A stretch of 64,000 nt of DNA, from assembly GCA_019454675.1 (NCBI GenBank), contig JACFNV010000001.1, positions 471 through 64,470 on the forward strand, in the 5' to 3' direction. The position numbers were made by a program, and so were the translations under genes. Positions 1 through 64,000 of the stretch are shown here, one piece after another (within the stretch, counting starts at the first letter, position 1; each line of letters begins with the position of its first letter). The notes beneath the pieces were generated by a model. The model was given only the letters and a program-made list of their open reading frames with translations. It did no database searches and had not been told where the DNA came from. Source of the DNA: Gammaproteobacteria bacterium. GTDB lineage: Bacteria; Pseudomonadota; Gammaproteobacteria; Steroidobacterales; GCA-2729495.

Positions 1-61
1 GCGACGATCAGGCCGATCGGAAACAGGGAAAATCTTTCCTGATCAGGTGCTAATGGCATCT

Positions 62-70
62 TGCTATCAT
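62..70 (+). promoter_or_regulatory. Candidate extended -10 promoter (TGcTATCAT) upstream of gspG
   Basis: TG-n-TATCAT in a relatively AT-rich non-coding stretch about 120 nt before the gspG ATG; no clear -35. Confidence 0.35.
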
Positions 71-189
71 TGCAGCCGGGTTCCGGCAACGTGCGGCAGG
101 TCCGCAGGCCGCGCTAGACTACCAGTATCATCAGCGCATGGGTCCCGGTTCGCGGGCCGGGCCGCTGGCACAGACACGGATTGGGTTGC

Positions 190-639
190 ATGAACAATTG
201 CGCACGTCGATGCGGGCCGCGGGCTGCGGCCGGCTTTACGCTCATCGAGATCATGGTGGTGGTGGTGATCCTCGGCATCCTTGCCGCCCTCATCGCGCCC
301 AACATCATCGGCAACATCGACAAGGCGCAGGTCACCGCCGTCAAGCAGGACATCCGCGTCATCGAAAGCGCGATCGACATGTTCAGGCTCGAGCGTTTCC
401 GCTATCCGAGCAGCGACGAGGGCCTCGATGCGCTGATCACCCCGCCCAGCGATCCCACCGTCCCCTTCCCGCCCGGAGGCTACATCAAGCGCCTGCCCAA
501 GGATCCGTGGGGGCGGCCCTATGTCTATCGCCAGCCGGGCACGCACGGCGAGTACGACATCTTCAGCCTCGGCCGCGATGGCGCACCCGGTGGCGAGGGT
601 GCCGACGCGGACATCGGCAACTGGGATGACGGCAGGTAG
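190..639 (+). CDS. gspG: Type II secretion major pseudopilin GspG
   Basis: G|FTLIEIMVVVVILGILAALIAPN prepilin motif, LPKDPWGRPY, and GRDGAPGGEGADADIGNW Ca-binding tail. Confidence 0.96.
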   Translation: MNNCARRCGPRAAAGFTLIEIMVVVVILGILAALIAPNIIGNIDKAQVTAVKQDIRVIESAIDMFRLERFRYPSSDEGLDALITPPSDPTVPFPPGGYIKRLPKDPWGRPYVYRQPGTHGEYDIFSLGRDGAPGGEGADADIGNWDDGR

Positions 640-674
640 CCAGCCTCCCTCCGACAAGCGCATTTCCTGACGGC

Positions 675-1259
675 ATGGGCGGAGGGATGGTGCCGTCGTT
701 CCATTCCCGGCGCTGCGGAGGTTTGATCCTCATCGAGATCATGGTGGTGGTGGTCATCATCGGCATCGTCGCCGCCATGGCGGTGCTCTCGGTGGGCCTG
801 TCCAGCCGCGACCAGGGCATCGGCCAGGAAATCCAGCGCATCGTCGACCTGCTGGCGCTGGCCGGCGAGCAGGCCGTGCTCGAAGGCCGCGAATACGGCC
901 TGAGCTTCCATGCCCACGGGTACGCCTTCAGCCGCTATGACTACGCCAGCGGCAACTGGGAACCCGTCGAGGACGAGCTGCCCGTGGCCTCGCGCAGCCT
1001 GCCTGCGGCCGCCGTCCTCGATCTCTACCTGGAGGGGCGGCGCGTGGTGCTTGCCGAGCAGCCGCCCGACGACAAGGCGAAGACGAAGACAGGCACCGCC
1101 GGGACCGGGGCCGGGCAGATCGCGCCACAGATCCTCATCCTCTCCAGCGGCGATGTCACCCCCTTCGAGCTGCACCTGCGGCCGGCGGCCGGCCAGCCCG
1201 GCATCAGGCTGCATGTCGACGACAGCGGGGCCAGCGAGCGGATTCCCGACAATGGCTAG
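675..1259 (+). CDS. gspH: Type II secretion minor pseudopilin GspH
   Basis: G|LILIEIMVVVVIIG N-terminal helix, A-E-A-L-GR-YGL motif, PQILILSSGDVTPFEL; position after gspG. Confidence 0.88.
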   Translation: MGGGMVPSFHSRRCGGLILIEIMVVVVIIGIVAAMAVLSVGLSSRDQGIGQEIQRIVDLLALAGEQAVLEGREYGLSFHAHGYAFSRYDYASGNWEPVEDELPVASRSLPAAAVLDLYLEGRRVVLAEQPPDDKAKTKTGTAGTGAGQIAPQILILSSGDVTPFELHLRPAAGQPGIRLHVDDSGASERIPDNG

Positions 1260-1746
1260 CCCGCCATCGACCCGGCGCGGATTCACCCTCATCGAGGTGA
1301 TGGTGGCGCTGGCCATCATCGCCTTCGGACTGGCCGCGGTCTTCACCCAGCTCAACCAGTCCGCCAGCGCGGCGTCCCGCTTGCGCGACCGGAGCTTTGC
1401 GCACTGGGTCGCCATGAACCAGCTGACCGCCCTGCGGCTTGCCAATGCCTTCCCGGCAGCGGGCACCCGCTCCGACGAGGTGGAGATGGGCAACCAGCGC
1501 TGGCACTACCAGATCAGCGTTTCCGCCACCGAGGACGACGGCCTGCGGCGTGCCGACGTCAGCGTCTCGCTCGCCGGCCGCGAGCAGCAGGTACTGGCCA
1601 CCGCGGTCGGCTTCCTTGCCGAGCCGCCACCCGCGGCGGCTTCCGGCTTGCCGCTTGCGGGCTGGCCATTGCCGCAGGCAGGTGGGTCGGCGGATACCTC
1701 GCCCCCCCCCGCCACCCCGGCCGGCAACAGGGCGGGCAGGCGATGA
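1252..1746 (+). CDS. gspI: Type II secretion minor pseudopilin GspI
   Basis: ATG at 1252; RRG|FTLIEVMVALAII, A-WVA-NQL, LRR-DV-V; overlaps gspH and gspJ. Confidence 0.9.
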   Translation: MASPPSTRRGFTLIEVMVALAIIAFGLAAVFTQLNQSASAASRLRDRSFAHWVAMNQLTALRLANAFPAAGTRSDEVEMGNQRWHYQISVSATEDDGLRRADVSVSLAGREQQVLATAVGFLAEPPPAAASGLPLAGWPLPQAGGSADTSPPPATPAGNRAGRR

Positions 1747-2393
1747 GCCGCGGGACGCCGCGACGGGCATCGCCCGCGGCCGGCTTCACGCTGCTGGAGT
1801 TGCTGGTGGCGCTTGCCATCTTCGGCATCGTCAGCGCGCTGGCACTCGGCGGGCTCAACGCCGTCGTGCGCCAGGAGGCCATCGCCACGGGACAGTTGCA
1901 GAGGCTGCACCAGGTGCAGCGCGCCGTGCGGATCATGGCCAGCGACTTCGCGCAGCTCAACCCGCGCCGGGTGCGCGATGCGCTCGGCAGCTGCGAGGTG
2001 CCGCTGCTCGCACCCTGCGATGCCAGCTACCCGGTCTGCCTCAGCCATGATGGCTGGGCCAATCCCTTTGCACGCTTCCCCCGCGGCACGCTCCAGCGCA
2101 CCCAGTACCGCCTCGAGGATGGCCGCCTGCTGCGCGAGTACTGGCGGGTCATGGACCGCACGCTGGTCAACGAGCCACGCAGCGAGGTACTGCTCGACCA
2201 GGTCGAGGCCTTCGAACTCGGCTTCGCGCCGCGGGTGCCGCAGGCGAACCAGCCCTGGGTGTCGCAATGGCCGCCACTGCAGCAGCAGGGCAGCAACAGC
2301 TGCGAGTCCGTCGAGTTGCCGCAGGCCGTGCACATCCATCTCAGGCTCGGTGACTGGGGCGACATCGACCGGCTGGTGGAGGTGGTGCAGTGA
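1743..2393 (+). CDS. gspJ: Type II secretion minor pseudopilin GspJ
   Basis: AG|FTLLELLVALAIFG, GW-NP-PRGTLQR-QYRLEDGRL-R-YW-VMDR; ATGA overlap. Confidence 0.92.
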   Translation: MSRGTPRRASPAAGFTLLELLVALAIFGIVSALALGGLNAVVRQEAIATGQLQRLHQVQRAVRIMASDFAQLNPRRVRDALGSCEVPLLAPCDASYPVCLSHDGWANPFARFPRGTLQRTQYRLEDGRLLREYWRVMDRTLVNEPRSEVLLDQVEAFELGFAPRVPQANQPWVSQWPPLQQQGSNSCESVELPQAVHIHLRLGDWGDIDRLVEVVQ

Positions 2394-3454
2394 GGCCGGT
2401 GCGGCACGGCATGCCAGGCCCGGCCCGCCAGCGCGGCATCGCCGTCCTCACCGCCATGCTGGTGGTGGCGGTTGCCACCGTGCTGGCCGTGGCCATGGCC
2501 TGGAACACCAACCTCGACATGCGCCGCACGGCCGGCCTGATGGCCTGGGACCAGGCGCGCGAATACGGCTACTTTGCCGAGATCCTCGCCATCCAGTCGC
2601 TGGAGGACCAGCTGCAGGGCGAGGCGGTCTATGACCGCAGCACCGACCAGGCGGCGCGTGCCGGGCTCAGCATCGTCCAGGACGAGCGCATGCTGGCCGG
2701 TGGCTATGCCGACCTGCAGGGGCGCTTCAACCTCAACAACCTGGTGACCCGCGAGGGCCGCCCCGACGAACTGGTGGTCGGGCAGTTCCGCCGCCTGCTG
2801 CGTGCGGTGGCGAGCATCGATCCCGCGCTGGGCATGGGGCCGGCGGAGGTCGAGGTCATCGTTGCCTCGACCGTGGACTGGATCGATCCCGACAGCAGCG
2901 CCGACTTCAACGGTGCCGAGGACGATTTCTATACCTCGGAACCCGAGCCCTACCGCGCCGCCAACGGCTGGTTCACCTCGGTATCGGAATTTCGCGCCGT
3001 GCGTGGCGTGACGGCGGAGATCTTCGCCGCGCTCAGCCCCCATCTGGCGGCCCTGCCGGTAGCCGGGCAGCACACCCTCGTCAACTTCAACACGGCCTCG
3101 ATCCCGGTGCTCATGTCGCTGGGCGAGGATGTCAGCTTCGAGAACGCCGAGCGCTGGGTCGAGGAAAGCCTCGACAAGCCGGTCGAGGACGTGCTGTTGG
3201 TCGCCGAAGGGCTGATCGACCCGGCCATGCTGCCCTACGTGGGCTATGCCTCGAACTACTTCGAGCTGGCCGGCTTCGTGTCTATTGGCACCCATCGGCT
3301 CGATCTGTACAGTCTGCTGGAATGGGATGGCCAGAGTGCAAGGGTGCGGTTGCGGCGCTTTGGCGTGGCGGAATTCGCGCTGCCCGCGCAGCCCTCGCTG
3401 GTCGTCGATGCGGATGAAAGCGGCAGCATGTCCGTGAGGCCAGGCAATGAATGA
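2390..3454 (+). CDS. gspK: Type II secretion minor pseudopilin GspK
   Basis: QRG|IAVLTAML (no Glu5, typical of GspK), DLQGRFNLNNL, DWIDPD, GAED, N-NTA; GTG start overlaps gspJ stop. Confidence 0.92.
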   Translation: MRPVRHGMPGPARQRGIAVLTAMLVVAVATVLAVAMAWNTNLDMRRTAGLMAWDQAREYGYFAEILAIQSLEDQLQGEAVYDRSTDQAARAGLSIVQDERMLAGGYADLQGRFNLNNLVTREGRPDELVVGQFRRLLRAVASIDPALGMGPAEVEVIVASTVDWIDPDSSADFNGAEDDFYTSEPEPYRAANGWFTSVSEFRAVRGVTAEIFAALSPHLAALPVAGQHTLVNFNTASIPVLMSLGEDVSFENAERWVEESLDKPVEDVLLVAEGLIDPAMLPYVGYASNYFELAGFVSIGTHRLDLYSLLEWDGQSARVRLRRFGVAEFALPAQPSLVVDADESGSMSVRPGNE

Positions 3455-4712
3455 GCGCCTCGTCATCCGCCTGGATGGCGGGCCTGCCGGCAGCGCCAGC
3501 TGGGTGGCGGTCGATGCCACCGGTGCCCTGCTCGGCGAGCTGGTGAGCGGCGAGCTTGCCGCGGCCGGCGCGGCAGCCACTGGCCGGCAGGTGATCGTCC
3601 TGGTGCCTGCCGCGGACGTGCTGCACACGCGCGTCCTCGTCCCGCTGCGCAACGGTCCCAGGCTGCTGCAGGCGCTGCCCTTCGCGCTCGAAGAACAACT
3701 GGCCGAGGATGTCGACCTGCTGCACTTCGCGGCGGGCAGCCGCGGCGCAGACGAGGCCGTGGCGGTTGCCGTGGTGCGCCGCTCGCTCATGGAGGAGTGG
3801 CTGGCGCGCTTGTCGGAGGCCGGCATCGAGCCCGCACGGCTGCATTCGCTGGCCGATGCCGTGGCCGGCATGCCGAACACCGTGACGGTACTGCTCGAGG
3901 CCGATGCCGCGGTGCTGATTCCGGCCGGCGCCGAGGCTGCGAGCATCGATGCGGCAAACCTTGCCACCTTCCTCGGGCTGTACATCGGGGATGGCGAAGG
4001 GGACGCGGAGCGCAGCGCCGCGGAGCCCTTGCACCTGGTGGTGTATGGCGCCGAGGCGGCACTGGCCAGCGCCGGCCCCGCGCTCGAGGCACTGCGCGGG
4101 CGGCTGGCTTCGCTCGAGCTGCGGGTGCTTGCGGAAGATCCGCTGCCGCGCCTTGCCGCGCATATCACCACCAGCAACTCGGGCATCAACCTCCTGCAGG
4201 GCGACTTCGCGCGGCGGCCGGACTGGCTGGCCTGGTGGCCGGCATGGCGCGTGGCGGCCATGCTGCTGGCGGTGCTGGCCACCGCCATGGCGGCCAGCGG
4301 GCTTGCCTCCGCCTACCGCACCGGGCAGGAACTGGCCGCCGTGAACGCCGCGGTCGACCAGGCGTTCCACCACGTCTTCCCCGATGCCGGGCAGGTCACC
4401 GATGCCCGTCGCGAACTGTCCGTGCGGCTGCAGCAGCTCGGCACGCGCGGCAGCGGTGCCGGCCAGGAGTTCCTCGACATGCTGCGGGTCCTTGCCCAGG
4501 CGCTGGGCGACACCGGCACGGCGCGCATCGAGGCGCTGAGCTACCGCGGGGGAGTGCTGGAGCTGCGGCTGCGCGCGCCATCGGTGGAATTCCTCGACCG
4601 GGTCCAGCAGCAGCTCGGCCAGACCGGCGGCCTGCAGGCACGCATCCAGTCGGCCAATGCCACTGGCGACGAGGTGATCGGGCGCCTGCAGATCACCCGT
4701 GGTGGCAGCTGA
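3447..4712 (+). CDS. gspL: Type II secretion protein GspL
   Basis: VLVPAADVL, ALPFALEEQLAEDVDLLHFA, INLLQGDF, single TM, C-terminal ferredoxin-like region. Confidence 0.92.
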   Translation: MNERLVIRLDGGPAGSASWVAVDATGALLGELVSGELAAAGAAATGRQVIVLVPAADVLHTRVLVPLRNGPRLLQALPFALEEQLAEDVDLLHFAAGSRGADEAVAVAVVRRSLMEEWLARLSEAGIEPARLHSLADAVAGMPNTVTVLLEADAAVLIPAGAEAASIDAANLATFLGLYIGDGEGDAERSAAEPLHLVVYGAEAALASAGPALEALRGRLASLELRVLAEDPLPRLAAHITTSNSGINLLQGDFARRPDWLAWWPAWRVAAMLLAVLATAMAASGLASAYRTGQELAAVNAAVDQAFHHVFPDAGQVTDARRELSVRLQQLGTRGSGAGQEFLDMLRVLAQALGDTGTARIEALSYRGGVLELRLRAPSVEFLDRVQQQLGQTGGLQARIQSANATGDEVIGRLQITRGGS

Positions 4713-4715
4713 ATC

Positions 4716-5213
4716 ATGAAGCTCCCGGCATGGTTCCTCGAACTGGCGGCACGCGAGCGCCTGCTGGTCATCTGCGCCGCTGCGCTGGGCGTCTTCGCCC
4801 TGGTCTGGATGCTGGCCCTCGCCCCCTTGCTGGCGGGACAGCGGCAGGCACGCACCGAGCTGGCCGAACAGCGCGAGGTGCTGGCCGATATCGAGCGGGT
4901 CGCCGCACGCTTTGGCAGCCAGCCGATGGCTGGCCAGCAGGCGGCGGACAGGCCGGCGGCGGAATCGCTGGTGGTGCTGGTGGACCGTACCACCCGTGCA
5001 GCGGGCCTCGGCGGCCACCTCAAGCGCAATGAGCCCGAGGGTGACGCAGGCATCCGGCTGCGCTTCGAGGATGTGCCCTTCGACGGGCTGGTCGACTGGC
5101 TGGCCGGGCTGCAATCCGCGCAGGCGGTGGGCGTCGTCGCCGCAACGGTCGATCCCGGGCAGGTCCCGGGGCGGGTGACCGTCAACCTGCAGCTCGGCCG
5201 GACAGCGCGCTGA
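4716..5213 (+). CDS. gspM: Type II secretion protein GspM
   Basis: L--RER-L + TM, V-FDGLVDWLA-L, GRVTVNL; position. Confidence 0.88.
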   Translation: MKLPAWFLELAARERLLVICAAALGVFALVWMLALAPLLAGQRQARTELAEQREVLADIERVAARFGSQPMAGQQAADRPAAESLVVLVDRTTRAAGLGGHLKRNEPEGDAGIRLRFEDVPFDGLVDWLAGLQSAQAVGVVAATVDPGQVPGRVTVNLQLGRTAR

Positions 5214-5986
5214 TGCGCCGCGCACACCCGCGCCTGCTGGCCCTTGTCGCGGGCCTCGCCTTCTGCCTGTTCCTGGTGACCGGCCTGCCGGCCAGGCTTG
5301 CCATCGGCTGGCTGGCTCCCGCAGGGCTGACGGTCATCGACCCGCAGGGCAGCCTCTGGCGGGGTTCGGTCGCCGCTGCCATGGCCGGGCCGCTGCGGCT
5401 GGGCCCCACTTCCTGGTCGATGTCCGCCCGCAGCCTGCTTGGCGGGCGGCTGCGCGCCGCCATCGAGACGCAGATGGGAACCGCGGCGGCCAGCGGCACG
5501 CTCGAGCTGCGGATCGGTGGTGGCCTGGCCTGCGAGCAGTGCCGCTACGCGGGGCCGACTGGCGCCCTCGCCGGCCTGCTGCCCATGTTGCAGGGCCTGG
5601 ACGCCCGCCTCGACGCCGATATCACAAGGCTCGAGCTGCGCGAGAGCTGGCCCCGCCGGCTGGTCGCCACCCTGAAGGTGGATGACGTCCCGCTGCGGCT
5701 GCCTGGCCTGCCGCCCGATCCCGGCTTGCCCAGGGGCAGCTTCGTGTTCAGCCTGGATGCCGACCCGGTTCCCGCGGATGGCGTGCTCGAGGCGCGGGTG
5801 CACGATGCCGGTGGTCCGCTGGCGATCGATGGCGTGCTGGTCCTGCGGCCGCCGGGCGACTATCAGCTCGATGCACGGCTCAGGCCGCAGGCGGGTGCAC
5901 CGCCCCGGCTGGCTGCCGTGCTGCAGACGCTGGGCCCGCGCGAAGCCGATGGCAGCTTCAGCCTGGGCCTGGCAGGCAGCTTCTAG
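5213..5986 (+). CDS. gspN: Type II secretion protein GspN
   Basis: N-terminal TM, LPAR, GSLWRG, GPLAIDG; follows gspM. Confidence 0.85.
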   Translation: MRRAHPRLLALVAGLAFCLFLVTGLPARLAIGWLAPAGLTVIDPQGSLWRGSVAAAMAGPLRLGPTSWSMSARSLLGGRLRAAIETQMGTAAASGTLELRIGGGLACEQCRYAGPTGALAGLLPMLQGLDARLDADITRLELRESWPRRLVATLKVDDVPLRLPGLPPDPGLPRGSFVFSLDADPVPADGVLEARVHDAGGPLAIDGVLVLRPPGDYQLDARLRPQAGAPPRLAAVLQTLGPREADGSFSLGLAGSF

Positions 5987-8900
5987 GCATCCGCGGCAGC
6001 GACGGGCTCCGCCTCCACCTCGCGGAAGATGCCCAACAGCGGGAAATACAGCGCCGTGCGCACTGGCCCGCCGCTCATGGCCATCATGGCAGCGCGATAG
6101 CCGCGCAACTGTTCGCGGTAGCGCTCGACCTCCTCATGGATGAAGCGCTCGAGATCGGCGCCCTGGTGCTGGCTGGTCTTGAAGTCGATCACCCAGCGCA
6201 CGCCATCGGCATCGGTGAAGCTGCGATCGATGATCAGCGTGCGAAAGCGTTCCCCATCGCACACCGTCAGCGCCAGCTCGCTCGCCGCATCGGCATGTGC
6301 ATCGTCGAGGATCCAGCGGCCCCGTTCATCATCCAGGGTCCTGTGCAGCGCATTCATCACGCGATTGCTTGCTGCATCGAGCTCGTGCTGGCCGACGCCG
6401 AGGGCAAGCAGCATCCGGCGCGCCAGCGGTCGCCGGGCCTCCAGGCGTTCGTCGGCCCAGGCACTGGCACCCTCTTCGCCGATGGCCTGCAGGAAGGCAT
6501 GGACCACCGTGCCGACATGCATGGCCACGCGACCCGCCCACTCGTAGACCACGGCCGGGGCTGCGACCCTTGCGGCGGCTGCCGGCGACGACAGCTCTTC
6601 CGGTGCGCAGGGGAGCTGCCAGCCCGGCGACAGGCGCCGGATGAGCGGTTGGACCCAGACCGGGTCCCCACCCTTCCGGGCGTCCGCCTGCCACCCTGCC
6701 TCGCGGGCATGGCTCGCTGCGCCATCGGCCAGGGCCGGCCACAGCCGGGACAGCAGGGAACCGCTCCGTGGTGTCCTGATCTCCCCCTCCTGGCCATCGG
6801 GCTCCAGCACGGCGACGAGGTGCAACTGGCGGCGCGCCCGCGTGCAGGCCACGTAGAGCAGGCGGTCGCTTTCCAGCTCGTTCCGGCGCTGCTCCAGCTT
6901 CTTCAGGTAGGCGTACAGCGGCTCGCCCTCCTCCGCGGTCGCGGGAATCGGTGCCAGCATCGGCAGCTTGCTGCCATCGGGCATCAGCACTTCCTGCCAG
7001 ATGAGCAGGCGCCTGTCCTCGTTGCGCGGCTGCCGGTGCAGCCCGGGTACGATGACGGTATCGAACTCGAGTCCCTTGGCCTTGTGGATGGTCATGATGC
7101 GCAGGCTGCCCGGTTCGCCGCCACCAAGCGAACCCTTGTGTGCCGGCATCTGTGCGGTCAGCCAGGCCAGGTCGAGCCCTTCGGCCGCCGTTTCCGCTGC
7201 CTCGAGCAGGTCGAGGAAGCTTCGCACCGACTCGAGCTGCGACTCCTCCGCGATGGTGGCCGGGCCGCCCAGCATCAGCCAGGCGCCCTCCACCAGCTCG
7301 CGCAGTCCGCAGCGCTCGCGCGCCTGCTCCACGAGGTCGAGCACTGCCAGAAGCCGCTGCACCGCACGGGCGCCGGCGCTGCCGAGGCGGGCCACCCTCT
7401 GCTCGTCGCGCAGGAGGTCGGGCACCGTCGCGTCGTGGTCGTCGCCGAGCAGGACCACGAGGTCGGCCAGCGACAGCCCGCACCAGGGGGCGCGCAGGAC
7501 GCCGATCCATGCCAGCCGGTCGGCAGGCTGGCACAGGGCACGGCTGAGCGCGAGCAGGTCCTGGGCGACGCCCGAGTGCTCGAGCACATCCATGTCGGGG
7601 GCGACGAATGCCACGCCGGCTTCGCGCAGGGCCGCGATGATGAGGGCCGCATGCGAGCGGTTGCGCACCAGGATGCAGGTTTCCTGCAGCGGGTCGCTGC
7701 GGCGAGCCTCGTGCACCAGTTCCAGCACCCGCTCTGCCTCGGCAGTTTCATCGCCCGCCGGCAGCCAGTGGCAGTGGACGCCGGCGGCTGGATGCTCCGG
7801 CCTCGCCGCAACGCTCGGCGCGAAGCGCACCGCACCGAGCAGCAGGTCGTCGCCCGCGGGAAACGTGCGGGCGAAGGCCTCGTTGCACCAGCCGACCAGC
7901 GCGGGCGCCGAGCGGAAATTGGCGCTCAGCTGCAGGAATTGCGGCCTGATGTCGCCGATGCCCCGGTCCCGCACCTGCATGAAGATGCCCACATCCGCTT
8001 CGCGGAAACGGTAGATGGACTGCATCGGGTCGCCGACCAGGAAGAAGCTGCGGCCATCGCCCGGCATCCAGCCGGCAGTCAGGCGCTCGAGCAGGCGGTA
8101 TTGCGCCAGCGAGGTGTCCTGGAACTCGTCGACCAGCAGGTGCTGCACGCGGTGGTCGAGCAGGAGCCCCAGCTCGCTGGGCTCGTCGGCGCTGCCCAGC
8201 GCATCGAGTGCCGCCGCCGCCACTTCGGCAAAGTCGGTCTCGCCACGTGCAGCGCAGGCCAGGCGCAGCTGGGCCGCTGCCAGGGTCAGCACCGTGCGCA
8301 GCTCTTCCAGGACTTCCCATTGTGCGTCCGGGTAACGCATGCCGGGCAGCTTGCGCAGCTCGGCCAACGCCAGCCGCAGCGCCTCGTGCTCCTTGAGCCT
8401 GCCCAGCAGCTCCAGCATGGATGACTTCTCGGCCTGTCCCTCCGGCGGGAAGCCGTTGGCGACATTCAGGCCCTTGCCCTTGCGCCACTCGTCCTTGTCC
8501 GTGAGCAGTGCATTGGCGAGTTCCTGCCATGCGGCCAGGTCCTCGCCCGCCGTGCCCGGGAACTCGCCACGCCCGAGCCAGGCTGCCAAGCGGACAGGTC
8601 GGTCATGGTCACGCTGCATGGCTGCCGCATAGGGCAGGAGCGAGAGCAGCTCGCCGGCGAACCCGACGGGCAGCAGCCCCGCCGCTTCCTGCAGGCCAGC
8701 TTCGGTGACCCGGCGCAGTGCTCCCTCGAGCAATTCGCGCCCGGCATCGGCATCGACCGCAAGGCGCAGCCACTGGTCGCGCCTGGGCAGCATGCCCACC
8801 AGCAGCCCCTCGACCCGGCCGGCATCGTTGTCGAGGTGCCGCAGCAGGGCGGTCACTGCCCTGCCCTCCGCGCTGTCCTCGGCGATCAGCCCGATCGTGG

Positions 8901-9372
8901 CGCGTGCAGCTTCCCGGTAGAGTTGCTCGGGGCTGGCGGCGATCTGCTGCAGCGCGCTGCCGCCGCCGGCCATCGGCGTGCGACCGGCGATCCAGGCATT
9001 GACGGCATCGAGGGTCCTGATGGCCAGGCGCGCCGGGTGGCGATGCAACTGCCACTGCCGCCGCCTTTCGTCGCCGAGCACCTCGCACGCGAGTTCGTAG
9101 GCGCGCCGCAGGTGCGGCTCCTGCGGTTCCTCCCCCGCCTCGGCCTGGCCCAGCGCCTTGATGACCCGGCTGCGCATTTCGCCCGCTGCCTTGAGCGTGA
9201 AGGTGACCGCCAGCACCTCCTCGGGCTCGTCGACCAGCGAGAGCAACTGCAGGTAGCGCTGGATCAGCAACTCGGTCTTGCCCGAGCCGGCCGGTGCCTG
9301 GATGACGAAGGAGCGCCGTGGATCCAGTGCAGCGTCGCGCGCCTGCTGGTCGGGAACGGCCGGCTGGCTCAT
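5983..9372 (-). CDS. addA: UvrD-like helicase with C-terminal RecB-family nuclease (AddA-like)
   Basis: Start MSQPAVPDQ at 9372; APAGSGKT, LLVDEFQDTS, VGDPMQSIYRFR, MTIHKAKGLEFD, YVACTRAR, IIDR...VIDFKT. Confidence 0.9.
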   Translation of the reverse strand: MSQPAVPDQQARDAALDPRRSFVIQAPAGSGKTELLIQRYLQLLSLVDEPEEVLAVTFTLKAAGEMRSRVIKALGQAEAGEEPQEPHLRRAYELACEVLGDERRRQWQLHRHPARLAIRTLDAVNAWIAGRTPMAGGGSALQQIAASPEQLYREAARATIGLIAEDSAEGRAVTALLRHLDNDAGRVEGLLVGMLPRRDQWLRLAVDADAGRELLEGALRRVTEAGLQEAAGLLPVGFAGELLSLLPYAAAMQRDHDRPVRLAAWLGRGEFPGTAGEDLAAWQELANALLTDKDEWRKGKGLNVANGFPPEGQAEKSSMLELLGRLKEHEALRLALAELRKLPGMRYPDAQWEVLEELRTVLTLAAAQLRLACAARGETDFAEVAAAALDALGSADEPSELGLLLDHRVQHLLVDEFQDTSLAQYRLLERLTAGWMPGDGRSFFLVGDPMQSIYRFREADVGIFMQVRDRGIGDIRPQFLQLSANFRSAPALVGWCNEAFARTFPAGDDLLLGAVRFAPSVAARPEHPAAGVHCHWLPAGDETAEAERVLELVHEARRSDPLQETCILVRNRSHAALIIAALREAGVAFVAPDMDVLEHSGVAQDLLALSRALCQPADRLAWIGVLRAPWCGLSLADLVVLLGDDHDATVPDLLRDEQRVARLGSAGARAVQRLLAVLDLVEQARERCGLRELVEGAWLMLGGPATIAEESQLESVRSFLDLLEAAETAAEGLDLAWLTAQMPAHKGSLGGGEPGSLRIMTIHKAKGLEFDTVIVPGLHRQPRNEDRRLLIWQEVLMPDGSKLPMLAPIPATAEEGEPLYAYLKKLEQRRNELESDRLLYVACTRARRQLHLVAVLEPDGQEGEIRTPRSGSLLSRLWPALADGAASHAREAGWQADARKGGDPVWVQPLIRRLSPGWQLPCAPEELSSPAAAARVAAPAVVYEWAGRVAMHVGTVVHAFLQAIGEEGASAWADERLEARRPLARRMLLALGVGQHELDAASNRVMNALHRTLDDERGRWILDDAHADAASELALTVCDGERFRTLIIDRSFTDADGVRWVIDFKTSQHQGADLERFIHEEVERYREQLRGYRAAMMAMSGGPVRTALYFPLLGIFREVEAEPVAAADA

Positions 9373-12026
9373 GGCTCGTCCTCCGGCATCTCGCCCAGCT
9401 CCTGCGGCCGGATAGCCATGGCCCATTCGCCACGCGCATCCTGCGGCTGCTTGCGATTGACATTGAAGCATCCGCCGAGGAACTCCCGGGCCAGCTTTTC
9501 CAGCCCATGCCGCCACGAGGCCTGCAGCTCCGGCCAGCTGCCGATGGCGGGATCCCCGAGCTTGTCGGCCGGCATGATGCCCTTGATGCCGCATGCACCT
9601 GCCGCCACGCCCTGCCAGGCCAGCTTGCCGGCCGTGATCTGCACGAAGGCGATGCCGCCGGCCGCGCAGAGCGTGGCGTACAGCGGCAGCTGGGGCGAGT
9701 ACAGGCGGCCCACCCACTTGTTCTTGCCGGGCAGCTGGCGGCTGGTCTTGTAGTCGATGACCAGCACGCTGCCGTCCTCCAGCTCGTCGATGCGGTCTAT
9801 GCGCAGCCGCAACTGCAGCCTGTCGAGCGCGGGCAACCCGGCCGCCGAGGCCTCTCGTTTCTCGGTGTCGAGGATGCGGAAGCCCGGCCGCTCGCATTCG
9901 CTGGCAATGAACCCGGCCAGCAGCCCGCGCTGTCGCTCGTGCTCGTTGCGAGCAAGCTTGCGCAGCACCGCATCGGCCTCGTCTGGCAGCCACCCGGCGA
10001 TGGCCCGGCCGATGGCGGTGTCGAGGCATTGCCGCCGGCCCTCCTCACCAAGTGCAAGCAGCTGCTCGTGGCCGCCGACAGCGGTGTAGAAGAATTCCAG
10101 GGCTTGGTGCGTGATGCTGCCACGCGCCAGTGCATCGATCCCGTGGGCTGGCACCGGCATCTCGGTGGCGCCCAGCCGGTGCTGGACGAAGGCACGCGCC
10201 GGGCAGGCCGCTTCGTGCTCCAGCAGGCTGCTGCCGCCACGTGGATGCTCGCCATCGGACACGGGGGGCGGTGGATCGTCATCGAGGCGCTCGAGCCGTG
10301 TGCTGTCGAGCATCCGCCCGACCCAGAGCTTGTCGGGCCAGCGTGGCAGGCCGGCGGCCGCCGGCAGGGAAGCAAGCAGCGGGCTCGGCGCCAGCGGTTC
10401 GTCGCCTTCGAAGGATGGCGAGCTGAACACCAGCTGCCTGGCGCCGGCCCCGAGCCAGTGCACCAGTCGTTCGGCCTGCTCGCGCACCAGCGCCGGCGTC
10501 GCGCCCGGCAGGCCATGGGCACGCTGCAGCCGCAACGGGAGCAGCGCCGTACTGTGAGCTGGTGGCGGCCAGGACTGTGCCGTCATGCCGCAGACCCAGA
10601 GCGCATCGAAGCGCTGACCGATCGCCTCCATGGTGCCCAGCACCTGGATGGCACCCGGGTCGCCCTCGGGCTGGAACAGCCGCTCGCTGGCCATCTGGCC
10701 AAGCAGCTGCAGGGCCGCGGGCTGTTCGAGCGCGCCGGCTACGGCATCGCAGCTGCGCAGCTCGTCGAGCAGTTCCTGCCAGGCATCGGCCACTTGGTGC
10801 TCGTCGCTGGCGAGCGGTGCATCACCGGGCCAGCCCACCGCTTCCAGCAGCAGGCGAAAGGCATCGGCCCATTGCCCCGGCCGCTGGCGGCGCGGCACCC
10901 GCCCGATGGCCTCCAGCAGCGCGGCCAGCCGTGCATGGAGCAGCGGCGCATCGCCAGCAGCTTCGGCCAGCAGCTTCCCCAGCGGGATGGTGGTGCCGGT
11001 GCGCCGCCCGGCCTTCCACACCAGCCGTGCACGGGCGCTGGCCTCGACGGCGCCATCCGGCAGGTAGCGGCTGGTCAGCATCTCGACCGCATGCCGGTGA
11101 TCGAGCTGCCCGGCCAGGCAGCCCAGGATGCGCAAGGCCACCCGCACCAGCCCGAAGCCGGCGAGCGGCTGCCCGAGCGAGAAGTTCACGGGCAGCTGCC
11201 GTGCCGGCTCCAGGCGCCAGCGCGGGCTGATGACGTCGAGGATGCGCCGGCGCACCTCGGCGGGTCGCGAGGCCAGGTCCGTCACCACGATCCCGATGCG
11301 GGCATGCGGCTCGTCGTCGCGCCACCGGCGGGCCCAGCGGGCGGCCTCCTCGAGTTCCTCGCCCGGATCGCTGCAGCGCCGGTGGCTGGTGTCCGCGGCC
11401 GGTGCCGGCGGGCCGTCCGTGCTCAGGCGGCAGCCCCGCGCGGCAAGCCCTTCCAGCAAGCCCTCCTGCAGCGGCGTGCGATCGGTGAAGCCGGTCAGGT
11501 GCAGTCGCGCCGGGGCCTCGATGCCCCCCCGCCCGAGGTCCGCGAGCAGCATTGGAGCCAGCATGGCGACGTCTGCCCAGCCTCCCGACTCGCACCGCGA
11601 GTGGTAGGCCTCGGCCCAGCCCGCGAAGGCCAGGCTGTCCCGGCTGTCGGCGGCGACGGCAAGCCCGGCCAGCGGGATGCGCCATTCGCAGAGCAGCCGC
11701 CAGGCCCGTGCGGCCTCTTCCGCCAGCGGCGTGGCTGCGCCCGGCAGCAAGTCTGCAGAAGCGGCCTCGATGATGTCCTGCCACAGCAGGCGGGCATGCA
11801 CCTCGCCCAGCAGCAGGCGCTTGCCGGCCTCGCCGCCCCGCCGCTGCGAAAGCGCATGCAGCGAGGCGATGAAGGAAGGCCAGCTCAGTACCCGGCCCGC
11901 AGGCCAGGCCTGCAGTCCCGCTGCGCGCTGGTGGTGGTTCCAGTCCAGCGTGATGCTGCGCGCCAGGCGCTTGTTGGCGGTGACCACGGTGCCGCCGGCC
12001 GCCAGCACCGTGAAAGCATCGCTCAC
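9369..12026 (-). CDS. PD-(D/E)XK nuclease-family DNA repair protein (AddB-like partner)
   Basis: TANKRLAR N-terminus, degenerate helicase-like body, CPARAF, RIDRID...VIDYKT, QLPLYA; overlaps addA start; GTG start inferred. Confidence 0.85.
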   Translation of the reverse strand: MSDAFTVLAAGGTVVTANKRLARSITLDWNHHQRAAGLQAWPAGRVLSWPSFIASLHALSQRRGGEAGKRLLLGEVHARLLWQDIIEAASADLLPGAATPLAEEAARAWRLLCEWRIPLAGLAVAADSRDSLAFAGWAEAYHSRCESGGWADVAMLAPMLLADLGRGGIEAPARLHLTGFTDRTPLQEGLLEGLAARGCRLSTDGPPAPAADTSHRRCSDPGEELEEAARWARRWRDDEPHARIGIVVTDLASRPAEVRRRILDVISPRWRLEPARQLPVNFSLGQPLAGFGLVRVALRILGCLAGQLDHRHAVEMLTSRYLPDGAVEASARARLVWKAGRRTGTTIPLGKLLAEAAGDAPLLHARLAALLEAIGRVPRRQRPGQWADAFRLLLEAVGWPGDAPLASDEHQVADAWQELLDELRSCDAVAGALEQPAALQLLGQMASERLFQPEGDPGAIQVLGTMEAIGQRFDALWVCGMTAQSWPPPAHSTALLPLRLQRAHGLPGATPALVREQAERLVHWLGAGARQLVFSSPSFEGDEPLAPSPLLASLPAAAGLPRWPDKLWVGRMLDSTRLERLDDDPPPPVSDGEHPRGGSSLLEHEAACPARAFVQHRLGATEMPVPAHGIDALARGSITHQALEFFYTAVGGHEQLLALGEEGRRQCLDTAIGRAIAGWLPDEADAVLRKLARNEHERQRGLLAGFIASECERPGFRILDTEKREASAAGLPALDRLQLRLRIDRIDELEDGSVLVIDYKTSRQLPGKNKWVGRLYSPQLPLYATLCAAGGIAFVQITAGKLAWQGVAAGACGIKGIMPADKLGDPAIGSWPELQASWRHGLEKLAREFLGGCFNVNRKQPQDARGEWAMAIRPQELGEMPEDEP

Positions 12027-12042
12027 GGCCGGCCCGCAGGCA

Positions 12043-13296
12043 TCAGCTGGCAATCCGTTCCGCCCTGCCCGGCTTGCCCGCGTAGCTTTCCAGCGCCTCC
12101 TCGATGCGCTGGAAGACCGCGCGCAGGGTGGCGGCGTCGGGCAGGGTCGTCACCCGGAAATGGTCGTTGTAGCTGGTGTTGAAGCTGGTGCCGGGTGCCA
12201 CCAGCACCTGCTTCTGCTCGAGCAGTTCGAGCGCGAAATCCTGGTCGTCGAAGTGCGGGATGGCATTGCGGTCGACGCCGATGAAGGCATACATCGCACC
12301 CTGCGGCTTCACCATGCGCAGGTAGCGGCTGGCCGCCACGCTGTCGATCAGAGCCTGGCGGGATTCGTGGAGCCGCCCTCCGGGGGCCACGATCTCGCGG
12401 ATGCTCTGGAAGCCGCCCAGTGCGGTCTGCACCGCCCATTGCGCCGGGACGTTGCTGCACAGGCGCAGCGAAGCCAGCAGGTCCAGCGCCTCCAGGTAGG
12501 CCTGTGCCGGCTCGACCTGCCCGCTGAAGGAAACCCAGCCCACCCGGTAACCGCAGGCCCGGTAGATCTTCGACAGGCCGCTGAAGGTGGCGCAGAGCGT
12601 GTCCCTGACCAGGGGCGCCACCGGGATGGACTCGACCCCGTCATAGGTCATCTGGTCGTAGATCTCGTCGCTGAAGATGATGAGGCCATGCTTTTCCGCC
12701 AGCCGCACGATGGCCTGCAGTGTCTCGCGCGGATAGACGATGCCGGTGGGATTGTTGGGATTGATCAGCACCAGCGCGCGGCTGCGCGGCGTCAGCAGCG
12801 CCGCCATGGCCTCGAGGTCGGGCAGGAAGCCGTTTTCCGGGGGGCAGGGATAATGCACCGCCCTGCCGCCGTTGAGCGTGACGCTGGCGGTCCACAGCGG
12901 GTAATCGGGGCTCGGCACCAGCACCTCGTCGCCCGGGTCGAGCAATGCGCGCAGCGTGAGGTCGATCAGCTCGCTGACACCGTTGCCCATGAAGACGTGC
13001 TCGGCTGTCACGCCGGCCACGCCGCGTGCCTGCTGCTGCATCACCACCGCCTCGCGCGCCGGGAAGATGCCCTTCTGGTGGCAATAGCCCTCGCTGGCAT
13101 GCAGGTTCTCGATCATCGCCAGGCGCATGGTCTCGGGGGTACGGAAGCCGAACAGGCCGGGGTTGCCGATGTTCAGGCTGATGATCTCGTGGCCGCGGCG
13201 CTGCATCTCGTGCGCACGCCGTGCCAGCCGACCCCTGATCTCGTAGCGGACGCCCTGCAGCGAGTCGCTGGGCTTGATGCGCGCCTTGTTGGTCAT
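12043..13296 (-). CDS. alaA: PLP-dependent alanine (glutamate-pyruvate) aminotransferase
   Basis: VRYEIRG, LNIGNPG, GNGVSELI, INPNNPTG, SDEIYD, GLSK-YRACGYRVGW. Confidence 0.9.
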   Translation of the reverse strand: MTNKARIKPSDSLQGVRYEIRGRLARRAHEMQRRGHEIISLNIGNPGLFGFRTPETMRLAMIENLHASEGYCHQKGIFPAREAVVMQQQARGVAGVTAEHVFMGNGVSELIDLTLRALLDPGDEVLVPSPDYPLWTASVTLNGGRAVHYPCPPENGFLPDLEAMAALLTPRSRALVLINPNNPTGIVYPRETLQAIVRLAEKHGLIIFSDEIYDQMTYDGVESIPVAPLVRDTLCATFSGLSKIYRACGYRVGWVSFSGQVEPAQAYLEALDLLASLRLCSNVPAQWAVQTALGGFQSIREIVAPGGRLHESRQALIDSVAASRYLRMVKPQGAMYAFIGVDRNAIPHFDDQDFALELLEQKQVLVAPGTSFNTSYNDHFRVTTLPDAATLRAVFQRIEEALESYAGKPGRAERIAS

Positions 13297-13307
13297 GGCC
13301 GTGGTCC

Positions 13308-14045
13308 TTACGCCTTCTCGTGCACCAGTTCCGTCAGCTCGTAGCAGGTCTGCATGTAGCCGCCGATGACGCCCTTGAGGAAGATGAACTCGCCATCGGC
13401 GGTGCACCAGATGTCATAGGGCGGATGTTCGACCGGCAGGCCCGGCGCGGACACGTACTTGAAGTGGAGCGCGCGGAACTCGCCGGCAGCGACCCGCAGG
13501 CTTTCCTCGCCGACGAAGTCGATGCACAGGCCGGCACGGAACAGCAGCGGCCCCGTGGCCCCGCGGTGGTCGGGGGAGGAAAGCAGCAGCTCCTCGATCA
13601 CCTGCACGCCGCCGCGGTTGCGGTCGTAGAGGCGCAGGTGCCAGGCATCGCACTGGATGGAGTGGTTCTGGAAGCTTTTCAGGCGCCCGCCGGTTTCCAT
13701 GCGCTGGGTGACGCGCCCCTCGATGGCGGTGTAGGTCTCGCACTCGGCGAAATCCGCGGCAAAGCGGAACCAGCCGCTGCCCATGAAGCGATCGTTGACG
13801 GCGATCCGCACGAAGCAGTCGGTCGGGTACCAGTCCTCGTCCAGGCTGTAGGTGATGTCGCGCATCACGCTGGGGCGGTCGTCGATCTCGCAGTGGGCGA
13901 TGCAGGTGCGCCGCCCGTCGCCGTGGGTGTTGATCATGAAGTACTCGCGCCCGCGCTCCTGGCCGCGCCGCTCGGGCTTGTCGCTCGTGTAGCTGATCAG
14001 TCCGCGGATGGAACGGTGGTCACGCTGCAGGATGCTGCTGCTCAT
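13308..14045 (-). CDS. Hypothetical beta-rich protein (DHRGATGP motif)
   Basis: 245-aa ORF with protein-like composition, 11 nt upstream of alaA; no motif I can name. Confidence 0.7.
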   Translation of the reverse strand: MSSSILQRDHRSIRGLISYTSDKPERRGQERGREYFMINTHGDGRRTCIAHCEIDDRPSVMRDITYSLDEDWYPTDCFVRIAVNDRFMGSGWFRFAADFAECETYTAIEGRVTQRMETGGRLKSFQNHSIQCDAWHLRLYDRNRGGVQVIEELLLSSPDHRGATGPLLFRAGLCIDFVGEESLRVAAGEFRALHFKYVSAPGLPVEHPPYDIWCTADGEFIFLKGVIGGYMQTCYELTELVHEKA

Positions 14046-14211
14046 AAATCTTCTTTCCTCGCTTGTTGCCGACGATCACGCATGGCCACGCCATGCACCC
14101 GCGGGTCCGTGCATCCGGCGCCGGGAAGTGTCGCGTGGCACGGCCCGGCGGACCGGACTGCACATGGTACGGGTCTGCATGGCCTGGTGCGAACACAATC
14201 AGGCTGCGCGG

Positions 14212-15060
14212 TCACTCCCCCCGGGCCACGGCATGGCCGGGCGCGGCGATCCAGCCGCTCCACGAGGCAGGATACAGGCTGGTGCCGCCCAGGCCCGCGA
14301 GCTCCATCGCAAAGATGAGATGGCAGGCGGTGACCCCCGAGCCGCACATGGCAGCCAGCCGTGCCCCGGGCCTGCGGATGCCCTCCAGCGCGGCGGCGAT
14401 CTCCCCGCCCGTGCGAAAACGCCCATCGGCCGCCAGCTGTTCCTGCCAGGGCAGGTTGATGGCCCCGGGCACGTGGCCGGCCACCGCATCGATCGGCTCC
14501 TCATCGCCGCGGAAGCGGCTGCGGGCGCGTGCATCGAGCAGGACCAGCGAGCCCTCCCGCAGCCCGTCGGCGAGCTGCGCGGCGTCGACGACGGGCATCT
14601 GCCCGGCCTCGCCATGGAAGCAGGTCGGGCGGTCGGCTGGCGCTGCCGTCGACAGTGGCAGCCCATGGGCCAGCCACGCCTGGAGCCCGCCATCGAGGAG
14701 GGCCACTTGCCGGTGGCCCATCCAGCGCAGCAGCCACCACAGCCGTGCGGCCATCGCCCCGCCGCTGTCGTCGTACGCCACCACCAGGCAACCCTCCCGG
14801 ATGCCCCAGCGCGAGAACAGCGCCACCAGGCTGGCCGGATCCGGCAGCGGGTGGCGCCCGGCGCCCGCCGCGGGAGGGCAGCTGAGATCGCGCTCGAGAT
14901 GGGCGTAGCGCGCCCCGGGGATATGCCCTTCCCGCCAGGCCTTTTCGCCGGCCGCAGGCTCGCCCAGCCTGAAGCGGCAATCGACGATGAGGTGCTCGCC
15001 CTGCAGGCTGGCCAGCTCGGCTGCCTGGATCAGTGGCCCGATCGTGGAAATCCCGTCCAT
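14212..15060 (-). CDS. sseA: Two-domain rhodanese / 3-mercaptopyruvate sulfurtransferase (SseA-like)
   Basis: DCRF, GHIPGA, VVAYDD, RLWW, LDGG, DAR--RFRG, GHVPGA, active site CGSGVTAC, LYPASWSGW. Confidence 0.9.
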   Translation of the reverse strand: MDGISTIGPLIQAAELASLQGEHLIVDCRFRLGEPAAGEKAWREGHIPGARYAHLERDLSCPPAAGAGRHPLPDPASLVALFSRWGIREGCLVVAYDDSGGAMAARLWWLLRWMGHRQVALLDGGLQAWLAHGLPLSTAAPADRPTCFHGEAGQMPVVDAAQLADGLREGSLVLLDARARSRFRGDEEPIDAVAGHVPGAINLPWQEQLAADGRFRTGGEIAAALEGIRRPGARLAAMCGSGVTACHLIFAMELAGLGGTSLYPASWSGWIAAPGHAVARGE

Positions 15061-15191
15061 CGCCCGCTCCAGCGCCAGGTGCTTGTAACCGCGCTGCCTG
15101 GCAGAGGAAAATATGCGTTTTGCCAGCCACCTCACGCGGTGGCATGCGCGCTGCCTCCCGAGGGGCTGCAGCGTCATACGGAGCCCGCAAC

Positions 15192-15944
15192 GTGCAGAAG
15201 ATCATGGTATGCCTCAAGCGCGTCGTTGACTACAACGTGCGCATCCGCCTCAGGCCCGACCACTCCGGCGTGGTCAGCGATGGGGTCAAGATGAGCATCA
15301 ACCCCTTTGACGAGATCGCGCTCGAGGAGGCCCTGCGGTTGCGCGAGCGCGGCCTGGCAAGCGAGGTCTTCGTCGTCAGCATCGGCCCTTCCGACTGCCA
15401 GCAGCAGCTGCGCACCGGGCTGGCCATGGGCGCCGATCGTGCCGTGCTGGTCGAGGAGGATGGCGAGGTCGCGCCGCTGACCGCCGCCCGCGCCTTCCTC
15501 AAGCTGGTCGAGCGCGAGCAGCCCGATCTCGTGCTGCTTGGCAAGCAGGCGATCGACGACGACTGCAACCAGACCGGCCAGATGCTGGCCGCGCTCTGGG
15601 ACCGCCCGCAGGCGACCTTCGCCTCGAAGCTGGAGGTGAACGGCGGGAGCGCCACCGTCACCCGCGAGGTGGATGCCGGGCTCGAGGTCATCGAGGTCGA
15701 GCTGCCCGCCGTGGTGACCGCCGACCTGCGCCTCAACGAGCCGCGCTACGTCAAGCTGCCCGAGATCATGAAGGCGAAGAAGAAGCCGCTGGAGACGCTG
15801 ACGCTGGGCGGCCTCGGCGTGGAAGCCGATACCAGCCTGCGCACGCTGGCCTGGAACGAGCCGCAGGAGCGGCAGAAGGGCGTGATGGTGAGCGATGTCC
15901 CGGCGCTCGTCGCGGCCCTGCACGACAAGGGCTTTTTCAATTGA
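15192..15944 (+). CDS. etfB: Electron transfer flavoprotein beta subunit
   Basis: KRVVDYNVRIR, SINPFDEIALEEA, GKQAIDDDCNQTGQM, DLRLNEPRY; GTG start. Confidence 0.95.
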   Translation: MQKIMVCLKRVVDYNVRIRLRPDHSGVVSDGVKMSINPFDEIALEEALRLRERGLASEVFVVSIGPSDCQQQLRTGLAMGADRAVLVEEDGEVAPLTAARAFLKLVEREQPDLVLLGKQAIDDDCNQTGQMLAALWDRPQATFASKLEVNGGSATVTREVDAGLEVIEVELPAVVTADLRLNEPRYVKLPEIMKAKKKPLETLTLGGLGVEADTSLRTLAWNEPQERQKGVMVSDVPALVAALHDKGFFN

Positions 15945-15978
15945 GCGGGCGCGCACCGCGCTGACAGGACTGGACCAG

Positions 15979-16923
15979 ATGTCGAAGATACTCATCATTG
16001 CGGAACATGGCGATGGCCGGCTCAACCAGAGCACGGCGCGCTGTGTCAGCTGCGCCCTGCAGATCGATGGCGCGGGGGCCGATGTGCTCGTCCTTGGCGA
16101 TGACTGCGCCACGGTGGCGGCGGAGGCTGCCAGCCTGCAGGGCGTGGCCCGCGTGCTGAGCGTGCAGCGCCCGGAAAATGCCGCGCCGCTGGCCGCGGTG
16201 CTGGCCCCCCAGGTGGCTGCCCTCGCCGCCGGCTACAGCCACGTGCTCGGGCCCTCGACGACCTTCGGCAAGGACCTCATGCCCCGCGTGGCGGCGCTGC
16301 TCGGCGTCGCCCAGGTCAGCGACCTGATGGCGGTCGAGGGGCCACGGCGCTTCAGGCGCCCGGTCTATGCCGGCAATGCCATCGTGACGGTCGAGGTGGC
16401 GGAAGGCCGGCCGGTGGTGGCCACCGTGCGCACCGCCTCCTTCAAGCCCTCCACCGCCGGTGGTGCCGCCAGCATCGAGTCGGTGGGCAGCGCAGCCGCC
16501 CTGCCCGGCCACAGCCGCTTCGTCGAGCTGCGCAGGGGTGGCGGCGGTGCGCGCCCCGACCTGCAGACCGCCAGGGTAGTCGTCTCCGGCGGGCGCGGGG
16601 TCGGCAGCGAGGCCAACTTCACGCTGCTGTACCAGCTTGCCGACAAGATTGGCGCCGCCGTCGGTGCCTCGCGTGCCGCGGTGGATGCGGGCTACGTGCC
16701 CAATGACATGCAGGTCGGCCAGACCGGCAAGATCATCGCCCCCGAGCTCTACCTGGCCTTCGGCATCTCCGGCGCGATCCAGCACCTGACCGGCATCAAG
16801 GATGCCGGCCTGATCGTCGCCATCAACAAGGATCCGGAGGCCTCCATCTTCCAGGCGGCGGACATCGGCCTGGTGGGAGACCTGTTCGAGATCATCCCGG
16901 CCCTCGAGCGGGCACTCGGCTGA
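15979..16923 (+). CDS. etfA: Electron transfer flavoprotein alpha subunit
   Basis: GKDLMPRVAA, VVSGGRG, GASRAAVDAG, QVGQTGKIIAPELY, GISGAIQH. Confidence 0.95.
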   Translation: MSKILIIAEHGDGRLNQSTARCVSCALQIDGAGADVLVLGDDCATVAAEAASLQGVARVLSVQRPENAAPLAAVLAPQVAALAAGYSHVLGPSTTFGKDLMPRVAALLGVAQVSDLMAVEGPRRFRRPVYAGNAIVTVEVAEGRPVVATVRTASFKPSTAGGAASIESVGSAAALPGHSRFVELRRGGGGARPDLQTARVVVSGGRGVGSEANFTLLYQLADKIGAAVGASRAAVDAGYVPNDMQVGQTGKIIAPELYLAFGISGAIQHLTGIKDAGLIVAINKDPEASIFQAADIGLVGDLFEIIPALERALG

Positions 16924-16931
16924 GCCCGCCC

Positions 16932-18107
16932 ATGGTCGCGACGGCGCGACCCTCGCTGGCCCTGCTCGGGCTGGCGAGCCTGCTGTCGCCCTTCGGCATG
17001 GTCGTGGTGGTGCCGACGCTGGCGGCGGTCGCCAGCTACTACCACGTCGACCAGGGGCAGGCGCAATACCTGATCGCCACCTACCTGTTCGGGCTGGGCA
17101 TCGGCCAGCCGGTGGTCGGCGCGCTGTCGGACCGCTTCGGGCGCCGGCCGGTGATGCTGGCGGGCTTCAGCCTTTTCACCCTCGCCAGCCTCGGCTGCAT
17201 GTTCAGCCCCGACTTCTCCAGCCTGAGCGTCATGCGCATCCTGCAGGCGATGGGCGTCAGCGTCGGCACGGTGGGTTCGAGGGCCATCGTGCGCGATACC
17301 CACGAGGCCTTCGAGGCGGTCAAGGCCCTGTCCTGGATCGGTGCAGCGATGGGCGTGGCACCGGTCGTGGGGCCGGTGATCGGCGGCGTGCTGGGTGCCT
17401 GGGCGGGCCCGCCGGCGGTGTTTGCCGCCAGCGCCCTGCTCGGCTTCGGCGTCACCATCGCCATCGGCATGCAGCTGGAAGAAACGCATTCCGTGCCGAT
17501 CGGCGAGGCACCGGCCGGGGCGGGCTGGGTCAGGCATTACCGCGAGCTGCTCGGCGCGCGGGTGTTCATGGGCTACACGCTGATGTATGCCTTCGTCCAG
17601 GGCTGCTTCTTTGCCTTCCTGGCGGTGGGTGCCATCGTCTTCGAGGAACACCTCGGCCTCGGCCAGCAGGCCTTCGGCCTCATCTGGGGGGCGATGGGCC
17701 TGCTGTTCATCGCGGGTGCCACGCTGGCCGGGCCCCTGTCCTCCGCCATCGGCGTGATGCCCTTGCTGCGCCGGACCACGCTCACCTTTGCCGCCGCCGG
17801 CCTTGCACTGGCCCTGATCGCTTCGCTGTTTGGGGTGGGGCTTGCCGGCCTGCTGCTGCCGCTGGCGGTGATGATGCTGATGGCCGGCATCCAGACCCCG
17901 CTGGTGACGGCCGGGACGGTCAATTACCGCCCGGACATCGCCGGCACCGCCTCGGGCCTGTCGAGTTCGCTGGGGCTGGTGCTGAGCGGCAGCTTCAGCA
18001 TCTTCGCCGGCGTCCTCTATGCCGATTCCTTCAGCCGGGTGGCGTGGCTGATCGCGGTCGCCGCCACCGGCACCGCGCTGGCATGGTGGATGACTGCCCG
18101 GCCCTGA
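16932..18107 (+). CDS. MFS transporter, Bcr/CflA (DHA1) family
   Basis: About 12 hydrophobic segments; GALSDRFGRRPV motif A, RAIVRD, P-VGPVIGG. Confidence 0.88.
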   Translation: MVATARPSLALLGLASLLSPFGMVVVVPTLAAVASYYHVDQGQAQYLIATYLFGLGIGQPVVGALSDRFGRRPVMLAGFSLFTLASLGCMFSPDFSSLSVMRILQAMGVSVGTVGSRAIVRDTHEAFEAVKALSWIGAAMGVAPVVGPVIGGVLGAWAGPPAVFAASALLGFGVTIAIGMQLEETHSVPIGEAPAGAGWVRHYRELLGARVFMGYTLMYAFVQGCFFAFLAVGAIVFEEHLGLGQQAFGLIWGAMGLLFIAGATLAGPLSSAIGVMPLLRRTTLTFAAAGLALALIASLFGVGLAGLLLPLAVMMLMAGIQTPLVTAGTVNYRPDIAGTASGLSSSLGLVLSGSFSIFAGVLYADSFSRVAWLIAVAATGTALAWWMTARP

Positions 18108-18124
18108 GGCCGGGCAGCGCGGTT

Positions 18125-18835
18125 TCAGAACCCGCTGGCCCCGGGCTTCCACAGCCCGATGAAGGCGGACAGCGCGACACCGATCCAGATGGCCCAGACG
18201 TAGGGGCGGCAGGCCATGAGACCGTCGTACATCTTCCTGTCGCTGGCCGGCGTCGCCCCGTCGACGGCCAGGGTACGGAAGCCCTCGATGAAGGGCGGGA
18301 TCTTCTTGCGCACCATGAAGCCGCAGAAGATCAGGAAGGCGAAGATCAGCAGCTTGGCCGCCAGCCAGGGATAGGGCCGCAAGGGGCCGGTGATCCAGTG
18401 GTAGATTACCGAGGCGGTGAGCGCGACGATCATGAAGGCGCGGAAGTAGTAGTCGCCCTTGGCCAGCAGGCGACCGAAGTCCGTGCCCTCCTTCACGTGC
18501 ACCATGTGCACCACCCATACCCAGATCGGACCGAGCGCCACGATGGCGGCCATCTGCCACAGCGGGTGCTCGTAGCCGATGAACTCGGCGAGCACGCCGC
18601 CCACCGTCAGCATCATGGCCAGGCAATAGCGCGGCAGCATGTCGAGGTTGATGAAGATCTTGAAGGCGGTCAGCCGCGCTTCCTTCGTCAGCTTGTCGTT
18701 GATGACGAAGTTGCTGGAGTAGAACACCCCGGCGTCGGCGCCCAGCCAGTAGACGAACAGCAGTACGTGCAGGTACTTCACCAGCGCGTGCCCCAGGGGC
18801 ATCGTGCTGGGCAGGTTGTGCAGTGCTTCTTCCAT
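18125..18835 (-). CDS. Hypothetical integral membrane protein
   Basis: 236 aa with about 6 hydrophobic helices; HVLLFVYWLGADAGVF. Confidence 0.75.
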   Translation of the reverse strand: MEEALHNLPSTMPLGHALVKYLHVLLFVYWLGADAGVFYSSNFVINDKLTKEARLTAFKIFINLDMLPRYCLAMMLTVGGVLAEFIGYEHPLWQMAAIVALGPIWVWVVHMVHVKEGTDFGRLLAKGDYYFRAFMIVALTASVIYHWITGPLRPYPWLAAKLLIFAFLIFCGFMVRKKIPPFIEGFRTLAVDGATPASDRKMYDGLMACRPYVWAIWIGVALSAFIGLWKPGASGF

Positions 18836-18846
18836 GCTGTCTCCGT

Positions 18847-18895
18847 GGAGCCTCGATGGCCATCATCCGGGGCGGCCCGTTGCGGGCCACCCCGG
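18847..18895. other. GC-rich stem-loop between prx and the membrane-protein gene
   Basis: ccgggg-cggcccg-ttg-cgggcca-ccccgg at about 18867-18895; no U tract. Confidence 0.4.
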
Positions 18896-18905
18896 GCGGC
18901 CGTGG

Positions 18906-19388
18906 TTACAGGTTTTTCAGGATGTTCTCGGCGGCGCTGACCTTGAACTCGCGCGGCGCCTCGACATGCAGCTGGGCAACCACGCCATTCTTGACGAGGA
19001 TCGCGAAACGCTGGCTGCGATGGCCGAGCCCCATGCCGCTGAGGTCCAGCTCCAGGCCCAGTGCCTTGGTGTAGGCACCATTGCCGTCGGCCAGCATCAG
19101 CACCTTGTCGCCGACCTCGCGGTCGCGGCCCCAGGCATTCATGACGAAGGCGTCATTGACGGCCATGCAGGCGATGGTATCGACGCCCTTGGCCCTGATC
19201 TCCGCCGCATGCTTCACGTAGCCCGGCAGGTGGTTCATCGAGCAGGTAGGCGTGAAGGCACCCGGCACGGCAAACAGCACCACCGTCTTGCCTGCGAAGA
19301 GGTCTGCGGTGGAAAGGCTGCCGGGGCCCTCCGCGGTCATGATGCCGAAGCTGCCCTCGGGCATGCGCTCGCCCACTTTGATGGTCAT
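18906..19388 (-). CDS. Peroxiredoxin, Prx5 subfamily
   Basis: VPGAFTPTCS--HLPGY, C-AVNDAFVM-AW, LADGNG, RSQRFA. Confidence 0.95.
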   Translation of the reverse strand: MTIKVGERMPEGSFGIMTAEGPGSLSTADLFAGKTVVLFAVPGAFTPTCSMNHLPGYVKHAAEIRAKGVDTIACMAVNDAFVMNAWGRDREVGDKVLMLADGNGAYTKALGLELDLSGMGLGHRSQRFAILVKNGVVAQLHVEAPREFKVSAAENILKNL

Positions 19389-19406
19389 GGTTCTTCTCCG
19401 TGGCGG

Positions 19407-20735
19407 TCAATCGAGGGCGCGTATGCTACCAGAACCGGGCGCCCGATCGGCCGTGCCGAGCTGGCCGATGCGCGGGACCAGCCAGCTGATGAACAGCGCC
19501 GAGAGCAGCTGCGTGATGCCCACCGCCCAGAACACCGGCGCATAGGAGAAGTGCTGGCTGATCCAGCCCACGGCGGCGACGAAGGCCATGCCGCCGAAGG
19601 CCCCCACGGCACCGAAGAGCCCCCAGATGCTGGCGGCCTGGGCCGCAGGGAACAGGTCGATCGGCAGCGAAAAGAGGTTGGCGGCCTTCAGCTGGATGGC
19701 GAACATGGCCAGCCCGATCAGCGCCAGCGCCAGATAGGCCGAGTCGACCACGGCTGCCGGCAGGGTCAGCGGGACGAGCAGTGCCCCGGCCCAGATGACG
19801 GTCTTGCGGGCGCGGTCGAGCGACCAGCCCCGCATCATCAGCTGGCGGCTGGCCCAGCCACCGGCCAGGCTGCCGGCATCGGCAGCGAGGAAGGGCACCC
19901 AGACGAAGGCGGCGATCTGGACGATGTCGAAGCCGCGGGCCTGGTCGAGATAGGTGGGCAGCCAGGCGACGAAAAAATAGAAGCCGCCATCGTTGGCAAA
20001 GCGGCTGAGCACCATGCCCCACACCTCGCGGTGGCGCAGGTAGCCAAGCACGGTTCGCCAGGAGGTTGCCGCGGAGTCCGCCGACGTCGATTCGCGCCCG
20101 CCAAGGATCAGCCGCCGCTCCTCTTCGCCCAGGTGCGGATTCGCCTCCGGCAGGCTGTAGTAGCGATGCCAGAGCCACAGCCAGGCCAGGCCGATGGCAC
20201 CCGGCACCAGGAAGGCGGCATGCCAGCCACCCAGCAGGATGAGCCCGCCCAGCAACGGCGGGGCAATGACCGCACCGAGGCCCGGACCGACCGTCACGAT
20301 GCCGACCGCCAGCGATCGTTCCGCCTCGGGAAACCATTCCGCCACCGCCTTCACCGCGGCCGGGAAGTTGGTGGCCTCGGTGATGCCGAGCAGGGCGCGC
20401 AGCCCGAGGAAGCCGAGGAAGCCGCGGCCGGCCGCATGCGCCATGCCGGCGATGCTCCAGGCCAGCACCGCCCAGGAAAAGGCGCGGCGCGTGCCGAAGC
20501 GGTCGATGAGCGGGCCGACGACCAGGTGGCCCAGCGCATAGGTGAGCAGGAAGGCCGAGTTGATCAAGCCGAACTCGGTGTTGCTCAGCTCGAACTCGCG
20601 GATCAGCATCGGCCCGGCGATGGCCAGCGCCTGCCGGTCGAGGTAATTGATGGTGGTGATCAGGCACAGGAGGATGGCGATCCACCAGCGCAGCCCCCAT
20701 CCGCGGCCGGATCTGCTGGCAGGAAAGATCGACAT
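19407..20735 (-). CDS. MFS transporter, ACS family (ExuT-like anion:cation symporter)
   Basis: RW-IA-LL---TTINYLDRQ, IDRFGTR, EATNFPAAVKAVAEWFP--ER. Confidence 0.88.
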   Translation of the reverse strand: MSIFPASRSGRGWGLRWWIAILLCLITTINYLDRQALAIAGPMLIREFELSNTEFGLINSAFLLTYALGHLVVGPLIDRFGTRRAFSWAVLAWSIAGMAHAAGRGFLGFLGLRALLGITEATNFPAAVKAVAEWFPEAERSLAVGIVTVGPGLGAVIAPPLLGGLILLGGWHAAFLVPGAIGLAWLWLWHRYYSLPEANPHLGEEERRLILGGRESTSADSAATSWRTVLGYLRHREVWGMVLSRFANDGGFYFFVAWLPTYLDQARGFDIVQIAAFVWVPFLAADAGSLAGGWASRQLMMRGWSLDRARKTVIWAGALLVPLTLPAAVVDSAYLALALIGLAMFAIQLKAANLFSLPIDLFPAAQAASIWGLFGAVGAFGGMAFVAAVGWISQHFSYAPVFWAVGITQLLSALFISWLVPRIGQLGTADRAPGSGSIRALD

Positions 20736-20818
20736 GCTGGCGCCTTGATTACAGGATGACCGGCCAATTATGCTGGTCCGTCAGCCGTTTCACACAGCCG
20801 CATGCCAAAGGACCGTCC

Positions 20819-22327
20819 ATGAGCGCCGCAGCCCAGAGCCCCGCCATCTCGCAGGCGACCCGCGACTTCCTCGCCCGTCGCCACCAGTTGTTCATCGGCG
20901 GGCGCTGGGTGGAGCCTGCCAGTCCCGGCACCATCGAGGTCGTCAACCCCGCCACCGAGGAGACCATCGCCACCGTGGCCCGTGGTGGCCCGGAGGACAT
21001 CGACCGCGCGGTGGCGGCGGCACGTGCGGCGTTCAAGGGAGAATGGTCGCGCATCGGCACGCACCAGCGTTCGCGCCTGCTGTTCCGCCTCGCCGACCAG
21101 CTCGAGGCGCACCTCGACCTGGCGACCGAGCTCGAGGTGCTCGACAACGGCATGCCGCGGATGATCGCGCGGCACTCGATCGCCAAGTTCGGCTGCGACT
21201 TCCTGCGCTACTACGGCGGCTGGAGCACCAAGATCTTCGGCGAGACGATCCCGGTGCAGCCGCACGAGGCACCCAACGGCGGCTCGCTCACCTACACCCA
21301 GCGCGAGCCGGTCGGCGTGGTGGGCGCCATCACGCCCTGGAACGCGCCGCTGATCATGGCGGTACTCAAGCTCGCTCCCGCCCTGGCGGCCGGTTGCACG
21401 GTGGTGCTGAAGCCGGCCGAGCTGACGCCGCTGACCGCCCTGCTGCTGGGCGAGATCATCAGCCAGTCGGGGATCCCCGATGGCGTCGTCAACATCGTCC
21501 CCGCCTTCGGCCACGATGCCGGTGCGGCGCTGGCCGAGCACGAGGGCGTCGACAAGATCGCCTTCACCGGCTCGACCGCGGTCGGCAAAAAGATCCTCAT
21601 GGCGGCGGCGGGCAACCTCAAGCGCGTGACCCTCGAGCTGGGCGGCAAGTCGCCCTTCGTCGTGTTCCCCGATGCCGATCTCTCGCGCGTCATCCCCGGT
21701 GCCACCCGCGGCGCCTTCTTCCTGCAGGGCCAGAACTGCATGGCCAGCACGCGCCTGTTCGTCCACGACGACGTCTTCGAGCGCGTGGTGGAAGGCATTG
21801 CCGCCATGGCCAACGGCTTCCGCCTGGGCCCGGGGCTGGCTGCCGGCACCGATCTCGGCCCGCTGATCTCCGCCGACCAGCGCCGGCGGGTGATGGCCTA
21901 CATCGAGGATGGGCGCCGTTCGCAGGCCGAGCTGGTCTGTGGCGGCGAGGTTCCCGAGGGCAAGGGCTTCTTCGTCCGGCCCACGGTCTTCGCCCACACC
22001 ACCATGGACATGAAGATCGCCCGCGAGGAAATCTTCGGCCCCGTGCTGTGCATCCAGTCCTTCAACGACAGCGACCTCGAGGCGGTGGCGGCGGAGGCCA
22101 ACAAGACCGTCTACGGGCTTTCCGGCAGCGTCTGGACCCGCGACATCTCCACTGCGCACAGGATGGTCAACCTGATCGACTCGGGCCAGGTCAGCATCAA
22201 CTGCCATGCGGCGGTGGATCCGGGCATCCCCTTCGGCGGCAACCGCCAGTCGGGCTGGGGCCGCGAATTCGGCCGCGAGGGGCTCGAGGGCTATCTGAAG
22301 ACGAAGGCGACCACCGTCCTCTTCTGA
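20819..22327 (+). CDS. NAD-dependent aldehyde dehydrogenase (phenylacetaldehyde dehydrogenase-like)
   Basis: ITPWNAP, KPAELTP, FTGSTAVG, LELGGKSP, GQNC, EEIFGPV, PFGGNRQSGWGRE. Confidence 0.93.
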   Translation: MSAAAQSPAISQATRDFLARRHQLFIGGRWVEPASPGTIEVVNPATEETIATVARGGPEDIDRAVAAARAAFKGEWSRIGTHQRSRLLFRLADQLEAHLDLATELEVLDNGMPRMIARHSIAKFGCDFLRYYGGWSTKIFGETIPVQPHEAPNGGSLTYTQREPVGVVGAITPWNAPLIMAVLKLAPALAAGCTVVLKPAELTPLTALLLGEIISQSGIPDGVVNIVPAFGHDAGAALAEHEGVDKIAFTGSTAVGKKILMAAAGNLKRVTLELGGKSPFVVFPDADLSRVIPGATRGAFFLQGQNCMASTRLFVHDDVFERVVEGIAAMANGFRLGPGLAAGTDLGPLISADQRRRVMAYIEDGRRSQAELVCGGEVPEGKGFFVRPTVFAHTTMDMKIAREEIFGPVLCIQSFNDSDLEAVAAEANKTVYGLSGSVWTRDISTAHRMVNLIDSGQVSINCHAAVDPGIPFGGNRQSGWGREFGREGLEGYLKTKATTVLF

Positions 22328-22337
22328 GGCGGTATCG

Positions 22338-22366
22338 GGTGGGCCGCCAGCCGGTGGCCCACACCC
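22338..22366. terminator. Hairpin between convergent ALDH and AKR genes
   Basis: gtgggcc-N10-ggcccac inverted repeat just after the ALDH stop; no U tract. Confidence 0.45.
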
Positions 22367-22387
22367 TCCGCCAACCGCCCTGGTGCT

Positions 22388-23449
22388 CTAGTGGCGGTAG
22401 GCGCGATGCGGCATCCGCCCGCGCACCTCGCCGTACATCAATTGCTGGAAGAAACCGCTGTCGAGCAGCGATTGCGGATAGCCGGGCAATGGCGGTGCCA
22501 GCTCATCGAGCCGTGCCAGCTGCGCGGCGTCCAGCTGCAGCTCCAGGCAGCCCAGGTTTTCCGCAAGCTGCCCGCGGTTGCGGGCGCCGATGATGGGCAC
22601 CAGAACCGGTGAGGGATGCCGCTGGCGCAGCCAGGCGAGTGCCAGCTGCGCCGGGCGGCAGTCCATCTCGGCGGCCATGCGCACCAGGCCATCCGCTGCG
22701 CGCCGGTTGCGCTCGTCGAACACCCGCGCCGCCCGTGCCGGCTGCGACAGGCGTGCCCCGGCGCTGGCAGCGGGCGCCGCACCGGAAGAGAACTTTCCGC
22801 TCAGCAGGCCGCTCGCCAGCGGGCTCCACGGCGTGATGGCCATGTCCTGTGCCTCGGCCAGGGCGAGGAAATCCGCTTCGATGCTGCGCTCGACCAGGTT
22901 GTAGTGCAGCTGCATGGCGGTGAACGGCGTCCATCCACGCTCGAGGGCGATCGTGTTGGCACTGGCGATGGCCCATGCCGGCGCGTTGGAAATGCCGATG
23001 TGCAGGATCTTGCCCGCCCTCACCTGGTCATCCAGCGCCCGCATGAGTTCCGCGGGCGGGATGCGTGCATCCCAGCCATGCAGCCAGTACAGGTCGATAT
23101 AGGGCGTGCGCAGCCTGCGCAGGCTCGCCTCCAGTGCCTGGACCAGGTTCTTGCGCTGGCTGCCAGCCGCGTTCGGGTCGTCGCCGCGGGTGGAGAGGCC
23201 ATACTTGGTGGCCAGTACCAGGTGCTCGCGCTCGCTGGCCGCGAAGTCGCCGAGCATGCTTTCGCTGGTGCCCCGGTTGTAGACATTGGCGGTGTCGATG
23301 AAATTGCCCCCGGCCCCGAGGAAGGCATCGAACACCGCCTGGCACTCGGGCCTGGGCGCTCCCAGGCCCATTTCCTCGCCGAAAGTCATGGTGCCGAGGC
23401 AGAGTTCGGAAACGCGCAGCCCGCTGCGGCCCAGTGCCAGGTATTTCAT
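22388..23449 (-). CDS. Aldo/keto reductase
   Basis: LGRSGLRVSELCLGTMTFG, DTANVY, LATKY, YIDLYWLH, IG-SN, PWSPLASGLL, IIGAR. Confidence 0.93.
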   Translation of the reverse strand: MKYLALGRSGLRVSELCLGTMTFGEEMGLGAPRPECQAVFDAFLGAGGNFIDTANVYNRGTSESMLGDFAASEREHLVLATKYGLSTRGDDPNAAGSQRKNLVQALEASLRRLRTPYIDLYWLHGWDARIPPAELMRALDDQVRAGKILHIGISNAPAWAIASANTIALERGWTPFTAMQLHYNLVERSIEADFLALAEAQDMAITPWSPLASGLLSGKFSSGAAPAASAGARLSQPARAARVFDERNRRAADGLVRMAAEMDCRPAQLALAWLRQRHPSPVLVPIIGARNRGQLAENLGCLELQLDAAQLARLDELAPPLPGYPQSLLDSGFFQQLMYGEVRGRMPHRAYRH

Positions 23450-23618
23450 CTGTTCCAGGTCCTTGCTCCGTGGCTGTCGGCGCCGCCCGGCATCCCGGAA
23501 GCGGCGGCCGTCGATGGGGATGCGCAACTGTAGCAGGGCGCCAACCGTCCACCCTTGGCAGGACCGCCGGGGATGACTATGATTGTCCACCTGTTGGATT
23601 GGTTTCGTTTCAAATACA

Positions 23619-24464
23619 ATGGCATCCACACGTCCGATTCGCGCCCTGCAGCGCGGCCTTGAAGTGCTGCATGTCCTCAACCTGCAAAACGGCGCCACGG
23701 TCTCCGAGGTGGCCATCGCCATCGGCCTGCCGCGGACGACGACCTACCGCATCCTGGAGACGCTCTGCGCCGCCGGCTACGCCTATCGTGCCGTTGTCGA
23801 TGAGCGTTACCGGCTCACCATCATGGTGCGCGGCCTGAGCGATGGCTTCGACGACGAGGCCTGGGTATCGCAGATAGCGCGCCCCTACATCCATGCGCTG
23901 TGCAACGAGCTGGTATGGCCGATTGCGGTGGCCACCCTCTCCGGCTCCACCATGATGATCCGCCAGACCACCGACCATCGCAGCCCCCTTGCGGTGGAGA
24001 AGCGCGGGCCCGGCTTCAGGGTGCCGATCCTGGAATCCGCCGCGGGGCTGGCCTACCTGGCCTTCTGTGCCGGGGAGCAGCGCAAGGCGATCCTCGACCT
24101 GCTGATGAAGTCGCGCCGCGAGCAGGACCGCCCTGTCCACGGCCAGGCCAGGATCGAGGCGACGCTGAACGAGGTGCGCCTGCGCGGCTTTGCCATCAAC
24201 CGCCGGGCACGGCGTGTCGCCGACGAGATGAGCATGGCGGTGCCGGTGCTGGCCGGGGAGCGCCTGCTGGCGACGCTGGGCATCCGCTTTGCGGTGACGG
24301 CCGTCTCCGAGGCCGAGGCCATCGAACGCTTCGTGCCGCAGCTGAAGCTGGCGGCCAGCCGGATCGGCGAGGAATTCATGCAGCAGGCGGAGCAGGATAT
24401 CCGCGCTGCCGCCGGCCAGCCGCCGGTGCGTGCCACCCATTCCGGGCTGCGCGCGGCCAGGTAA
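23619..24464 (+). CDS. IclR-family transcriptional regulator (MhpR-like)
   Basis: IRALQRGLEVL, GLPRTTTYRILETL HTH, SAAGLAYLA, SMAVPV. Confidence 0.9.
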   Translation: MASTRPIRALQRGLEVLHVLNLQNGATVSEVAIAIGLPRTTTYRILETLCAAGYAYRAVVDERYRLTIMVRGLSDGFDDEAWVSQIARPYIHALCNELVWPIAVATLSGSTMMIRQTTDHRSPLAVEKRGPGFRVPILESAAGLAYLAFCAGEQRKAILDLLMKSRREQDRPVHGQARIEATLNEVRLRGFAINRRARRVADEMSMAVPVLAGERLLATLGIRFAVTAVSEAEAIERFVPQLKLAASRIGEEFMQQAEQDIRAAAGQPPVRATHSGLRAAR

Positions 24465-24527
24465 GCCGGACCCAGGGGAAAGCCGGATGGGCGTCCCGGA
24501 GGACACCCATCCGGCCAGCATCGGACA

Positions 24528-26477
24528 TCAGGCAGCCTTGCCCTTCTTGCTGCCTGCCTTCTGGCGCTTCCCGGCCGCAGCCGTCCTGGCGGCATTTGCC
24601 TGGATGGCCTGGATGAAGCGCGGAAATTCCGGCTGCTTGGGTGCCGGCAGGCCGGTTTCCTTCTGGCAGCGCTTCTTCAGCTCGGGGATCTTGTCGCCGA
24701 AGTTGAAGATGCCGGTCTTGCCACGCTTCTTCGCCAGCCTGGCACGCAGGGCCTTGGTGGCCTTTTCGTCCAGGCCGCCGTTCTTCCCGAGCACCACGCC
24801 GTAATGGGCTTTCGCGCCCTCCGCCGTGACCAGTCCGGCGTCGACATCGAAGACCACCGCTGCCGGGTCGCGCGCGTAGGGGTCGCCCCAGCCACCGCCG
24901 CCCCAGGTATCGAAGTTGAGCAGGTCACCCTCCTTCACCTGGATGCGGTCGCACTTCGAGGGGAGGATCTCGCGGCTGCCGTTCTTGCGCACCAGCTCCT
25001 TGCGGCTGCGCTGGCCGGGTGCGCCACCGTTGACGCCCCAGGGATAGGTCAGCCAGCGGTCGTCGTGGATGGAGATCTCGCCGTCCTCGAGGAAGCGGTA
25101 GCCGACGCGCAGCGCGTTGCCGCCGCGGTGCTTGCCGGCGCCGCCGCTGTCCGGGAGCGTCTCGTAGGTCTCGATGCGCAGCGGGAAGTAGGCCTCGACG
25201 AACTCGTTGGGCACGTTGGTGAAGTTCGGCCACATGGAGTGGCCGTCGGGTCCGTCGCCGACCGGCCGGCCCGGCACGCCGCCGAAGCCGATCTGGAACA
25301 GCTGGAACCACTCGCCGTTCTTGTCGTAGCCCGAATACATGAGGTGCGGGCTGTCGGAAAAGCCGGCCGCGTTGAGGAAGTCCGGGTTGCTCTGGCCGAA
25401 GAGGCCGCTGAGCACGTCGAACAGTCGCCCGAGCGCATGGGTACGGCATGACAGGGCCGCGGGCTCCACCGGCTTGAGCAGCGTACCCCGCGGGATGCGC
25501 ACCTCCATCAGGTCGTAGAAGCCGTCGTTGAACATGATCTTCGGGTCGAAGACCATGATCATCCACACGCCGGCGAACATCTTGAACATTTCCTCGTTGA
25601 GGAAGAAGTTCACCGAGCCGATCGACTGCGGATCGGTGCCCTCGAAGTCGAAGACGATCTTCGAGCCCTCGCGCCACATGGTGCAGCGCATCTTGTAGGG
25701 GCCCATGCCCATGCCATCGTCGCAGAGGTAGTCCTCGAAGGACTGCTTCCTGGTGGACACGGTGGTCTTGATCAGCTGCGCCATGGCGCGCCGGTTGCGG
25801 TCGAGCAACTCCTCCAGCGCGGAGTAGTAGACGTCGTCGCCGAAGCGGTTCGCCATCTCGATGACGCGCTTCTCGGCGGTGCGGATGGAGGCGATGATGG
25901 CGTTGAAGTCGCTGCGGTTCCAGTGCGGCAGGCGGCAGTTGTGCAGGATCAGGTTGAGGATGTCCTCCTGCAGCACGTCCTTCCTGTAGATCTTGGTGGG
26001 GGGGACGCGGATGCCCTCCTCGTAGATCTGGCGCGCATCGGTGGGCAGGCTGCCCGGCACCTTGCCGCCGACGTCCGTCATGTGGCCGAACATGGCCGCA
26101 TAGGCCGCCAGGCGCCCGTCCTTGAAGATCGGGCGCAGCAGCAGCCAGTCGTTGATGTGGCTCACGGCGCCGTTGCAGGAATACGGGTCGGTGATGAGGA
26201 AGATGTCGCCTTCCTCGATGGTGCCCTCGTAGGCTTCCTTGAAGCCGTAGATGAAGCTGCCGAACTGGCCGACGACCATCTTGCCGTCGACGTTGGCGAT
26301 CATCGGGAAGGCATCGCCCTGCTCGCGGATGCCCGGCGACATGGCGGTGCGGAACAGCACGGCATCCATTTCGTGGCGGGCATTGAGCATCGCATTTTCA
26401 ATGATGTCCAAGGTGACCGGATCGACGGCAACCCGCTCGAAGGCCTTGGGACTGGTTTCGACAATCTTGGCTGGCAT
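24528..26477 (-). CDS. Hydantoinase B / 5-oxoprolinase-family subunit
   Basis: [62 protein letters not shown]. Confidence 0.92.
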   Translation of the reverse strand: MPAKIVETSPKAFERVAVDPVTLDIIENAMLNARHEMDAVLFRTAMSPGIREQGDAFPMIANVDGKMVVGQFGSFIYGFKEAYEGTIEEGDIFLITDPYSCNGAVSHINDWLLLRPIFKDGRLAAYAAMFGHMTDVGGKVPGSLPTDARQIYEEGIRVPPTKIYRKDVLQEDILNLILHNCRLPHWNRSDFNAIIASIRTAEKRVIEMANRFGDDVYYSALEELLDRNRRAMAQLIKTTVSTRKQSFEDYLCDDGMGMGPYKMRCTMWREGSKIVFDFEGTDPQSIGSVNFFLNEEMFKMFAGVWMIMVFDPKIMFNDGFYDLMEVRIPRGTLLKPVEPAALSCRTHALGRLFDVLSGLFGQSNPDFLNAAGFSDSPHLMYSGYDKNGEWFQLFQIGFGGVPGRPVGDGPDGHSMWPNFTNVPNEFVEAYFPLRIETYETLPDSGGAGKHRGGNALRVGYRFLEDGEISIHDDRWLTYPWGVNGGAPGQRSRKELVRKNGSREILPSKCDRIQVKEGDLLNFDTWGGGGWGDPYARDPAAVVFDVDAGLVTAEGAKAHYGVVLGKNGGLDEKATKALRARLAKKRGKTGIFNFGDKIPELKKRCQKETGLPAPKQPEFPRFIQAIQANAARTAAAGKRQKAGSKKGKAA

Positions 26478-26504
26478 CTGTCTGTGCTCCGTAGTGGCCC
26501 GCGC

Positions 26505-28559
26505 TTATTCCGGGGTGATCACGATGTTGCCGAACTCATCCACGCGACCGACGTGGTCGGGCAGGATCACGGTGGTGGTGTCCATCTGCAGTATCACTGC
26601 CGGTCCACGCACCACGTTGCCCGCCAGCAGCCTGCTGCGATCGTAGAGCCTGGCCTTGCGGTCCTTGCCGTCGACGAACATCAGATGCTCGCCGAGCAGT
26701 GCCGCCGAGGGATCGCTGCCGCCCTTGTCGAGGCTGGTGGCGCGCACCGCAGCCGGCTTGCCCTGGGCCACCGCGCGCAGGTTGACGATTTCCTTCTCTT
26801 CCTGCAGCGCAAAGGTGAAGAGCTGCGTATGCACCTCGTCGAACTGCCTGCCGATGACATCCAGCCCCTGCTTTTCCAGCTCGTCGAGGCTGAAGTCGAC
26901 GGTCAGCAGGAAGCCCTGGCCGCGGTAGCGGACATCGGCCTGGAAGGTATGCTTCTGTTCGTTGCGCGCGATGCCGTCGCGGTCGAGGCTGCGTGCCGCA
27001 CTGTTGATGAGCTGGTTGAGGATCTTCGCCACCTCGCGCGCGTTGGTCTCGCTGAAGCCGCGGATGAAGGTGCGCGCGAACTCGTCGCGCACGCTGGTCG
27101 TGGCATCGCCCACCGCGCACAGCACGCCGGGGCTGCCGGGGATGATCACCGGCCAGGCTTGCGACAGCTTGCCCAGTGCATTGGCGTGCAGGGGGCCCGC
27201 GCCGCCGAAGCCCATCAGCGCGAAGTCGCGCGGGTCGTAGCCCTTTTCCACCGACACCAGGCGCAGCGCGCCGTACATGTTCTCGTTGACGATGTCGATG
27301 ATGCCGGCGGCTGCCTCCTTCACGGAGAGCTTGAGCGCCTTGGCCACCTTGCCCACCGCCGCCTCGGCAAGGTCCCTGCGGATGACCATGTCGCCGCCGA
27401 GGCGCACCTCGCCGCTCGGCAGGAAGCCCAGCACCACGTTGGCGTCCGTGACCGTGGGCTCGTCGCCGCCCTTGTCGTAGGCCGCCGGGCCCGGGTCCGC
27501 GCCCGCGCTCTGCGGGCCGACGCGCAGCGCGCCGGTGATCTCCGGCACGTAGGCGATCGAGCCGCCGCCGGCGCCGACCGTGCGCACGTCGATCGAGGAG
27601 GCACGGACGACGACCTCGTGGACGCTGGTCTCGCGGCGCAGCTGCGCCTGGCCATCCTGGATCAGCGCGACGTCGGTCGAAGTGCCACCCATGTCGAAGG
27701 TGAGGATGTTCTTGTAGCCGGCCTGCTTGCCGGTCCACATCGCCCCCGAGACGCCACCGGCCGGGCCGCTCATCAGCATGTTGACCGGGTAGTCCTCGGC
27801 CGCCTTGGCCGATGCCAGGCCACCGTCCGAGCGCAGCACCCGCAGCTGCACCCGCTTCATTTCCTTTTTCAGCTCGCGCTGCAGGTTGCGCACGTACTTG
27901 GCCACCTTCGGTGCCACGTAGGCATTGGCGACGGTGGTGGCCGTGCGTTCGTACTCCTGCATCTCCGGCACGATCACCGAAGACAGGGAAACCGGGATGT
28001 CCGGCAGCACCTCGGCGGCGATCGCCGCGATCTCCTGCTCGTGCGCCGGGTTGGCGAAGGAGTTGATCAGCGAGACGGTGAGCGACTCGATCCCCTTCTT
28101 GCGCAGCGCCTTGAGGTCCTTCGTCAGCTTCGCCCTGTTGAGCTTGGTGACGACCTCGCCCCTGGCGCCGATGCGCTCATCGGCCTCGATGGTGAGCGAC
28201 AGCGGTGCCAGCGGCGGTGGCTTGTTGTAGATCACCCAGCCACCGAGCCCGCCGGGCACGAAGGAGCGCGCGATCTGCAGTACCTGCCGGTAGCCCTTGG
28301 TGGTGACCAGGCCGACCCTGGCGCCGGTATGCGTGAGGATGGTGTTGGTGGCCACCGTGGTGCCGTGCATCACGTGGGTGATCTCGTTCGGATCGATGCC
28401 GGCGTTCTGGCAGATGCGCCCGATGCCGTTGAGCACGCCTATGGAGGGATCGCTGGGTGTGCTTGGCACCTTGGCCGAGTGGACGTCGCCGGTCTGCCCG
28501 TTGACGAGGATCAGATCGGTGAAGGTTCCACCGACGTCGACTCCAAGACGGTAACTCAT
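26505..28559 (-). CDS. Hydantoinase A / 5-oxoprolinase-family ATP-binding subunit
   Basis: RLGVDVGGTFTD, HGTTVATN, EYER--TT-ANAYV, SGPAGG, DMGGTSTDV, GAGGGSI, GPQSAGA-PGP. Confidence 0.93.
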   Translation of the reverse strand: MSYRLGVDVGGTFTDLILVNGQTGDVHSAKVPSTPSDPSIGVLNGIGRICQNAGIDPNEITHVMHGTTVATNTILTHTGARVGLVTTKGYRQVLQIARSFVPGGLGGWVIYNKPPPLAPLSLTIEADERIGARGEVVTKLNRAKLTKDLKALRKKGIESLTVSLINSFANPAHEQEIAAIAAEVLPDIPVSLSSVIVPEMQEYERTATTVANAYVAPKVAKYVRNLQRELKKEMKRVQLRVLRSDGGLASAKAAEDYPVNMLMSGPAGGVSGAMWTGKQAGYKNILTFDMGGTSTDVALIQDGQAQLRRETSVHEVVVRASSIDVRTVGAGGGSIAYVPEITGALRVGPQSAGADPGPAAYDKGGDEPTVTDANVVLGFLPSGEVRLGGDMVIRRDLAEAAVGKVAKALKLSVKEAAAGIIDIVNENMYGALRLVSVEKGYDPRDFALMGFGGAGPLHANALGKLSQAWPVIIPGSPGVLCAVGDATTSVRDEFARTFIRGFSETNAREVAKILNQLINSAARSLDRDGIARNEQKHTFQADVRYRGQGFLLTVDFSLDELEKQGLDVIGRQFDEVHTQLFTFALQEEKEIVNLRAVAQGKPAAVRATSLDKGGSDPSAALLGEHLMFVDGKDRKARLYDRSRLLAGNVVRGPAVILQMDTTTVILPDHVGRVDEFGNIVITPE

Positions 28560-28712
28560 ACACACACCTCGATGTTTCCAGGATTCTTCCGTTTGCCCCG
28601 CCATCGGCAGGTCACCGCCAGCCGGTGCCCTTTCCGGGGCGGCACGACCTTGGCCATGGCTGGGTCGATCTGCTGTTGCTGGTACCTTGCCCCGCCCGCT
28701 CGCGGACCGTGC

Positions 28713-29663
28713 TCAGCCCGCCGCCCGGTGCTGCTCGATCACCTTGGGGAAAATGCCCGCCTTGGGCAACATGGCCGGCACCCCCCTGCCAAGCTGCTGC
28801 TGCAGCCAGTTGCTGGTCTCGATCACCTGCTCCAGCGACACGCCGGTGTGCACGCCGGAACGGTCCAGCATGTACAGCAGGTCGTCGGTCGCGATGTTGC
28901 CGGTGGCCGCCGGTGCAAAGGGGCAGCCGCCGATGCCGCCGATGCTGGCATCCAGCGAGTCCACGCCGGCATCCAGCGCCGCCTGGGCGTTGGCGATGCC
29001 GGTGTTGCGGGTGTTGTGGAAATGGGCGCGGATCGGCACGCCGGGCGCACGTTCGCGGATGGCGTGGATCATCTCGCCCACCTGGGAGGGAACGCCCACG
29101 CCGATGCTGTCGGCGATGCCGAGCTCGACGGGCTCGCCGGCGAGCACCTGGTCCACCAGGTCGAGGACGCGCCGCAGCGGCACCTCGCCCTCGAAGGGGC
29201 AGCCGAAGGCAGAGGAAATCATGACGTTCGCACGCATGCCGGCAGCGCGCGCCTCCTGCGCGATCGCCAGCCATGCCTTGACCGATTCGGCGGTCGGCAC
29301 GCCCTGGTTGCGCTGGTTGTAGGTGTCGCTGGCCACCACCGCCATGCCGATCTCGCCGAGGCCCGCGTCGCGTGCACGCTCGAAGCCCTTGCGGTTGAGC
29401 ACGAGGCCGATGTAACGGACATCGTCGCGCCGGGGCAGGCCGGCGATGACCGCCTCCGCATCTGCCATCTGCGGGACGCGCTTCGGGTGGACGAAACTGG
29501 TGACCTCCAGGGCACGGATCCCCGCGTCGATGGCGCGACGGATGAACTCGATCTTGGCCTCGGTCGGGAGGATCTCCGGCTCGCTCTGCAGCCCATCACG
29601 CGGACCGACCTCGATGATGGAAAGCTTGCGTTGTGGCTGGGTCATGGCTGTCTTGCGGGCCAT
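28713..29663 (-). CDS. HMG-CoA lyase-like (DRE-TIM) acyl-CoA C-C lyase
   Basis: EVGPRDGLQ, FGCPFEG, HFHNT, GG-GGCPFAP-ATGN-ATDD; alternative start at 29645. Confidence 0.9.
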   Translation of the reverse strand: MARKTAMTQPQRKLSIIEVGPRDGLQSEPEILPTEAKIEFIRRAIDAGIRALEVTSFVHPKRVPQMADAEAVIAGLPRRDDVRYIGLVLNRKGFERARDAGLGEIGMAVVASDTYNQRNQGVPTAESVKAWLAIAQEARAAGMRANVMISSAFGCPFEGEVPLRRVLDLVDQVLAGEPVELGIADSIGVGVPSQVGEMIHAIRERAPGVPIRAHFHNTRNTGIANAQAALDAGVDSLDASIGGIGGCPFAPAATGNIATDDLLYMLDRSGVHTGVSLEQVIETSNWLQQQLGRGVPAMLPKAGIFPKVIEQHRAAG

Positions 29664-29881
29664 TTAAAATAGGGTATTGTTATACACGGCGTCGGGCGGC
29701 ACAACAAGCAAAGCATGCAATCCGGGTGCCCCCTTTCCTGCAGCCGGCACCCAGTGTCACGGCAATCCGGACCGGCCCGGTCCGGCATGATAGGGAAGAT
29801 GATTGGCGTTGTCCTGCCCGCGACAGTCCTGCGCGGCAGCGACGACATGACGGATACAAACAGCTCTGGAAGGAATTGCAC

Positions 29882-31096
29882 ATGAGCACGGGAACCGGGA
29901 AGACGCCAGGCCCACTGGCCGGACTGCGGGTAATCGAGATGGGCACGCTGCTGGCCGGCCCGTTCTGCGGGCAGCTGCTGGGCGACTTCGGCGCCGAAAT
30001 CATCAAGATCGAACCTCCCGGGCAGGGCGACCCGATGCGCGACTGGGGCCGCGAGAAGGCGCACGGCATGTCGCTGTGGTGGCCGGTGATCGCGCGCAAC
30101 AAGAAATCCGTGACGCTGAACCTGCGTGAAGCCGAGGGCCAGGCGATCGCCCGCTCGCTGATCGGCCAGGCCGATTTCCTGCTGGAGAACTTCCGGCCCG
30201 GCACGATGGAAAAATGGGGCCTCGGCTACGAGCAGCTGCGCCAGTCGCACCCCGGCCTGATCATGATCCGCGTGTCCGGCTACGGGCAGACCGGGCCCTA
30301 CGCCAAGCGTGCCGGCTTCGGCGCCGTCGGCGAGGCCATGGGCGGCCTGCGCTATGTCTGCGGCGACCCGTCCACGCCGCCGAGCCGCATGGGCATCAGC
30401 ATCGGCGACTCGCTGGCAGCCACCTTCGCCTGCATCGGCGCGCTGGCCGCGCTGCATCACCGCGAAAAGACCGGCCAGGGGCAGATCGTCGACTCGGCGA
30501 TCTACGAGGCCGTGCTCAACATGATGGAGTCGCTCATCACCGAGTACGACAAGGCCGGCTACATCCGCGAGCGCACCGGCGCCATCCTGCCGAACGTCGC
30601 GCCGTCCAATGTCTACCCCACCAGCGACAAGCAGTTCATCCTGATCGCGGCCAACCAGGACACCGTCTTCAGGCGGCTGGCGGAGACCATGGGCAAGCCT
30701 GAGCTTGCCACCGATCCGCGCTATGCCAGCCACTCCTCGCGCGGTGCGCACCAGAAGGAGCTCGACGACCTGATTGCCGAGTGGACCCGCACCATCACCT
30801 CCGACCAGCTGGAGAAGCTGATGGAGGAGTCCGGCATTCCCTCCGGCAGGATCTATCGCACGCCGGAGATGCTCGAGGATGCGCACTTCAAGGCGCGCCA
30901 GGCGATCATCAGCGTGGTGCACCCGCGCTTCGGCGAGCTGAAGATGCAGAACGTGGCGCCCAAGCTGAGCTCGACGCCGGGCACCATCCGCAGCCCGGCT
31001 CCCGACCTGGGCGAGCACAACCAGGAGGTGTACCGCAAGCTGCTCGGCTTCTCCGAAGAGCGGATGGCCGAGCTGCAGAACGCCGGGATCATCTGA
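29882..31096 (+). CDS. Family III CoA-transferase (CaiB/BaiF)
   Basis: GPLAGLRVIE, AGPFCGQLLGDFGAE-IKIE, RNKKSVTLNL, ENFRPG, SGYGQTGP, GDSLA (catalytic Asp). Confidence 0.93.
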   Translation: MSTGTGKTPGPLAGLRVIEMGTLLAGPFCGQLLGDFGAEIIKIEPPGQGDPMRDWGREKAHGMSLWWPVIARNKKSVTLNLREAEGQAIARSLIGQADFLLENFRPGTMEKWGLGYEQLRQSHPGLIMIRVSGYGQTGPYAKRAGFGAVGEAMGGLRYVCGDPSTPPSRMGISIGDSLAATFACIGALAALHHREKTGQGQIVDSAIYEAVLNMMESLITEYDKAGYIRERTGAILPNVAPSNVYPTSDKQFILIAANQDTVFRRLAETMGKPELATDPRYASHSSRGAHQKELDDLIAEWTRTITSDQLEKLMEESGIPSGRIYRTPEMLEDAHFKARQAIISVVHPRFGELKMQNVAPKLSSTPGTIRSPAPDLGEHNQEVYRKLLGFSEERMAELQNAGII

Positions 31097-31951
31097 GTGA
31101 CCGCCGCCGCAGCAGCCGGTCCGCTGATCGGGCCGATCACCGGCGTCACCATCTGCACGCCCGTGCTCGAGGCCAGCGAGGCCGCCTATGTGCAGCATCT
31201 GCGCTACCGCGTCACCCGGCGCGGGACCATCAGCGCCGCACAGGCCGCACTCTGGCAACGGCCCGCCGTTGCCGGGGCGCGCTATGTGGCGCTCAGCCCC
31301 GCGGCCGCAGATGATTTCGAGTTCCGCCTGATCGAAAGCCGCCCGCCGGCGGGCAGCTACCGGGCCTTTGCGCACCATGGCTGGAACGCCGCCGAACTCA
31401 TCGTCCAGGATGTGGATGCGCTGGCTGCCGAACTGGCCGACAGCCCTTTCCAGATCATCGGGCCACCCCAGGACCTGTCCTTCGCCGAGGACATCCGCGC
31501 CATGCAGCTGCGCGGGCCGGCCGGGGAGATCATCTACCTGACCCAGTTCAAGCGGGAGCTGCCGGAGCTGCCTGCCCCGCCTGCCCGCTGCGCCATCGAC
31601 CGGGTCTTCATCATGATCGTTACCGGGCCTTCGCTCGATGGCCTGCTGGACTTCTACAGCGAGCGTTTTGCCATCCCCCGACCGCAGCCCATGCAGTCGC
31701 GGGTGAAGGTCATGTCGGAGGTTTTCGGCCTTTCGCCCGAGGAGCGCTACCGGATTGCGGCGGTGCCCGTCCGCGGACGCTGCTACATCGAGGCCGACCA
31801 GATGCCGGCGGCCGCGCGCCCTCCCGAAGCCTCGCCGGATGCGCTGCCGCCGGGCATCGCCATCGTCAGCTTTCGCCAGCAGGAGGGCGGCGAGCCCCGC
31901 TGCCTCACCGGAGCCGCAGGGGAAATCATCGAACTCACGCCGGCCGGATAG
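31097..31951 (+). CDS. VOC/glyoxalase-like hypothetical protein
   Basis: GTG immediately after the caiB stop; GW-AAELIVQDVD and GPAGEIIYL suggest beta-alpha-beta-beta-beta repeats. Confidence 0.6.
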   Translation: MTAAAAAGPLIGPITGVTICTPVLEASEAAYVQHLRYRVTRRGTISAAQAALWQRPAVAGARYVALSPAAADDFEFRLIESRPPAGSYRAFAHHGWNAAELIVQDVDALAAELADSPFQIIGPPQDLSFAEDIRAMQLRGPAGEIIYLTQFKRELPELPAPPARCAIDRVFIMIVTGPSLDGLLDFYSERFAIPRPQPMQSRVKVMSEVFGLSPEERYRIAAVPVRGRCYIEADQMPAAARPPEASPDALPPGIAIVSFRQQEGGEPRCLTGAAGEIIELTPAG

Positions 31952-32014
31952 CCGCAGGCAGACCCGGCGACGGGCACAGAAGCCGGAAAATCCGGCATAT
32001 CAAAAACCGCTGAA

Positions 32015-32027
32015 TATCAGGTAATTG
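32015..32027 (+). promoter_or_regulatory. IHF consensus match (TATCAGgtaaTTG)
   Basis: Exact match to WATCARNNNNTTR within an AT-rich intergenic patch. Confidence 0.4.
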
Positions 32028-32091
32028 AGCATGAAAACTGATGTTTTTCATGATGGCATGATATGCCTGCGCGGGGGAGGAACACCACGGT

Positions 32092-32412
32092 TCAGTCCCT
32101 GTTGTCGGCAACCTGAAGCTCCAGCCCGTCGAGGCTGTCGGTGATCTCGATCTGGCAGGTGAGGCGGCTGTTCGGCCGGCGGTCTCGCGCCGAATCGAGC
32201 ATGGCATCCTCCATGTCGCTCAGCGGAGGCAATCGTTCCAGCCATTCGTCGGCAATGTAGGCATGACAGGTGGCGCAGGCACAGGCCCCGCCACATTCGG
32301 CGACGATTCCCTCGATGTCATGGTCAAGGGCGGCTTCCATGACCGTGGTTCCGGGGGCAACCTCGACTTCGCGTCGCAGGCCCTCGATGTCGTGATAGAT
32401 GACTCGTGGCAT
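32092..32412 (-). CDS. fdx: 2Fe-2S ferredoxin, adrenodoxin/putidaredoxin type
   Basis: ECGGACACATCH and SRLTCQI; start MPRVIY. Confidence 0.93.
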   Translation of the reverse strand: MPRVIYHDIEGLRREVEVAPGTTVMEAALDHDIEGIVAECGGACACATCHAYIADEWLERLPPLSDMEDAMLDSARDRRPNSRLTCQIEITDSLDGLELQVADNRD

Positions 32413-32470
32413 GTTTCGGTTCTCGTACGTCGCTGCAGACCAAGCGTACCCGGCCCTGCGGGCGGGTCCA

Positions 32471-32502
32471 AAGAAAAAGGCCGCCACCAGCCGGTGGCGG
32501 CC
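32471..32502 (-). terminator. Rho-independent terminator after the TPR gene
   Basis: ggccgccacc-4 nt-ggtggcggcc 10-bp stem followed on the minus strand by TTTTTCTT. Confidence 0.8.
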
Positions 32503-32552
32503 CGGGAATGTGAAGAAGCTCCTCGTGCCTCCGGGGTATCGGCCATCCGGCT

Positions 32553-33797
32553 CTAGGCGGCACCGGCACCGGTCTTGGCGACGATCGTCCACAGGCGCGC
32601 CAGGTCGACCATCTGCGGATCTTCCTTGACTCCTCCGAAGGCCTTGAGGGCATCCGCCTTCTTGCCGAGCTTGAGATTGGCTATGCCCAGCATGATGCGG
32701 GTCTGGTCGGGGTCGCGGATCTCCCCCTTCTCGAGGCCCTTGTTGAGTGCGACTGCAGCCTTCTCGTACTGGCCGAAGCTGGAGTAGGCCATGCCGAGCG
32801 CCACATCGCCCTGCCCGGTCTTGATCTTGGCCGCGTCCTTTTCGGTTTGCGGCAGGGCATTGAGGTCCTTGGTGGCAGCGATCCGGGCATCTTCCAGTCG
32901 ACGCTGGTAGCGATCGGCACGCGTCTTGTCGATCGAGTCCAGAACCTTGGCCGAGTAACCCGCCTCGAGGACGCTGCGCGCCTCGCCCGGCAGGCCCGCC
33001 TCGAGCAGCAATTCGGCCATCTCGAGATACTGGTCGGCCGAACGCAGCGTGCCGACCTGCTGCGCGAGACGATAGGTGTTGAGCAGGACCCGGTCGCTGC
33101 TGCGCTGGTTGAGACGGGTCACCAGCAGGTCATGCCAGTACTCGGGCTTCGGGTTGATCTTCACCAGCTTCTCGAGGGTATTCGCGGCAGCATCCGTGTC
33201 GCCCAGCTTGGTCTGCGCACTGCGGATGAGCTGGAGCCAGTTCTCGTCGGGCGTCTTGCCTGCCCGCTCGGTGCTGGCGACCGCCTCCTGCATGATGCTG
33301 ATGGCTTCCTTGTTGTGGTTCTGGATGTAATGGGCCTGGCCCACCAATACCTTGATATCCACGTCCTGGCCACCCGCCTTCATCCAGCGCTCACCGAATT
33401 CGATGACCTTCGGATAGTTCTTCGCCGCGGTGTTGAGCTGCGTCAGCACCTTCAGCCTCTCGGTGACCTGGTCGGCAGGCGTCTTCCCCGAAGCGAGGTT
33501 GGCCTCGTAGAGGCGGGCCACATCGGGGTATTTCCGCTGCTGGAGGTAGATGTAGGCCTTGAACTCGTTGATCTGGTACTGGTCGAAGGCGGTCTTGCCG
33601 CTGATGCCATCCGCCTCGGTCAGCTTGGCCAGCGCCTGATCCCACTGCTTCTTCTGCAGTGCTTCCTGAGCCGCCTTCATCGGCTTGGCAACCTTGGCGC
33701 TGATCTTCTCCTGGGCGACGGACTGGCCGGCGACCAGCAGGCTGCTGACTGCTACCAGAATGGCCGCAACAGCACGAAATGATGCTTTTGCTCGCAT
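32553..33797 (-). CDS. Exported tetratricopeptide-repeat protein
   Basis: Signal-peptide-like N-terminus (..AGQSVA|QE) and repeated helical A-L-A-Y TPR-like units. Confidence 0.8.
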   Translation of the reverse strand: MRAKASFRAVAAILVAVSSLLVAGQSVAQEKISAKVAKPMKAAQEALQKKQWDQALAKLTEADGISGKTAFDQYQINEFKAYIYLQQRKYPDVARLYEANLASGKTPADQVTERLKVLTQLNTAAKNYPKVIEFGERWMKAGGQDVDIKVLVGQAHYIQNHNKEAISIMQEAVASTERAGKTPDENWLQLIRSAQTKLGDTDAAANTLEKLVKINPKPEYWHDLLVTRLNQRSSDRVLLNTYRLAQQVGTLRSADQYLEMAELLLEAGLPGEARSVLEAGYSAKVLDSIDKTRADRYQRRLEDARIAATKDLNALPQTEKDAAKIKTGQGDVALGMAYSSFGQYEKAAVALNKGLEKGEIRDPDQTRIMLGIANLKLGKKADALKAFGGVKEDPQMVDLARLWTIVAKTGAGAA

Positions 33798-33880
33798 GGT
33801 GGTGGATCCCTCCTCAAGGCGTTACAGGGCTTTAGACAACGTCCAGCCCCAAAGTTGCGCGCAAGCTGTGCGGGCGCGGA

Positions 33881-34303
33881 TCAGTCGGCAAACTGCTCCA
33901 TGCCGACGAAACCGATCTTGTTGACGCCCTGGCGCTGTGCCAGCGCCAGCACCTTGGCGACGGTGTCGTATTTGGCGCGCTTGTTGGCCCGGATATGCAG
34001 CTCGGGCTGCGGCTCTTTCATGCCTTCCTGATGGAAGTACTGCTCGAGGGTGCCGAGCCCCGGAACGACGGTCTGGTTCCAGAGGATGGTCCCGTCGTAG
34101 TCGATCTCCAGCTCGATGACTTCAGGCGGCAGCGGCGGCTCGATCACATTCGGGTTGGGGCGCGGCATGTCCAGCTTGACCGCATGGGTCATGATGGGAA
34201 TGGTGACGATGAACATGATGAGGAGCACCAGCAGGACGTCGATCAACGGCGTCATGTTGATGTCCAGCATCGGGTCGGCGTCTTCCTGTAGCTTTACTGC
34301 CAT
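33881..34303 (-). CDS. exbD: Biopolymer transport protein ExbD (copy 2)
   Basis: INMTPLIDVLLVLLIMFIVT; PELHIRA. Confidence 0.92.
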   Translation of the reverse strand: MAVKLQEDADPMLDINMTPLIDVLLVLLIMFIVTIPIMTHAVKLDMPRPNPNVIEPPLPPEVIELEIDYDGTILWNQTVVPGLGTLEQYFHQEGMKEPQPELHIRANKRAKYDTVAKVLALAQRQGVNKIGFVGMEQFAD

Positions 34304-34342
34304 GTGTGCAATTTCTCCGTCCGGAAGGCGTCGCTGCCGGTG

Positions 34343-34771
34343 CTAGCGCAGGCCGCGGTCAGGTTCGGTGATGAAGCCGATCTTGACGACGCCGCCACGC
34401 TGGATCAGGTAGATGACACGGCCGATCGAGGCGAACCTTGCCTGGACATCGCCGCGGATGTGGATTTCAGGCTGTGGTTCCTGCACCGCCACCGACTTGA
34501 CGAGGTCCAGCAGGGCCTGGTCATTGGGCACCCGCGACTGGTTCCAGAACACATCACCGTTGGCATTGATCGCCACGGTGATGTTTTCCGGCTTGGTCTT
34601 GGTCGGCTGGTTGGCTACCTGCGGCAGGTCGACCTTGACCGTCTGCGTGATCACCGGGATGGTGATCAGGAAGATGATCAGCATCACCAACATGACGTCC
34701 ACGAGGGGCACCACGTTGATGTCCGACATCGCCTTGCCTTCGCCGGACTCCCCCGGGACCGTCATGCCCAT
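34343..34771 (-). CDS. exbD: Biopolymer transport protein ExbD (copy 1)
   Basis: SDINVVPLVDVMLVMLIIFLIT; KVDLP; PEIHIRGD. Confidence 0.93.
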   Translation of the reverse strand: MGMTVPGESGEGKAMSDINVVPLVDVMLVMLIIFLITIPVITQTVKVDLPQVANQPTKTKPENITVAINANGDVFWNQSRVPNDQALLDLVKSVAVQEPQPEIHIRGDVQARFASIGRVIYLIQRGGVVKIGFITEPDRGLR

Positions 34772-34772
34772 G

Positions 34773-35678
34773 TTACTTGCCCTGCGCGCCCGGGTTGCCG
34801 ATGAGGTACTGCTCGATGTCGCCGGTGAAGTAGCGCAGCTGCTCGATCAGCGTCCTGTTCCGGCGCAGCAGCCAGTTGTAGCCGAGCACCGCGGGAACCG
34901 CCACCACCAGGCCGATCGCGGTCATGATCAGCGCCTCGCCCACCGGACCCGCCACCTTGTCGATGCTGGCCTGGCCGGCCACGCCGATGGCGATCAGCGC
35001 GTGGTAGATGCCCCAGACCGTGCCGAACAGCCCGACGAAGGGTGCGGTCGAACCGGCGGTGGCAAGGAAGGACAGGCCGCTTTGCAGGTTGTTGACCACC
35101 TTCTCCAGCGCGCGATGCAGCGTCAGGCTGATCCACTCGTTGCGCGGGATGCGGTCGGTGATGCGCCCGTCGTGCTGGCGGGAGGCACGGATGCCTTCCT
35201 CCGCGATGATGCGGAAGGTATTGGCCGGGTCGCTGATGGTGCCCACGCCATCCTCGAGGCTCTTGACCGACCAGAAGCTCTCGTCGACCTGGTTGAACTG
35301 GCGGCGCAGCCGCGACTGGTCCCAGAGCTTGGTGAGGATGATGAACCACGAGACGAAGGACATCAGCACCAGGATGATCAGCGTGCCACGGGCCACGAAG
35401 TCGCCCTGGCTCCACAGCTGGTTCAGGCCGTAGGGATTTTCCGGGGCGCCGGCATCGTCCATGCCGCCGGTACGCGGCACGTCCGGCGTGGCCTCTGCGG
35501 CGGCGGGGGTTGCATTTTCGAGGGCTTCGAAGCTGTCGAAGCCCGCCCCGGGCGATGCGCCCTCCTCGCCCTGCAAGGCGGTAGCTGCCGCGGCATCCGG
35601 ATTGGCCGGAGCCGGTGCGGTCGCCGGCTGCTGGGCTGCCAGAGCAATGCTCAGAGCAAGAGCTGCTAGTTCAACCAT
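34773..35678 (-). CDS. exbB: ExbB (MotA/TolQ family) with N-terminal extension
   Basis: LATAGSTAPFVGLFGTVWGIY-AL, V-GPVGEALIMTAIGL-VAVPAV. Confidence 0.93.
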   Translation of the reverse strand: MVELAALALSIALAAQQPATAPAPANPDAAAATALQGEEGASPGAGFDSFEALENATPAAAEATPDVPRTGGMDDAGAPENPYGLNQLWSQGDFVARGTLIILVLMSFVSWFIILTKLWDQSRLRRQFNQVDESFWSVKSLEDGVGTISDPANTFRIIAEEGIRASRQHDGRITDRIPRNEWISLTLHRALEKVVNNLQSGLSFLATAGSTAPFVGLFGTVWGIYHALIAIGVAGQASIDKVAGPVGEALIMTAIGLVVAVPAVLGYNWLLRRNRTLIEQLRYFTGDIEQYLIGNPGAQGK

Positions 35679-35771
35679 GGTGCAATCATCCCCTCAGTCA
35701 ATTGCTTCAAAAAAACTGGATGTAACGCCCCTCGGGCCACGACACGGCGGCCCCCCGGGTCTGTCTTCAGA

Positions 35772-36416
35772 TCATCTTTTCGGTATTTTCCACACGACGC
35801 GGACTTCCATCCACATGGCCACCGGCTTGCCGTCCTCGGTGCCCGGCTTGACCCGCCAGCGCTTGAGCTTCCTCAGTGCCACGCTGTCCAGCCGCTCGTA
35901 GCCGCTGCTCTTGCCGATCTGGACATCGCCGATGCTGCCGTTCTCCAGCACCCACAGACGCACGGTGGTGACACCCTCTTCACCGAGTCGTGCCGACTGT
36001 GGCGGATAGTCGTCATCGGAAATGGGCATGGGCCTGCGCGGGTCAGCGCTTGGTTGCACTCGCACAACAGCAGCTGGCGGCGGTGGCGGCGGCGGCCTGA
36101 CCACCGGCTTCTGGGTGGTGGCCGTGATTGCCGTGGTGGTGGTCGAGGTTTCGATCGGCAGATCGATGGCGATGTCCGGCGGCGGCACGAAGGGCGGCGG
36201 CGCGGTCTCGATCTTCGGCGGCGGTGGTGGCGGCTCTTCGTCCTGGTCCTGGACGTCCTCGATCATCTTGGTCTCGATCGGACCGTAGACCATTTCCACT
36301 GCCTGATGCATGAGACCGGCGTTGAGTGCGTAGATGAAGCCCACGTGCAACAACACGATCCCGACGAATACCAGCGCCCTTCGGGACATCATGGGTGTAC
36401 TGATAGCGGCTGCCAT
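35772..36416 (-). CDS. tonB: Energy transducer TonB
   Basis: N-terminal TM with His (GIVLLHVG), Pro-rich linker, YPPQSAR-GEEG, C-terminal TonB_C domain. Confidence 0.92.
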   Translation of the reverse strand: MAAAISTPMMSRRALVFVGIVLLHVGFIYALNAGLMHQAVEMVYGPIETKMIEDVQDQDEEPPPPPPKIETAPPPFVPPPDIAIDLPIETSTTTTAITATTQKPVVRPPPPPPPAAVVRVQPSADPRRPMPISDDDYPPQSARLGEEGVTTVRLWVLENGSIGDVQIGKSSGYERLDSVALRKLKRWRVKPGTEDGKPVAMWMEVRVVWKIPKR

Positions 36417-36557
36417 ATCAACCTGGATTGTGAGTATTGTTCAGCTGTAGGGCGGTATGGTGCCGCCGGGGCGCGTATGTTGCCACAACCCCGGGGCAAA
36501 GCTCCACACTCTTGTCATGCCGGGATCCGGGCTGCCGCTGCAGCGGGCTTGTGGGAC

Positions 36558-36563
36558 TATAAT
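36558..36563 (+). promoter_or_regulatory. Candidate -10 box for the ilvE-leuCDB operon
   Basis: Perfect TATAAT in GC-rich intergenic DNA; -35 weak. Confidence 0.45.
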
Positions 36564-36718
36564 GCGCCGGGCCCGGCGGCTTGCGACCCAGCGCCGGTGC
36601 CGATGCCGCCCGGCGGCCTTTAGACCATGGCTTTCACGGTGCTGCGCTGCCGGCAGGCGCCAACGCTGCGGCTGCGGCCTGCCAGTGCCGTCACGAGTGC
36701 TTTCCAAGGATCAGAAAT

Positions 36719-37657
36719 ATGCCCATGAAGACAAGCGAGTGGATCTGGCAGAACGGCAGCTTCATGCCCTGGGCCGAGGCCCGGGTGCATGTCATGACCC
36801 ACGCCCTGCACTACGGCTCCTCGGTTTTCGAGGGGATCCGCGTCTACGCCACCCACCGCGGCCCGGTCGTCTTCCGCCTCCAGGCGCATACCCGCCGGCT
36901 GCTGGAGTCGGCGCGGATCTACCGCATCGAGGTGCCGTGGTCCGCCGCGCAGATCGATGCCGCCTGCAAGGAAGTCGTGCTGCGCAACGGCCTGGTCCGC
37001 GGTGCCTACATCCGCCCGATCATCTTCCGCTGTTACGGCGAAGTTCGCCTGGCGCCGCCGCCGGACCATCCGGTGGAGACGGCCATCGCCGCCTGGGAAT
37101 GGGGAGCCTACCTGGGTGCCGAGGCGCTCGAGCAGGGCGTGGATGTCTGCGTTTCCTCGTGGCAGCGTGCCGCTCCCAACACCCTGCCCGCCATGGCCAA
37201 GGCGGGCGGCAATTACCTCTCCAGCACGCTGATCAGCCTCGAGGCCAAGCAACGCGGCTTTGCCGAGGGCATTGCGCTGTCGACCGACGGCACCGTGAGC
37301 GAGGGTGCCGGCGAGAACATCTTCCTGGTCCGCGACGGCGTGCTCTACACCCCCCCCGCCACCGCCTCGATCCTCACCGGCATCACCCGCGACAGCATCA
37401 TGGTGCTGGCACGCCAGGCCGGCATCAGCGTCGTCGAGCAGGCGATCCCGCGCGAGATGCTCTACCTCGCCGACGAGATCTTCCTGACCGGCACCGCGGC
37501 GGAAATCACCCCGGTGCGCTCGGTGGACCGCATCAACGTGGGAGCCGGGCGGCGCGGGCCGCTGACCCGGCAGCTGCAGGAAAGCTTTTTTGGACTGTTC
37601 AATGGCAAGACCAGTGACCAGTGGGGCTGGCTTGAACCCGTGGAGAATGCCCGATGA
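36719..37657 (+). CDS. ilvE: Branched-chain amino acid aminotransferase
   Basis: [52 protein letters not shown]. Confidence 0.96.
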
Positions 37658-39063
37658 CTGCCCGTTCGCTGTTTGAAAAGGTCTGGGACGACCACCAGGT
37701 CGTGGCCGAGAGCGCCGACGCGCCCGCGGTGCTCTACATCGACCTGCACCTGATCCACGAGGTCACCACGCCGGAGGCCTTCACCGTGCTGAAGTCGCGC
37801 GGCCTCGCCCTGCGCCGCCCCGACCTCACGCTGGCCACGCTCGATCATTCCACGCCCACGGTGCCCATCCGCAGCCTGGCGGACCTCGACGGGCTGGTGG
37901 GCAAGGCAGCCGCCAACCAGATCCGCGTCATGATCGACAATTCGCATGACGCCGGGGTGCGCATGCTGGGCTTCGACTCCGACCAGCGCGGCATCGTGCA
38001 TGTCATCGGCCCGGAACTCGGCATCACCCAGCCGGGCATGACCATCGTCTGCGGCGACAGCCACACCAGCACCCACGGTGCCTTCGGCGCGCTGGGCTTC
38101 GGCATCGGCACCACCGAGGTCGGCCACGTGCTGGCCACCCAGTGCCTGCTGCAGCGCAAGCCCAAGACGCTGGCCGTCACCGTCAACGGGCAGCTGAACC
38201 GCGGCGTCACCGCCAAGGACATCATCCTCGGCATCATCGGCAAAATCGGCGTCAGCGGCGGCACCGGCCACGTCATCGAATACCGCGGCTCGGCCATCTC
38301 CGCGCTGTCGATGGACGAGCGCATGACCATCTGCAACATGAGCATCGAGGGTGGCGCGCGCGCGGGCATGATCGCCCCCGACGACACCACCTTCGAGTAC
38401 CTTGCCGGGCGGCCGATGGCGCCCGCGGGCGCGGCATGGGACGCGGCCGTCAGGCGCTGGCGCACGCTGCCCTCCGACCCCGATGCGCGCTTCGACCGCG
38501 AGGTCGTCCTCGATGTCGCCGAGCTGGCGCCGATGATCACCTTCGGCACCAACCCGGGCATGGTCATCCCCATCGATGCACCGGTGCCGGCCGATACCGG
38601 CAACACCAGCTTCCGCAAGTCGCTGCAGTACATGGGGGTCGATGCCGGCAAGCCCATGCTGGGGCGCGCCGTCGACGTGGTGTTCATCGGCAGCTGCACC
38701 AATGCCCGGCTGTCCGACCTGCGCCAGGCCGCCAGCATCTTTGCCGGGCGCCGGGTCAGCGACGGTGTCCGCGTCATGATCGTCCCCGGCTCGCAGGCGG
38801 TGAAGAAGCAGGCCGAGGCCGAGGGGCTCGACAGGATCTTCACCGCTGCCGGTGCGCAGTGGCGCGAGTCCGGCTGCTCGATGTGCCTGGGCATGAACGG
38901 CGATACCGTCGGCCGCGGCGAGCTGTGCGTGAGCACCAGCAACCGCAACTTCGAGGGCCGGCAGGGCATCGGCGCCCGCACCGTGCTGGCCAGCCCGCTG
39001 ACCGCCGCCGCCGCCGCGGTGACCGGCCGCATCAGCGACCCGCGCGAACTGCTCGCGTCCTAA
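37654..39063 (+). CDS. leuC: 3-isopropylmalate dehydratase large subunit
   Basis: [45 protein letters not shown]. Confidence 0.96.
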
Positions 39064-39084
39064 CCCCGACACCAGGCAGCAACC

Positions 39085-39669
39085 ATGGAAAAGATCATCC
39101 GCTTCACCTCGCGCACGGTCGTGCTCGCGCAGGCCGACATCGACACCGACCAGATCGTGCCGGCACGCTTCCTCACCACCACCACCCGCGAAGGCCTGGG
39201 CAAGGCGCTGTTCGCCGACTGGCGCTATGACGACAAGGGCAAGCCGCGTCCCGACTTCGTGCTCAACCAGCCCGCGGCGGCCGGCTGCAGCATCCTGGTG
39301 GCCGGCGACAACTTCGGCTGCGGGTCCTCGCGCGAGCATGCCCCCTGGGCACTGGTCGATTACGGCATCCGCGCCGTGATCAGCACCGGCATCGCCGACA
39401 TCTTCCGCAACAACTCGCTGAAGAACGGGCTGGTGCCGGTGATCGTCGATGCCGACAGCCACGCCTGGCTGCTGGCCAACCCGGGCGCCGAGGTCAGCGT
39501 CGACGTGGAGGCCTGCCAGATCAGCCTGCCCGACGGGCGCAAGCTGGGCTTCCCTCTGGACCGCTTCTCCCGCTACTGCCTGCTCAACGGCGTCGACCAG
39601 CTCGGCTACCTGCTGCAGCAGTCCGAGGCCATCAGCCGCTTCGAGAAGAACCGCGCATGGCAGCCCTGA
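39085..39669 (+). CDS. leuD: 3-isopropylmalate dehydratase small subunit
   Basis: [34 protein letters not shown]. Confidence 0.96.
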
Positions 39670-40721
39670 TCGGCATCCTGCCGGGCGACGGCATCGGCCC
39701 CGAGGTCACGGCACAGGCGCGGCGGGTGCTCGAGGCCGTCGGCAGTGCCGGCGGGCATGCCTTCGAGCTGCGCGAGGGCCTGATCGGCGGCGCCGCCATC
39801 GATGCCACCGGCAAGGCCTTTCCCGAGGCAACCCGCCAGCTCGCGCTGCAGGCCGATGCCGTGCTGCTCGGCGCGGTCGGCGGGCCGAAGTGGAGCGACC
39901 CCGCCGCCCGCGAGCGGCCCGAGCAGGGCCTGCTCGACCTGCGCGCGGCCATGGGGGTTTATGCCAACCTGCGCCCGGTGCGCCCGCATCCCGCGCTTGC
40001 CGACGCCTCGCCGCTCAAGGCCGAGCGCATCGCCGGCGTCGACATCCTGGTGATACGCGAGCTCACCGGGGGCATTTATTTCGGCCGCAAGCAGCGCGAC
40101 GCCGACAGCGCCTCCGACCTGTGCAGCTACACCCGCCCGGAAATCGAGCGCGTGCTGCGCGTGGCGGGGCAGATGGCGGTCCGGCGGCGTGGCCGGGTCG
40201 CTTCGGTGGACAAGGCCAACGTGCTGGAAACCTCGCGCCTGTGGCGCTCGGTGGCCAGCGAGCTCTTTGCCCGTGAATTCCCCACGGTGCAGCTCGAGCA
40301 CCTGCTGGTGGATGCCGCCGCCATGCACCTGTTGTCGCGCCCGGCCGACTTCGACGTCATCGTCACCGAGAACATGTTCGGCGACATCCTCACCGACGAG
40401 GCCTCGATGCTGACCGGCTCGATCGGCATGCTGCCCTCGGCCTCGCTGAACGCCGAGTCCCGCGGCCTGTACGAGCCCATCCACGGCTCGGCGCCCGACA
40501 TCGCCGGCCAGGGCATCGCCAACCCCTGCGGCACGATCCTCAGCGTGGCCATGCTGCTGCGCCACTCGCTGGGCCTCGAGACCGAGGCCGCACGGGTCGA
40601 GCAGGCGGTCTCCGCGGTGCTCGACGCCGGCCTGCGCACGCGCGACATCGCGGCGGGCGGCAGCCAGACCATCGGCACCGCGCAGATGGGCGAGGCGGTC
40701 CTCGCCAGGCTGCGCGCCTAG
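39657..40721 (+). CDS. leuB: 3-isopropylmalate dehydrogenase
   Basis: [49 protein letters not shown]. Confidence 0.96.
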
Positions 40722-41879
40722 CTAGACCAGCGCGGAGAGCGCGGCCTGCAGGTCGGCGACGAGGTCCGCCGTGGCCTCGATGCCCGCCGAGAGGCGTATC
40801 AGCCCGTCGGAGATGCCGGCGGCCTTGCGCCCCTCCGGTCCCAGCGGCAGGTGCGTCATCGTTGCCGGGTGGCAGGAGAGGCTTTCCACGCCACCCAGCG
40901 ACACCCCCAGGGTGAACAGCCGCAGGCGCTCCACGACCTGGCGTGCGGCGGCCTCCCCGCCCTTCAGCTCGAAGCTCAGCATGCCGCCAAAGCCCTGCTG
41001 CTGGCGGCGTGCGATGGCGTGGCCCGGGTGCTCCGGCAGGCCGGGGTAGAACACCCGCGCCACCGCCGGGCTTGCCTGCAGGGCAGCGGCCAGGGCGGCG
41101 GCATTGGCCTCGCTCTGGCGCATGCGTACGAACAGCGTACGCAGGCCGCGCAGCACCAGGAAGCTGTCGAAGGGAGCGCCGCTCAGCCCCAGCACATTGG
41201 CCCAGCCGGCCATTTCCTCGTGCAGCGCGGCGCTGCGGGCGACCACTGCCCCGCCGATGACATCGCTGTGGCCATTGAGATACTTGGTGGTGGAGTGGAT
41301 GACCAGGTCGGCGCCGAAGTCCAGCGGCCGCTGCAGGACCGGGGACAGGAAGGTGTTGTCGACCGCCAGCAGCGCACCGCAGGCATCCGCCAGCGTCCGC
41401 ATCCGCGCCAGGTCGATGATGCGCAGCAGCGGGTTGGTCGGCGTCTCCACCCACAGCAGCCTGGCGGATTCACGCCCGGCCTCGCGAAGCTGCGCTTCAT
41501 CCGCCTGGTCGATGAAACGCAGGCGGAACAGGCCGCGCGCCGCCAGCCGCGTCAGCATGCGATAGGTGCCGCCATAGCAGTCGACCGGCGCAATGACCAG
41601 ATCGCCCGGGTCGAGGACCTGGCAGGCCAGCGTGATGGCGGCCATGCCCGAGGCGGTGACGGTGGCCCCCGCCCCGCCCTCGAGATCGGCGATGGCCGTT
41701 GCCAGCGCATCCCGGGTGGGATTGGCGGTGCGGGTGTAGTCGTAGGCCCGGGGCTGGTTGAAGCCGGCAAAGCTGAAGGTGCTGCTGAGCACGATCGGCG
41801 GCATGACCGCGCCGTGCTGCTGGTCGGTATTGGTCGCGCTGTGGACCGCCCTGGTTTCAGCCTGCAACTCCCCGCTCAT
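40722..41879 (-). CDS. metB: Cystathionine gamma-synthase (O-succinylhomoserine thiol-lyase)
   Basis: YTRTANPTRD, SGMAAI, CYGGTYR, ETPTNP, DNTFLSP, HSTTKYLNGHSDV, SLGGVESL. Confidence 0.88.
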   Translation of the reverse strand: MSGELQAETRAVHSATNTDQQHGAVMPPIVLSSTFSFAGFNQPRAYDYTRTANPTRDALATAIADLEGGAGATVTASGMAAITLACQVLDPGDLVIAPVDCYGGTYRMLTRLAARGLFRLRFIDQADEAQLREAGRESARLLWVETPTNPLLRIIDLARMRTLADACGALLAVDNTFLSPVLQRPLDFGADLVIHSTTKYLNGHSDVIGGAVVARSAALHEEMAGWANVLGLSGAPFDSFLVLRGLRTLFVRMRQSEANAAALAAALQASPAVARVFYPGLPEHPGHAIARRQQQGFGGMLSFELKGGEAAARQVVERLRLFTLGVSLGGVESLSCHPATMTHLPLGPEGRKAAGISDGLIRLSAGIEATADLVADLQAALSALV

Positions 41880-41988
41880 GCGCTATCCCGTTCATGGCCG
41901 GCCGGATCGGCCGCGGCAGGCAGTGTAGGAAGCCCCCCCCGGTCGGGCAAGCAGCTTCAGGTGCTTGCAGGCAGTCGAAGAGTCGTGT

Positions 41989-42024
41989 TAGCGTACTATT
42001 ACGCTATTACATTGATACAGTAAT
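41989..42024. promoter_or_regulatory. Candidate operator for the his operon / TrpR-like gene
   Basis: TAGCGTA-ctat-TACGCTA (41989-42006) and ATTAC-N9-GTAAT (42006-42024) in an AT-rich patch abutting the start codon. Confidence 0.5.
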
Positions 42025-42337
42025 GAAAGACCACCGTACCCTCGACGACCGGGAAGAGACAGCCGCCGAAGAGCGGCTCTACCGCGCCATCCTCACGCTG
42101 CGCAGCGTGGATGACTGCCGGGCCTTCTTCCACGACCTGTGCACGCCGGCCGAGCTCCAGGCCTTCAAGGACCGCTGGGCCGTCGTGGAACTGCTGTCCG
42201 GAGGCGAGTTGAGCTATCGCCAGATCCATGAGCGCACCGGGATCAGCGTCACCACCATCGGGCGGGTAGCCCGCTATCTCGGTGCCGGCCAGGGCGGCTA
42301 TGCCCGGGCCCTGCAACGCAGCCAACGCCAAGGATGA
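42023..42337 (+). CDS. TrpR-related (YerC/YecD) transcriptional regulator
   Basis: FF-DLCTPAELQAF-DRW, LSYRQIH--TG-S-TTIGRVAR; first gene of the his operon. Confidence 0.88.
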   Translation: MKDHRTLDDREETAAEERLYRAILTLRSVDDCRAFFHDLCTPAELQAFKDRWAVVELLSGGELSYRQIHERTGISVTTIGRVARYLGAGQGGYARALQRSQRQG

Positions 42338-42344
42338 CCGACAC

Positions 42345-43247
42345 ATGACAGACCAGGGTTCACGCATCAAGATCGCGATCCAGAAGTCGGGACGACTGAC
42401 CGACCGCTCGCTCGAGCTGCTGGAGCGCTGCGGGCTCAAGTATTCGCGCGGTCGCGACCAGCTGATCGGCTTTGGCGAGAACATGCCGGTGGACATCCTG
42501 CTGGTCAGGGACGACGACATCCCGGGCCTCGTGCGCGACGAGGTCTGCGACTTCGGCATCGTCGGCCTGAATGTCCTCGAGGAGCGCCGCCTGCAGTTCC
42601 TCGCCGAGGGCCGCGACCAGGCCTTCCGCGTGGTGCGCGCGCTCGACTACGGCCACTGCCACCTGGCCTTCGGCTACCCGGAGGACGGGCCGGTGCAGTC
42701 GCTCGCCGGCCTGCAGGGGCGGCGCATTGCCACCAGCTACCCGCGCATCGTGCAGGACTTCCTGCAGCGCGAGGGCATCGAGGCCCAGGTCATCGAGTTC
42801 TCCGGCGCCGTGGAGATCGCCCCAGGCCTCGGCCGTGCCGATGTCATCTGCGACCTCGTCTCCACCGGTGCCACGCTTGCGGCCAATCGCCTGCGCGAGG
42901 GCGAGACCATCCTCGAGAGCCAGGCGATCCTGATCCGCACGGTCCGCGAGGTGCCGGCCGCCAAGGCGGAATGGGTCACGCGCCTGCTGCAGCGCATTGA
43001 TGGCGTCATGCAGGTGCGCGAGAGCAAGTATGTGATGATGAATGCCCCGGTCTCGGCGCTGGCGGAGATCGCACGCCTGCTGCCGGGTGCCGATGCACCC
43101 ACCGTGATCCCGCTCGAGGGCCGTGGCGACAAGGTCGCCGTGCACGTGGTCTGTCGCGAGAACGTCTTCTGGGAAACGCTGGAGAACCTGAAACTGGTCG
43201 GCGCCAGCTCGCTGCTGGTTCTGCCCGTGGAGAAGATGCTGCCATGA
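42345..43247 (+). CDS. hisG: ATP phosphoribosyltransferase (long form)
   Basis: IAIQKSGRL, VRDDDIP, IATSYP, GAVEIAP, DLVSTGATL-AN-L, C-terminal regulatory domain. Confidence 0.96.
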   Translation: MTDQGSRIKIAIQKSGRLTDRSLELLERCGLKYSRGRDQLIGFGENMPVDILLVRDDDIPGLVRDEVCDFGIVGLNVLEERRLQFLAEGRDQAFRVVRALDYGHCHLAFGYPEDGPVQSLAGLQGRRIATSYPRIVQDFLQREGIEAQVIEFSGAVEIAPGLGRADVICDLVSTGATLAANRLREGETILESQAILIRTVREVPAAKAEWVTRLLQRIDGVMQVRESKYVMMNAPVSALAEIARLLPGADAPTVIPLEGRGDKVAVHVVCRENVFWETLENLKLVGASSLLVLPVEKMLP

Positions 43248-44569
43248 GCCTTGGCAAGTTGCTGACACGCGTCGACTGGTCGGTGCTCGATGAAGCCGGC
43301 CGGCGCTCGCTGCTGGAACGGCCCGCCGTGCGTTCCGGGGCGGGCATCGCCACCGCGGTGGGCGACATCATCGGCAAGGTACGTTCCGGCGGCGATGCCG
43401 CCCTGCTGGAGCTGACCGCCAGGTTCGATGGCGTCCAGCTGGAATCACTGGCGGTCGGCAAGGACGAGCTGGAGGCGGCGGCAGGCCTCCTCGAGCCCGC
43501 GGCGGTCGAGGCGATCCACTTCGCCATCGGCAACATCAGGCGCTTCCATGCCGCACAGGCCAGCCAGCCGCTCAGGGTCGAGACGCTGCCCGGGGTCGTC
43601 TGCGAGCGTGTCAGCCGGCCGCTGCACGCGGTCGGCCTCTACGTGCCGGCAGGGCGGGCACCCCTGCCCTCCACCGCCATCATGCTCGGCGTGCCGGCCG
43701 AGCTCGCCGGCTGTCCAGTGCGCGTGCTGTGCACGCCGCCGCGCCCGGACGGGCGTGCGGATCCCGCCGTGCTGGTGGCCGCCCGCGCCTGCGGCATCGA
43801 GCGGGTCTTCAAGGTCGGCGGCGCGCAGGCGATCGCCGCCATGGCCTATGGCACCCAGAGCATTCCCAAGGTCGACAAGGTCTTCGGCCCCGGCAACGCC
43901 TGGGTCACGGCCGCCAAGCAGGCGGTGGCACTCGATGCCGCCGGTGCCGCCTACGACATGCCGGCCGGCCCCTCCGAAGTGATGGTGATCGCCGACAACA
44001 TGGCCAATCCCCGCTTCGTGGCCCTCGACCTGCTCTCCCAGGCCGAGCATGGCCCCGACTCGCAGGTGCTGCTGGTGACCACCGACAGCGCGCTCATCGA
44101 GCGCGTGCGTGCCGAGATCGATGCGGTGCTGCCCTCGCTGCCGCGCCGCGATATCATGGCGGAATCCCTGCTGCACAGCGCGGCGATCCTGGTGGCGGAC
44201 CTTGCCGATGCCATCGATGTCGCCAATCGCTACGCGCCCGAGCACCTGATCCTGCAGGTGGTGCAGCCGCGGCTGTGGGTGGATCACATCTGGAGCGCCG
44301 GTTCGGTGTTCCTCGGCCCCTGGACCCCGGAATCGGTGGGCGACTATTGCAGCGGCACCAACCACGTCCTGCCCACCTACGGCTATGCACGCAGCTACAG
44401 CGGGCTCTCGGTGGCCGATTTCGAGCGGCGCATGACCTTGCAGGAGCTGAGCCCGGCCGGGCTTGCCACCCTGGCGCCGGCGGTGGAGGTCCTCGCCGGG
44501 CTGGAGGGCCTGCAGGCCCATGCGCAGGCCGTGCGGGCGCGCACAAGCGACGGGGCATCCGCAGCATGA
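43244..44569 (+). CDS. hisD: Histidinol dehydrogenase
   Basis: VGLYVPAG, GGAQAIAAMAYG, KVFGPGNAWV, DMPAGPSEV, SQAEHG, APEHL, GDYCSGTNHVLPT. Confidence 0.96.
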   Translation: MSLGKLLTRVDWSVLDEAGRRSLLERPAVRSGAGIATAVGDIIGKVRSGGDAALLELTARFDGVQLESLAVGKDELEAAAGLLEPAAVEAIHFAIGNIRRFHAAQASQPLRVETLPGVVCERVSRPLHAVGLYVPAGRAPLPSTAIMLGVPAELAGCPVRVLCTPPRPDGRADPAVLVAARACGIERVFKVGGAQAIAAMAYGTQSIPKVDKVFGPGNAWVTAAKQAVALDAAGAAYDMPAGPSEVMVIADNMANPRFVALDLLSQAEHGPDSQVLLVTTDSALIERVRAEIDAVLPSLPRRDIMAESLLHSAAILVADLADAIDVANRYAPEHLILQVVQPRLWVDHIWSAGSVFLGPWTPESVGDYCSGTNHVLPTYGYARSYSGLSVADFERRMTLQELSPAGLATLAPAVEVLAGLEGLQAHAQAVRARTSDGASAA

Positions 44570-45624
44570 GCAATGCCATCGGCCTGGTGCGCCCCGAGAT
44601 CCGCCAGATGAAGCCCTATCGCAGCGCGGAGTTCATCAATGGCCTGGTCCGCCTCAATGCCAACGAGAGCCCCTGGCCCCCGCCAGCCGATGTTACCGCC
44701 ACGGGCCTCAACCGCTATCCAGAGCCGCGTCCGTGGACGCTCACCGCCAGCCTTGCCGCGCATTACGGCGTGGAGTCCGGGCAGCTGCTGCTGACCCGCG
44801 GCTCGAGCGAGGCCATCGATGTCGTGATCCGCGCCTTCTGCCGTGCCGGCCAGGACGAGATCCTCATCTGCCCGCCGACCTTCGGCATGTACGAGACCTA
44901 TGCGCAGATCCAGGGTGCCGGCATCAGGCGCGTCCCGCTGCTGCGCGAGGCGGGCTTTGCGCTCGACGTCGATGGCATCCTCGGGCAGTGGCAGCCGGCC
45001 ACGCGCCTGCTCTTCATCTGCTCCCCCAACAACCCGACCGGCAACAGCATCCCCGCCTCGCAGATCCACCAGCTGGCCGAGGCGCTGGCCGGGCGCGGGG
45101 TGGTGGTCGTCGATGCGGCCTACGTGGAATTCGCCACGACCGATCCCAGCCTCGAACTGCTCCGGCACGACAACCTCATCGTCCTGCGCACGCTGTCCAA
45201 GGCACGCGCCCTGGCCGGGGTCCGCTGCGGGGCGCTGATCGCCGGCGCCGAGCTGGTCAGCCTGCTGGGATGCGTGCTGCCGCCCTACACCTTCCCCACG
45301 CCGTGTGCCGAGGCCGTGCAGCGCTGCCTCGACCCGCAGGATGCGCAGGCATGGGCGGCACGGGTGGCGCGGCTCGGCAGCGAGCGTGCCCGGCTGGCCG
45401 CCGCACTTGCCGGCCTGCCGCTGATCCGCCGCGTCTGGCCGAGCGAGGCCAATTTCCTGCTGGTCGAGGCCAGCGATGCCCCCCGGGTGCTCGATGCCGC
45501 CCGCAAGGCCGGCATCCTGTTGCGCGATTTCAGCCGGGAGCCCGAGCTCTCCGGCTGTATTCGCATCACCGTCGGCGATCCCGCCGAGAATGACCGATTG
45601 TTGAACGCACTGGCCGCATCATGA
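44566..45624 (+). CDS. hisC: Histidinol-phosphate aminotransferase
   Basis: LNANESP, NRYPEP, GSSEAID, CSPNNPTG, D-AYVEF, RTLSKA--LAG-RCG. Confidence 0.95.
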   Translation: MSNAIGLVRPEIRQMKPYRSAEFINGLVRLNANESPWPPPADVTATGLNRYPEPRPWTLTASLAAHYGVESGQLLLTRGSSEAIDVVIRAFCRAGQDEILICPPTFGMYETYAQIQGAGIRRVPLLREAGFALDVDGILGQWQPATRLLFICSPNNPTGNSIPASQIHQLAEALAGRGVVVVDAAYVEFATTDPSLELLRHDNLIVLRTLSKARALAGVRCGALIAGAELVSLLGCVLPPYTFPTPCAEAVQRCLDPQDAQAWAARVARLGSERARLAAALAGLPLIRRVWPSEANFLLVEASDAPRVLDAARKAGILLRDFSREPELSGCIRITVGDPAENDRLLNALAAS

Positions 45625-46691
45625 CCGCTCCCAAGATTGCTTTTCTCGACCGCGATGGCACCCTGATCCACGAACCAGCCGACGAGCAGGTGGATCGCCT
45701 CGACAAGCTGGCGCTGGTCGAGGGCGTCATCCCCGCCCTGCTGCGCCTGCGCGATGCCGGCTACCAGTTCGTCATGGTGAGCAACCAGGACGGCCGTGGC
45801 AGCGCGAGCTTCCCCGAGGAAGACTTCCGCGTGCCGCAGGAATTCCTGCTGCAGCTGCTCGCCTCCCAGGGCATCCGCTTCCGCAAGATCTTCATCTGCC
45901 CGCACTTCCCCGCCGATGGCTGCAGCTGCCGCAAGCCGCGCACCGGGCTGCTGCGGGAGTTCCTCTCCTCGACGCCCATCGACCGCAGCGCCAGCGTGGT
46001 CATCGGCGACCGCGACAGCGACCTTGAGCTGGCCGCCAACCTCGGGCTGCGCGGCCTGCGCCTCGACCCGCGCGATCCGCAGGCCTGGCCCGCCATCGCC
46101 CACGAGCTGGTCGACCTGCCGCGCAGGGCGCACATCGATCGCGCAACGAAGGAAACCCGCATCAGCTGCAGCCTCGACCTCGACGCCGAGCAGCCGATCG
46201 ACATCCACACCGGCATCGCCTTCTTCGACCACATGATCGAGCAGCTGGCCCGGCATGGCGGCTTTGCCCTGCAGCTGCGCTGCGATGGCGATCTGCACGT
46301 GGACGAGCACCACACGGTGGAAGACACCGCGCTGGTCATCGGCGAGGCCCTGCGGCGGGCGCTGGGCGACAAGCGCGGTATCGCCCGCTACGGCTTCCTG
46401 CTGCCGATGGACGAGTCCCGGGCGCAGGTGGCCCTCGATCTTTCCGGGCGCGCCTGGTTCAGCTTCGAGGGCGGCTTCCCGCGCAGCGAGGTGGGCGGCC
46501 TGCCGACCGAGCTGGTACCGCACTTCTTCCGTTCGCTGGCCGACAGCCTGGGCGCCTCCATCCACCTCAGGATCGAGGGCGAGAACACCCACCACATGGT
46601 GGAGGCCTGCTTCAAGGCCATGGGGCGCACGCTGCGCCAGGCCCTGCGCCGCGAGGGTACCAGCCTGCCGAGCACCAAGGGCGTCCTGTGA
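45621..46691 (+). CDS. hisB: Bifunctional histidinol-phosphatase / imidazoleglycerol-phosphate dehydratase
   Basis: FLDRDGTL HAD motif, CSCRKP, FFDHM, DEHHTVED, N-HHMVEACFKA. Confidence 0.96.
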   Translation: MTAPKIAFLDRDGTLIHEPADEQVDRLDKLALVEGVIPALLRLRDAGYQFVMVSNQDGRGSASFPEEDFRVPQEFLLQLLASQGIRFRKIFICPHFPADGCSCRKPRTGLLREFLSSTPIDRSASVVIGDRDSDLELAANLGLRGLRLDPRDPQAWPAIAHELVDLPRRAHIDRATKETRISCSLDLDAEQPIDIHTGIAFFDHMIEQLARHGGFALQLRCDGDLHVDEHHTVEDTALVIGEALRRALGDKRGIARYGFLLPMDESRAQVALDLSGRAWFSFEGGFPRSEVGGLPTELVPHFFRSLADSLGASIHLRIEGENTHHMVEACFKAMGRTLRQALRREGTSLPSTKGVL

Positions 46692-47290
46692 GCCGCCCCC
46701 CGGTGGTCATCATCGACAGCGGCGGGGCCAACCTCGCCTCGCTGCGCTTCGCCCTGCAGCGGCTGGGCCGCGAGGCACTGGTCAGCACGGACCACGCGGT
46801 GATCCGTGCCGCCGAGCGCCTCATCCTGCCCGGTGTCGGTGCCGCCGCGGTGGCCATGGAGCGATTGGCAGCTGCCGGCCTCGATCGCCTGATCCCGACG
46901 CTGACCCAGCCCGTGCTGGGCATCTGCCTCGGCATGCAGCTGCTCTGCGAGGGTTCCGCGGAGGGCGATGTCAGCTGCCTTGGCGTACTGCCGGGCCGTG
47001 CCAGGCGCTTCGTTCCCGCGTCCGGCCGGCCGGTGCCGCACATGGGCTGGAACCGCCTGCAGACCACGGCGGGGCAGCCGCTGCTCGATGGCCTGCCGGA
47101 GAACCCCTGGTGCTATTTCGTCCACAGCTACGCGCTGCCGCCGACGACCGCCACCGTGGCCACCTGCGAGTACGGGGAGCGCTTTGCCGCCGCCATGCAC
47201 AGCGGCAACTTCCACGCCGTCCAGTTTCATCCCGAACGCTCGGGGACGACCGGCACCACCATCCTCGCCAACTTCCTCAATCTTTGCTGA
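46688..47290 (+). CDS. hisH: Imidazole glycerol phosphate synthase glutaminase subunit
   Basis: LILPGVG, LGICLGMQ, VPHMGWN, YFVHSY, QFHPERS. Confidence 0.96.
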   Translation: MSRPPVVIIDSGGANLASLRFALQRLGREALVSTDHAVIRAAERLILPGVGAAAVAMERLAAAGLDRLIPTLTQPVLGICLGMQLLCEGSAEGDVSCLGVLPGRARRFVPASGRPVPHMGWNRLQTTAGQPLLDGLPENPWCYFVHSYALPPTTATVATCEYGERFAAAMHSGNFHAVQFHPERSGTTGTTILANFLNLC

Positions 47291-47300
47291 AAAGGACATC

Positions 47301-48044
47301 ATGGAAGTCATTCCCGCCATCGATCTGCTGGGTGGACGCTGCGTACGTCTCTACCAGGGCGACTTCGGGCGCGTGACCAGCTACGACCGCGATCCACTGG
47401 AGATCGCTACCACCTACCAGCAGGCGGGCGCCGGCCGCCTGCACCTGGTGGACCTCGATGGTGCCCGCAGTGGCACGCCTGGCAACGCCGGCATCGTCCG
47501 CAGCCTGGCCGCGCGGCCGGGGCTGCGGCTGCAGGTCGGTGGTGGCATCCGCACGCTGGAAACCGCGCACATGCTCATCGCCGCCGGCGCCGAGCGCGTG
47601 GTGCTGGGCTCGGTGGCCATCAATGATCCGTCCACGGTCCTCGGCTGGCTCGCCACGCTGGGTAGCGAACGGGTGGTCCTTGCCTTCGACGTGCGGCTGC
47701 AGGGCGCGCAGGGCGAGCCCGTGGCGGTCACCCATGGCTGGCAGGAGTCGAGCGGCCGGCAGCTCTGGGAGCTGTTCGACATCTATCTCGCCGCCGGGGC
47801 CCGGCATTTCCTGTGCACCGACGTGGGCCGCGATGGCACCCTGGCCGGCCCCAACACCGCGCTTTACGCGGAGTGCCTGCGGCGCTATCCCGAGGCGAAG
47901 ATCATTGCCTCGGGCGGGTTGTCTTCGGCCGCCGACCTGCCGGCACTGGTGGAGGCCGGGGTGGCCGGCGTGGTGACCGGCAAGGCACTGCTCGAGGGAC
48001 GCCTGACACTTGAGGAGATAGGACCATTCTTGCGCACCGCATAA
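47301..48044 (+). CDS. hisA: ProFAR isomerase
   Basis: [47 protein letters not shown]. Confidence 0.95.
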
Positions 48045-48793
48045 TTCCCTGCCTCGACGTTCGCGACGGCCAGGTCGTCAAGGGCGTCCGTTTCCGCGAC
48101 CACCGCGTCATGGGCGGCATCATCGAGCTCGCCACGCGCTACCGCGACGAAGGCGCCGACGAGCTGGTGTTCTACGACATCAGCGCCAGCCCCGAGGGGC
48201 GTACGGTGGACCGCAACTGGGTGCATCGCGTCGCGGCCGTGCTGGACATTCCCTTTTGCGTGGCCGGGGGCATCCGCAGCGTTGCCGACGCCGAGGCCAT
48301 CCTCAACTTCGGCGCCGACAAGGTGTCGATCAACACGCCTGCGCTGGCCAACCCCGCGCTGATCGACGAGCTGGCCCAGCGCTTCGGCTCGCAATGCGTG
48401 GTGGTGGGCATCGACAGCCACGAGCAGGATGGCAGCTATCGCGTCTACCAGAACACCGGCGACCCGCAGCTGACGCGCGAGTCGGGCCGGGAAACCAGCG
48501 CCTGGGTGCGCGAAGTGCAGGAGCGCGGCGCCGGCGAGATCGTCCTCAACTGCATGAACCGGGATGGCGTGCGCGACGGCTACGACATCGCTCAGCTGCA
48601 GGCGATGCGCCAGATCTGCAACGTGCCGCTGATCGCCTCCGGCGGCGCCGGCACCATGGAGCATTTCTCCGCCGTCTTCCGCGAAGCGGGGGTGGACGGC
48701 GCGCTGGCAGCCAGTGTTTTCCATGCCGGCAGCATCCACATCGACGAGCTGAAGGCCTATCTGCGCACCCAGGGGATCGAGATCAGACCATGA
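48026..48793 (+). CDS. hisF: Imidazole glycerol phosphate synthase cyclase subunit (apparent ATT start)
   Basis: [I][53 protein letters not shown]; in-frame stop at 48011 and no ATG/GTG/TTG before 48110. Confidence 0.9.
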
Positions 48794-49083
48794 ACGACAC
48801 GGGCATTGGCTACCTGCAGGAGCTCGAGCAGGTCATCGAGCAGCGCAAGGGCGCTCCGGCCGACCAGAGCTACACCGCCAGCCTCTATGCCGCGGGCAGC
48901 TCGCGCATCGCGCAGAAGGTGGGCGAGGAAGCGGTGGAGCTGGCGCTCGCCAGCGTGCAGCCCGACCGCCAGCGCATCCTCTCCGAGGCCGCCGACCTCG
49001 TCTACCACCTGCTGGTGCTGCTGCGCCACCACGACTTCACGCTGGCAGACGTCAGCGCCGAGCTCAGCCGCCGCCGGCGCTGA
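48790..49083 (+). CDS. hisE: Phosphoribosyl-ATP pyrophosphatase (HisE domain only)
   Basis: [31 protein letters not shown]; no HisI cyclohydrolase domain. Confidence 0.92.
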
Positions 49084-49140
49084 GCGCAGCGCTGCCATGC
49101 GCCGGAAACGGGAAGCCGGCGCTACCGCTCCCGGGCTAGG

Positions 49141-50034
49141 ATGCAGGGCATGAACAAGCCCGCGGCAAGGCTCCATCAGAGCGGCAGGAAACACGAGAGC
49201 GACTGGCCGGGACTGGTCCTCGCCGCCTGCCGACTCATCGAGGCGGCGGATGACGAGGCCAATCTTGGCAGCATCCTGGAAACCCTCGGAGTCGGCGCGG
49301 CCGGCTTGCGCCGCCAGTTCCGCGCGCGGCTCGGCATCACGCCCGGTGCCTACCTGCAGGCGCTGCGCCTGGAGCGCCTGGTGCGTCGCCTCAACCACGA
49401 ACCCGATGTGCTCGCGGCCGTGCTGGGGGCTGGCTTCCAGTCCTCCACGCGCGCCTACGCCACGGTGCGCAAGGCCACCGGCCTGTCCCCCGGCCGGCTG
49501 CGCGACAGCCCGCGCATCGGCTGGTGGCTCGGCCTCTCGGAGCTGGGCTGGATGCTGATGGCGGCAACCCCCGCGGGCATCTGCTGGCTTGCCTTCGGCA
49601 GCTCGGCCCGCGAGCTGCTCGGCGGGCTGGCCGCCGCCTTTCCGCAGGCGCAGTGGATCGACGATAGCGCACGCCTGCACGGCTGGTTCGAGCGGGTGCG
49701 CGAACACCTCCTGTTGCCCGCCGCCGCCCTCGACCTGCCGCTCGACATCCGCGGCACCGCCTTCCAGGCACGGGTCTGGCAGGCGCTGCGCGACATCCCG
49801 CTGGGCGAGACCTGCAGCTATGGCGAGCTGGCGGGACGGCTGGGCAAGCCCAGCGCCACCCGGGCGGTGGCCGCCGCCTGCGGTGCCAACCGGGTGGCGG
49901 TGCTGATTCCCTGCCATCGGGTGATCGGTGCCGATGGCTCGGTCACCGGCTACCGTTGGGGCATCGCCCGCAAGCAGCAGCTCCTCGCACGCGAGCGGGA
50001 GGCCGCCGACGGACAGCCGGCGCAGTCTTCCTAG
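49141..50034 (+). CDS. Methylated-DNA-protein-cysteine methyltransferase with AraC-type HTH (Ada-like, lacks Zn domain)
   Basis: R-F---LGITP--Y, LDIRGTAFQ-RVWQAL, SYG-LA, RAVA-AC-AN, IPCHRVIG. Confidence 0.88.
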   Translation: MQGMNKPAARLHQSGRKHESDWPGLVLAACRLIEAADDEANLGSILETLGVGAAGLRRQFRARLGITPGAYLQALRLERLVRRLNHEPDVLAAVLGAGFQSSTRAYATVRKATGLSPGRLRDSPRIGWWLGLSELGWMLMAATPAGICWLAFGSSARELLGGLAAAFPQAQWIDDSARLHGWFERVREHLLLPAAALDLPLDIRGTAFQARVWQALRDIPLGETCSYGELAGRLGKPSATRAVAAACGANRVAVLIPCHRVIGADGSVTGYRWGIARKQQLLAREREAADGQPAQSS

Positions 50035-52661
50035 AGGGCGAGCTCCACGGCGGGTTCGCGCAGGTTGTAGCGCGAGCTCATCACGTAGCCGTAGGCGCCG
50101 GCATTGGCGATCGCCAGCACATCGCCCTCCCGGCAGGGCGGCAGCAGGCGATCGGCACCCAAGCGATCACCGGTCTCGCAATTCGGCCCGACGACATCCA
50201 CCGTCTCGGCCGGTGGCTCGCCCCAGCGCGAAAGATTGGCGATCTCGTGGTAGGCGCCGTAGAGCGCCGGCCGGATCAGCGAATTCATGCCCGTGCTGAC
50301 CCCGACGTAGTGCATGTCGCCCTTGCCCTTGGTCTGCGTCACCGTGGTGAGCAGCACGCCCGCCTCGGCGATCAGGTAGCGACCCGGCTCCAGCCAGAGC
50401 TCGTAGGCGGGCCAGGCCTTGCGTACCTCCTGCAGGCTGGCACCGAGCGCGGCGAGATCGAGGCGCCTGCCATCGCGCCTCTCGGGCACCCCGAGCCCGC
50501 CGCCGAGGTCGAGGAAGCGCAGGTGCGGGAAGTCGCTGGCCGCGGCACCGAGGATGCGCGCCACCTGCTGCCAGTTGTCGGGGCTGAGGATGCCGCTGCC
50601 GGTATGGGCATGCAGGCCCACCACCCGTGCCCCGGCACGCTCGATCAGCTCGCGGGCCTCGGCCAGCTCGAACAGCGGGATGCCGAACTTGGAGTGCAGG
50701 CCCGCGGTGCGCACGTGCTCGTGGTGCCCGTGCCCCTCGCCGGTGTCGATGCGCAGGAAGATCTCCCTGCCTGCGAACATCCCGGCCCATTCGCGCAGCG
50801 GAAAGATGTTGTCGAGCGTCAGCCACACGCCCTGCTCCAGCCCGAAGGCGTACTCGGCGCGCGGCGCAAAGTTGGGGGTGAAGAGGATGCGCCGGCGGTC
50901 GATGCCGGGAAACAGCTCGAGCACGCGGCGAATCTCGCCCGGCGAAACGCATTCGAAGCCGAGCCCCGCCTCGTGCACCACCTGCAGCACCCGGGGGTTG
51001 CTGTTGGCCTTCATGGCGAACAGCAGCCTGCCGAGGGCGGGCATCGCCTGCAGCCTGGCGATGGCCTCGCGCACGGTCTGCAGGTCGTAGACATAGGCCG
51101 AGGCGTGCTCTTCCGCCAGCGCGATCAGTTCGCGGCGGCGCCTCGCCCACCAGGGCTCGGGCAGGGCCTCGCCATCCGTCCTGCCCTCGCGCAGCTCCTG
51201 CCAGGTGGGGCCGAAGACGGCATCCTCGCGCGTCGGCGGCACCAGCAGTTCATGCAGGGTCTGGATCACCCGGCGCGACTGGCCCTCCTCGACCACGATG
51301 CTCAGGTTGAGGTCGCTGGCCGCCTGGCTGACGAGATGGATGCGCAGCTCCTGGAATGCCTCGAAGGCGGAACCCAGCTTGTGCAGCACCGAGCGTATCT
51401 TCTGCCCGACGAGGCTGACCACCTCGACGTTCTCGATGATTTTCACCCGGCACAGCTTCTCGAGGGATGCGCGCAGGGCGGCCAGCACACCGGCATCCAG
51501 CGCGTTGGCGCCCGGATCCAGGGTCACCGTCACGTTGCTCTCCGAGGTGGAGACCAGGTCGATGGACAGCCCGAGTTCGCTGAAGCAGCCAAAGGCGCTG
51601 GCGAGGAAGCCCGCTTCCTGCCACATGCCCAGCGTTTCCATCGAGACCAGCGTGACGCGGACGCGGCTGGAGATGGCCTTGACCTGTGGCGTGCTGCTGC
51701 CTGGATCACGGCTGACGAGCGTGCCGGGCAGCCGTGGCCGGGTGGTGTCCTTGACCCGCAGCGGGATGGCGTGCCGGCGCAGCGGCGCCAGGCAGCGCGG
51801 ATGCAGCACCGAGCCGCCCATGGAGGCGATTTCCTGCGCCTCCGCATAGCTCAGCACCCGCAGCAGGCGCGCACCATGCACGGTGCGCGGGTTGGCGCTG
51901 AACATGCCGGGCACGTCGGTCCAGATCTCGAGCCCGGCTGCCGCCAGCTTGGCCGCCAGGTAGGCACCCGAGATATCCGAGCCACCACGCCCGAGGATCA
52001 CGGTCTCCCCCGCCTCGTTGCCGGCGATGAAACCCTGGGTCAGCACGACGCCCCGGGCCTCCCGGCAGGCCTGCTGCACCGCCGGGTCGACATCGAATGC
52101 GCAGCGCGCATTGATGAAGCGTGCGCGCAGGGTGGCATGCGGCTGCTCGACGGCGCGCAGCAGGCGGCGCGCATCCAGCCAGGTCGTCTCCAGCCCGCGC
52201 GAACACAGCCAGGCCGCGCCCAGGGTGGTGGACATCAGCTCGCCCATGGCCATGGCACGCGCATGCAGCCGCGGCGTGACCTCGCCGGTGAGGCGCATGC
52301 CGGCAAACAGCTGCGCGAGCTCGGCCAGGTAGCCGCCGATCAGCGCCGGGCCATCGACACCCATTTCACGGGCCAGCTCCAGGTGCGCCGCCTCGATGGC
52401 GGAGAGCTGCTCGTCGACATCCTCGCGGCCGACCCTGGCAAGCGCGTCCTGGATGCGGTTGGAAACCCCCGCCAGCGCCGAGTGGACCACGATCGGCCGG
52501 TATCCGGCGGCGATGCGCTCGACCAGCAGTTCATGGATGCCGGCCCAGTTGCGGGCGCTGGCCACGCTGGTGCCGCCGAACTTGAGCACGATCCACGGGG
52601 CATCGTGCAGCGGCGTGCCGCTCGGCAGGCTGGGAAAGGTGTCGGCATCCAGTGTCGTCAT
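50031..52661 (-). CDS. lysAC: Bifunctional aspartate kinase / diaminopimelate decarboxylase (LysC-LysA fusion)
   Basis: LKFGGTSV, LGRGGSD, WTDVPG, two ACT-like domains, FAMKAN (PLP Lys), HTGSG, DLGGG, EPGRY, GPNCETGD. Confidence 0.94.
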   Translation of the reverse strand: MTTLDADTFPSLPSGTPLHDAPWIVLKFGGTSVASARNWAGIHELLVERIAAGYRPIVVHSALAGVSNRIQDALARVGREDVDEQLSAIEAAHLELAREMGVDGPALIGGYLAELAQLFAGMRLTGEVTPRLHARAMAMGELMSTTLGAAWLCSRGLETTWLDARRLLRAVEQPHATLRARFINARCAFDVDPAVQQACREARGVVLTQGFIAGNEAGETVILGRGGSDISGAYLAAKLAAAGLEIWTDVPGMFSANPRTVHGARLLRVLSYAEAQEIASMGGSVLHPRCLAPLRRHAIPLRVKDTTRPRLPGTLVSRDPGSSTPQVKAISSRVRVTLVSMETLGMWQEAGFLASAFGCFSELGLSIDLVSTSESNVTVTLDPGANALDAGVLAALRASLEKLCRVKIIENVEVVSLVGQKIRSVLHKLGSAFEAFQELRIHLVSQAASDLNLSIVVEEGQSRRVIQTLHELLVPPTREDAVFGPTWQELREGRTDGEALPEPWWARRRRELIALAEEHASAYVYDLQTVREAIARLQAMPALGRLLFAMKANSNPRVLQVVHEAGLGFECVSPGEIRRVLELFPGIDRRRILFTPNFAPRAEYAFGLEQGVWLTLDNIFPLREWAGMFAGREIFLRIDTGEGHGHHEHVRTAGLHSKFGIPLFELAEARELIERAGARVVGLHAHTGSGILSPDNWQQVARILGAAASDFPHLRFLDLGGGLGVPERRDGRRLDLAALGASLQEVRKAWPAYELWLEPGRYLIAEAGVLLTTVTQTKGKGDMHYVGVSTGMNSLIRPALYGAYHEIANLSRWGEPPAETVDVVGPNCETGDRLGADRLLPPCREGDVLAIANAGAYGYVMSSRYNLREPAVELAL

Positions 52662-52707
52662 GGCTCATCTTCCTGTATCGCTGCGGGCCCGGCGCAGGCC
52701 CACATGC

Positions 52708-52741
52708 AAAAAGCCCGCTCCGGTCGTACCGTTGCGGGCTT
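52708..52741 (-). terminator. Attenuator terminator upstream of lysAC
   Basis: Minus strand AAGCCCGC-aa-CGGT-acg-ACCG-ga-GCGGGCTT followed by TTT, about 47 nt before the lysAC ATG. Confidence 0.8.
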
Positions 52742-52773
52742 GGCTTGGGTGGCTTCTGGAACCCGGCCTGCGC

Positions 52774-52857
52774 TCAGGCGCCGGCACCCCCGCAACACGG
52801 TGCCAAGGCCCGGTCGACCTTGCGCTTGGGCATCGGCTGGATGGGGGTGCGGAACAT
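52774..52857 (-). CDS. Putative attenuator leader peptide MFRTPIQPMPKRKVDRALAPCCGGAGA
   Basis: 27-codon uORF ending 32 nt before the terminator; contains sequences complementary to the terminator 5' arm. Confidence 0.65.
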   Translation of the reverse strand: MFRTPIQPMPKRKVDRALAPCCGGAGA

Positions 52858-52865
52858 GGGGCGCA

Positions 52866-52894
52866 AGTAAAACCGAAGCATGCCGGGCGGTCAA
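52866..52894 (-). promoter_or_regulatory. Candidate sigma70 promoter for the lysAC leader
   Basis: TTGACC-17 nt-TTTACT, 8 nt upstream of the leader ATG; -35 overlaps the ilvD stop. Confidence 0.55.
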
Positions 52895-54594
52895 GCGCCC
52901 GGTTCGCCGGTGGTGACCGCCCCCCGCGAGGCCGAGCTGACCAGCTTCGCATACTTGGTCAGGACGCCCCGCTGGACCGCTGCCACCGGGGCGCTCCAGG
53001 CCGCACGGCGCCGCTCGAGCTCGCCATCGGCCACCTTCAGCGTGATGGTGCGCTCCACTGCATCGATGGTGATGGCATCGCCATCCTCCACCAGCGCCAG
53101 CGGGCCGCCGACCGCCGCCTCGGGCGTGACGTGGCCCACCACGAAACCATGGCTGCCACCCGAGAAGCGCCCGTCGGTGATCAGCGCCACCTTGTCGCCG
53201 AGGTTGCGGCCCATGATGGCGGCGGTCGGGCTGAGCATCTCGCGCATGCCGGGGCCGCCCCGGGGCCCCTCGTAGCGGATCACGACCACATCGCCCGCCA
53301 CCACCGTGCCGGCGAGGATTGCCTCGAGCGCCAGCTCCTCCGAGCCGTAGACGCGTGCCTTGCCGGTGAAGCTGAGGCCCTCCTTGCCGGTGATCTTGGC
53401 CACCGCGCCACCGGGGGCGAGGTTGCCGTAGAGCACGACCAGGTGGCTGTCCTTTTTGATCGGGTCATCGAGCCCGTGGATGATGTCCTGGCCCTTGGGG
53501 TAGGGCTGCACGCCGGCCAGGTTCTCGGCCAGCGTCCTGCCGGTGACGGTGAGGCAGTCGCCATGCAGCATGCCGGCATCGAGCAGCATCTTCATCAGCG
53601 GCTGGATGCCGCCGATGGCCACCAGCTCGGACATGGCGTAGCGCCCGCTGGGGCGCAGGTCGGCCAGCACCGGCACCCGCTTGCCGATGCGCGTGAAGTC
53701 ATCGAGGCCAAGCTCGATGCCCGCCTCGTGGGCGATCGCCAGCAGGTGCAGCACCGCGTTGGTGGAACCGCCGAGCGCGATCACCAACGTGATGGCATTT
53801 TCGAAGGCCTTGCGGCTGAGGATGTCCGATGGGCGGATGCCCCGGCGCAGGAGTTCGACCACCGCTGCCCCGGCACGCCGGCAATCCTCGTGCTTGTGGC
53901 TGGAGACGGCCTCCTGCGCCGAACTATCGGGCAGCGAGAGCCCCAGCGCCTCGATGGCCGAGGCCATGGTGTTGGCGGTGTACATGCCGCCGCAGGAGCC
54001 CGGCCCCGGGATGGCCGTGCGCTCCACATCGAGCAGCTGCGCCTCGCTCATGCAGTCGCAGGCCACCGCACCGACCGCCTCGAAGACCGAGACGATGTCG
54101 CGGCGCTGCGCACCCGGCTTGATGGTGCCGCCATAGACGAACACCGAGGGGCGATCGAGACGCACCATGGCCATCACGCAGGCGGGCATGTTCTTGTCGC
54201 AGCCGCCGATGGTGACGAAGCCGTCGAAGCCCTCGGCACCCACCACGGTCTCGATGGAATCGGCGATCACCTCGCGCGACACCAGCGAGTAGCGCATGCC
54301 GGGCGTGCCCATCGAGATGCCATCGGAAACGGTGATGGTGTTGAAGATCACCGCCTTGCCGCCCGCCTCGTCCGCCCCGCGGGCAGCCTCCCGGGCCAGC
54401 GTGTCGATGTGCATGTTGCAGGGCGTCACCATGCTCCAGGTCGAGGCGATGCCGATCTGGCTCTTCTTGAAATCTGCCTCGGTGAAGCCTACCGCCCGCA
54501 GCATGGCCCGGCTGGGGGCCTGGGCAACGCCATCGACGACCAAGCTGGAATAGCGGCGCTCTTCGCTGCCCGCCTTGGGATCCTTGTCAGACAT
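52891..54594 (-). CDS. ilvD: Dihydroxy-acid dehydratase
   Basis: [72 protein letters not shown]. Confidence 0.96.
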
Positions 54595-54688
54595 GTCTTC
54601 GTTCCCGGGATTGCCGGCCGGATGCGCAATGACCCGGCCACGCGTGGAAAAGGGCACAGTTTAGCACCGCAGTGGCGGCACCCGGCCC

Positions 54689-56122
54689 TCAATCGCCGAG
54701 GATTTTCCCGGGATTCATGATGCCCGCGGGATCGATGGCCTGCTTGATGGCCTGCATCAGCTGCAGCTCCACGCCACCTCGATAGCGCCGCAGCTCGGGC
54801 ACCTTGAGCAGCCCGATGCCGTGCTCGGCGCTGAAGCTGCCGCCGAGTGCAACGGCCACGGCATTGACCTCGGCGGTCAGGCTCTCCCAGCAATCGAGGA
54901 AGCTTGCCGCTTCCATGCCCTCGGGCTGGCTGAGGTTGTAGTGGATGTTGCCATCGCCCACGTGGCCGAAGGCCACCACGCGGGTGCCGGGCAGGCTCTC
55001 GGCAACCCGCCGCCCTGCGAGCTCGAGAAAGGCCGCCACCTGCGATACCGGCACCGAAACATCGTTCTTGATGCTGGCACCACCCACGCGCTGTGCATCG
55101 GATACCGCGTGGCGCAGCATCCAGAGCGCCTCGCGTTGCGGGCCGCTGCGCGCGAGCACCCCGTCCAGCAGCAGCTCGGACTCCAGGCAATCCGCGAGGA
55201 AAGTCTCCAGGTCGGCCTCGACGCTCGCCTGGTCGCGTGCCGTCGCGATTTCCAGCAGCACATACCAGGGGGCAGGCTGCGCCAGCGGATCACGGGCAGC
55301 CGGCTGCCAGGCAAGCACGAAATCCAGCGCCTGGCGTCCCAGCAGCTCGAAGGCGATCAGCTCGTCGCCAAGCGCCAGGCGGGCACGGCTGTGCAGCGCG
55401 ATGGCAGCGGCCGGGTCGCGCAGCGCCACCAGCGCGGTGGCCACCCCGCGTGGCCGCGGATACAGCTTGCAGGTGGCTGCCGTGATGAAACCGAGCGTGC
55501 CCTCGGCGCCGATGAACAGCTGCTTGAGGTCGTAGCCGGTATTGTCCTTGCGCAGCGCACGCAGGCCATCGAAGACACGGCCATCGGGCAACACCACCTC
55601 GAGGCCCAGCACCAGCTCGCGCGCCGTGCCGTAACGCAGGACATTGGTGCCGCCGGCGTTGGTGGAGAGGTTGCCACCCAGCATGCAGCTGCCCTCGGAG
55701 GCAAGGCTCAGGGGAAAGAAGCGGTCGGCCTCCGCAGCCGCCGATTGCAGCGCCGCCAGTGCACAACCTGCCTCGGCGGTGATCGTGTAGTTGTCGGGAT
55801 CGAGCTCGCGGATCGCATGCATGCGCCGTGCGGAGAGCACGATCTGCGGGGCCTCCGCGGTGGAGCGGGCAACCGCACCGCCCACCAGGCCGGTGTTGCC
55901 GCCCTGTGGCACCACGCCGATGCCATGGCGGGCGCACAGGGCAATGACCGCAGCCGTCTCCGCCGTCGTGGCGGGCAGCAGGACCGCAGCCGCCACGCTT
56001 TCATAGCGATGCCGCCACTCCGCGAGGAAGGGCGCAAGCTCCGCCGGCTGGGTGAGGCAGGCATCGGCGCCGACGATGTCCCGCAGTTCCCGGAACGGGC
56101 GGGACTCAAGAAAAGTGGCCAT
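54689..56122 (-). CDS. FAD-binding oxidoreductase (D-2-hydroxyacid dehydrogenase / GlcD-like)
   Basis: VPQGGNTGLVGG, GGNLSTNAGG, RKDNTGYDLKQLFIGAEGTLG, FGHVGDGNIH, SAEHGIG. Confidence 0.92.
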   Translation of the reverse strand: MATFLESRPFRELRDIVGADACLTQPAELAPFLAEWRHRYESVAAAVLLPATTAETAAVIALCARHGIGVVPQGGNTGLVGGAVARSTAEAPQIVLSARRMHAIRELDPDNYTITAEAGCALAALQSAAAEADRFFPLSLASEGSCMLGGNLSTNAGGTNVLRYGTARELVLGLEVVLPDGRVFDGLRALRKDNTGYDLKQLFIGAEGTLGFITAATCKLYPRPRGVATALVALRDPAAAIALHSRARLALGDELIAFELLGRQALDFVLAWQPAARDPLAQPAPWYVLLEIATARDQASVEADLETFLADCLESELLLDGVLARSGPQREALWMLRHAVSDAQRVGGASIKNDVSVPVSQVAAFLELAGRRVAESLPGTRVVAFGHVGDGNIHYNLSQPEGMEAASFLDCWESLTAEVNAVAVALGGSFSAEHGIGLLKVPELRRYRGGVELQLMQAIKQAIDPAGIMNPGKILGD

Positions 56123-56238
56123 CTCGGGCTTCCGCCTCCGGGCGGCAGGCGGCGGCTTGCGCCGCCGATGACGAATGCAGTACGTTCCGTGGCAGCGCAT
56201 CTTAGTTCCCTGCGGGGCAGGTAGCCAGACTGGCCCGC

Positions 56239-57522
56239 ATGCGGTCTGTGAGCAAGCTGATGGATCAGACATGGCATGGCCGGACCACCCGGGGCGACAT
56301 CTCCAGGGAACTCGATGAAATGCTGACGGGCTCGAGCCTGAGCCTGCAGCAGCATGGCAGCCTGCGGGACCTCGACCGGCAACTGCACCAGCACTGGGGG
56401 CTCGGTCGCAACCTCGTCCTCGCCTGGTGCCCATCGGACAACGGCATCCTCGTGCTGCTGGTGCCGCACTATGCGCTGGCCGAATACGCAGCGGCCGCCC
56501 TCCCCGGCGAGACCGACTCCCGCCAGGCCTTCGTGACGCGCCTGCTCACGGGCTCGCGCCGCTTCTCCGCCCGCCAGCTCGGCAACGCGGCGAGGCTGCT
56601 CGGCACCGAGGTGGTATCCATCACCCTGCGCCGACCACTCGCGGATACCCCCGGCGAACAGCGCCTGGTCGAGCGCATCGTGGCGCGCTACGGGGTGAGC
56701 CTGGTACCGAGCCGGGCGGTGGCGCTGTTCGACATCGTCGGCTTCAGCCTGCTGCGACCCTTCGAGCAGATGACGCAGCTCAACAGCCTCACCTACTCGC
56801 TCAACTCCGCGCACAGCAAGCTGCTGGGCAGCCGGCTCAAGGTGGAGTTTGCCCGCTCGGGCACCGGCGATGGCTTCTACATCTGGAATCGCGGGGTCGG
56901 CGTCGAGGCCAACACCAATCTCTACCACCTGATGCACCTGGTGCTGGCGGACAATGCCATCGCCCGGCGCAAGGCCGCCGGCCGCACAGTGCCGCTGCTG
57001 CGTGCCTGCTTCCACGTCGGCAGCTGCTACGAATTCCACCATGCCGAGGGGCTCAATCCCACCCTGACCACCCAGGTCGTCGGCGATGTCACCATCGAGC
57101 TGGCGCGGATGATCGAGAATGCCCTGCCCGGCCAGATCCTCGTCGGCGATTTCCAGGCGCGCCTGCCGACCGACGAGGCGGCCACCAGCCCGCTGCTCGA
57201 CTTCGATGCCATCGGCTTCGTCGAGCACGCGCGCAACCGGCTGCTGCGCCTCAACGGCCTCGAGCTGGCGGGAGAGGCCATCGAATCGATCCGCTGCTAC
57301 CTCACCGGGCATGCCAGGGCGGATGGCAGCTTCACCATCCGGCGGCTGGCCCTCAGCGACAAGCACGGGCTGACCCACGGCGCCTTCAACGCCAAGCTCA
57401 ACATCTACCGGCGGGGCGCGGCCGAACCGATCCTGCTCGGCATCGAGGACCGCCACCTGCGCGGCGATGATCCGCCGCTGCCGACCGCAGGCCATATCAT
57501 GCCTCCGGATGCCCGCCATTGA
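56239..57522 (+). CDS. Divergent class III nucleotide-cyclase-like protein
   Basis: AVALFDIVGFS (Asp1), TGDGF (Asp2), LRACFHVG, VVGDVTIELAR, A-PGQILV; uncharacterised N-terminal region of about 150 aa. Confidence 0.7.
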   Translation: MRSVSKLMDQTWHGRTTRGDISRELDEMLTGSSLSLQQHGSLRDLDRQLHQHWGLGRNLVLAWCPSDNGILVLLVPHYALAEYAAAALPGETDSRQAFVTRLLTGSRRFSARQLGNAARLLGTEVVSITLRRPLADTPGEQRLVERIVARYGVSLVPSRAVALFDIVGFSLLRPFEQMTQLNSLTYSLNSAHSKLLGSRLKVEFARSGTGDGFYIWNRGVGVEANTNLYHLMHLVLADNAIARRKAAGRTVPLLRACFHVGSCYEFHHAEGLNPTLTTQVVGDVTIELARMIENALPGQILVGDFQARLPTDEAATSPLLDFDAIGFVEHARNRLLRLNGLELAGEAIESIRCYLTGHARADGSFTIRRLALSDKHGLTHGAFNAKLNIYRRGAAEPILLGIEDRHLRGDDPPLPTAGHIMPPDARH

Positions 57523-58577
57523 GTGCGGGCGACTTCCTGCGCTACGGCGCGCTGGCGCTGCAACTCACCACCTGCTCGGTGGGCCACCTGTCCGACCCGC
57601 GGCAGGCACGCGCACGGATCCTGCAGAACATCGCGCGGATCGCCCAGCGCATCGGCGCCATCCTCGAGGCGGGCGACGGCGGCTCTGCCCTGCCCCTGCG
57701 GCTCATCGTGCTACCCGAGTACTCGCTGAGCGGCTCGCCCACGCCGGGCGTCTTTGCCAACTGGCGCCGGCTGGCGGCACTCGAGCCCGCCGGCGCGGAA
57801 TACGAGGCGCTTGCCGCCATCGCGCAGCGCCACGGCCTGTACCTCGGCGGCAATGCCTACGAGGCCGATCCGGCCTTCCCCGATCTCTACTTCCAGGCCT
57901 GCTTCCTGTTCGCCCCCTCGGGCCAGCAGGTATTGCGCTACCGGCGACTGATCTCGCTGTACTCGCCCTCCCCCTACGATGTCCTCGAGCGATACCTGGC
58001 GATCCACGGGCGCGAGTCGCTGTTTCCCGTTGCCGATACCGACATCGGGCGGGTCGCGGCGATTGCCTCGGAGGAAATCCTCTATCCGGAAATCGCGCGT
58101 TGCCACGCCATGCGCGGTGCCGAGCTGTTCATCCATTCGACCAGCGAGATGGGCAGCCCGCTGCCCACCGCCAAGGACGTCGCCAAGCGCGCCCGGGCCG
58201 CCGAGAACCTCGCCTACGTGGTATCCGCCAACACCGCCGGGGTGGAGAACACCTCGCTGCCGGCATGTTCCTCGACCGGCATGTCGAAGATCGTGGATTA
58301 CGAGGGGCAGGTCATCGCCGCAGCCCCGGGCGGCGGCGAGAGCCATGCCGCCCTGGCCGAGGTCGACCTCGCGGCGCTGCGCGCCAGGCGCCGGCAGGGC
58401 GGGCTCGGCAACCCGCTGGTGCGCCAGCCACTGCAGGCCTATGCAGAAAGCTATCGCCAGGCGCCCTTCCATGCTGCCGGCCAGCTCGAGGCAGCGGATG
58501 CAAGATCCGAGACGGCCACCTTGCGCGAGACCCAGCTGCGCAATATCGAGCGATTGGCGCGGCTTGGGCTGATCTGA
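57519..58577 (+). CDS. Nitrilase/carbon-nitrogen hydrolase-fold protein with non-canonical catalytic residues
   Basis: LIVLPEY, LRYRRL, FPVA-T-IG, IASEEILYPE--R---RGAE, RA-EN--YV-S-N, G-S-I-D--G; TTG start overlapping upstream TGA. Confidence 0.82.
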   Translation: MSAGDFLRYGALALQLTTCSVGHLSDPRQARARILQNIARIAQRIGAILEAGDGGSALPLRLIVLPEYSLSGSPTPGVFANWRRLAALEPAGAEYEALAAIAQRHGLYLGGNAYEADPAFPDLYFQACFLFAPSGQQVLRYRRLISLYSPSPYDVLERYLAIHGRESLFPVADTDIGRVAAIASEEILYPEIARCHAMRGAELFIHSTSEMGSPLPTAKDVAKRARAAENLAYVVSANTAGVENTSLPACSSTGMSKIVDYEGQVIAAAPGGGESHAALAEVDLAALRARRRQGGLGNPLVRQPLQAYAESYRQAPFHAAGQLEAADARSETATLRETQLRNIERLARLGLI

Positions 58578-58692
58578 AGGCAATCACGCCGCGTCATGCG
58601 GGCGAGCCCGGGGAGGCGATACCCCAGGGCACCGCCATCAACAAGCACCCCGGCAACAAACGCCCGCAGCCGGGGCACTGGCCACCGCGCCG

Positions 58693-59700
58693 TCAGCGCG
58701 GCTTCTTGCCGGGCTTCCGGGCGGGACTGCTGCGCTCGTGGGCGTGTGCCTCGCCGTTGCCGTGGTCGTGCACGTAGAAGTCGGTGGAGCTCCGGTCTGC
58801 TTCACCATCCTCGTTGGCATAGTCGTACTGCGGAAACTCGAAGTCGTGCGGGTGGTTGTGCCCGTCGGGCGAGCGGATCCACTTGTAGAGATTGGGCTTG
58901 TACCTGCGGATGACCGCAGCCGCACGCTCGCGATTCTCCTCGGGCGTGGACCACGGGTTGTAGTGGAAGTAGTTGTGCAGCGAGCTGTCGGTGCGCCCGA
59001 AGCCGAGCACGCCGAGCTGGCTGGCGAAGGCGCCGTGGTTGATCCAGGCCGGGCGCCAGAAGTAGCCGCCGGTGGGCAGGTTGCCGAACTGCATCATCGA
59101 GGAGGTGCCCCAGATGTGGTAGCTCTCCTCGGCGCAGTCATGGTAGGAGATGTTGTCCTGCCAGTAATTGGGGGTCATGCAGTAGAGCAGCGAATGCGCA
59201 TGGGTGAGCGGGTCGGCGCGCAGCATCTTCACCATGCAGCCCGGTGCCACCGAGGGGGTGATGAAATTGGCGACCTTCCACTGCAGCCCCTCGTAGGCAT
59301 CGACGATGATCAGCTGGTCACGCAGGGCACGCGGGTGATCGGCGTCGGACTCGAGGAAGCTGGGCTCGCCGTAGTTGTAGAAAAGCAGGCCCTCTGCTCC
59401 CTTGGGCGAGCTCATGGCCGGCATGGAAACGCCAGCCGGAACGAAGAAGTAATGCCCCTTGCCGTAGGTCTTCTCTCCATAGCGCACCGAGCCCGAGAGA
59501 ATGAAGAGCTCCATCTCGGAGTAGCTCAGGCCAGGCGGCTGCCGGTAGCCGGACTCGAAGCGCACGGTCATCGAGCAGGCCCCGCTATCGGTGTCGAGGC
59601 TGAGCATCTTGTACTTCATCCCCTTCGGGAAGCCCGGCAGGCTCATCTTCTTGAAGTCGACGTCGCGATCGACGAAGGGTTCGATGTGGGGTCGGGCCAT
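58693..59700 (-). CDS. Tandem cupin protein (DUF4437/ChrR-like) with His-rich tail
   Basis: K-LS-D-DSGACS, E-FILSG, GHYFFVPAGV, YH-CAEE-Y, GGYFWRPAWINHG. Confidence 0.72.
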   Translation of the reverse strand: MARPHIEPFVDRDVDFKKMSLPGFPKGMKYKMLSLDTDSGACSMTVRFESGYRQPPGLSYSEMELFILSGSVRYGEKTYGKGHYFFVPAGVSMPAMSSPKGAEGLLFYNYGEPSFLESDADHPRALRDQLIIVDAYEGLQWKVANFITPSVAPGCMVKMLRADPLTHAHSLLYCMTPNYWQDNISYHDCAEESYHIWGTSSMMQFGNLPTGGYFWRPAWINHGAFASQLGVLGFGRTDSSLHNYFHYNPWSTPEENRERAAAVIRRYKPNLYKWIRSPDGHNHPHDFEFPQYDYANEDGEADRSSTDFYVHDHGNGEAHAHERSSPARKPGKKPR

Positions 59701-59895
59701 CGTGGTTCTCCAGCTGCAGTGCGGGCATGCTCCGGCAACCTGGCGAGGCGGTGGTGCGCCACCGTGGTCATCCGGGTCGCAGCGGCTGGTTATAGCACGA
59801 TATGCCAAGCAGCCGGAAGTTTCCGGCCGTCGCCCACGGCGAGGCACCGCGGGCGGTTGCCACCCACGGCATCCAACGGGCTTCATGGAAGGAAA

Positions 59896-59972
<77 letters not shown>

Positions 59973-60112
59973 AATCGGAATCAGACGTCAAGCAACGACT
60001 CGCGGCAGATGCAGCCTGCGCAGCAGCAGCTATCGGCTGCAGGCAAGCTGGGGGTCAGCCCCGCGAAGGCGCGCATGATACCCCAGCCATCGACGCCAGG
60101 GAACCCGGACGA

Positions 60113-60469
60113 TCAGCGCCGGAGGATCTTCAGGACCTCTTCCAGCTCGCCGCGCAGCTGGCGGATGATCTGCTGGCTCTGGGAGACATCGTTCCTCGCC
60201 TCTTCGCCGGTCAGCTTCTGGCGCGCGCCACCGATGGTGAAGCCATCGTTGTAGAGCAGGCTGCGGATCTGGCGGATGATCAGCACGTCCTGGCGCTGGT
60301 AGTAGCGGCGGTTGCCGCGGCGCTTGACGGGCTTGAGCTGCGGAAACTCCTGCTCCCAGTAACGCAGCACGTGCGGCTTGACGGCGCACAGCTCGCTGAC
60401 CTCACCGATGGTGAAGTAGCGCTTGCCGGGGATGGGTGGCAGCTCGTCGTTATTTCCCGGTTCCAGCAT
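60113..60469 (-). CDS. MerR-family transcriptional regulator (conserved downstream of ihfA)
   Basis: [45 protein letters not shown]. Confidence 0.94.
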
Positions 60470-60749
60470 AGGCTTCCACTCGGGCTTTCAGTTTCTGTCC
60501 TGGGCGGAAGGTCACGACCCGCCGCGCGGAAATGGGGATTTCTTCGCCGGTCTTGGGATTCCGGCCCGGCCTCGTGTTCTTGTCGCGCAGGTCGAAGTTG
60601 CCGAAGCCCGACAACTTTACCTGCCGCCCGCTCGACAGCGCCGCACGCAGGTCCTCGAAAAACAGGTCCACGAGCTCGCGTGCCTCACGCTTGTTGAGGC
60701 CCAGCTCGTTGAAAAGCGACTCTGCTATCTCGGCTTTTGTCAGGGCCAT
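60450..60749 (-). CDS. ihfA: Integration host factor alpha
   Basis: [53 protein letters not shown]. Confidence 0.97.
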
Positions 60750-60771
60750 GGTGCTGGTTCTCTCGCCGGCC

Positions 60772-63153
60772 TTATTCTCTGATTCTGGCCTGAAACTCGC
60801 GGCTGAGTGCCGCCCTGACGTCCTGCAGGACGCCATGCACATCCTCATCCGTAAGGGTGCGCGATGAGTCCTGCAAAATCAAGCCGATAGCCACACTTTT
60901 TTGTGTATCACCGACCTGCGGACCCATGTACAGGTCGAAGATGAAGCTGTCGCGCAGGATACCCGGGGGCACCGCGCCCCTGGCCACCGCCAGCAGCTGG
61001 TCGGCCGGAACGTCGCAGGCCACCAGCATGGCCACGTCGCGCCGTACCACCGGGAACACCGAGAGCCTGCCATGGGACGGGCGGCTGCGCTGCAGGCCGT
61101 CGATGGCCAGTTCGAAGAGCATGGCACCCTGCAGGCCCAGCTCCGCCGCCAGCACCGGGTGCATCTCGCCCAGCCAGCCAAGCGGACGCTCCGCCACGAC
61201 GATGCGCGCCGAGCGTCCCGGATGCAGCGCCGGATGCCGTTCGGCAACGAAGCGGCTGGTGGCCAGCTGGCCCGCGGTGGCCAGCAGCATTTCGACATCC
61301 GCCTTCACGTCGAAAAAATCGACGCGCCGCGAGGGCTCGCCCCACTGCTCCGGCCAGCGGCTGCCGACGGCGATTCCCGCCAGGTGGCGCCCGGCTGCCC
61401 GGTCCCTGGCATCGCCGGCCAGGTAATGGCTGCCGAGTTCGAACAAGCGCACCCGCGGCTGCTGGCGCCGCAGGTTCTCGCCCGCCGCCAGCGCAAGCCC
61501 CGGCCACAGCGACTGGCGCATCACCGCAAGCTCGGCCGAGATCGGGTTGCTCAGCACCAGCTCCTGCCCGGCATCGGCGGCGAAGCGCCGCGCGAGCCCC
61601 GCCTCGATGAAGCTGTAGGTGATCGCCTCCTGGTAGCCACGCGTCACCAACGCCCTGCCCAGCTCGCCCACAGGGTCCAGCGTTTCGCCGGCGCGTGCCG
61701 GCGTGACCGTCACCGTGCCGGGAAGCGCCGGGATCCGCTCGTAGCCATGGAGGCGCGCCACCTCCTCGATCAGGTCTTCCTCGCAACCGATGTCGAAGCG
61801 CGCACCGGGCGGAGTCAGCTCCCAGCCATCGGGGATCGGCACCACCTGCATGTGCAGGCGCCGCAGGATGTCCGCCACCTCGTCGTCGGCCACCTCGATG
61901 CCGAGCACGCGCTGCATGCGCGCGCGACGCAGGCGGACCGGCGGGCGTGCGGGCATGCCCTGCGCTTCCAGCCTGTCCACGAGCGGGCCGGCCTGGCCAC
62001 CGGCGATGTCCATGATCAGCCGCGTGGCCCTCTCGATGGCCTGCGGTGCCAGCGCGGGATCGACGCCCCGCTCGAAGCGCAGCGAAGCATCGGTGTGCAG
62101 GCCGAAGCGCCGCGCCCGCCCGGCGAGCGCCGCCGGCGCGAAGAAGGCCGCCTCGAGGAAAATGTCGCGGCTGGCCGCGGCGACGGCCGTGCGCGAGCCG
62201 CCCATGATGCCGGCCAGGCCCACCGGTCCCGCCGCATCGGCGATGACCAGCACATCCTCCTGCAGCTGTACCTGGCGGCCATCCAGCAGCTCCAGCCCTT
62301 CCCCCGCATGCGCGAGGCGTGCGGCCAGCGGACCCTCGAGGCTTGCGAGGTCATAGGCGTGCATGGGCTGGCCAAGCTCGAGCATGACGTAATTGGTGAC
62401 GTCGACGACCGGGCTGATCGGGCGGACGCCGCAGCGGCGCAGTCGCTCGCGCATCCACAGCGGTGTCAGCGCATCCTCGCGCAGCCCGCGGATGATGCGG
62501 CCCGCAAACCGCGGGCAGGCGGCCGGCGCCGGCAGCAGCACATCGAGCGTGTCGGGAACCGTCGCCGCAACCCCGGCCGGGGCGGGTCCGGACAGTGCCA
62601 GCTGCCCTGCCGCTGCCACTTCCCGCGCCACGCCAAGGATGCTGAAGCAGTCGGCGCGGTTGGGCGTGATGTTGAGGTCGAGGACCGCATCACCCAGCTC
62701 GAGCACTGCACCGACATCCGTGCCCGGTATGGCATCGGCATCCAGCTCCAGCAGTCCTTCAGCCTCGATGTCGAGGCCAAGCTCGGTCGCCGAGCACAGC
62801 ATGCCCGCCGAAGGCTCCCCGCGCAGCCGGGTGGCCTTGATGGTCAGGCCGCCTGGCAGGCGCGCGCCCTCGAGCGCCGTCGGGTAGAGCCCGCCCTCGC
62901 GCACATTGGGCGCGCCGCAGACGATGCCGAGTGGCTCGGCGGCACCGACATCCACCCGGCACAGGGAAAGCCTGTCGGCATTGGGATGCGGGCGCCGGGC
63001 GAGCACGCGCCCCACCACCACCCGTTCCAGCGGCACCCCTTCCCTCTCCAGGGCATCGACCTCGAGGCCGAGCATCGTCAGGCGATGGGAGAGAGCCTCG
63101 GGATCCAGTCCGTGGGCAACGTATTCCCGCAGCCAGGAGTTGCAGAACTTCAT
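60772..63153 (-). CDS. pheT: Phenylalanyl-tRNA synthetase beta subunit
   Basis: [63 protein letters not shown]. Confidence 0.96.
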
Positions 63154-63161
63154 CCCTTGCC

Positions 63162-64000
<839 letters not shown>

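Follow-up and report, generated by a model that had tools for sequence, protein, structure and literature searches.

A conserved IclR-flanked gene cluster joining a lactamase-type HydAB pair with a CoA-transferase and an HMG-CoA-lyase-type enzyme: a candidate module for cyclic amide catabolism in Gammaproteobacteria

The association of a two-subunit enzyme of the hydantoinase/oxoprolinase/lactamase type (HydA and HydB) with a family III CoA-transferase, an HMG-CoA-lyase-type enzyme, a VOC-fold protein and an IclR regulator constitutes a real and strongly conserved six-gene set. Tentatively, and with slightly less than even confidence, we read it as a dedicated catabolic module under IclR control, by which a small cyclic amide (a lactam, an imide or a hydantoin-like ring) would be opened, activated with CoA and cleaved by the lyase. 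This substrate probably carries or yields carboxylate groups. Targeted full-text searching found no published pathway with this gene combination, in agreement with the original prediction, which knew of no named one.

Gene order, conservation and regulation

The window, meaning the whole stretch of 64,000 nucleotides analysed here, belongs to an uncultured wastewater bacterium. The IclR gene faces a reverse-strand unit of hydB, hydA and the lyase gene, from which the genes of the CoA-transferase and of a 284-aa VOC-fold protein diverge:

19407..20735, reverse strand: MFS transporter of the anion:cation symporter (ACS) type (PF07690, E 1e-52)
20756..22327, forward strand: aldehyde dehydrogenase, ALDH (PF00171, E 2e-166)
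22388..23404, reverse strand: aldo-keto reductase, AKR (PF00248, E 1e-69)
23619..24464, forward strand: IclR-family regulator, convergent with hydB (PF09339, N-terminal HTH, E 2e-11; PF01614, C-terminal ligand domain, E 1.8e-8)
24528..26477, reverse strand: HydB, metal-containing subunit of the ATP-dependent hydantoinase/oxoprolinase/lactamase type (PF02538, E 3.4e-144)
26505..28559, reverse strand: HydA, ASKHA-type ATP-binding subunit (PF05378, PF01968 and PF19278)
28713..29663, reverse strand: HMG-CoA-lyase-type enzyme, first gene of the lyase-hydA-hydB unit (PF00682, E 7e-41)
29674..29707, no strand assigned: operator-like inverted repeat (GTATTGTTATACA ... GCACAACAA) immediately preceding the start codon of the lyase gene, within the 218 bp that separate the two divergent units
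29882..31096, forward strand: family III (CaiB/BaiF) CoA-transferase, dicarboxylate type (PF02515, E 4.7e-128, profile 1-366 of 366)
31097..31951, forward strand: two-domain VOC-fold protein of 284 aa (predicted fold), beginning immediately after the CoA-transferase stop codon

Every gene named by the original prediction was recovered at its predicted coordinates, together with the AKR, ALDH and anion-type MFS genes that adjoin the cluster. The HydA ORF is open to 28604, with a likely start MSYRLGVDVGGT at 28559, and the CoA-transferase begins at the ATG at 29882, with an upstream GGAAGGAA motif. The true start of the ALDH probably lies later within its ORF.

Gene co-occurrence and neighbourhood conservation, which were among the points to be checked by the prediction, were confirmed in related loci. 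Across 20 loci drawn from 20 genomes of this bacterial family, some of them on contigs that end early, the CoA-transferase (CaiB) and VOC genes are always adjacent (20/20). The lyase, HydA and HydB genes come next in all 17 loci with a long enough contig, and IclR was found in 14 of the 16 that extend past hydB. A VOC orthologue is present in 24/24 family genomes searched, and the lyase is 74-91% identical across related loci. Such an arrangement is far above chance.

Synteny alone is weak evidence here, since the surrounding string is also syntenic, with ALDH, transporter, redoxin, MFS and ETF genes on one side and Fdx, TPR and ExbD genes on the other. The compared genomes are also kin, not independent samples. 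Both facts suit a reading in which the genes are conserved neighbours that share no pathway and are held together by vertical inheritance within one order of Gammaproteobacteria. We regard this as distinctly improbable, given the operon-like spacing (hydA and hydB lie 27 bp apart, caiB and the VOC gene 0 bp apart) and the recurrence in other lineages of HydAB together with family III CoA-transferases and HMGL-like lyases. In Halieaceae, Marinobacter, Alloalcanivorax, Vreelandella and Alphaproteobacteria, the layouts are rearranged and the copies non-orthologous (27-44% identity), which points to a repeated association beyond simple vertical synteny.

Of the 80 best HydB loci in other Gammaproteobacteria, 25 combine VOC, lyase, HydA and HydB genes, and a CaiB orthologue is adjacent in 16 of these 25. 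In the nine Woeseia-type loci, no CoA-transferase was found within 10 kb, so the core does not invariably include CoA transfer by that gene.

The AKR, ALDH and MFS genes look like conserved chromosomal neighbours rather than established pathway members: the ALDH-transporter-redoxin-MFS-ETF string persists in loci where the cluster is arranged differently, and the divergent promoter's operator-like motif has no second copy ahead of any of the three. The AKR beside IclR is variably present in relatives. In Woeseia-type loci, the ALDH has a TRAP DctQM pair beside it, and the MFS present further along belongs to another family. The nearest NCBIfam models of the ALDH (StyD and betaine-aldehyde dehydrogenase) both stay below cut-off, as does the MFS against TIGR00893 (280 bits, cut-off 395). 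The wider window also holds ETF genes and a class IV aminotransferase.

The regulator scores best with NF007341/PRK09834 (205 bits, below the cut-off of 269). It is likely a repressor of the divergent promoter and would bind at the operator-like repeat. When 17 intergenic regions from different genomes are aligned, the columns of this repeat are conserved in 80% of them or more. A 13-mer of the repeat is unique in the window, where the sole other match has three mismatches (0.61 expected by chance).

The HydAB pair and its relatives

HydA and HydB had been read as the two subunits of an ATP-dependent lactamase, and the family side of this reading is borne out by higher scores against lactamases and hydantoinases and by the ATP and metal motifs. 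The HydA translation contains VDVGGTFTD (phosphate-1), DMGGTSTD (phosphate-2) and GADPGP (adenosine, GxxPGP), in agreement with the ASKHA motifs DxGGTxTD, DxGGT and GxxPGP quoted in passages of PMC8453981. The same passages name the Asp-His-Asp-His metal tetrad of the B subunit (PMC8453981), and these positions of HydB align with CapB 6yra_B (phmmer; query D in 'EQGD', 'SHIND' and 'FGHMTD'). The vicinal Cys-Cys of CapB is replaced by Met-Trp at the aligned positions, and HydB ends in a Lys/Ala-rich C-terminal tail.

HydA reaches 546.6 bits against the CapA model (NF050156, equivalog cut-off 1000) and 303.9 against ApcC, while HydB reaches 212.7 bits against the CapB model NF050157, also below its equivalog cut-off of 1000. 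With both subunits under 1000 bits, the pair does not qualify as a caprolactamase equivalog. Acetone carboxylase is likewise disfavoured, as no gamma-type small ORF lies in or beside the lyase-hydA-hydB unit and the first metal ligand is Asp, not Glu. Among solved structures, the best relatives of HydB are N-methylhydantoinase 7hk5 (231.7 bits, E 1.5e-67, about 560 residues) and then CapB 6yra_B (200.5 bits), against 114.4 bits for Apc delta and 82.6 and 79.8 for acetone carboxylase alpha (5m45 and 5svb). HydAB shares only about one third of its residues with any characterised enzyme and stays below all equivalog cut-offs; on these scores it lies nearer to lactamases and hydantoinases than to ketone carboxylases.

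This placement bears on a scheme in which HydAB would be an ATP-dependent ketone carboxylase acting downstream of the lyase. A CoA-activated 3-hydroxy-3-methylacyl acid would be split into acetyl-CoA and a ketone, for instance acetone, from which HydAB would make a 3-oxo acid, as in a leucine or hydroxy-methylbutyrate route bypassing the biotin enzyme. Lyase, HydAB and CoA-transferase would all receive roles without nitrogen removal; acetone and acetophenone carboxylases do belong to the HydAB family, the source genome has no detected methylcrotonyl-CoA-carboxylase-type gene, and the ETF and aminotransferase genes of the wider window could be accommodated. Even so, we hold this scheme to be very unlikely. 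HydAB scores far lower against the carboxylases, its unit has no gamma-type small subunit ORF, amidases occur in sister clusters, and the VOC protein, with no His-containing iron site, cannot readily be the oxygenase wanted. By the residues given in parts of PMC8453981, the first metal ligand agrees with lactamases and acetophenone carboxylase and not with the Glu of acetone carboxylase, and the Asp after the second phosphate motif agrees with CapA and not with the Lys of Apc alpha-prime.

No Hydantoinase_B gene besides hydB was found in the source genome (G000, 96% complete), and LamB_YcsF/PxpA was found neither there nor in 40 of 41 related genomes, so HydAB could simply be the cell's 5-oxoprolinase. 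Two functions would then stand side by side, HydAB serving metabolite repair as a housekeeping 5-oxoprolinase while the CoA-transferase and the lyase, with the VOC protein, use a free dicarboxylate, as in the conversion of 3-hydroxy-3-methylglutarate to acetoacetate and acetyl-CoA. We consider this unlikely. It agrees with the gene content of G008, the sole genome of the genus with a decayed cluster, where a fused gene of roughly 1240 aa resembles a fused oxoprolinase; no such gene was found in the 13 other genus relatives or in the source genome. Against it, most other genera of the family hold the cluster together with a separate fused gene of 1208-1291 aa (26-30% identical), which we take to resemble the fused eukaryote-type 5-oxoprolinase, and the cluster HydAB thus forms a distinct orthologue group. 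Close orthologues of HydB are, moreover, coupled to amidases, which are not needed for 5-oxoproline.

CoA-transferase, lyase and VOC-fold protein

The predicted family III CoA-transferase was substantiated by a full-length CoA_transf_3 domain and by dicarboxylate-type scores. Its best NCBIfam model is succinate-glutarate CoA-transferase (NF052585, 276 bits against a cut-off of 750), and further models, formyl-CoA transferase and succinyl-CoA:mesaconate CoA-transferase, are also below cut-off. With all seven models below cut-off, assignment to one of the named equivalogs (succinate-glutarate, formyl-CoA, mesaconate, oxalate or carnitine) was rejected. The PDB matches include human succinate-hydroxymethylglutarate CoA-transferase (9br7, E 6e-62). 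Together these similarities support an enzyme of the dicarboxylate type (glutarate/HMG/mesaconate/oxalate).

Family-level scores also uphold the HMG-CoA-lyase-like call: the protein passes NF004283 (304 bits, cut-off 246, residues 12-297) and matches HMG-CoA lyases of the PDB with E-values from 6e-71 to 4e-54 (1ydo, 5.9e-71; human HMGCL 2cw6, 1.3e-64). Its translation contains the strings GPRDGLQ, HFHNTRN, GGIGGCPFA and TGN, which presumably represent the catalytic and metal positions (Arg-Asp, HxH, glycine-loop Cys and Asn). The model does not fix the substrate, since it also accepts a second paralogue of the genome (282 bits) and lyases of the sister clusters (320 and 333 bits). The 96%-complete genome yielded no methylcrotonyl-CoA-carboxylase-type gene, and its sole carboxyltransferase adjoins methylmalonyl-CoA mutase; the lyase is thereby set outside the canonical leucine pathway.

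The resemblance of the transferase to the human enzyme and the passing of the HMG-CoA-lyase subfamily cut-off would both be expected if these two proteins worked apart from HydAB on a free dicarboxylate. The lyase gene, however, heads the tightly spaced hydA-hydB unit in every locus, and in G008 this gene has decayed along with hydA and hydB while CaiB, VOC and ALDH are intact.

The 284-aa protein had been called VOC with no Pfam or NCBIfam model behind it, and none matches even at E<=1, PF00903 included; among the 120 relatives listed, three have a precomputed PF00903 hit. The call stands on structure prediction and on the Atlas neighbours, which carry the name VOC. The AlphaFold2 model (pLDDT 95.7) predicts a VOC fold built of paired beta-alpha-beta-beta-beta modules. 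A VIA fold search aligned 229-239 residues at Z 20.3-20.4 with PcpA 4huz, 3oaj, 1zsw and maize glyoxalase I 6bnn, and Foldseek retrieved the maize glyoxalase I entry 6bnx (E 1.6e-11). A 2-His-1-carboxylate iron site defines the ring-cleaving VOC dioxygenases of the PcpA/extradiol type. No His is invariant or at least 90% conserved among 33 aligned relatives, and the conserved acidic residues are E100, E144, D168, E232 and D234. The usual dioxygenase site is thus absent, and a PcpA/extradiol-type dioxygenase was rejected.

A possible route and its place among HydAB systems

In the cyclic amide module that we favour, HydA would use ATP to phosphorylate the ring in its iminol or enol form, and hydrolysis would follow at the HydB metal site. 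The resulting dicarboxylate-like acid may receive CoA from succinyl-CoA, directly or after a step of the VOC protein, and the lyase would then convert a 3-hydroxyacyl-CoA to acetyl-CoA and an oxo acid or ketone. The nitrogen of a lactam or imide would be left unaccounted for, as the cluster contains no amidase, aminotransferase or deaminase, and the gap between hydB and iclR is only 63 bp. The only PF00857 gene of the genome lies on contig C17 in an unrelated context; this unlinked isochorismatase homologue may serve as the missing amidase, or none may be needed.

Several known systems resemble parts of the set. CapAB, from the caprolactam pathway of Pseudomonas jessenii, shares with HydAB the two subunits, the ASKHA motifs and the metal tetrad, as described in portions of PMC8453981. 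Among NCBIfam models, those of CapA and CapB fit HydA and HydB best, but the scores fall well short of the 1000-bit cut-offs (546.6 and 212.7 bits) and the Cys-Cys of CapB has no counterpart. The caprolactam route continues through transamination and beta-oxidation and is not known to involve a CoA-transferase of family III or an enzyme of the HMG-CoA-lyase type.

The transferase-lyase pair recalls HMG-CoA lyase and succinate-hydroxymethylglutarate CoA-transferase (SUGCT), where a hydroxy-dicarboxylate is activated by a family III CoA-transferase before an HMGL-family lyase releases acetyl-CoA. A similar pair is formed by succinyl-CoA:(R)-citramalate CoA-transferase and (R)-citramalyl-CoA lyase in Chloroflexus. 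The window pair differs in being joined to an ATP-dependent HydAB and a VOC protein, in a transferase below every equivalog cut-off and in a genome with no detected leucine-pathway carboxylase.

The anaerobic indoleacetate (iaa) pathway of Aromatoleum aromaticum, likened here by its description, offers a precedent for a hydantoinase-like hydrolase that precedes a CoA-transferase dependent on succinyl-CoA: a passage of PMC8453981 counts IaaCE among such hydrolases, and IaaL is given as a phenylsuccinyl-CoA transferase using succinyl-CoA in part of PMC8360864. In contrast, its later steps, which lead towards benzoyl-CoA, use a mutase and then an acyl-CoA dehydrogenase of the decarboxylating type, and it has neither an HMGL-type lyase nor a VOC protein.

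The creatinine/N-methylhydantoin branch provides the best, if distant, solved relative of HydB (7hk5, 231.7 bits), and the sister clusters resemble this branch in carrying an isochorismatase-family amidohydrolase after hydB. N-carbamoylsarcosine amidase, which acts after the ATP-dependent N-methylhydantoinase in this branch, is a member of the isochorismatase family. The window cluster has no gene of that type, and the branch needs no CoA-transferase, HMG-CoA-lyase-type enzyme or VOC protein.

Going beyond the window, HydB orthologues of 65-78% identity have isochorismatase-family amidohydrolases as partners in 40 of 74 entries, and in sister clusters the amidohydrolase gene comes directly after hydB. 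Orthologues elsewhere are accompanied by amidases, other CoA-transferases and HMGL-like lyases, and the amidase-bearing clusters often include TonB receptors, hydratases or oxygenases. The partnership with amidohydrolases argues for a nitrogen-containing substrate of the HydAB clade. Compared with these sister clusters, the window cluster has no amidase but a VOC protein and IclR, and the lyases are only 37-44% identical. Locus L078 bridges both layouts, uniting a CaiB orthologue (76%), an amidase, a VOC protein (42%), a lyase (71%), HydAB and IclR. The shared HydB clade and this bridging locus make the window cluster an amidase-less, VOC-bearing variant of a much wider HydAB-centred system that usually includes an isochorismatase-type amidase.

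A compact divergent cluster and its candidate operator

The window is part of contig C126 of a 2.38-Mb genome, referred to as G000, which is 96% complete; among public genomes, its nearest relatives are MAGs with the titles Gammaproteobacteria or Chromatiales bacterium. With a G+C content of 69%, the window holds many spurious ORFs, and the genuine genes were told from them by family scans and third-position G+C. The gene set of the original prediction is present at its coordinates: a lyase-hydA-hydB unit divergent from a CoA-transferase and a putative VOC gene, an IclR regulator, and AKR, ALDH and an anion-type MFS adjoining.

Genes of the cluster in window coordinates, identified by family scans except for the last, whose identity came from a fold model
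23619-24464, + strand, IclR regulator
24528-26477, - strand, HydB
26505-28559, - strand, HydA
28713-29663, - strand, HMG-CoA-lyase-type gene
29882-31096, + strand, family III CoA-transferase (CaiB)
31097-31951, + strand, 284-aa ORF, its first base directly after the transferase stop

The lyase and CoA-transferase genes diverge from a 218-bp intergenic region, hydA and hydB are separated by 27 bp, and iclR and hydB converge at a distance of 63 bp. Alignment of 17 such intergenic regions from different genomes revealed a conserved stretch immediately upstream of the lyase start, GTATTGTTATACA, followed by about 13 variable bases and then G(T/C)ACAAC. This stretch is an imperfect inverted repeat at 29674-29707, with a 13-mer that occurs once in the 64-kb window, and would be the putative operator of the adjacent IclR protein. 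A search of the window did not find the half-site upstream of iclR, AKR, ALDH or MFS.

AKR, ALDH and the MFS gene form the left flank of the cluster. We list them as neighbours and not as members, because the operator-like motif is absent before them and because they belong to a longer syntenic string (ALDH-transporter-redoxin-MFS-ETF) that is preserved even where the cluster layout differs. ETF beta and alpha are found at 15033-16923, also to the left. The right flank carries ferredoxin, a TPR protein and ExbD/ExbB/TonB; beyond this block, 5-9 kb right of the cluster, a class IV (branched-chain type) aminotransferase lies with leuC, leuD and leuB at 36581-40721.

Predicted activities of the encoded enzymes

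HydA and HydB are the two predicted subunits of an ATP-dependent enzyme of the hydantoinase/oxoprolinase/lactamase type. The translation of HydA carries both phosphate motifs and the GxxPGP motif, and the Asp-His-Asp-His of HydB aligns with CapB of caprolactamase, the reference motifs being those given in PMC8453981. HydA shares with CapA an Asp after the second phosphate motif, and the first metal ligand, Asp in HydB, is Glu in acetone carboxylase. Among NCBIfam models, HydA scored best with CapA (546.6 bits, against 303.9 for ApcC and 202 for ApcA of acetophenone carboxylase) and HydB with CapB (212.7 bits, against 119.2 for ApcD), all of them far under the cut-offs. Compared with solved relatives, HydB ranked N-methylhydantoinase first (231.7 bits), followed by CapB (200.5), acetophenone carboxylase (114.4) and acetone carboxylase (82.6). 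No gamma-type small ORF was found in the lyase-hydA-hydB unit. Together, the motifs, the ranking of scores, the Asp metal ligand and the lack of a gamma-type ORF place HydAB, as judged from its sequence, on the hydrolase side of its family and outside every characterised orthologue group. The family had initially been described as opening lactams or carboxylating ketones: the lactamase/hydantoinase side of this description stands, and the carboxylase side is disfavoured. The same placement makes it very unlikely that HydAB is a ketone carboxylase working after the lyase.

To our knowledge, the substrates of HydAB-type ATP-dependent ring openers are few: 5-oxoproline, N-methylhydantoin, caprolactam/valerolactam and an indoleacetate intermediate. 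HydAB might be the 5-oxoprolinase of the cell, located beside an unrelated HMG-type utilisation pair. A search of 41 genomes (G000 and 40 relatives) for PxpA (LamB_YcsF family), the 5-oxoprolinase subunit common in bacteria, found it in just one and not in the other 40, G000 included, and no second HydB was found in G000. However, most sister genera hold a separate fused HydA-HydB-like gene of 1208-1291 aa besides the cluster, and we consider this explanation unlikely. The fused gene occurs in many relatives and is absent from G000.

The lyase passes the cut-off of the HMG-CoA-lyase subfamily model NF004283 (304 bits vs 246) and matches solved HMG-CoA lyases with E-values of 6e-71 to 4e-54. 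The pass leaves its substrate unfixed, since the model also accepts the lyases of sister clusters and a second lyase of G000. The latter (contig C40, L031:9066-10025, - strand) is 38% identical, scores 282 bits and is divergent from a family III CoA-transferase (L031:10046-11188, + strand) that is 33% identical to the one in the window; genes for a porin and a diacylglycerol kinase neighbour this pair, which is located at a contig end. The window's CoA-transferase is closest to the dicarboxylate types (succinate-glutarate, formyl-CoA/oxalate, mesaconate and human succinate-hydroxymethylglutarate CoA-transferase) and remains under every equivalog cut-off.

A leucine-pathway role of the lyase was considered and rejected, as a PF01039 query of G000, at 96% completeness, found no methylcrotonyl-CoA-carboxylase-type gene. 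The sole biotin-type carboxyltransferase that was found, an mmdA/PccB-like protein of 510 aa (contig C65, L116:1-3992), is encoded between biotin carboxylase and methylmalonyl-CoA mutase, so that a canonical leucine pathway as source of HMG-CoA is not evident from the G000 sequence.

The 284-aa ORF matched no Pfam or NCBIfam model even at E<=1, and a PDB sequence search returned chance-level matches only. An AlphaFold2 model built on 33 relatives (mean pLDDT 95.7) was compared with known structures. VIA Z-scores of 20.3-20.4, over alignments of 229-239 residues, were obtained with PcpA (2,6-dichlorohydroquinone dioxygenase, 4huz), 3oaj, 1zsw and maize glyoxalase I (6bnn), and Foldseek matched the maize glyoxalase I entry 6bnx (E 1.6e-11). 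Atlas neighbours carry the name VOC, and JGI labels some relatives 'catechol 2,3-dioxygenase-like lactoylglutathione lyase family enzyme'. The modelled fold and these names identify a two-domain VOC protein, upholding the earlier assignment. The classical VOC dioxygenase site is a 2-His-1-carboxylate. Such a site is unlikely here, because the alignment of the 33 relatives contains no invariant or near-invariant His; the conserved acidic residues are E100, E144, D168, E232 and D234. G000 encodes three VOC paralogues of 34-37% identity in contexts unrelated to the cluster, next to LysR, TetR, TonB receptor and MFS genes, which gave no functional lead.

Conservation and rearrangement of the HydAB system

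The HydAB clade is conserved across the whole family of wastewater Gammaproteobacteria to which G000 belongs. Of 24 family genomes searched, 20 yielded 20 kb around the VOC orthologue (all except G002, G004, G016 and G021). CaiB and VOC are adjacent in all 20 loci, and the lyase-HydA-HydB unit comes next in the 17 whose contig is long enough; the genes thus co-occur beyond the window, as the proposal of a common pathway demands. Among loci extending past HydB, 14 of 16 have the IclR gene (absent in G008 and G024), and AKR and/or ALDH adjoin IclR in most, not all, loci. On the complete chromosome of G008 (L020:11929-17030), only frame-broken remnants of lyase, HydA and HydB are left (36-83% identity), with CaiB (81%), VOC (62%) and ALDH (76%) at full length; this joint decay fits a shared function. 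A fused gene of roughly 1240 aa, 27% identical to HydB, is also present in G008.

Activated-sludge and wastewater runs from several studies carry near-identical DNA, and the locus is covered in full by contigs of four metatranscriptome libraries, drawn from three studies. Runs labelled metatranscriptomic (X9, X12, X17 and X19) hold contigs of 31-130 kb, so that genomic DNA is clearly present in these libraries; a single 13-kb contig in them spans the whole locus (window positions 22300-32700), and their strain diverges from the window at many third-codon positions. Because of this genomic DNA, we draw from the contigs no conclusion on transcription, on induction or on the structure of operons.

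Screening 185,579 species genomes gave at least 574 loci with HydB relatives, of which the best 80 (65-87% identity) were retained and all their ORFs clustered into families. VOC, lyase, HydA and HydB occur together in 25 of these best 80 (tblastn). A CaiB orthologue (75-93%) is adjacent in 16 of the 25; in the other nine, of Woeseiaceae type, VOC and the lyase stand side by side in divergent orientation, and a CoA-transferase was looked for up to 10 kb away and not found. One family of isochorismatase-family hydrolases is present in 42 of the best 80 loci, mostly directly downstream of hydB, and a second isochorismatase-type family in 26. Two layouts can be named by the hydrolase or the VOC gene: the 74 HydB rows from the best 80 comprise 40 amidase-type, 23 VOC-type and 11 on contigs too short to judge. 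Within this set, amidase-type loci encode family III CoA-transferases 27-33% and HMGL-like lyases 37-44% identical to those of the window, with lineage-dependent extras (TonB receptors, alpha/beta hydrolases, TauD, HpaB-like and luciferase-like oxygenases, nitroreductases, GntR or sigma-54 regulators). The window's cluster has no amidase gene and is the smallest form of the system.

In rearranged form, the HydAB clade extends to Woeseiaceae, Halieaceae, Marinobacter, Alloalcanivorax and others, and across lineages it is linked to CoA-transferase and HMGL-type lyase genes, except for the CoA-transferase in the Woeseiaceae-type loci. Recurrence in rearranged, non-orthologous forms argues against a conserved neighbourhood and nothing more, an explanation to which we assign a very low probability. 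The two layouts were not separated when HydB sequences were placed in a quick maximum-likelihood tree (SH-aLRT support, midpoint root): VOC-type rows form three groups which, with locus L078, join a Halieaceae amidase-type clade in a polytomy, and the remaining amidase-type clades branch outside it. L078 (3655-14860) bridges the layouts and is the only one of the best 80 loci with both VOC and amidase. A CaiB orthologue (76%), isochorismatase and VOC (42%) share one strand, and lyase (71%), HydA and HydB the other, with GntR and IclR regulators downstream. We infer that the substrate class of HydAB is common to both layouts and that the amidase was lost or relocated in the window's lineage. 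The single isochorismatase gene of G000 (contig C17) shares 47.5% identity with its cluster-linked counterpart in L078; it has an FAD oxidoreductase on one side and a polysaccharide-deacetylase-like gene on the other, and a partnership with the cluster is unsupported beyond homology.

Some amidase-type clusters have distinctive contents. Those of Luminiphilus sp. nBUS_07 (L070) and a Parvibaculales MAG (L047) hold genes that recall the Rut pyrimidine pathway: a luciferase-like monooxygenase, a nitroreductase, RutB-like isochorismatases and an alpha/beta hydrolase with RutD as best NCBIfam match. They also encode TauD, an oxygenase resembling HpaB and a member of the Asp/Glu-racemase family. 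In Marinobacter, Alloalcanivorax and Vreelandella (L105, L102, L111), all genes are on one strand: CoA-transferase and lyase, split from HydAB by a four-gene module (BNR/Ycf48-like, MMPL/RND, DUF1302, DUF1329), are followed by amidase, LeuC/LeuD-like genes and a PrpR-type sigma-54 activator. The LeuCD-like genes were dropped as evidence for a hydratase step, since they pass the LeuC equivalog cut-off and may serve leucine biosynthesis. A contig filed under a Nitrosopumilus MAG (L055) has an amidase-type cluster. In the tree, its HydB falls among those of Lysobacterales MAGs, so that the contig was probably misbinned and the copy is probably not archaeal.

A candidate route and its significance

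The best explanation, which we put forward tentatively and rate a little short of an even chance, is a three-step catabolic route. HydAB would open a cyclic amide at the expense of ATP; the resulting, probably dicarboxylic, acid would receive CoA from succinyl-CoA; and an HMG-CoA-lyase-type cleavage would release acetyl-CoA and an oxo compound. The VOC protein may act on an intermediate.

A more far-reaching version, which we judge distinctly improbable, makes VOC-lyase-HydA-HydB a self-sufficient new route. ATP would drive the opening of an N-heterocycle abundant in nature, for instance a substituted glutaconimide, maleimide or pyrimidine-like ring, and the VOC protein would process the product by a C-N lyase or isomerase step new to its superfamily, replacing the amidase of the sister clusters. 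The 3-hydroxy-3-methylglutarate-like acid so formed would join central metabolism as HMG-CoA. If true, HMG-CoA lyase would be the exit of an N-ring pathway, in bacteria where no leucine-pathway carboxylase was found.

Returning to the three-step route, one of its nearest precedents is the N-methylhydantoinase/amidase branch of creatinine breakdown. Caprolactamase, described in PMC8453981, is another. The indoleacetate pathway, as described in PMC8453981 and PMC8360864, likewise has a hydantoinase-like hydrolase followed by a succinyl-CoA-dependent CoA-transferase. In agreement with the original prediction, which knew of no named pathway with this combination, targeted full-text searches found none matching, as judged by title or abstract and within a literature that excludes subscription journals, bioRxiv supplements and about 1.7 million PMC articles. 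The cluster thus brings known enzyme families into an undescribed, widely conserved combination, and the window holds the minimal, VOC-bearing form of an orphan HydAB system.

With six genes, one of them a regulator with a recognisable putative operator, the window's variant is a useful form for study. Finding the HydAB substrate would give a function to a large VOC family missed by all sequence models, and HydAB could become a new, mild biocatalyst for opening lactams or imides. It would also add a catabolic pathway for a probably common environmental nitrogen compound.

Follow-up and report, generated by a model that had tools for sequence, protein, structure and literature searches.

In the 64,000-nucleotide stretch of DNA analysed here (the window), the histidine biosynthesis gene hisF is very probably translated from an AUU codon at position 48026. 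Initiation at this codon would be directed by a Shine-Dalgarno sequence and coupled to the translation of hisA, and the state appears to be kept by selection across most of the order to which the genome belongs. An earlier sequence-only reading had proposed that hisF initiates at this ATT, in the usual position of the Met. The absence of an alternative start, the Shine-Dalgarno spacing, the order-wide conservation and the alignment with Met1 all support that proposal. The features of the junction and its neighbours are as follows.

46688..47290, + strand: hisH, which has a GTG start in a GTGA overlap with hisB and matches TIGR01855 (202.5 bits); it encodes the partner subunit of HisF
47301..48044, + strand: hisA coding sequence (TIGR00007), the final 19 nt of which are shared with hisF
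48011..48013, + strand: in-frame TGA that closes the hisF frame five codons 5' of the ATT
48012..48017, + strand: Shine-Dalgarno sequence GAGGAG (core AGGAG/GGAG), 8 nt 5' of the ATT and within hisA Glu-Glu codons
48026..48028, + strand: probable hisF initiation codon ATT, from the alignment with Met1 of solved HisF, the order-wide codon counts and the few parsimony changes
48026..48793, + strand: probable hisF coding sequence from the ATT start, 255 codons plus TGA, from the TIGR00735 match and the alignment with Thermotoga maritima HisF
48027..48029, + strand: hisA codon TTC (Phe), which shares its second base with the third position of the hisF start codon
48042..48044, + strand: TAA stop codon of hisA, within hisF codons 6-7 (ATA ATT)
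48110..48112, + strand: first canonical in-frame ATG, opening an ORF at 48110..48793 (227 aa); the false start of Prodigal-type callers
48790..49083, + strand: hisE (phosphoribosyl-ATP diphosphatase; TIGR03188, 107 bits), the ATG of which overlaps the hisF stop codon as ATGA

By NCBIfam profiles, the operon is hisD-hisC-hisB(bifunctional)-hisH-hisA-hisF-hisE. The match of hisA to TIGR00007 has a score of 229.6 bits, with a cut-off of 228.95. The gene order and the bifunctional HisB are like those of the enteric his operon (hisGDCBHAFI of E. coli and Salmonella). All other junctions in the operon have ATG or GTG starts, mostly in ATGA or GTGA overlaps. Among the 97 Ile codons of the window's his operon, 87 are ATC.

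The hisF frame reads TGA (48011-48013) GGA GAT AGG ACC ATT (48026-48028) CTT GCG CAC CGC ATA ATT CCC TGC CTC GAC GTT. None of the four codons between the TGA and the ATT is ATG, GTG, TTG, CTG or ATH, and the window contains no ATG, GTG or TTG in the hisF frame between the TGA at 48011 and the ATG at 48110. The same TGA is found upstream of hisF in at least eight relatives (L005, L007, L017, L021, L024, L025, L029 and L031). The overlap of hisA and hisF is 19 nt. The ATT lies 16 nt before the hisA TAA, and the Shine-Dalgarno sequence is also inside hisA. The frame, the ATT at 48026, the GAGGAG at 48012-48017, the 8-nt spacing and the ATG at 48110 had all been placed by the sequence-only reading as they occur in the window. 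That reading had also likened the overlap of the hisF start with the hisA end to the enteric arrangement, and enteric and Vibrio loci do share this geometry. The enteric junction has the same 19-nt overlap, the same GGAG register and the same ATAATT with an embedded TAA. GGAG is found at positions -12 to -9 in lineages with either codon, ATT or ATG, enterics and Vibrio being examples of the latter.

When translated from the ATT, HisF matches TIGR00735 with 344.3 bits (cut-off 294.55) and covers profile positions 2-254 of 254. Residues 1-254 align with residues 1-249 of T. maritima HisF (2wjz, 1thf), with the ATT in the position of Met1. Residue 1 also pairs with residue 1 of the HisF-LUCA reconstruction. 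R5, D11, E46, K99, D130 and E167 (T. maritima numbering) are all present in the window's HisF. The alignment segments to 2wjz and 1thf around them are mlahR, clDv, adElvf, gadKvsin, giDs and gagEiv. D11 and D130 are the catalytic Asp residues, and R5, E46, K99 and E167 form the ammonia gate.

The ATG at 48110 is the sole ATG, GTG or TTG in the frame, and a HisF of 227 aa that begins there is used in many gene calls from metagenome collections (P0003-P0011). If this were the true start, the codons upstream of it would be untranslated. It would remove residues 1-28, with R5 and D11 among them. The structure alignment bears out the earlier statement that such a start would delete beta-strand 1 and the catalytic Asp. 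In the 134 genomes of the order with ATT or ATA at the hisF start, codons 2-12 are kept as amino acids and R5, P8, C9, L10 and D11 are invariant, while the third bases of these codons vary freely (entropy of 0.9-1.8 bits). It follows that the hisF frame is translated at codons 2-12, and also at codons 13-28, as the residues there align to solved HisF. The Prodigal-type callers also disagree with one another among relatives. Their incorrect versions of HisF have 227 aa (internal ATG), 244 aa (GTG at Val12) or 297 aa (GTG upstream, where the frame is open). A start at 48110 is extremely improbable. A 255-aa HisF that starts at the ATT is on record for the window's 69,771-bp contig (P0002), and NCBI-named HisF proteins of relatives likewise take the ATT as their initial M (P0016 in L012, P0044 in L007 and P0049 in L025).

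A hisF start codon would not be needed if a programmed -1 frameshift near the end of hisA produced a HisA-HisF fusion. The hisF frame is in the -1 position relative to hisA, and in many relatives it is open for 70-320 codons upstream, which is expected in any case at 69% G+C. The TGA five codons before the ATT, in the window and the relatives noted above, confines a shift to approximately 10 codons. No slippery heptamer (X XXY YYZ) occurs in these codons, the sequence of which is not conserved. A frameshift also leaves a conserved, well-spaced Shine-Dalgarno sequence without a role and the restriction to ATT and ATA unexplained. We regard a fusion of this kind as most unlikely.

The A-TAA-TT at the hisA stop codon could serve as an AUAA analogue of AUGA, with initiation at the ATA at 48041 or the ATT at 48044 by termination-reinitiation. 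The ATAATT is highly conserved and the stop codon overlaps the ATA as in AUGA junctions. However, ATAATT is also present in enterics and Vibrio, where an ATG lies 15 nt upstream, and it is therefore explained by the Ile-Ile codons and the hisA stop. With either of these starts, HisF would lack the conserved L2-A3 and the invariant R5 of the gate, and the Shine-Dalgarno sequence would be 23-26 nt away. Initiation at 48041 or 48044 is very unlikely.

As a fallback, the sequence-only reading had suggested a point mutation or sequencing error. An ATG changed to ATT by sequencing or assembly, or by a recent inactivating mutation, would be limited to this MAG. In favour of an error or mutation, the MAG is fragmented (191 contigs) and ATT is one transversion from ATG. 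This suggestion is refuted by independent assemblies and by the ATT of relatives. The 132-nt junction, including the ATT, is identical to the window in seven independent Logan assemblies. These are contigs that encode the 227-aa truncated product, each assembled independently from a different one of seven SRA runs. ATT or ATA is also found in 134 of the 201 genomes sampled from the order, single-contig genomes included, and the remainder of the window's hisF is intact, with every catalytic residue present. An error or a lesion is almost certainly not the explanation.

The sample consists of 201 genomes of the window's GTDB order, in which the homologous codon was read by pattern scans. The codon at hisF position 1 is ATT in 122 genomes, ATA in 12, ATG in 20 and GTG in 18. 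It is never ATC, and the remaining 29 genomes match neither pattern. ATT or ATA is therefore present in about two thirds of the sampled genomes. The sequence-only reading had called for a comparison of ATT with ATG among orthologues. The codon is ATT in 27 of the 30 nearest relatives. The exceptions are one member of the same genus (G008, ATG), one member of family f2 (ATG) and one member of family f13 (GTG).

Several families are uniform for ATT. All of the genomes in f1 (22/22) and f4 (8/8) have it, as do 20 of 21 in f11 and 18 of 20 in f22, the remainder having no pattern match. Family f20 contains 18 genomes with ATT and two with ATA, of 20. Other families have canonical starts, with ATG in f2 and mostly GTG in f21. 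The ATT state is found in MAGs labelled Steroidobacteraceae, Woeseiaceae, 'Chromatiales' and 'Gammaproteobacteria bacterium'. By sequence and coordinate matching, f4 includes a 'Chromatiales' MAG (L045), f9-like sequences match Steroidobacteraceae MAGs and f11-like sequences match Woeseiaceae MAGs. Outside the order, ATH occurs at position 1 in one of approximately 397 Gammaproteobacteria (from a class sample of 401 genomes), and this is a genome of 0.4 Mb. The hisF start is ATG or GTG in Xanthomonadales/Lysobacterales, Vibrionaceae, Enterobacterales and Pasteurellaceae.

On these codon counts, position 1 does not behave like an ordinary Ile codon, with ATC in none of the 134 genomes despite being common elsewhere. 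At hisF codon 7, also Ile, the same 134 genomes have ATT in 66, ATC in 55 and ATA in 6 (of 127). Base changes were counted on a 55-row HisF tree from which the N-terminal codons had been left out. On this tree, codon 1 has 3 parsimony changes at its third base, as opposed to 12-22 at ordinary third positions. This base also belongs to a hisA codon, and its low count cannot be credited to start function alone. At hisF codon 6, the rare ATA is kept in 109 of the 134 genomes, and its third base, which is fixed by the embedded hisA stop codon, also has 3 changes.

The ATT label is strongly clustered on the HisF protein tree, with 6 changes between ATH and canonical starts and none of 500 shuffles as low; the tree is unrooted and its backbone is unresolved, so that the number and direction of the switches between ATT and ATG are uncertain and gain is not separable from loss. 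The unrooted tree also does not show if the enteric-type HisF group descends from an ATT ancestor. Two members of the ATT group have remodelled junctions in which hisA stops before hisF. In these, hisF starts with GTG (L038) or ATG (L042). This pattern would fit AUU being sustained only where there is overlap and coupling. Taken across the sampled genomes, ATT, and sometimes ATA, would be an old state under purifying selection over most of the order. It is not a lesion.

AUU start codons, as in infC and pcnB, are weak, are discriminated against by IF3 and are decoded by the initiator tRNA. In the proposed mechanism, the AGGAG/GAGGAG within hisA would direct initiation at the AUU 8 nt downstream. 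The initiator tRNA would read the AUU, and the product would begin fMet-Leu-Ala-His-Arg-Ile-Ile-Pro-Cys-Leu-Asp-Val, with the fMet following from the presumed decoding. Ribosomes that translate hisA would unfold the site and terminate 16 nt past the AUU, at the TAA at 48042. We infer that initiation of hisF depends in this way on translation of hisA.

Opening of positions -15 to +6 has a predicted cost of 6.4 kcal/mol for the window and a mean of 8.8 kcal/mol over ATT lineages. A cost of 6-9 kcal/mol would fit a need for unfolding by hisA ribosomes, without proving it. The mean of 8.8 kcal/mol for ATT lineages compares with 12.3 kcal/mol for high-G+C ATG lineages, a difference that is confounded by phylogeny and is a hint only.

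The AUU would also make the synthesis of HisF weaker and sensitive to IF3. The sequence-only reading had suggested down-tuning or IF3 coupling of HisF, and both are plausible. The infC gene of the same contig also starts at a non-canonical codon, ATA, which is preceded by GGAGG at a distance of 8 nt. This is as expected if IF3 autoregulation operates in the host, of which such a start is the usual signature. A hisF that starts with AUU should therefore, in principle, be IF3-sensitive. In E. coli reporters, expression from AUU is 6-8 times below that from AUG, which makes it a weak but usable start (PMC3592434). For closely spaced cistrons, approximately half of the initiation at the second cistron comes from reinitiating ribosomes (PMC3592434).

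A reason for the retention of ATT over ATG may be sought in the hisA frame. When the hisF start is followed by C, ATT gives Phe in HisA (122 genomes) and ATA gives Tyr (12 genomes). With ATG or GTG, the HisA residue is Cys (36 genomes) or Trp (two genomes). An ATC followed by C would encode Ser. The absence of ATC could reflect intolerance of Ser in HisA and not that AUC is a poor start. Judged from the codons of the two frames, selection could act on the dosage of HisF, on HisA or on both.

One tentative possibility is that the ATT has been frozen in place through dual coding, with no selection for the dosage of HisF. In this clade, HisA would need an aromatic residue at the site, Phe or Tyr, which would force ATT or ATA on hisF, and strong coupling would make the weak codon harmless. 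The 134 ATT/ATA genomes have only the Phe and Tyr codons and never the Ser codon, and lineages with ATG have Cys or Trp in HisA. ATT is also confined to junctions in which hisA extends across the codon; the two remodelled ones described above (L038 and L042) have GTG and ATG. Against a need for the aromatic residue, the HisA tail just past it changes freely (L, S, R or Q; 12 changes), and Cys is tolerated at the site itself in G008, of the same genus as the window. Some lineages without the overlap have Ser or Ala at the aligned HisA site (L090, L098 and L085). The ATT is kept even where the Phe is the last residue of HisA (ATTCTGA in the f11 genomes G084, G139, G172 and G179). Together, these observations speak against HisA as the main target of selection.

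ATG is one transversion away and is tolerated in G008, and a weak start that is neutral or harmful should therefore have been replaced. A second reading, which we consider rather doubtful, is that AUU or AUA is kept as a throttle. Synthesis of HisF would be tied strictly to the ribosomes delivered by translation of hisA and would be sensitive to IF3 fidelity, which would set the ratio HisF:HisH:HisA. The start would have persisted for as long as this clade of order rank has existed because the base is locked by the aromatic codon of HisA. If this were true, the two paralogous barrel enzymes would share a dual-coding site, at which the start codon of one and a sense codon of the other place constraints on each other. 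The junction offers a natural system in which to ask if a weak start codon within an overlap is a dosage device under selection or is tolerated as a by-product of dual coding.

A conserved non-canonical start is a known kind of feature. Here it occurs in the hisF family, for which the NCBI annotation is already correct. A literature search found no published description of an AUU or ATT start for hisF. To our knowledge, few non-AUG starts are conserved at such depth in core biosynthetic genes, infC being the main one. Callers that are restricted to ATG, GTG and TTG mis-call HisF across a large, mostly uncultured clade. The mis-called protein loses the catalytic Asp11 in metagenomes, and an intact histidine pathway can look broken in metabolic reconstructions. 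This caveat for the annotation of metagenomes is the main value of the finding, which may also serve as a model for weak start codons in overlapping genes.

The hisF start is like those of E. coli infC (IF3) and pcnB, which have an AUU with a Shine-Dalgarno sequence that is conserved among orthologues (PMC5499595, PMC3592434). The AUU of infC has a demonstrated role in an autoregulatory loop, whereas a regulatory role in hisF is a proposal. The AUU of hisF, unlike that of infC or pcnB, lies within the preceding gene (16 nt before the hisA stop codon) and shares its third base with a sense codon of hisA. The junction differs from its counterparts in enterics, Vibrionaceae and Pasteurellaceae in that these have ATG and a Cys in HisA, whereas this order has ATT or ATA and a Phe or Tyr.

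In Enterococcus faecalis ebpA, the true start is also an ATT and a downstream ATG had been annotated (PMC4447247). This rare ATT start lowers expression (PMC4447247). Unlike hisF, ebpA is an experimentally proven case and a pilus gene, and it is not in an overlapping biosynthetic operon (PMC4447247). In Deinococcus deserti, bacterial housekeeping genes likewise have starts other than ATG, GTG and TTG that are missed by gene callers (PMC2830850). The D. deserti starts come from N-terminal proteomics of one genome (PMC2830850), whereas the hisF start comes entirely from comparative evidence, across more than 130 genomes.

In the hisA/hisF junction, the hisA stop codon lies inside the sixth codon of hisF and the codon that follows it.

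48041–48043: codon 6 of hisF, ATA, overlapping the hisA stop codon TAA embedded in ATA-ATT

ATA is a very rare isoleucine codon, accounting for 2 of the 97 isoleucine codons in the his operon. It is nevertheless kept at this position because the hisA stop is embedded in ATA-ATT, and it is found in 109 of the 134 genomes of the order with ATT or ATA at the hisF start. Other lineages have CTG or TTA at codon 6, which preserve an embedded TGA or TAA instead. In four genomes of one genus (G084, G139, G172 and G179; family f11, genus g43), the hisA stop directly follows the Phe codon. The junction in these genomes reads ATT CTG A (TTC TGA in the hisA frame), a 7-nt overlap. This arrangement resembles the ATGCTGA of the Xanthomonadales, yet the start remains ATT.

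Opening energy was predicted for the region from −15 to +6 around the hisF start (loci L001–L110). The mean is 8.8 kcal/mol in the ATT lineages (n = 41, G+C ≥ 0.6) and is higher, 12.3 kcal/mol, in the high-G+C ATG lineages (n = 22). The lower predicted value in the ATT lineages may compensate for the weak codon, in a comparison that is confounded by phylogeny.

Outside the order, the class sample contains a single match with ATT, ATA or ATC at the hisF start position (G238:C1:18676-18710, ATACTTGCTAATCGCATTATTCCATGTTTAGATAT). It comes from a tiny, A+T-rich, endosymbiont-sized genome (0.4 Mb) of another order of the class. The ATA here is a pattern match that may be a start or an internal codon.

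HisF is 255 aa long in NCBI-derived records. In public protein collections (P0003–P0011, P0019, P0067 and other records), HisF of the ATT clade also stands with wrong N-termini that come from metagenome gene calling, in at least three versions.

227 aa: start at an internal ATG
244 aa: start at GTG, Val12
297 aa: start at an upstream GTG, in a frame open by accident

Two genes follow hisF.

48790–49083, + strand: hisE, phosphoribosyl-ATP diphosphatase, 97 aa, directly after hisF
49141–50034: Ada/Ogt-like gene, next after hisE

Compared with the enteric HisIE, the first of these is the HisE half only. Since no HisI cyclohydrolase domain adjoins hisE in the window, the hisI of the source genome must, judging from this gene order, be located elsewhere.

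The gene for IF3 is found on the same contig, approximately 0.9–1.4 kb past the 3' end of the window.

G000:C126:65362-65868, − strand: infC (locus L111)

As read from the sequence, its conserved domain is not preceded by any canonical start codon. The frame runs from an in-frame TGA into CGC ATA GCT GCC AAC AAG, and the first ATG is 27 codons downstream of the ATA. Because a canonical start is lacking before the domain and GGAGG lies 8 nt upstream of the ATA, this infC probably starts at ATA.

Follow-up and report, generated by a model that had tools for sequence, protein, structure and literature searches.

The window, the whole stretch of 64,000 nucleotides that was analyzed, carries on its minus strand the gene ilvD followed by lysAC. 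The two genes are separated by a gap of 229 bases that holds a promoter-like motif, a short upstream open reading frame (uORF), and a terminator (Table 1). The product of lysAC carries out both the first and the last step of lysine synthesis. The order ilvD-lysAC is kept in relatives that carry this leader and in relatives that do not. An ORF of 95 aa (52952-52665) also lies on the same strand in a frame different from that of the uORF, and we took it to be spurious because relatives have stop codons in the frames other than that of the uORF.

Table 1. Features of the ilvD-lysAC region, in window coordinates
Feature	Position	Strand	Remarks
lysAC, bifunctional aspartate kinase / diaminopimelate decarboxylase, putatively regulated gene	50031-52661	-	876 aa; NCBIfam NF006515, 1147 bits vs cut-off 802
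Shine-Dalgarno sequence AGGAAG of lysAC	52669-52674	-	7 nt 5' of lysAC ATG (52661)
Intrinsic terminator (segments 3:4), AAGCCCGC-AA-CGGU-acg-ACCG-GA-GCGGGCUU plus U-run	52708-52741	-	Hairpin 52741-52711; U5 run ends at 52708
uORF, 27 codons plus TGA, MFRTPIQPMPKRKVDRALAPCCGGAGA	52774-52857	-	ATG at 52857; without Shine-Dalgarno sequence; probably leaderless
Segment 2, putative antiterminator 5' strand, GUUGCGGGGGUGC	52784-52796	-	Within uORF codons 21-25
Regulatory codons AAG CGC AAG (Lys11 Arg12 Lys13)	52819-52827	-	Lys codon conserved in relatives
Segment 1, putative conserved anti-antiterminator, CCC-AAG-CGCAA, mimic of arm CCCGCAA	52820-52830	-	Pairs with UUGCGGGG
Second arm mimic, GCACCCCC	52843-52850	-	Pairs with GGGGGTGC (also GGGGGUGC), 52791-52784; in the window's minimum-energy fold
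-10-like element, TTTACT (52871-52866, 17-nt spacer) or TACTTG (52869-52864, 19-nt spacer, with TA)	52864-52871	-	
-35-like hexamer TTGACC	52889-52894	-	Overlaps ilvD stop codon TGA (52893-52891)
ilvD (dihydroxy-acid dehydratase), gene upstream of lysAC	52891-54657	-	NCBIfam NF002068 / TIGR00110

Promoter-like motif and terminator in the ilvD-lysAC gap

The same leader architecture was found upstream of lysAC at about 25 loci from about 14 lineages of uncultured Gammaproteobacteria, whose LysAC proteins are 59-92% identical to that of the window. It consists of TTGAC-N17-TnTACT, a gap of 6-8 nt, an ATG with its uORF, the G-rich strand UUGCGGGG, and a terminator. An earlier note on this DNA had pointed to TTGACC-17-TTTACT placed 8 nt upstream of an ATG that lacks a Shine-Dalgarno sequence, and this arrangement is both present on the minus strand of the window and conserved in relatives. 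All other motifs that the note listed were likewise located at the positions it gives. All 34 leaders compared (groups 1 and 2, the latter from Woeseiaceae-like genomes) share an unchanged TTGAC, and 33 of them have TnTACT or TTAACT at a fixed spacing of 17 nt and located 6-8 nt upstream of the ATG. The sole exception to the spacing is L117, in which the ATG lies 25 nt after TTAACT. No Shine-Dalgarno sequence precedes the uORF in any of the 34 leaders, and in the window the 8 nt that separate TTTACT from the ATG, TGCGCCCC, lack a GGAG-like motif. Furthermore, the promoter-like pattern occurs once in 64 kb, compared with zero occurrences expected from 100 shuffles, and the same counts were obtained for the terminator pattern.

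We infer that TTGAC-N17-TnTACT serves as a promoter, and its conserved spacing suggests that transcripts start at or within ~2 nt of the uORF ATG. A leaderless start of the uORF is plausible on these grounds. A consensus scan for promoters and terminators called neither at the leader. An A at position 2 of the -10 element is nearly universal; the putative promoter was rejected because the scan requires this nucleotide and TTTACT lacks it, which also counts against its being a promoter. Likewise, the terminator was missed because its inner part of 15 nt (4-bp inner stem plus 3-nt loop) exceeds the 8-nt loop limit of the scan.

The terminator hairpin has an energy of -21.2 kcal/mol and is conserved in every leader-bearing relative, with an invariant stem and an upper stem that covaries in L061 (GGUC/GACC). 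Since it lies downstream of ilvD, it could simply be the terminator of that gene, with an ordinary lysAC promoter located after or before it, in which case the uORF and the complementarities described below would be by-products of GC-rich sequence and no regulation would occur. Many relatives have ilvD and lysAC directly adjacent to each other, which fits this explanation. So do metatranscriptomes, where the region is present in 12 runs as assembled contigs with flat depth: the RNA contigs extend unbroken from ilvD across the leader into lysAC, show neither a 5' end at 52857 nor 3' ends at 52708, and are compatible with read-through from ilvD. However, the terminator is located 170 nt past the ilvD stop codon and downstream of the promoter-like motif and the uORF, and therefore a transcript from that promoter must cross it. 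Moreover, about 14 lineages conserve the ATG with its reading frame, the Lys codon, and the two complementarities of segment 2. We consider the absence of regulation very improbable.

Coding signature and lysine codons of the uORF

The 27-codon uORF proposed in the earlier note is present in the window, and in relatives it corresponds to an open frame with the appearance of translated sequence. In the window sequence alone, an open frame of 27 codons has a chance of ~0.67, as judged by shuffles of this 70%-GC sequence. The frame of the uORF is open in all relatives, and the other two frames contain 26 and 18 stop codons. When the shuffle probabilities are multiplied, the chance of an open frame across 11 lineages is ~3e-5. 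The uORFs at lysAC loci range in length from 19 to 37 codons and begin with ATG in 24 of 25 cases and with GTG in the remaining one (L088). In 23 of the 25, an ATG is located at the fixed distance of 6-8 nt past the -10 motif, the two others being L088 with its GTG and L117 with its displaced start.

Insertions and deletions in the uORF are multiples of three. The distances from the ATG to UGCGGG are 63, 66, or 69 nt, and the UGCGGG-like motif still reads as Cys-Gly in a common frame in 11 leaders, although their lengths differ by 3 or 6 nt. The position of the stop codon is also kept as its identity changes: within the closest subclade, codon 28 is TGA (window and L111), TAA (L001 and L092), or TAG (L088), and the stop codon alternates between TAA and TGA in the L082 clade.

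Conservation of the Lys codons upstream of lysAC orthologs, on which the attenuator proposed in the earlier note depends, was evident from the comparison. A Lys codon (AAR, with AAA and AAG interchanging) is located immediately 5' of CGN or TGC in 23 of the 25 uORFs. Overall, 62 Lys residues were observed in the uORFs compared with ~19 expected from composition, which is an enrichment of about 3-fold. The small number of regulatory Lys codons weighs against the proposal. They do not form a run, and most leaders have between one and five of them: there are two in the window and one each in L001, L092, and L109, and L117 has zero. In L111, Lys11 is replaced by Arg, and codon 16 encodes Lys where the window has Arg. 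The comparison does not support the multivalent sensing of Met, Thr, Ile, and Asp that had also been suggested: relatives do not keep these residues, and Thr, Ile, and Asp show no enrichment.

The overall composition of the uORFs leaves room for a translation-dependent attenuator that is not specific to lysine and that responds to general translation capacity, to the supply of arginine or methionine, or to a slow basic nascent peptide. Arg is the commonest uORF residue (13.8%), Met accounts for ~5.7% of residues, which is several-fold above the prediction from composition, and in some uORFs there is a single Lys codon or no Lys codon. In addition, the sequences K-R-K, K-R-R, and K-C-K fit the +X+ pattern, which is known to slow ribosomes when macrolides are present (PMC12583479). 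We rejected macrolide-type +X+ stalling as a candidate: it fits K-R-K, but it is not universal among the leaders and has no link to the regulated gene. As for the amino acids, the Arg codon is accounted for by its pairing with segment 2, whereas the position of Met is not conserved in the window's clade, and L012, L089, L113, and L114 have no internal Met. The first AAG, in contrast, is unpaired (bulged) in the conserved 1:2 helix predicted by RNAalifold, and therefore its conservation is not explained by pairing. Lys alone among the uORF residues is conserved in position, compensatorily turned over (L111), and unexplained by pairing, and the regulated gene itself covers both ends of the lysine pathway. 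An attenuator that senses something other than lysine is unlikely in our estimation.

Alternative pairings and folding of the leader

The earlier note had described an intrinsic terminator together with a mutually exclusive antiterminator strand in the 3' end of the uORF, and the relatives support this arrangement. In the window, GTTGCGGG (52796-52789, also GUUGCGGG) is complementary to CCCGCAAC (52738-52731), which lies in the terminator 5' arm. The G-rich strand UUGCGGGG near the 3' end of the uORF is complementary both to this arm and to the mimic of it formed by the K-R-K codons. Segment 2 is complementary to the terminator arm in every leader and is located within or just past the last codons of the uORF. 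The z score of the duplex between segment 2 and the arm falls below zero in all but one of 25 leaders (mean of -1.3), and for individual antiterminator duplexes this is a modest gain over shuffles in GC-rich RNA. In L111, the arm changes from CAACGG to CCACGG alongside a new complementary GGCGGGC. What was observed comprises the elements themselves, the complementarity between them, and the fact that relatives keep them.

The identity of segment 1 had to be revised. It was originally placed at GCACCCCC, and the complementarity of this tract with GGGGGTGC is real, but its presumed role as the conserved partner did not survive comparison with relatives. Rather, it is a second, clade-limited mimic that recurs as C-rich or CCCGCGA-like tracts in codons 3-6 of L001, L088, L111, L003, and L113 and is not family-wide. 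Across relatives, segment 2 has its conserved partner in the stretch of K-R-K codons (52830-52820). In most leaders, a duplex search ranked the Lys/Arg stretch first or second among the partners of segment 2, and RNAalifold applied to a clade of nine sequences predicts a 1:2 helix composed of pairs 28-30:71-73 and 34-38:66-70 that flank the bulged AAG. This helix tolerates variation, as L088 retains a G-U pair when CGC changes to UGC, and L119 has CGCAU:AUGCG; no double compensatory change was found within the window's own clade. Because the K-R-K codons mimic the terminator 5' arm and pair with UUGCGGGG, the Lys codons sit within the putative anti-antiterminator, a placement shared with the trp and his attenuators.

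When a ribosome footprint was imposed during equilibrium folding, the terminator persisted in almost all placements, and therefore the switch must be kinetic if it operates. This equilibrium model was uninformative and was replaced by folding of the nascent RNA as it would exist before the terminator 3' arm is made. With a ribosome on Lys13, the nascent window RNA is predicted to form the 2:3 antiterminator, whereas without a ribosome it is predicted to form the 1:2 helix with a free arm. The same outcome was obtained for L003, L012, L082, L086, L087, L089, L096, and L109. For L009, L061, L084, and L098, the predicted ribosome-free RNA is already in the antiterminator form.

The leader is strongly structured (folding z = -3.83), as might be expected if it were a switch made of RNA only, namely a riboswitch or a leader bound by a protein or tRNA, in which a ligand stabilizes the 1:2 helix and the open frame is incidental. 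The leader of group 2 is highly conserved in nucleotide sequence with compensatory changes in its helices, and this conservation extends to L054 although the 39-codon frame is broken there. Pairing also explains the CGC of the K-R motif, and the open frame of the window taken alone is, as noted above, not rare at this GC content. The leaders of group 1, however, share almost no sequence apart from the Lys codon and the strands that pair, and an aptamer would not be expected to vary so much. Moreover, the conserved features include the reading frame, the position of its start, indels in multiples of three, and the swapping of stop codons, and the conserved AAR is unpaired. No Rfam family reached threshold in searches that covered the entire window, the leader (at E = 10), a set of 19 related loci, and one group-2 leader. 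Among specific candidates, the lysine riboswitch (RF00168) was rejected in the window and the 19 related loci, and the T-box leader (RF00230) in the window and related loci; neither gave a match at the gathering score or at E = 10. We therefore regard a ligand-operated RNA switch as improbable.

A candidate lysine attenuator and its relation to known systems

We propose, with a probability of roughly 0.6, that the leader is a ribosome-mediated (leader-peptide) transcription attenuator through which charged tRNA-Lys would control lysAC. Translation of the uORF, ribosome stalling, and a response to lysine are what we infer from the conserved elements. Transcription would start at or within ~2 nt of the AUG from TTGAC-N17-TnTACT, and therefore the 27-codon uORF would be translated leaderless. 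Segment 2 (GUUGCGGGG, codons 21-23) could pair with the upstream copy of the arm in the K-R-K codons, CCC-AAG-CGCAA, and in the closest relatives a second upstream copy, GCACCCCC in codons 3-5, would be available to it. Its alternative partner would be the 5' arm of the terminator itself, AGCCCGCAAC. When lysine is sufficient, the ribosome would reach the stop codon and cover or pass segment 2, and the terminator would form; in untranslated RNA, segment 1 would hold segment 2, and the terminator would form as well. Termination in both cases is predicted near 52708. When Lys-tRNA is scarce, the ribosome would stall with AAG in its A site and occupy segment 1, leaving segment 2, located ~25-30 nt downstream, free for the emerging arm and permitting read-through into lysAC.

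The proposed attenuator resembles those of enterobacteria (trpL, hisL, leuL, thrL, ilvL, and pheL; RF00513, RF00514, RF00512, RF00506), which likewise have a short uORF with codons for the end product in segment 1, mutually exclusive 1:2, 2:3, and 3:4 hairpins, and an intrinsic terminator 5' of the structural gene. The lysAC leader differs from them in that it shares neither sequence nor model membership, pertains to lysine and lysAC, uses 1-5 regulatory codons rather than a run, lacks a Shine-Dalgarno sequence and has an apparently leaderless start, and contains two copies that mimic the terminator arm. The Rfam matches that did appear were at chance level (Trp_leader, M23, a CRISPR repeat, and L10_leader). 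The match of the leader to Trp_leader, at 17.5 bits (E = 0.77) versus a gathering score of 41, was driven by the layout of a hairpin followed by a terminator.

Several other amino acids have well-known leader-peptide attenuators, but for lysAC such control looks undescribed: our literature search turned up no report of a leader peptide for lysAC or lysC. The novelty claimed in the earlier note needs qualification, as attenuation of lysine genes by a leader peptide reportedly has a precedent in the lysine (alpha-aminoadipate) gene cluster of Thermus thermophilus (Tsubouchi and coworkers, J Biol Chem 2005). As reported, the Thermus system resembles the lysAC leader in having Lys codons in a leader peptide, a choice between terminator and antiterminator, and lysine biosynthesis genes as its target. 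It differs in phylum, in genes, and in pathway (alpha-aminoadipate versus diaminopimelate).

Textbook accounts of how lysine controls aspartokinase involve feedback inhibition and the lysine riboswitch (L box, RF00168), a regulator of lysC in both Firmicutes and Enterobacteria. The riboswitch and the proposed attenuator share the function under control (aspartokinase, lysine supply) and the outcome (transcription that ends prematurely or continues), whereas the lysAC leader is too short, and too little conserved outside of its pairing strands, for the five-helix aptamer. If our reading is correct, a leader-peptide attenuator would represent a third independent solution to the control of aspartokinase by lysine. 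It would also extend ribosome-mediated attenuation to lysine in Proteobacteria.

Leaderless mRNAs are common in Actinobacteria. Mycobacterial leaderless polycysteine uORFs contain codons for the amino acid that is made by the downstream operon (bioRxiv 10.1101/834739). These uORFs and the leaderless leader peptides of Actinobacteria begin at the 5' end of the transcript, as the lysAC uORF would, judging from its promoter spacing. The lysAC leader differs from them in its gammaproteobacterial host and in using a classical intrinsic terminator as its output. If it is truly leaderless, then uORFs with a 5'-terminal AUG would act as sensors in Gammaproteobacteria as they do in Actinobacteria.

A broader reading, to which we give even odds, is that these leaders constitute an undescribed family of leaderless lysine-sensing leader-peptide attenuators for lysAC across uncultured Gammaproteobacteria. 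This family would include the 39-codon relative of Woeseiaceae type, and its anti-antiterminator would be a copy of the terminator arm with built-in Lys codons. On this reading, it would be the first case in Proteobacteria of ribosome-mediated attenuation by lysine within the diaminopimelate pathway, and would offer an alternative to control by the lysine riboswitch. The practical value would be modest, and would lie in the annotation of such intergenic regions in metagenome-assembled genomes from wastewater and sediment and in a compact lysine-responsive part for synthetic biology. The ilvD-lysAC pair is otherwise fixed, and roughly one in two relatives whose LysAC is 60-92% identical lack the element, a point that weighs against the attenuator. 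This patchiness would provide a clean case for the gain, loss, and rebuilding of attenuators, and the construction of the segments as copies of the terminator arm is a second feature that suits the study of attenuator evolution.

The ilvD-lysAC gap and its elements

In the window, 229 nt separate ilvD from lysAC, which encodes a fusion of aspartate kinase and DAP decarboxylase. We interpret the leader in this gap as a terminator/antiterminator attenuator of lysAC, with a probability of roughly 0.85. The earlier note had proposed a leader-peptide attenuator here, which was right in kind but wrong on the identity of segment 1 (the anti-antiterminator strand) and on the sensing of several amino acids. 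Each element that it listed was found where it had been placed on the minus strand.

Positions of the leader elements in the window, and of related leaders (group 2) in comparison loci
Feature	Position	Strand	Remark
ilvD	54657-52891	minus	
TTGACC	52894-52889	minus	shares bases with the ilvD stop codon
TTTACT	52871-52866	minus	17-nt spacer separates it from TTGACC
Interval from TTTACT to ATG		minus	8 nt, without any Shine-Dalgarno-like sequence
uORF, MFRTPIQPMPKRKVDRALAPCCGGAGA	ATG at 52857, TGA 52776-52774	minus	
K-R-K codon stretch, CCC-AAG-CGC-AA	52830-52820	minus	
Segment 2, G-rich strand GUUGCGGGGGUGC	52796-52784	minus	close to the uORF 3' end
Complementary pairs GCACCCCC/GGGGGTGC and GTTGCGGG/CCCGCAAC		minus	
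Terminator hairpin, then U-run	U-run ends at 52708	minus	
lysAC, bifunctional aspartate kinase/diaminopimelate decarboxylase	52661-50031	minus	NCBIfam NF006515, 1147 bits (cut-off 802)
Group-2 leaders	L029:2200-2411, L034:2186-2398, L039:2244-2457, L040:2289-2469, L042:2194-2407, L043:2251-2463, L044:2192-2405, L054:2213-2400, L057:2194-2407, L069:2249-2463, L070:2191-2404		

The terminator hairpin is longer than had been described, since its 8-bp stem (AAGCCCGC/GCGGGCUU) is extended by an A-A/G-A internal loop and a 4-bp upper stem (CGGU/ACCG), for a total of -21.2 kcal/mol. Neither the promoter-like nor the terminator pattern has a second occurrence in the 64 kb (0 expected in shuffles), and the fold of the window leader beats all 200 shuffles (z = -3.83). 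A built-in consensus scan reported neither promoter nor terminator at the leader: the inner part of the hairpin exceeds its loop limit, and position 2 of the -10 element is not A. The missing A genuinely weakens the case for a promoter.

The proposed function matches the trp, his, leu and thr attenuators point by point, and the leader is assigned to this class by mechanism; it does not belong to any Rfam leader family, the best being Trp_leader at 17.5 bits against a gathering score of 41. A lysine riboswitch and a T-box were both rejected, as neither has an Rfam match in the window or related loci. A lysine leader-peptide attenuator is reported for the alpha-aminoadipate cluster of Thermus thermophilus (Tsubouchi et al. 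2005). Searches of the open literature turned up no leader peptide of lysC or lysAC. In mycobacteria, uORFs that are leaderless and sense amino acids have been documented (bioRxiv 10.1101/834739).

Two other structured elements were seen in the window. An extra GC hairpin (GGGCC-UGCGCC-GGGCCC) lies at 52685-52701 on the minus strand, between the terminator and the lysAC Shine-Dalgarno sequence; at this place locus L001 has a different hairpin and L003 has none. The sole Rfam match at gathering score is a tRNA gene (RF00005, 59.2 bits) at 59899-59972, minus strand.

Relatives and the small open frame

The source genome, an uncultured gammaproteobacterium, occurs in activated-sludge data sets. 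Comparison loci for lysAC came from a protein-guided scan of species-representative genomes (L001-L080), an exact-pattern terminator scan of metagenome contigs (L081-L110), and contigs encoding LysAC homologues picked by identity alone. Leaders of the window type (group 1) precede lysAC in the window itself and in L001, L003, L009, L012, L061, L082, L084, L086-L089, L092, L096, L098-L100, L103, L104, L109, L111, L113, L114 and L119, and L117 carries a variant. In the terminator-pattern scan, all matches with the uORF architecture lie upstream of lysAC; the remaining ones are unrelated terminators after other genes.

In nearly all relatives ilvD and lysAC adjoin on the same strand, and about half of those with 60-92% LysAC identity carry the leader (the closest, L111, is 92% identical). 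In the others (L002, L004, L006-L008, L010, L011, L013-L016, L112, L115, L116, L118 and others) the two genes are 13-45 nt apart with nothing between. Therefore, the attenuator has been gained or lost repeatedly inside a fixed gene pair. Locus L012 (contig CAVQPV010000057.1) comes from a MAG labeled Pirellulaceae, yet its sequence from ilvD through the leader to lysAC belongs to the gammaproteobacterial type (77% LysAC identity with the window), and the label looks like a binning error. In Steroidobacteraceae loci (L018:121-215, L020:134-228 and L021:1-87, minus strand), ZMP/ZTP riboswitch aptamers (RF01750, 46-55 bits) unrelated to the lysAC leader lie upstream of lysAC at a distance of about 2.3 kb.

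The window frame is unremarkable by itself, because at 72% GC an open frame of 27 codons has a chance of about 0.67; the case for translation therefore rests on the comparison of relatives. The frame is open over 19-37 codons in all carriers, whereas the remaining two frames have 26 and 18 stops in the same stretch. Shuffles give a per-lineage chance of 0.25-0.67 at the observed length, and multiplying these over 11 well-separated lineages gives about 3e-5, a rough figure as the lineages are related. The start codon is ATG in 24 of 25 carriers and GTG in one, none preceded by a Shine-Dalgarno sequence. Length differences are multiples of three, with 63, 66 or 69 nt from ATG to UGCGGG, a motif read as Cys-Gly in 11 leaders. 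The stop at codon 28 keeps its position while its identity varies (TGA in the window and L111, TAA in L001 and L092, TAG in L088), and in the L082 clade the stop alternates between TAA and TGA. In L114 it falls one codon ahead of the G-rich strand, inside the footprint of a terminating ribosome. From these comparisons, the uORF looks translated.

All 34 leaders of the two groups retain the motif TTGAC-N17-T(T/C)TACT (or TTAACT), with the start codon 6-8 nt further on except in L117 (25 nt). Taken as TnTACT, the -10 element is missing the important A of position 2. Shifted downstream by two bases, to TACTTG in the window, it contains TA and follows a spacer of 19 nt, and a GC-rich discriminator of 6 nt then reaches precisely to the A of ATG. 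Both readings predict a transcript start at the AUG or within about 2 nt, and we lean toward a leaderless uORF. In 12 metatranscriptome runs, RNA-derived contigs extend uninterrupted across ilvD, the leader and lysAC. From this follows only that the stretch is present in RNA libraries (or in residual DNA), and it is compatible with some read-through from ilvD. Such RNA, untranslated in the leader, would be predicted to terminate, so that the hairpin would double as an ilvD terminator.

The proposed switch and the lysine codons

Segment 2, the 5' strand of the antiterminator, is complementary to the terminator 5' arm in every leader and always lies at uORF nt 36-85. These duplexes are only modestly above shuffles in GC-rich RNA (z negative in 24 of 25, mean -1.3). 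In L111 the arm CAACGG has become CCACGG, with a matching GGCGGGC gained in the uORF.

Besides the terminator, RNAalifold predicted one conserved helix from nine leaders of the window's clade, in which C-Y-C and the CGCAA of the K-R-K codons pair with UUGCG-GGG of segment 2 and the first AAG is bulged. This helix would sequester segment 2 as long as no ribosome intervenes. The K-R-K stretch thus reproduces the terminator arm (CCCGCAA), interrupted by a lysine codon. Pairing of CGC with GCG of segment 2 accounts for the conservation of the arginine codon; L088 (CGC to UGC) retains a G-U pair, and in L119 CGCAU faces AUGCG in place of the window's CGCAA and UUGCG. In a duplex search, the Lys/Arg stretch ranked first or second as a partner of segment 2 in most leaders, those of the L082, L086, L098, L100 and L119 lineages among them. 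The strand previously named as segment 1, GCACCCCC (codons 3-5), exists and is complementary to GGGGGTGC, but it is only a second arm mimic; C-rich or CCCGCGA-like tracts occur in L001, L088, L111, L003 and L113 and are not family-wide.

Nascent window RNA was folded before the terminator 3' arm is present, with or without a ribosome. Without one, the 1:2 helix is predicted to form, leaving the arm free. Placing a ribosome on Lys13 yields the 2:3 antiterminator of the earlier note; with one on Lys11, the arm pairs instead with GGGCCUUGGC (codons 16-19). Predicted folding is qualitatively the same in L003, L012, L082, L086, L087, L089, L096 and L109, but not in L009, L061, L084 and L098, whose free RNA would already contain the antiterminator. 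At equilibrium the terminator always wins; therefore, the choice of structure must be kinetic, as it is in classical attenuators.

A lysine codon stands directly 5' of a CGN/TGC codon in 23 of 25 uORFs, as AAG in GC-rich leaders and AAA in others, and this third-position variation is what codon-level selection predicts. The conserved AAR is unpaired in the conserved helix, and lysine codons number 62 against about 19 expected from base composition. In L111, Lys11 is replaced by Arg and Arg16 by Lys, which keeps two lysine codons. Counting against a lysine reading is their small number: two in the window, one in L001, L092 and L109, and none in L117. On balance we favor, with reservation, a ribosome-mediated attenuator that reads lysine codons. 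The proposed sensing of Met, Thr, Ile and Asp as well is not supported. Neither enrichment nor conservation is seen for Thr, Ile or Asp. Met is enriched several-fold (5.7% of residues), but its position is not conserved among leaders of the window's clade, and L012, L089, L113 and L114 lack an internal Met altogether.

The L117 leader, about 240 nt upstream of lysAC at 701, has promoter motif, antiterminator strand and terminator; its 20-codon uORF (MPEDRGWARGPQRRAGLLRME, then stop) starts at an ATG that is shifted by 18 nt and puts the K-R stretch out of frame, and the leader may be a decayed or rewired copy. In-frame AUG codons are enriched in L082, L096, L099, L104, L109, L119, L009, L086, L100 and L103, often as AUG-AAA-CGC, possibly from RNA palindromes (CAUG), internal starts or methionine sensing. 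Codons 6-8 of L119 (AGA AAA AAG) include A-AAA-AAG, the classical -1 frameshift slippery heptamer of dnaX, which is probably a coincidence of stacked lysine codons.

A related leader in Woeseiaceae-type loci

Thirteen more distant lysAC loci, mostly labeled Woeseiaceae (L029, L034, L039, L040, L042-L044, L054, L057, L060 and L068-L070), have a leader of about 180 nt that shares features with the window's and varies far less in sequence than the group-1 leaders do. Promoter motif and ATG spacing are the same, and the frame has 39 codons (e.g., MIFTATHVKCQLIDSIDMEKHLKYMARQRRVGANGNCTG). Strand GCGUGGGUG is complementary both to upstream CACCCACGU and to the terminator arm AACCCGC; an unpaired A-rich stretch or loop with two to three lysine codons, a second hairpin domain and a terminator with a long U-run (U9) complete the leader. 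Compensatory changes occur in the CACCCACGU/GCGUGGGUG helix, and an AUCGA/UCGAU hairpin covaries. Rfam has no match for this leader. It may represent the same attenuator type, sampled within a narrower phylogenetic range, or it may contain an undescribed aptamer. That possible aptamer is the main reason for keeping an RNA-only switch, an unlikely alternative to ribosome-mediated reading.

The L054 frame closes after 19 codons (..GVKNT, then stop) owing to a 1-nt deletion in the A-run, and its ATG is displaced. The downstream RNA is conserved despite the broken frame, and all changes in the 5' strand of helix P1 retain G-U pairs.

Follow-up and report, generated by a model that had tools for sequence, protein, structure and literature searches.

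The nitrilase (carbon-nitrogen hydrolase) superfamily is characterised by a textbook triad of Glu-Lys-Cys, in which Cys acts as the nucleophile. Variants of canonical superfamily enzymes in which Cys has been exchanged for Ser or Ala serve as substrate-trapping forms. Since Cys-to-Ser variants of canonical enzymes trap their substrate, a plain exchange would not be expected to work without other changes. Cys-variant structures, 5h8k/5h8l (C158S) and 6ypa (C146A), were present among the Foldseek PDB matches of the hydrolase described here, which appears to represent a large, unnamed branch of the superfamily with aliphatic amidase and formamidase as its nearest characterised relatives. A search of the literature did not find a Ser/Arg variant of the superfamily, or its gene neighbourhood, described. 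Automatic annotation of these proteins returns "nitrilase" or "amidohydrolase".

Catalytic positions of the hydrolase

The hydrolase gene lies within the window (the whole stretch of 64,000 nucleotides that was analysed) and comprises the following features:

57519..58577, forward strand: Glu-Arg-Ser nitrilase-fold (CN_hydrolase) gene, 352 aa, TTG start (Pfam, AF2, Foldseek)
57717..57719, forward strand: Glu67 (GAG), the one catalytic residue of the triad that is unchanged (LPEY), aligning with its counterpart in AmiE and Nit3
57945..57947, forward strand: Arg143 (CGA), which takes the place of the catalytic Lys (YRR instead of YRK)
57978..57980, forward strand: Asp154 (GAT), which profile alignment to 2uxy and 4lf0 places where the amidases have their second catalytic Glu
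58068..58076, forward strand: Ser184-Glu185-Glu186 (TCG GAG GAA), with Ser in place of the nucleophile Cys and then a clade-specific Glu

No further in-frame start was present upstream of TTG 57519, which was kept as the start because any later one would remove the conserved first strand. The translated protein matched Pfam CN_hydrolase (PF00795) with an E-value of 8.7e-31, scoring 107.6 bits where the cut-off is 23.2. Its AF2 model (pLDDT 83) yielded AmiE (2uxy, E 1.7e-20), AmiF and Nit2 as the top Foldseek matches. When aligned using HMMER to Nit2 (2w1v), NitFhit (1ems), Nit3 (1f89) and AmiE (2uxy), YRR-L of the hydrolase fell on YRK, and A-S-E-E-I-L-Y-P-E fell on I-C-Y-D-x-x-F-P-E. Of the Glu-Lys-Cys triad, therefore, only the Glu (Glu67) is retained, with Arg143 standing in for Lys and Ser184 (TCG, 58068-58070) for Cys, as an earlier note on this DNA had read from the letters. 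At the position of Asp154 the hydrolase has PYD, compared with PIE in AmiE. The protein is a structural member of the CN-hydrolase superfamily with a non-canonical active site.

Conservation and phylogeny of the Glu-Arg-Ser family

The Glu-Arg-Ser branch was represented by at least 577 reference-genome loci in four phyla. An alignment of 92 family members, drawn from four phyla (Gamma- and Alphaproteobacteria, Cyanobacteria and Bacteroidota), showed Glu67, Arg143, Asp154, Ser184, Glu185 and Glu186 to be invariant (92/92 each). Position 143 was also Arg in 11/11 relatives with a Glu-Arg-Cys arrangement and was Lys in 8/8 canonical relatives, while Asp at position 154 extended to 7/8 of the nearest canonical relatives. 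At position 185, canonical relatives have Tyr, and Gly predominates (9/11) in the Glu-Arg-Cys relatives. Comparison of the window hydrolase with its nearest relative, L126, gave a dN/dS of 0.12, indicative of purifying selection.

In a tree rooted on canonical Glu-Lys-Cys relatives, the Glu-Arg-Cys proteins branched as a basal grade. Monophyly of the main Glu-Arg-Ser clade was supported at 100/98, and its sister was of the Glu-Arg-Cys type (100/99). The position of this grade between the canonical enzymes and the Glu-Arg-Ser clade indicates that the change from Lys to Arg preceded that from Cys to Ser. The invariant polar residues Glu185, Gln126 and Lys219 arose together with the nucleophile switch. 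The window protein was placed within the Glu-Arg-Ser clade and carries all six clade residues (motifs YRR and ASEE-I-x-Y-P-E). Near sequence neighbours of the family included many other triad variants (E-K-A, Q-K-A and E-K-G) as well as tandem proteins in which one domain is degenerate.

The upstream cyclase-fold gene and its junction with the hydrolase gene

The region on either side of the hydrolase gene comprises:

54689..56123, reverse strand: FAD-linked oxidase, GlcD-like, 477 aa, ATG at 56123 (Pfam FAD_binding_4 and FAD-oxidase_C)
56124..56259, no strand assigned: divergent intergenic region separating the FAD-linked oxidase from the cyclase-fold gene, with gene ends placed from homologue lengths
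56239..57522, forward strand: divergent class III cyclase-fold gene, ORF from 56239 (AF2 and Foldseek)
57519..57522, forward strand: TTGA start/stop overlap of the cyclase-fold and hydrolase genes (from sequence)
58693..59940, reverse strand: cupin gene (ChrR Cupin_7 / DUF4437; Pfam), convergent with the hydrolase gene

The likely start of the cyclase-fold gene is ATG 56260 (MDQTW, matching homologues), giving a product of 420 aa. The top 50 Foldseek PDB matches of its AF2 model (pLDDT 83) were all adenylyl/guanylyl cyclase catalytic domains, with E-values of 2e-7 and weaker at a probability of 1.0. On the evidence of this model, the upstream gene has a class III cyclase fold. The protein yielded no match in Pfam, a PDB sequence search or PADLOC, and the PF00211 profile gave nothing against it up to E 10; the sole match to PF00211 in the whole genome was a separate canonical cyclase on contig C12. 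Alignment of the cyclase-fold profile with canonical cyclases of related genomes using hhalign returned a probability of 16%, with one helix aligned only. D165, D211 and R290 are invariant in the cyclase-fold family and lie in the expected secondary-structure elements, and Ile286 occupies the cyclase Asn position, all as mapped by motifs and a weak local alignment rather than by superposition. A dN/dS of 0.09 indicates purifying selection on this gene also.

The upstream ORF terminates at TGA 57520-57522 and the hydrolase begins at TTG 57519-57521, such that the two genes share four bases. An identical CATTGAGTG junction was found in L126, and four-base overlaps between the two genes were found in L001-L003, while in more distant members of the clade the gap ranged from 21 to about 300 nt. 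Scanning of 55800-59000 for sigma-70 promoter and terminator consensus sequences found none.

Adjacency of the two genes was observed in 10/15 genomes of the window's genus and at five further loci of the same hydrolase clade, and every member of the window's hydrolase clade (9/9) was located directly behind a cyclase-fold gene. Among loci of other genera possessing the cyclase-fold gene the pair was adjacent in 0/16, most of these also having a Glu-Arg-Ser hydrolase elsewhere. Four genomes of the window's genus had the cyclase-fold gene without an adjacent hydrolase, and one genome had an insert of 3.2 kb between the two. A cyclase-fold homologue was not found in five genomes carrying Glu-Arg-Ser hydrolases, and each family is widespread without the other. 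The pairing is a lineage-specific operon arrangement of one genus and not a conserved two-gene system. The earlier note was right to describe a cyclase-like upstream gene, a TTG start overlapping its TGA, and translational coupling, which is present here and in the closest relatives; its suggestion of a two-gene module was not supported beyond the one clade.

Other neighbours and paralogues

The constant neighbour of the cyclase-fold gene was the divergent FAD oxidase, which adjoined it in 28/30 loci of relatives; the window copy matched NCBIfam GlcD below the cut-off. In other phyla, the FAD oxidases next to the hydrolase (cluster 20) share 26-33% identity with the window oxidase over partial alignments and are not its orthologues. 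The cupin gene adjoined every hydrolase locus of the window clade with enough flank, and its true start is probably later than that of the ORF, given homologues of 303-333 aa. PADLOC returned no match for the hydrolase, the cyclase-fold protein or the cupin, which indicates that they are not a known defence system.

Across the wider family, an aldehyde dehydrogenase resembling SSADH neighboured the Glu-Arg-Ser hydrolase in 42/80 loci, lying directly downstream of it in Cyanobacteria, Thalassotalea and Shewanella. In several proteobacteria a FAD-linked oxidase, an MFS transporter and a GntR/UTRA regulator were also near the hydrolase. The genome of the window has three Glu-Arg-Ser paralogues, each beside a different oxidoreductase: of the two outside the window, one adjoins a 2-oxoacid:acceptor oxidoreductase and the other shares an operon with an enzyme of the type II DMSO reductase family, the latter arrangement being kept in 11/11 genomes. 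A partner common to all three paralogues was sought and none was found, the oxidoreductases differing in each case. Canonical copies of the Nit type and the N-carbamoylputrescine-amidase type are present elsewhere in the genome. A 2-oxoglutarate / omega-amidase theme could be drawn from the oxidase resembling GlcD/D-2-hydroxyglutarate dehydrogenase, the 2-oxoacid oxidoreductase and the SSADH-like aldehyde dehydrogenase; as each of these neighbours scores below the equivalog cut-offs, the theme stays speculation.

Probable function of the Glu-Arg-Ser proteins

The account that we consider probable is that the hydrolase belongs to a working branch of the nitrilase superfamily with a rebuilt catalytic set, probably acting on a small molecule, and that its pairing with the cyclase-fold gene is a local operon. 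The catalytic set would consist of Glu67-Arg143-Asp154-Ser184 with Glu185, Gln126 and Lys219 as new invariant neighbours. Ser184, activated by Glu67, might attack a carbonyl or imine carbon of the small molecule, with Arg143 either stabilising the oxyanion in place of Lys or clamping a carboxylate of the substrate. The enzyme may act in a catabolic route feeding an oxidoreductase. The window copy would be the youngest of the three paralogues in its gammaproteobacterial lineage, and the TTGA overlap would allow its co-translation with the divergent cyclase-fold gene.

The earlier note had left a choice between a serine-nucleophile enzyme and a repurposed ligand binder. According to the latter explanation, which we regard as unlikely though deserving of attention, the nitrilase fold persists as a subunit that binds a ligand or acts as a scaffold, such as a partner or sensor for the neighbouring oxidoreductases, with Ser and Arg taking part in binding instead of chemistry. 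The loss of both Cys and Lys resembles that seen in dead members of enzyme families, other triad variants and half-degenerate tandem proteins lie nearby in sequence, and a different redox enzyme beside each paralogue would fit an accessory role. Against this, a chemically equivalent residue occupies every catalytic position without exception among the 92 sequences, Glu185, Gln126 and Lys219 became invariant with the switch, Arg arose first in proteins retaining Cys, and the operon partners elsewhere (aldehyde dehydrogenase, MFS transporter and GntR regulator) resemble a catabolic pathway. The sequence evidence leans towards a working, remodelled enzyme, for which a small-molecule hydrolase is the most likely role. 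Simple decay or misalignment of a canonical amidase or nitrilase gene, for which nothing but the unusual residues themselves would speak, is refuted: the frame is intact, dN/dS is 0.12, both variant residues are invariant (92/92), the alignments to four solved structures agree and the fold model is confident.

An improbable alternative for the locus itself is that the two genes form a true unit in the window's genus, the hydrolase processing the product of the cyclase-fold protein or joining it in a regulatory complex. The TTGA overlap here and in the nearest relatives, the position of all nine window-clade hydrolases directly behind a cyclase-fold gene and the purifying selection on both genes are consistent with such a unit. 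It is difficult to reconcile with the cyclase-fold genes that lack an adjacent hydrolase (all 16 other-genus loci and four genomes of the same genus), with a hydrolase family that is widespread where the cyclase-fold homologue was not found, with gaps reaching about 300 nt in distant clade members and the 3.2-kb insert in one genome, or with the FAD oxidase being the conserved partner of the cyclase-fold gene. A composite proposal, to which we would give little credence, is that the Glu-Arg-Asp-Ser proteins are active, through a serine nucleophile or with no covalent intermediate, and that in the window's genus one paralogue was co-opted either to act on the product of a co-translated cyclase-fold enzyme or to be regulated by that product.

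The strict conservation of Arg and Ser implies that the fold either works by a new catalytic mechanism or has been put to a new use that is not enzymatic, in a superfamily taught as invariantly Glu-Lys-Cys and across no fewer than those 577 loci. If the Glu-Arg-Asp-Ser proteins are active, they would give a superfamily regarded as uniformly Glu-Lys-Cys a second way of carrying out catalysis. The Glu-Arg-Cys intermediates provide a natural series for how a nucleophile switch evolves, and cultured hosts of the family include Nostoc, Calothrix, Thalassotalea piscium and Shewanella glacialipiscicola. That the family is repeatedly linked to an aldehyde dehydrogenase suggests a catabolic route not yet described. 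For annotation, "nitrilase" or "amidase" function is not safely transferred to Glu-Arg-Ser genes, and a tight gene overlap alone is no proof of a conserved module.

Comparison with known systems

The upstream protein shares its core fold with class III cyclase domains (PF00211; for example PDB 5o5l, 3et6 and 1wc5; Foldseek probability 1.0). By motif mapping, two invariant Asp (FDIVGFS and GDGF) may fall at the metal-ligand positions, the invariant Arg may be that of the GDxxNxxxR helix, and Ile would stand for the conserved Asn. It differs from them in its failure to match Pfam even at E 10 and in possessing additional N- and C-terminal domains of no recognised type.

AmiE and AmiF (PDB 2uxy, 2plq, 2e2k and 5g3p) were the best structural matches of the hydrolase (E 1.7e-20 to 1e-18, TM about 0.65-0.7), with which they have in common the four-layer alpha-beta-beta-alpha fold, a C-terminal extension and a length of approximately 340-350 aa. 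Four elements could be aligned between them: the Glu, the Y-R-x block, the acidic residue that follows the Lys block, and x-x-Y/F-P-E. The hydrolase has Arg for Lys, Ser for Cys and Glu after the nucleophile, at an identity of about 20%. Orthology to either enzyme was rejected at 51.8 versus 427 bits for NF009802 and 54.8 versus 406 bits for NF009803; the NCBIfam search returned amidase and nitrilase matches only, far under the cut-off. At the sequence level, the solved structures that matched best (E 2e-11 to 3e-8) were those of Nit2 / omega-amidase and Nit1-type enzymes (2w1v, 1ems and 1f89), which have an identical order of catalytic blocks but, unlike the hydrolase, are about 270-290 aa in length with the canonical Glu-Lys-Cys. 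The immediate phylogenetic neighbour of the Glu-Arg-Ser clade is the unnamed Glu-Arg-Cys clade (for example P0260, P0265 and P0275). Although that clade retains Cys as the nucleophile (P-C-G-E) and has none of Glu185, Gln126 and Lys219, it has the YRR block, Asp154, Glu186 and the overall length in common with the hydrolase.

Sequence, fold and conservation of the hydrolase

The hydrolase and its upstream neighbour lie on the same strand:

57519-58577, + strand, Glu-Arg-Ser CN_hydrolase ORF of 352 codons with a TTG start
56239-57522, + strand, ORF of the cyclase-fold protein, whose likely start, as in homologues, is the ATG at 56260

The TGA of the upstream ORF occupies 57520-57522, so that the TTG start of the hydrolase overlaps it by four bases, confirming from sequence the overlap described in the earlier note. 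No alternative start was found, the frame being open for just 16 more codons upstream without a start codon, and the N-termini of homologues agree with the TTG. The product matched Pfam CN_hydrolase (E 8.7e-31). In HMMER alignments to solved structures (Nit2, NitFhit, Nit3, AmiE and the Geobacillus amidase), the catalytic Glu block corresponds to LPEY, the x-x-Y/H-R-K block to L-R-Y-R-R-L and the x-I-C-Y-D-x-x-F-P-E block to A-I-A-S-E-E-I-L-Y-P-E. The triad positions are therefore Glu67, Arg143 and Ser184, which bears out the proposed replacement of Glu-Lys-Cys. The AlphaFold model was confident (pLDDT 83, pTM 0.87).

Relatives recovered by word-indexed search number thousands, the best 120 of which share 55-94% identity and equal length. 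Residues E67, R142, R143, D154, S184, E185, E186, Y189, P190 and E191 were invariant in 37 aligned homologues. The signature SEEI[LQ]YPE, scanned in one genome per species, occurred at no fewer than 577 loci in Gammaproteobacteria, Alphaproteobacteria, many heterocystous Cyanobacteria and Bacteroidota; among signature-bearing sequences E67, R143, D154, S184, E185 and E186 were each retained in 92/92. Three residues are invariant in the Glu-Arg-Ser clade only: Gln126 (Asn in relatives), Glu185 (Tyr or Gly) and Lys219 (Trp or Gln). Comparison with the nearest relative (L126, 94% amino-acid identity) gave a dN/dS of 0.12. The Arg and Ser residues are conserved, and the decay that the earlier note had entertained was not borne out.

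Evolution of the active site

A profile search covering 1.84 billion cluster representatives revealed a mixed neighbourhood of Glu-Arg-Ser (ASEE, YRR), Glu-Arg-Cys (PCGE, YRR) and canonical Glu-Lys-Cys (ICYD, YRK) proteins, together with further triad variants (E-K-A, Q-K-A and E-K-S) and tandem proteins of 600-750 amino acids that pair a degenerate domain with a canonical one. In a maximum-likelihood tree of 52 sequences the Arg-bearing proteins formed a single clade (100/97), at the base of which the Glu-Arg-Cys proteins make up a grade. The main Glu-Arg-Ser clade was monophyletic (100/98) with a Glu-Arg-Cys sister (100/99), and a second, small Cys-to-Ser event (proteins P0316 and P0352) lies inside the grade. 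Rooted on the canonical group, a root that depends on the chosen outgroup, the tree indicates that Lys was replaced by Arg first, the nucleophile being kept, and Cys by Ser thereafter, the order expected of a lineage remaining functional.

Many of the proteins P0247-P0385 were 580-750 amino acids long with two tandem CN-hydrolase domains, usually a degenerate one (x-K-G, G-E-D) at the N-terminus and a canonical one at the C-terminus. The E-K-A, Q-K-A and E-K-S triads also occurred in single-domain clades, and active-site variation is common in this part of the superfamily.

Paralogues and genomic context

The window's genome (G000) encodes three Glu-Arg-Ser paralogues, the window hydrolase included; the other two are located as follows (L-numbers denote loci):

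G000 contig C159:8247-14287, second paralogue, 55% identical (L007; L005, L043, L044, L050-L072)
G000 contig C171:6740-11737, third paralogue, 47% identical (L008; L149-L159)

The second is always divergent from a 2-oxoacid:acceptor oxidoreductase cluster, a layout found at about 22 loci. This cluster holds an Fe-S/flavin protein and the alpha and beta subunits of the oxidoreductase, often with a dienelactone-hydrolase gene next. The third heads an operon that also encodes the alpha subunit, which carries a Tat signal, and the Fe-S beta subunit of a type II DMSO-reductase-family enzyme. This gene order recurs in 11/11 genomes examined from several genera, and among named enzymes ethylbenzene dehydrogenase is closest to the DMSO-reductase-family one. 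The presence of a small-molecule redox enzyme beside the paralogues fits a metabolic hydrolase.

Across the family, an aldehyde dehydrogenase (ALDH) is a neighbour of the Glu-Arg-Ser hydrolase in 42 of 80 loci. It matches Pfam Aldedh, its best NCBIfam match being succinic-semialdehyde dehydrogenase, below cut-off. In 35 cyanobacterial loci, Thalassotalea and Shewanella the ALDH gene directly follows the hydrolase, the gap being 3-300 nt; at two loci of a single gammaproteobacterial MAG it is the gene directly upstream; and Oceanicaulis, a sphingomonad and another proteobacterial MAG carry it on the other strand, 1-5 kb from the hydrolase. Neither of the two ALDH homologues of the window's genome (51-54% identical to the operon-linked ones) adjoins any paralogue. 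Other recurrent neighbours include a DUF3598_N protein of 150 amino acids (26 loci), a FAD_binding_4 oxidase (6 loci in three proteobacterial groups), MFS transporters, GntR/UTRA regulators and, in Nostocales, an RCC-reductase-like protein.

In Nostocales (L071-L123) the hydrolase-ALDH pair often has the RCC-reductase-like gene upstream, and the DUF3598_N gene and a histidyl-tRNA-synthetase-like gene downstream. The gammaproteobacterial copy in L042 has a Rieske/VanA_C oxygenase and a CpeT-like gene nearby. A link to tetrapyrrole or bilin breakdown is conceivable. Elsewhere in the window's genome (contig C4:12966-15762; L163 4966-7762), a CN-hydrolase homologue of 380 aa, which bears a lipoprotein signal (AIVAGAC) and whose nucleophile block departs from the canonical one, adjoins a 530-aa FAD_binding_4 oxidase, approximately 40% identical to the oxidases beside Glu-Arg-Ser hydrolases in other phyla; upstream lie a large ORF, then a Cys-rich (Fe-S-like) ORF, and one more ORF. 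Within the window, 50031-52661 (- strand) encodes an 876-aa fusion of aspartokinase (AA_kinase and ACT) and diaminopimelate/ornithine decarboxylase domains, followed by ilvD, an order conserved in relatives (L001, L004 and L042).

The cyclase-fold neighbour

The upstream protein belongs to a large, highly conserved family and had no match in Pfam, PDB sequences or PADLOC. Its model (pLDDT 83) matched exclusively class III adenylyl/guanylyl cyclase catalytic domains (E 2e-7, prob 1.0, about 15% identity). On a motif-based mapping, Asp165 (FDIVGFS) and Asp211 (GDGF) fall in the strand and hairpin that house the metal-binding aspartates, and the helix GDVTIELARM retains Arg290, with Ile286 at the usual Asn position. 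A canonical cyclase is encoded separately in the genome. The earlier description as cyclase-like is thus correct for the fold and does not extend to family membership by sequence.

In 28 of 30 loci, some of them from other families of the order, the cyclase-fold gene retains a divergent FAD-linked oxidase beside it, and the two may form the actual functional unit of the cyclase-fold family. The oxidase is GlcD-like, and the divergent arrangement (window 54689-57522; loci L012-L041) varies far less than does the pairing of cyclase-fold gene and hydrolase.

Among 41 related genomes, which are not independent samples, the cyclase-fold gene was present in 32 and a Glu-Arg-Ser hydrolase (E at most 1e-40) in 31. 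The hydrolase lay directly 3' of the cyclase-fold gene in 10 of 15 genomes, all of the window's genus; in an eleventh it lay 3.2 kb away behind an insert with a YD-repeat-like ORF, and the remaining four were without the window's hydrolase clade. The insert (L160, G009:C1:1066000-1076000) holds, besides this 491-aa ORF, a fragment resembling the C-terminus of an adenylate-forming (AMP-binding) enzyme. The window hydrolase falls in a nine-sequence clade (support 100*), four members of which are in the reduced tree and group there at 100/100; its sister is another clade of gammaproteobacterial paralogues (89/94). All nine members share the order FAD oxidase (-), cyclase-fold gene (+), hydrolase (+), cupin (-); the stop/start overlap is confined to the closest relatives, the other members having gaps of 21-300 nt.

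Function of the hydrolase

The cyclase-hydrolase pairing is genus-level. Adjacency was found at 0/16 loci from other genera, the FAD oxidase is the constant partner (28/30), and no cyclase-fold match was obtained in five Glu-Arg-Ser genomes (Thalassotalea, Calothrix, Shewanella, Westiellopsis and a sphingomonad). This makes the pairing an operon arrangement specific to the lineage, and the general two-gene module suggested by the earlier note was not upheld. A young hydrolase paralogue has come to lie behind an older, independently conserved cyclase-fold gene. True functional coupling of the two proteins, despite the adjacency within the genus, is improbable.

The hydrolase itself is probably a working enzyme, in which Ser184 would act as nucleophile, Glu67 as base and Arg143 as an oxyanion or carboxylate clamp, with Glu185 and Lys219 as putative compensating additions. 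The main rival, a non-catalytic binder, draws on plain Cys-to-Ser or Cys-to-Ala variants of canonical enzymes deposited substrate-bound (PDB 5h8k/5h8l, 6ypa) and on the abundance of other triad variants in the profile-search neighbourhood; it is the less likely reading, though likelier than coupling to the cyclase-fold protein.

Full-text searches of the literature yielded no description of a Glu-Arg-Ser nitrilase-superfamily variant. New here are the grade of Glu-Arg-Cys intermediates, the association with ALDH across phyla (counted over 80 loci), the pattern of three paralogues and the restriction of the cyclase pairing to genus level. The top PDB matches of the model were AmiE, AmiF and Nit2. 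In the alignment Asp154 (P-Y-D) stands where amidases have their second acidic residue (P-I-E in AmiE); Asp is already present at this position in the nearest canonical relatives, so that the Glu-to-Asp difference holds against AmiE and is no part of the active-site switch. By structure the hydrolase belongs to the nitrilase superfamily, but it departs from the triad that defines this superfamily, and it is an orthologue of neither AmiE nor AmiF.
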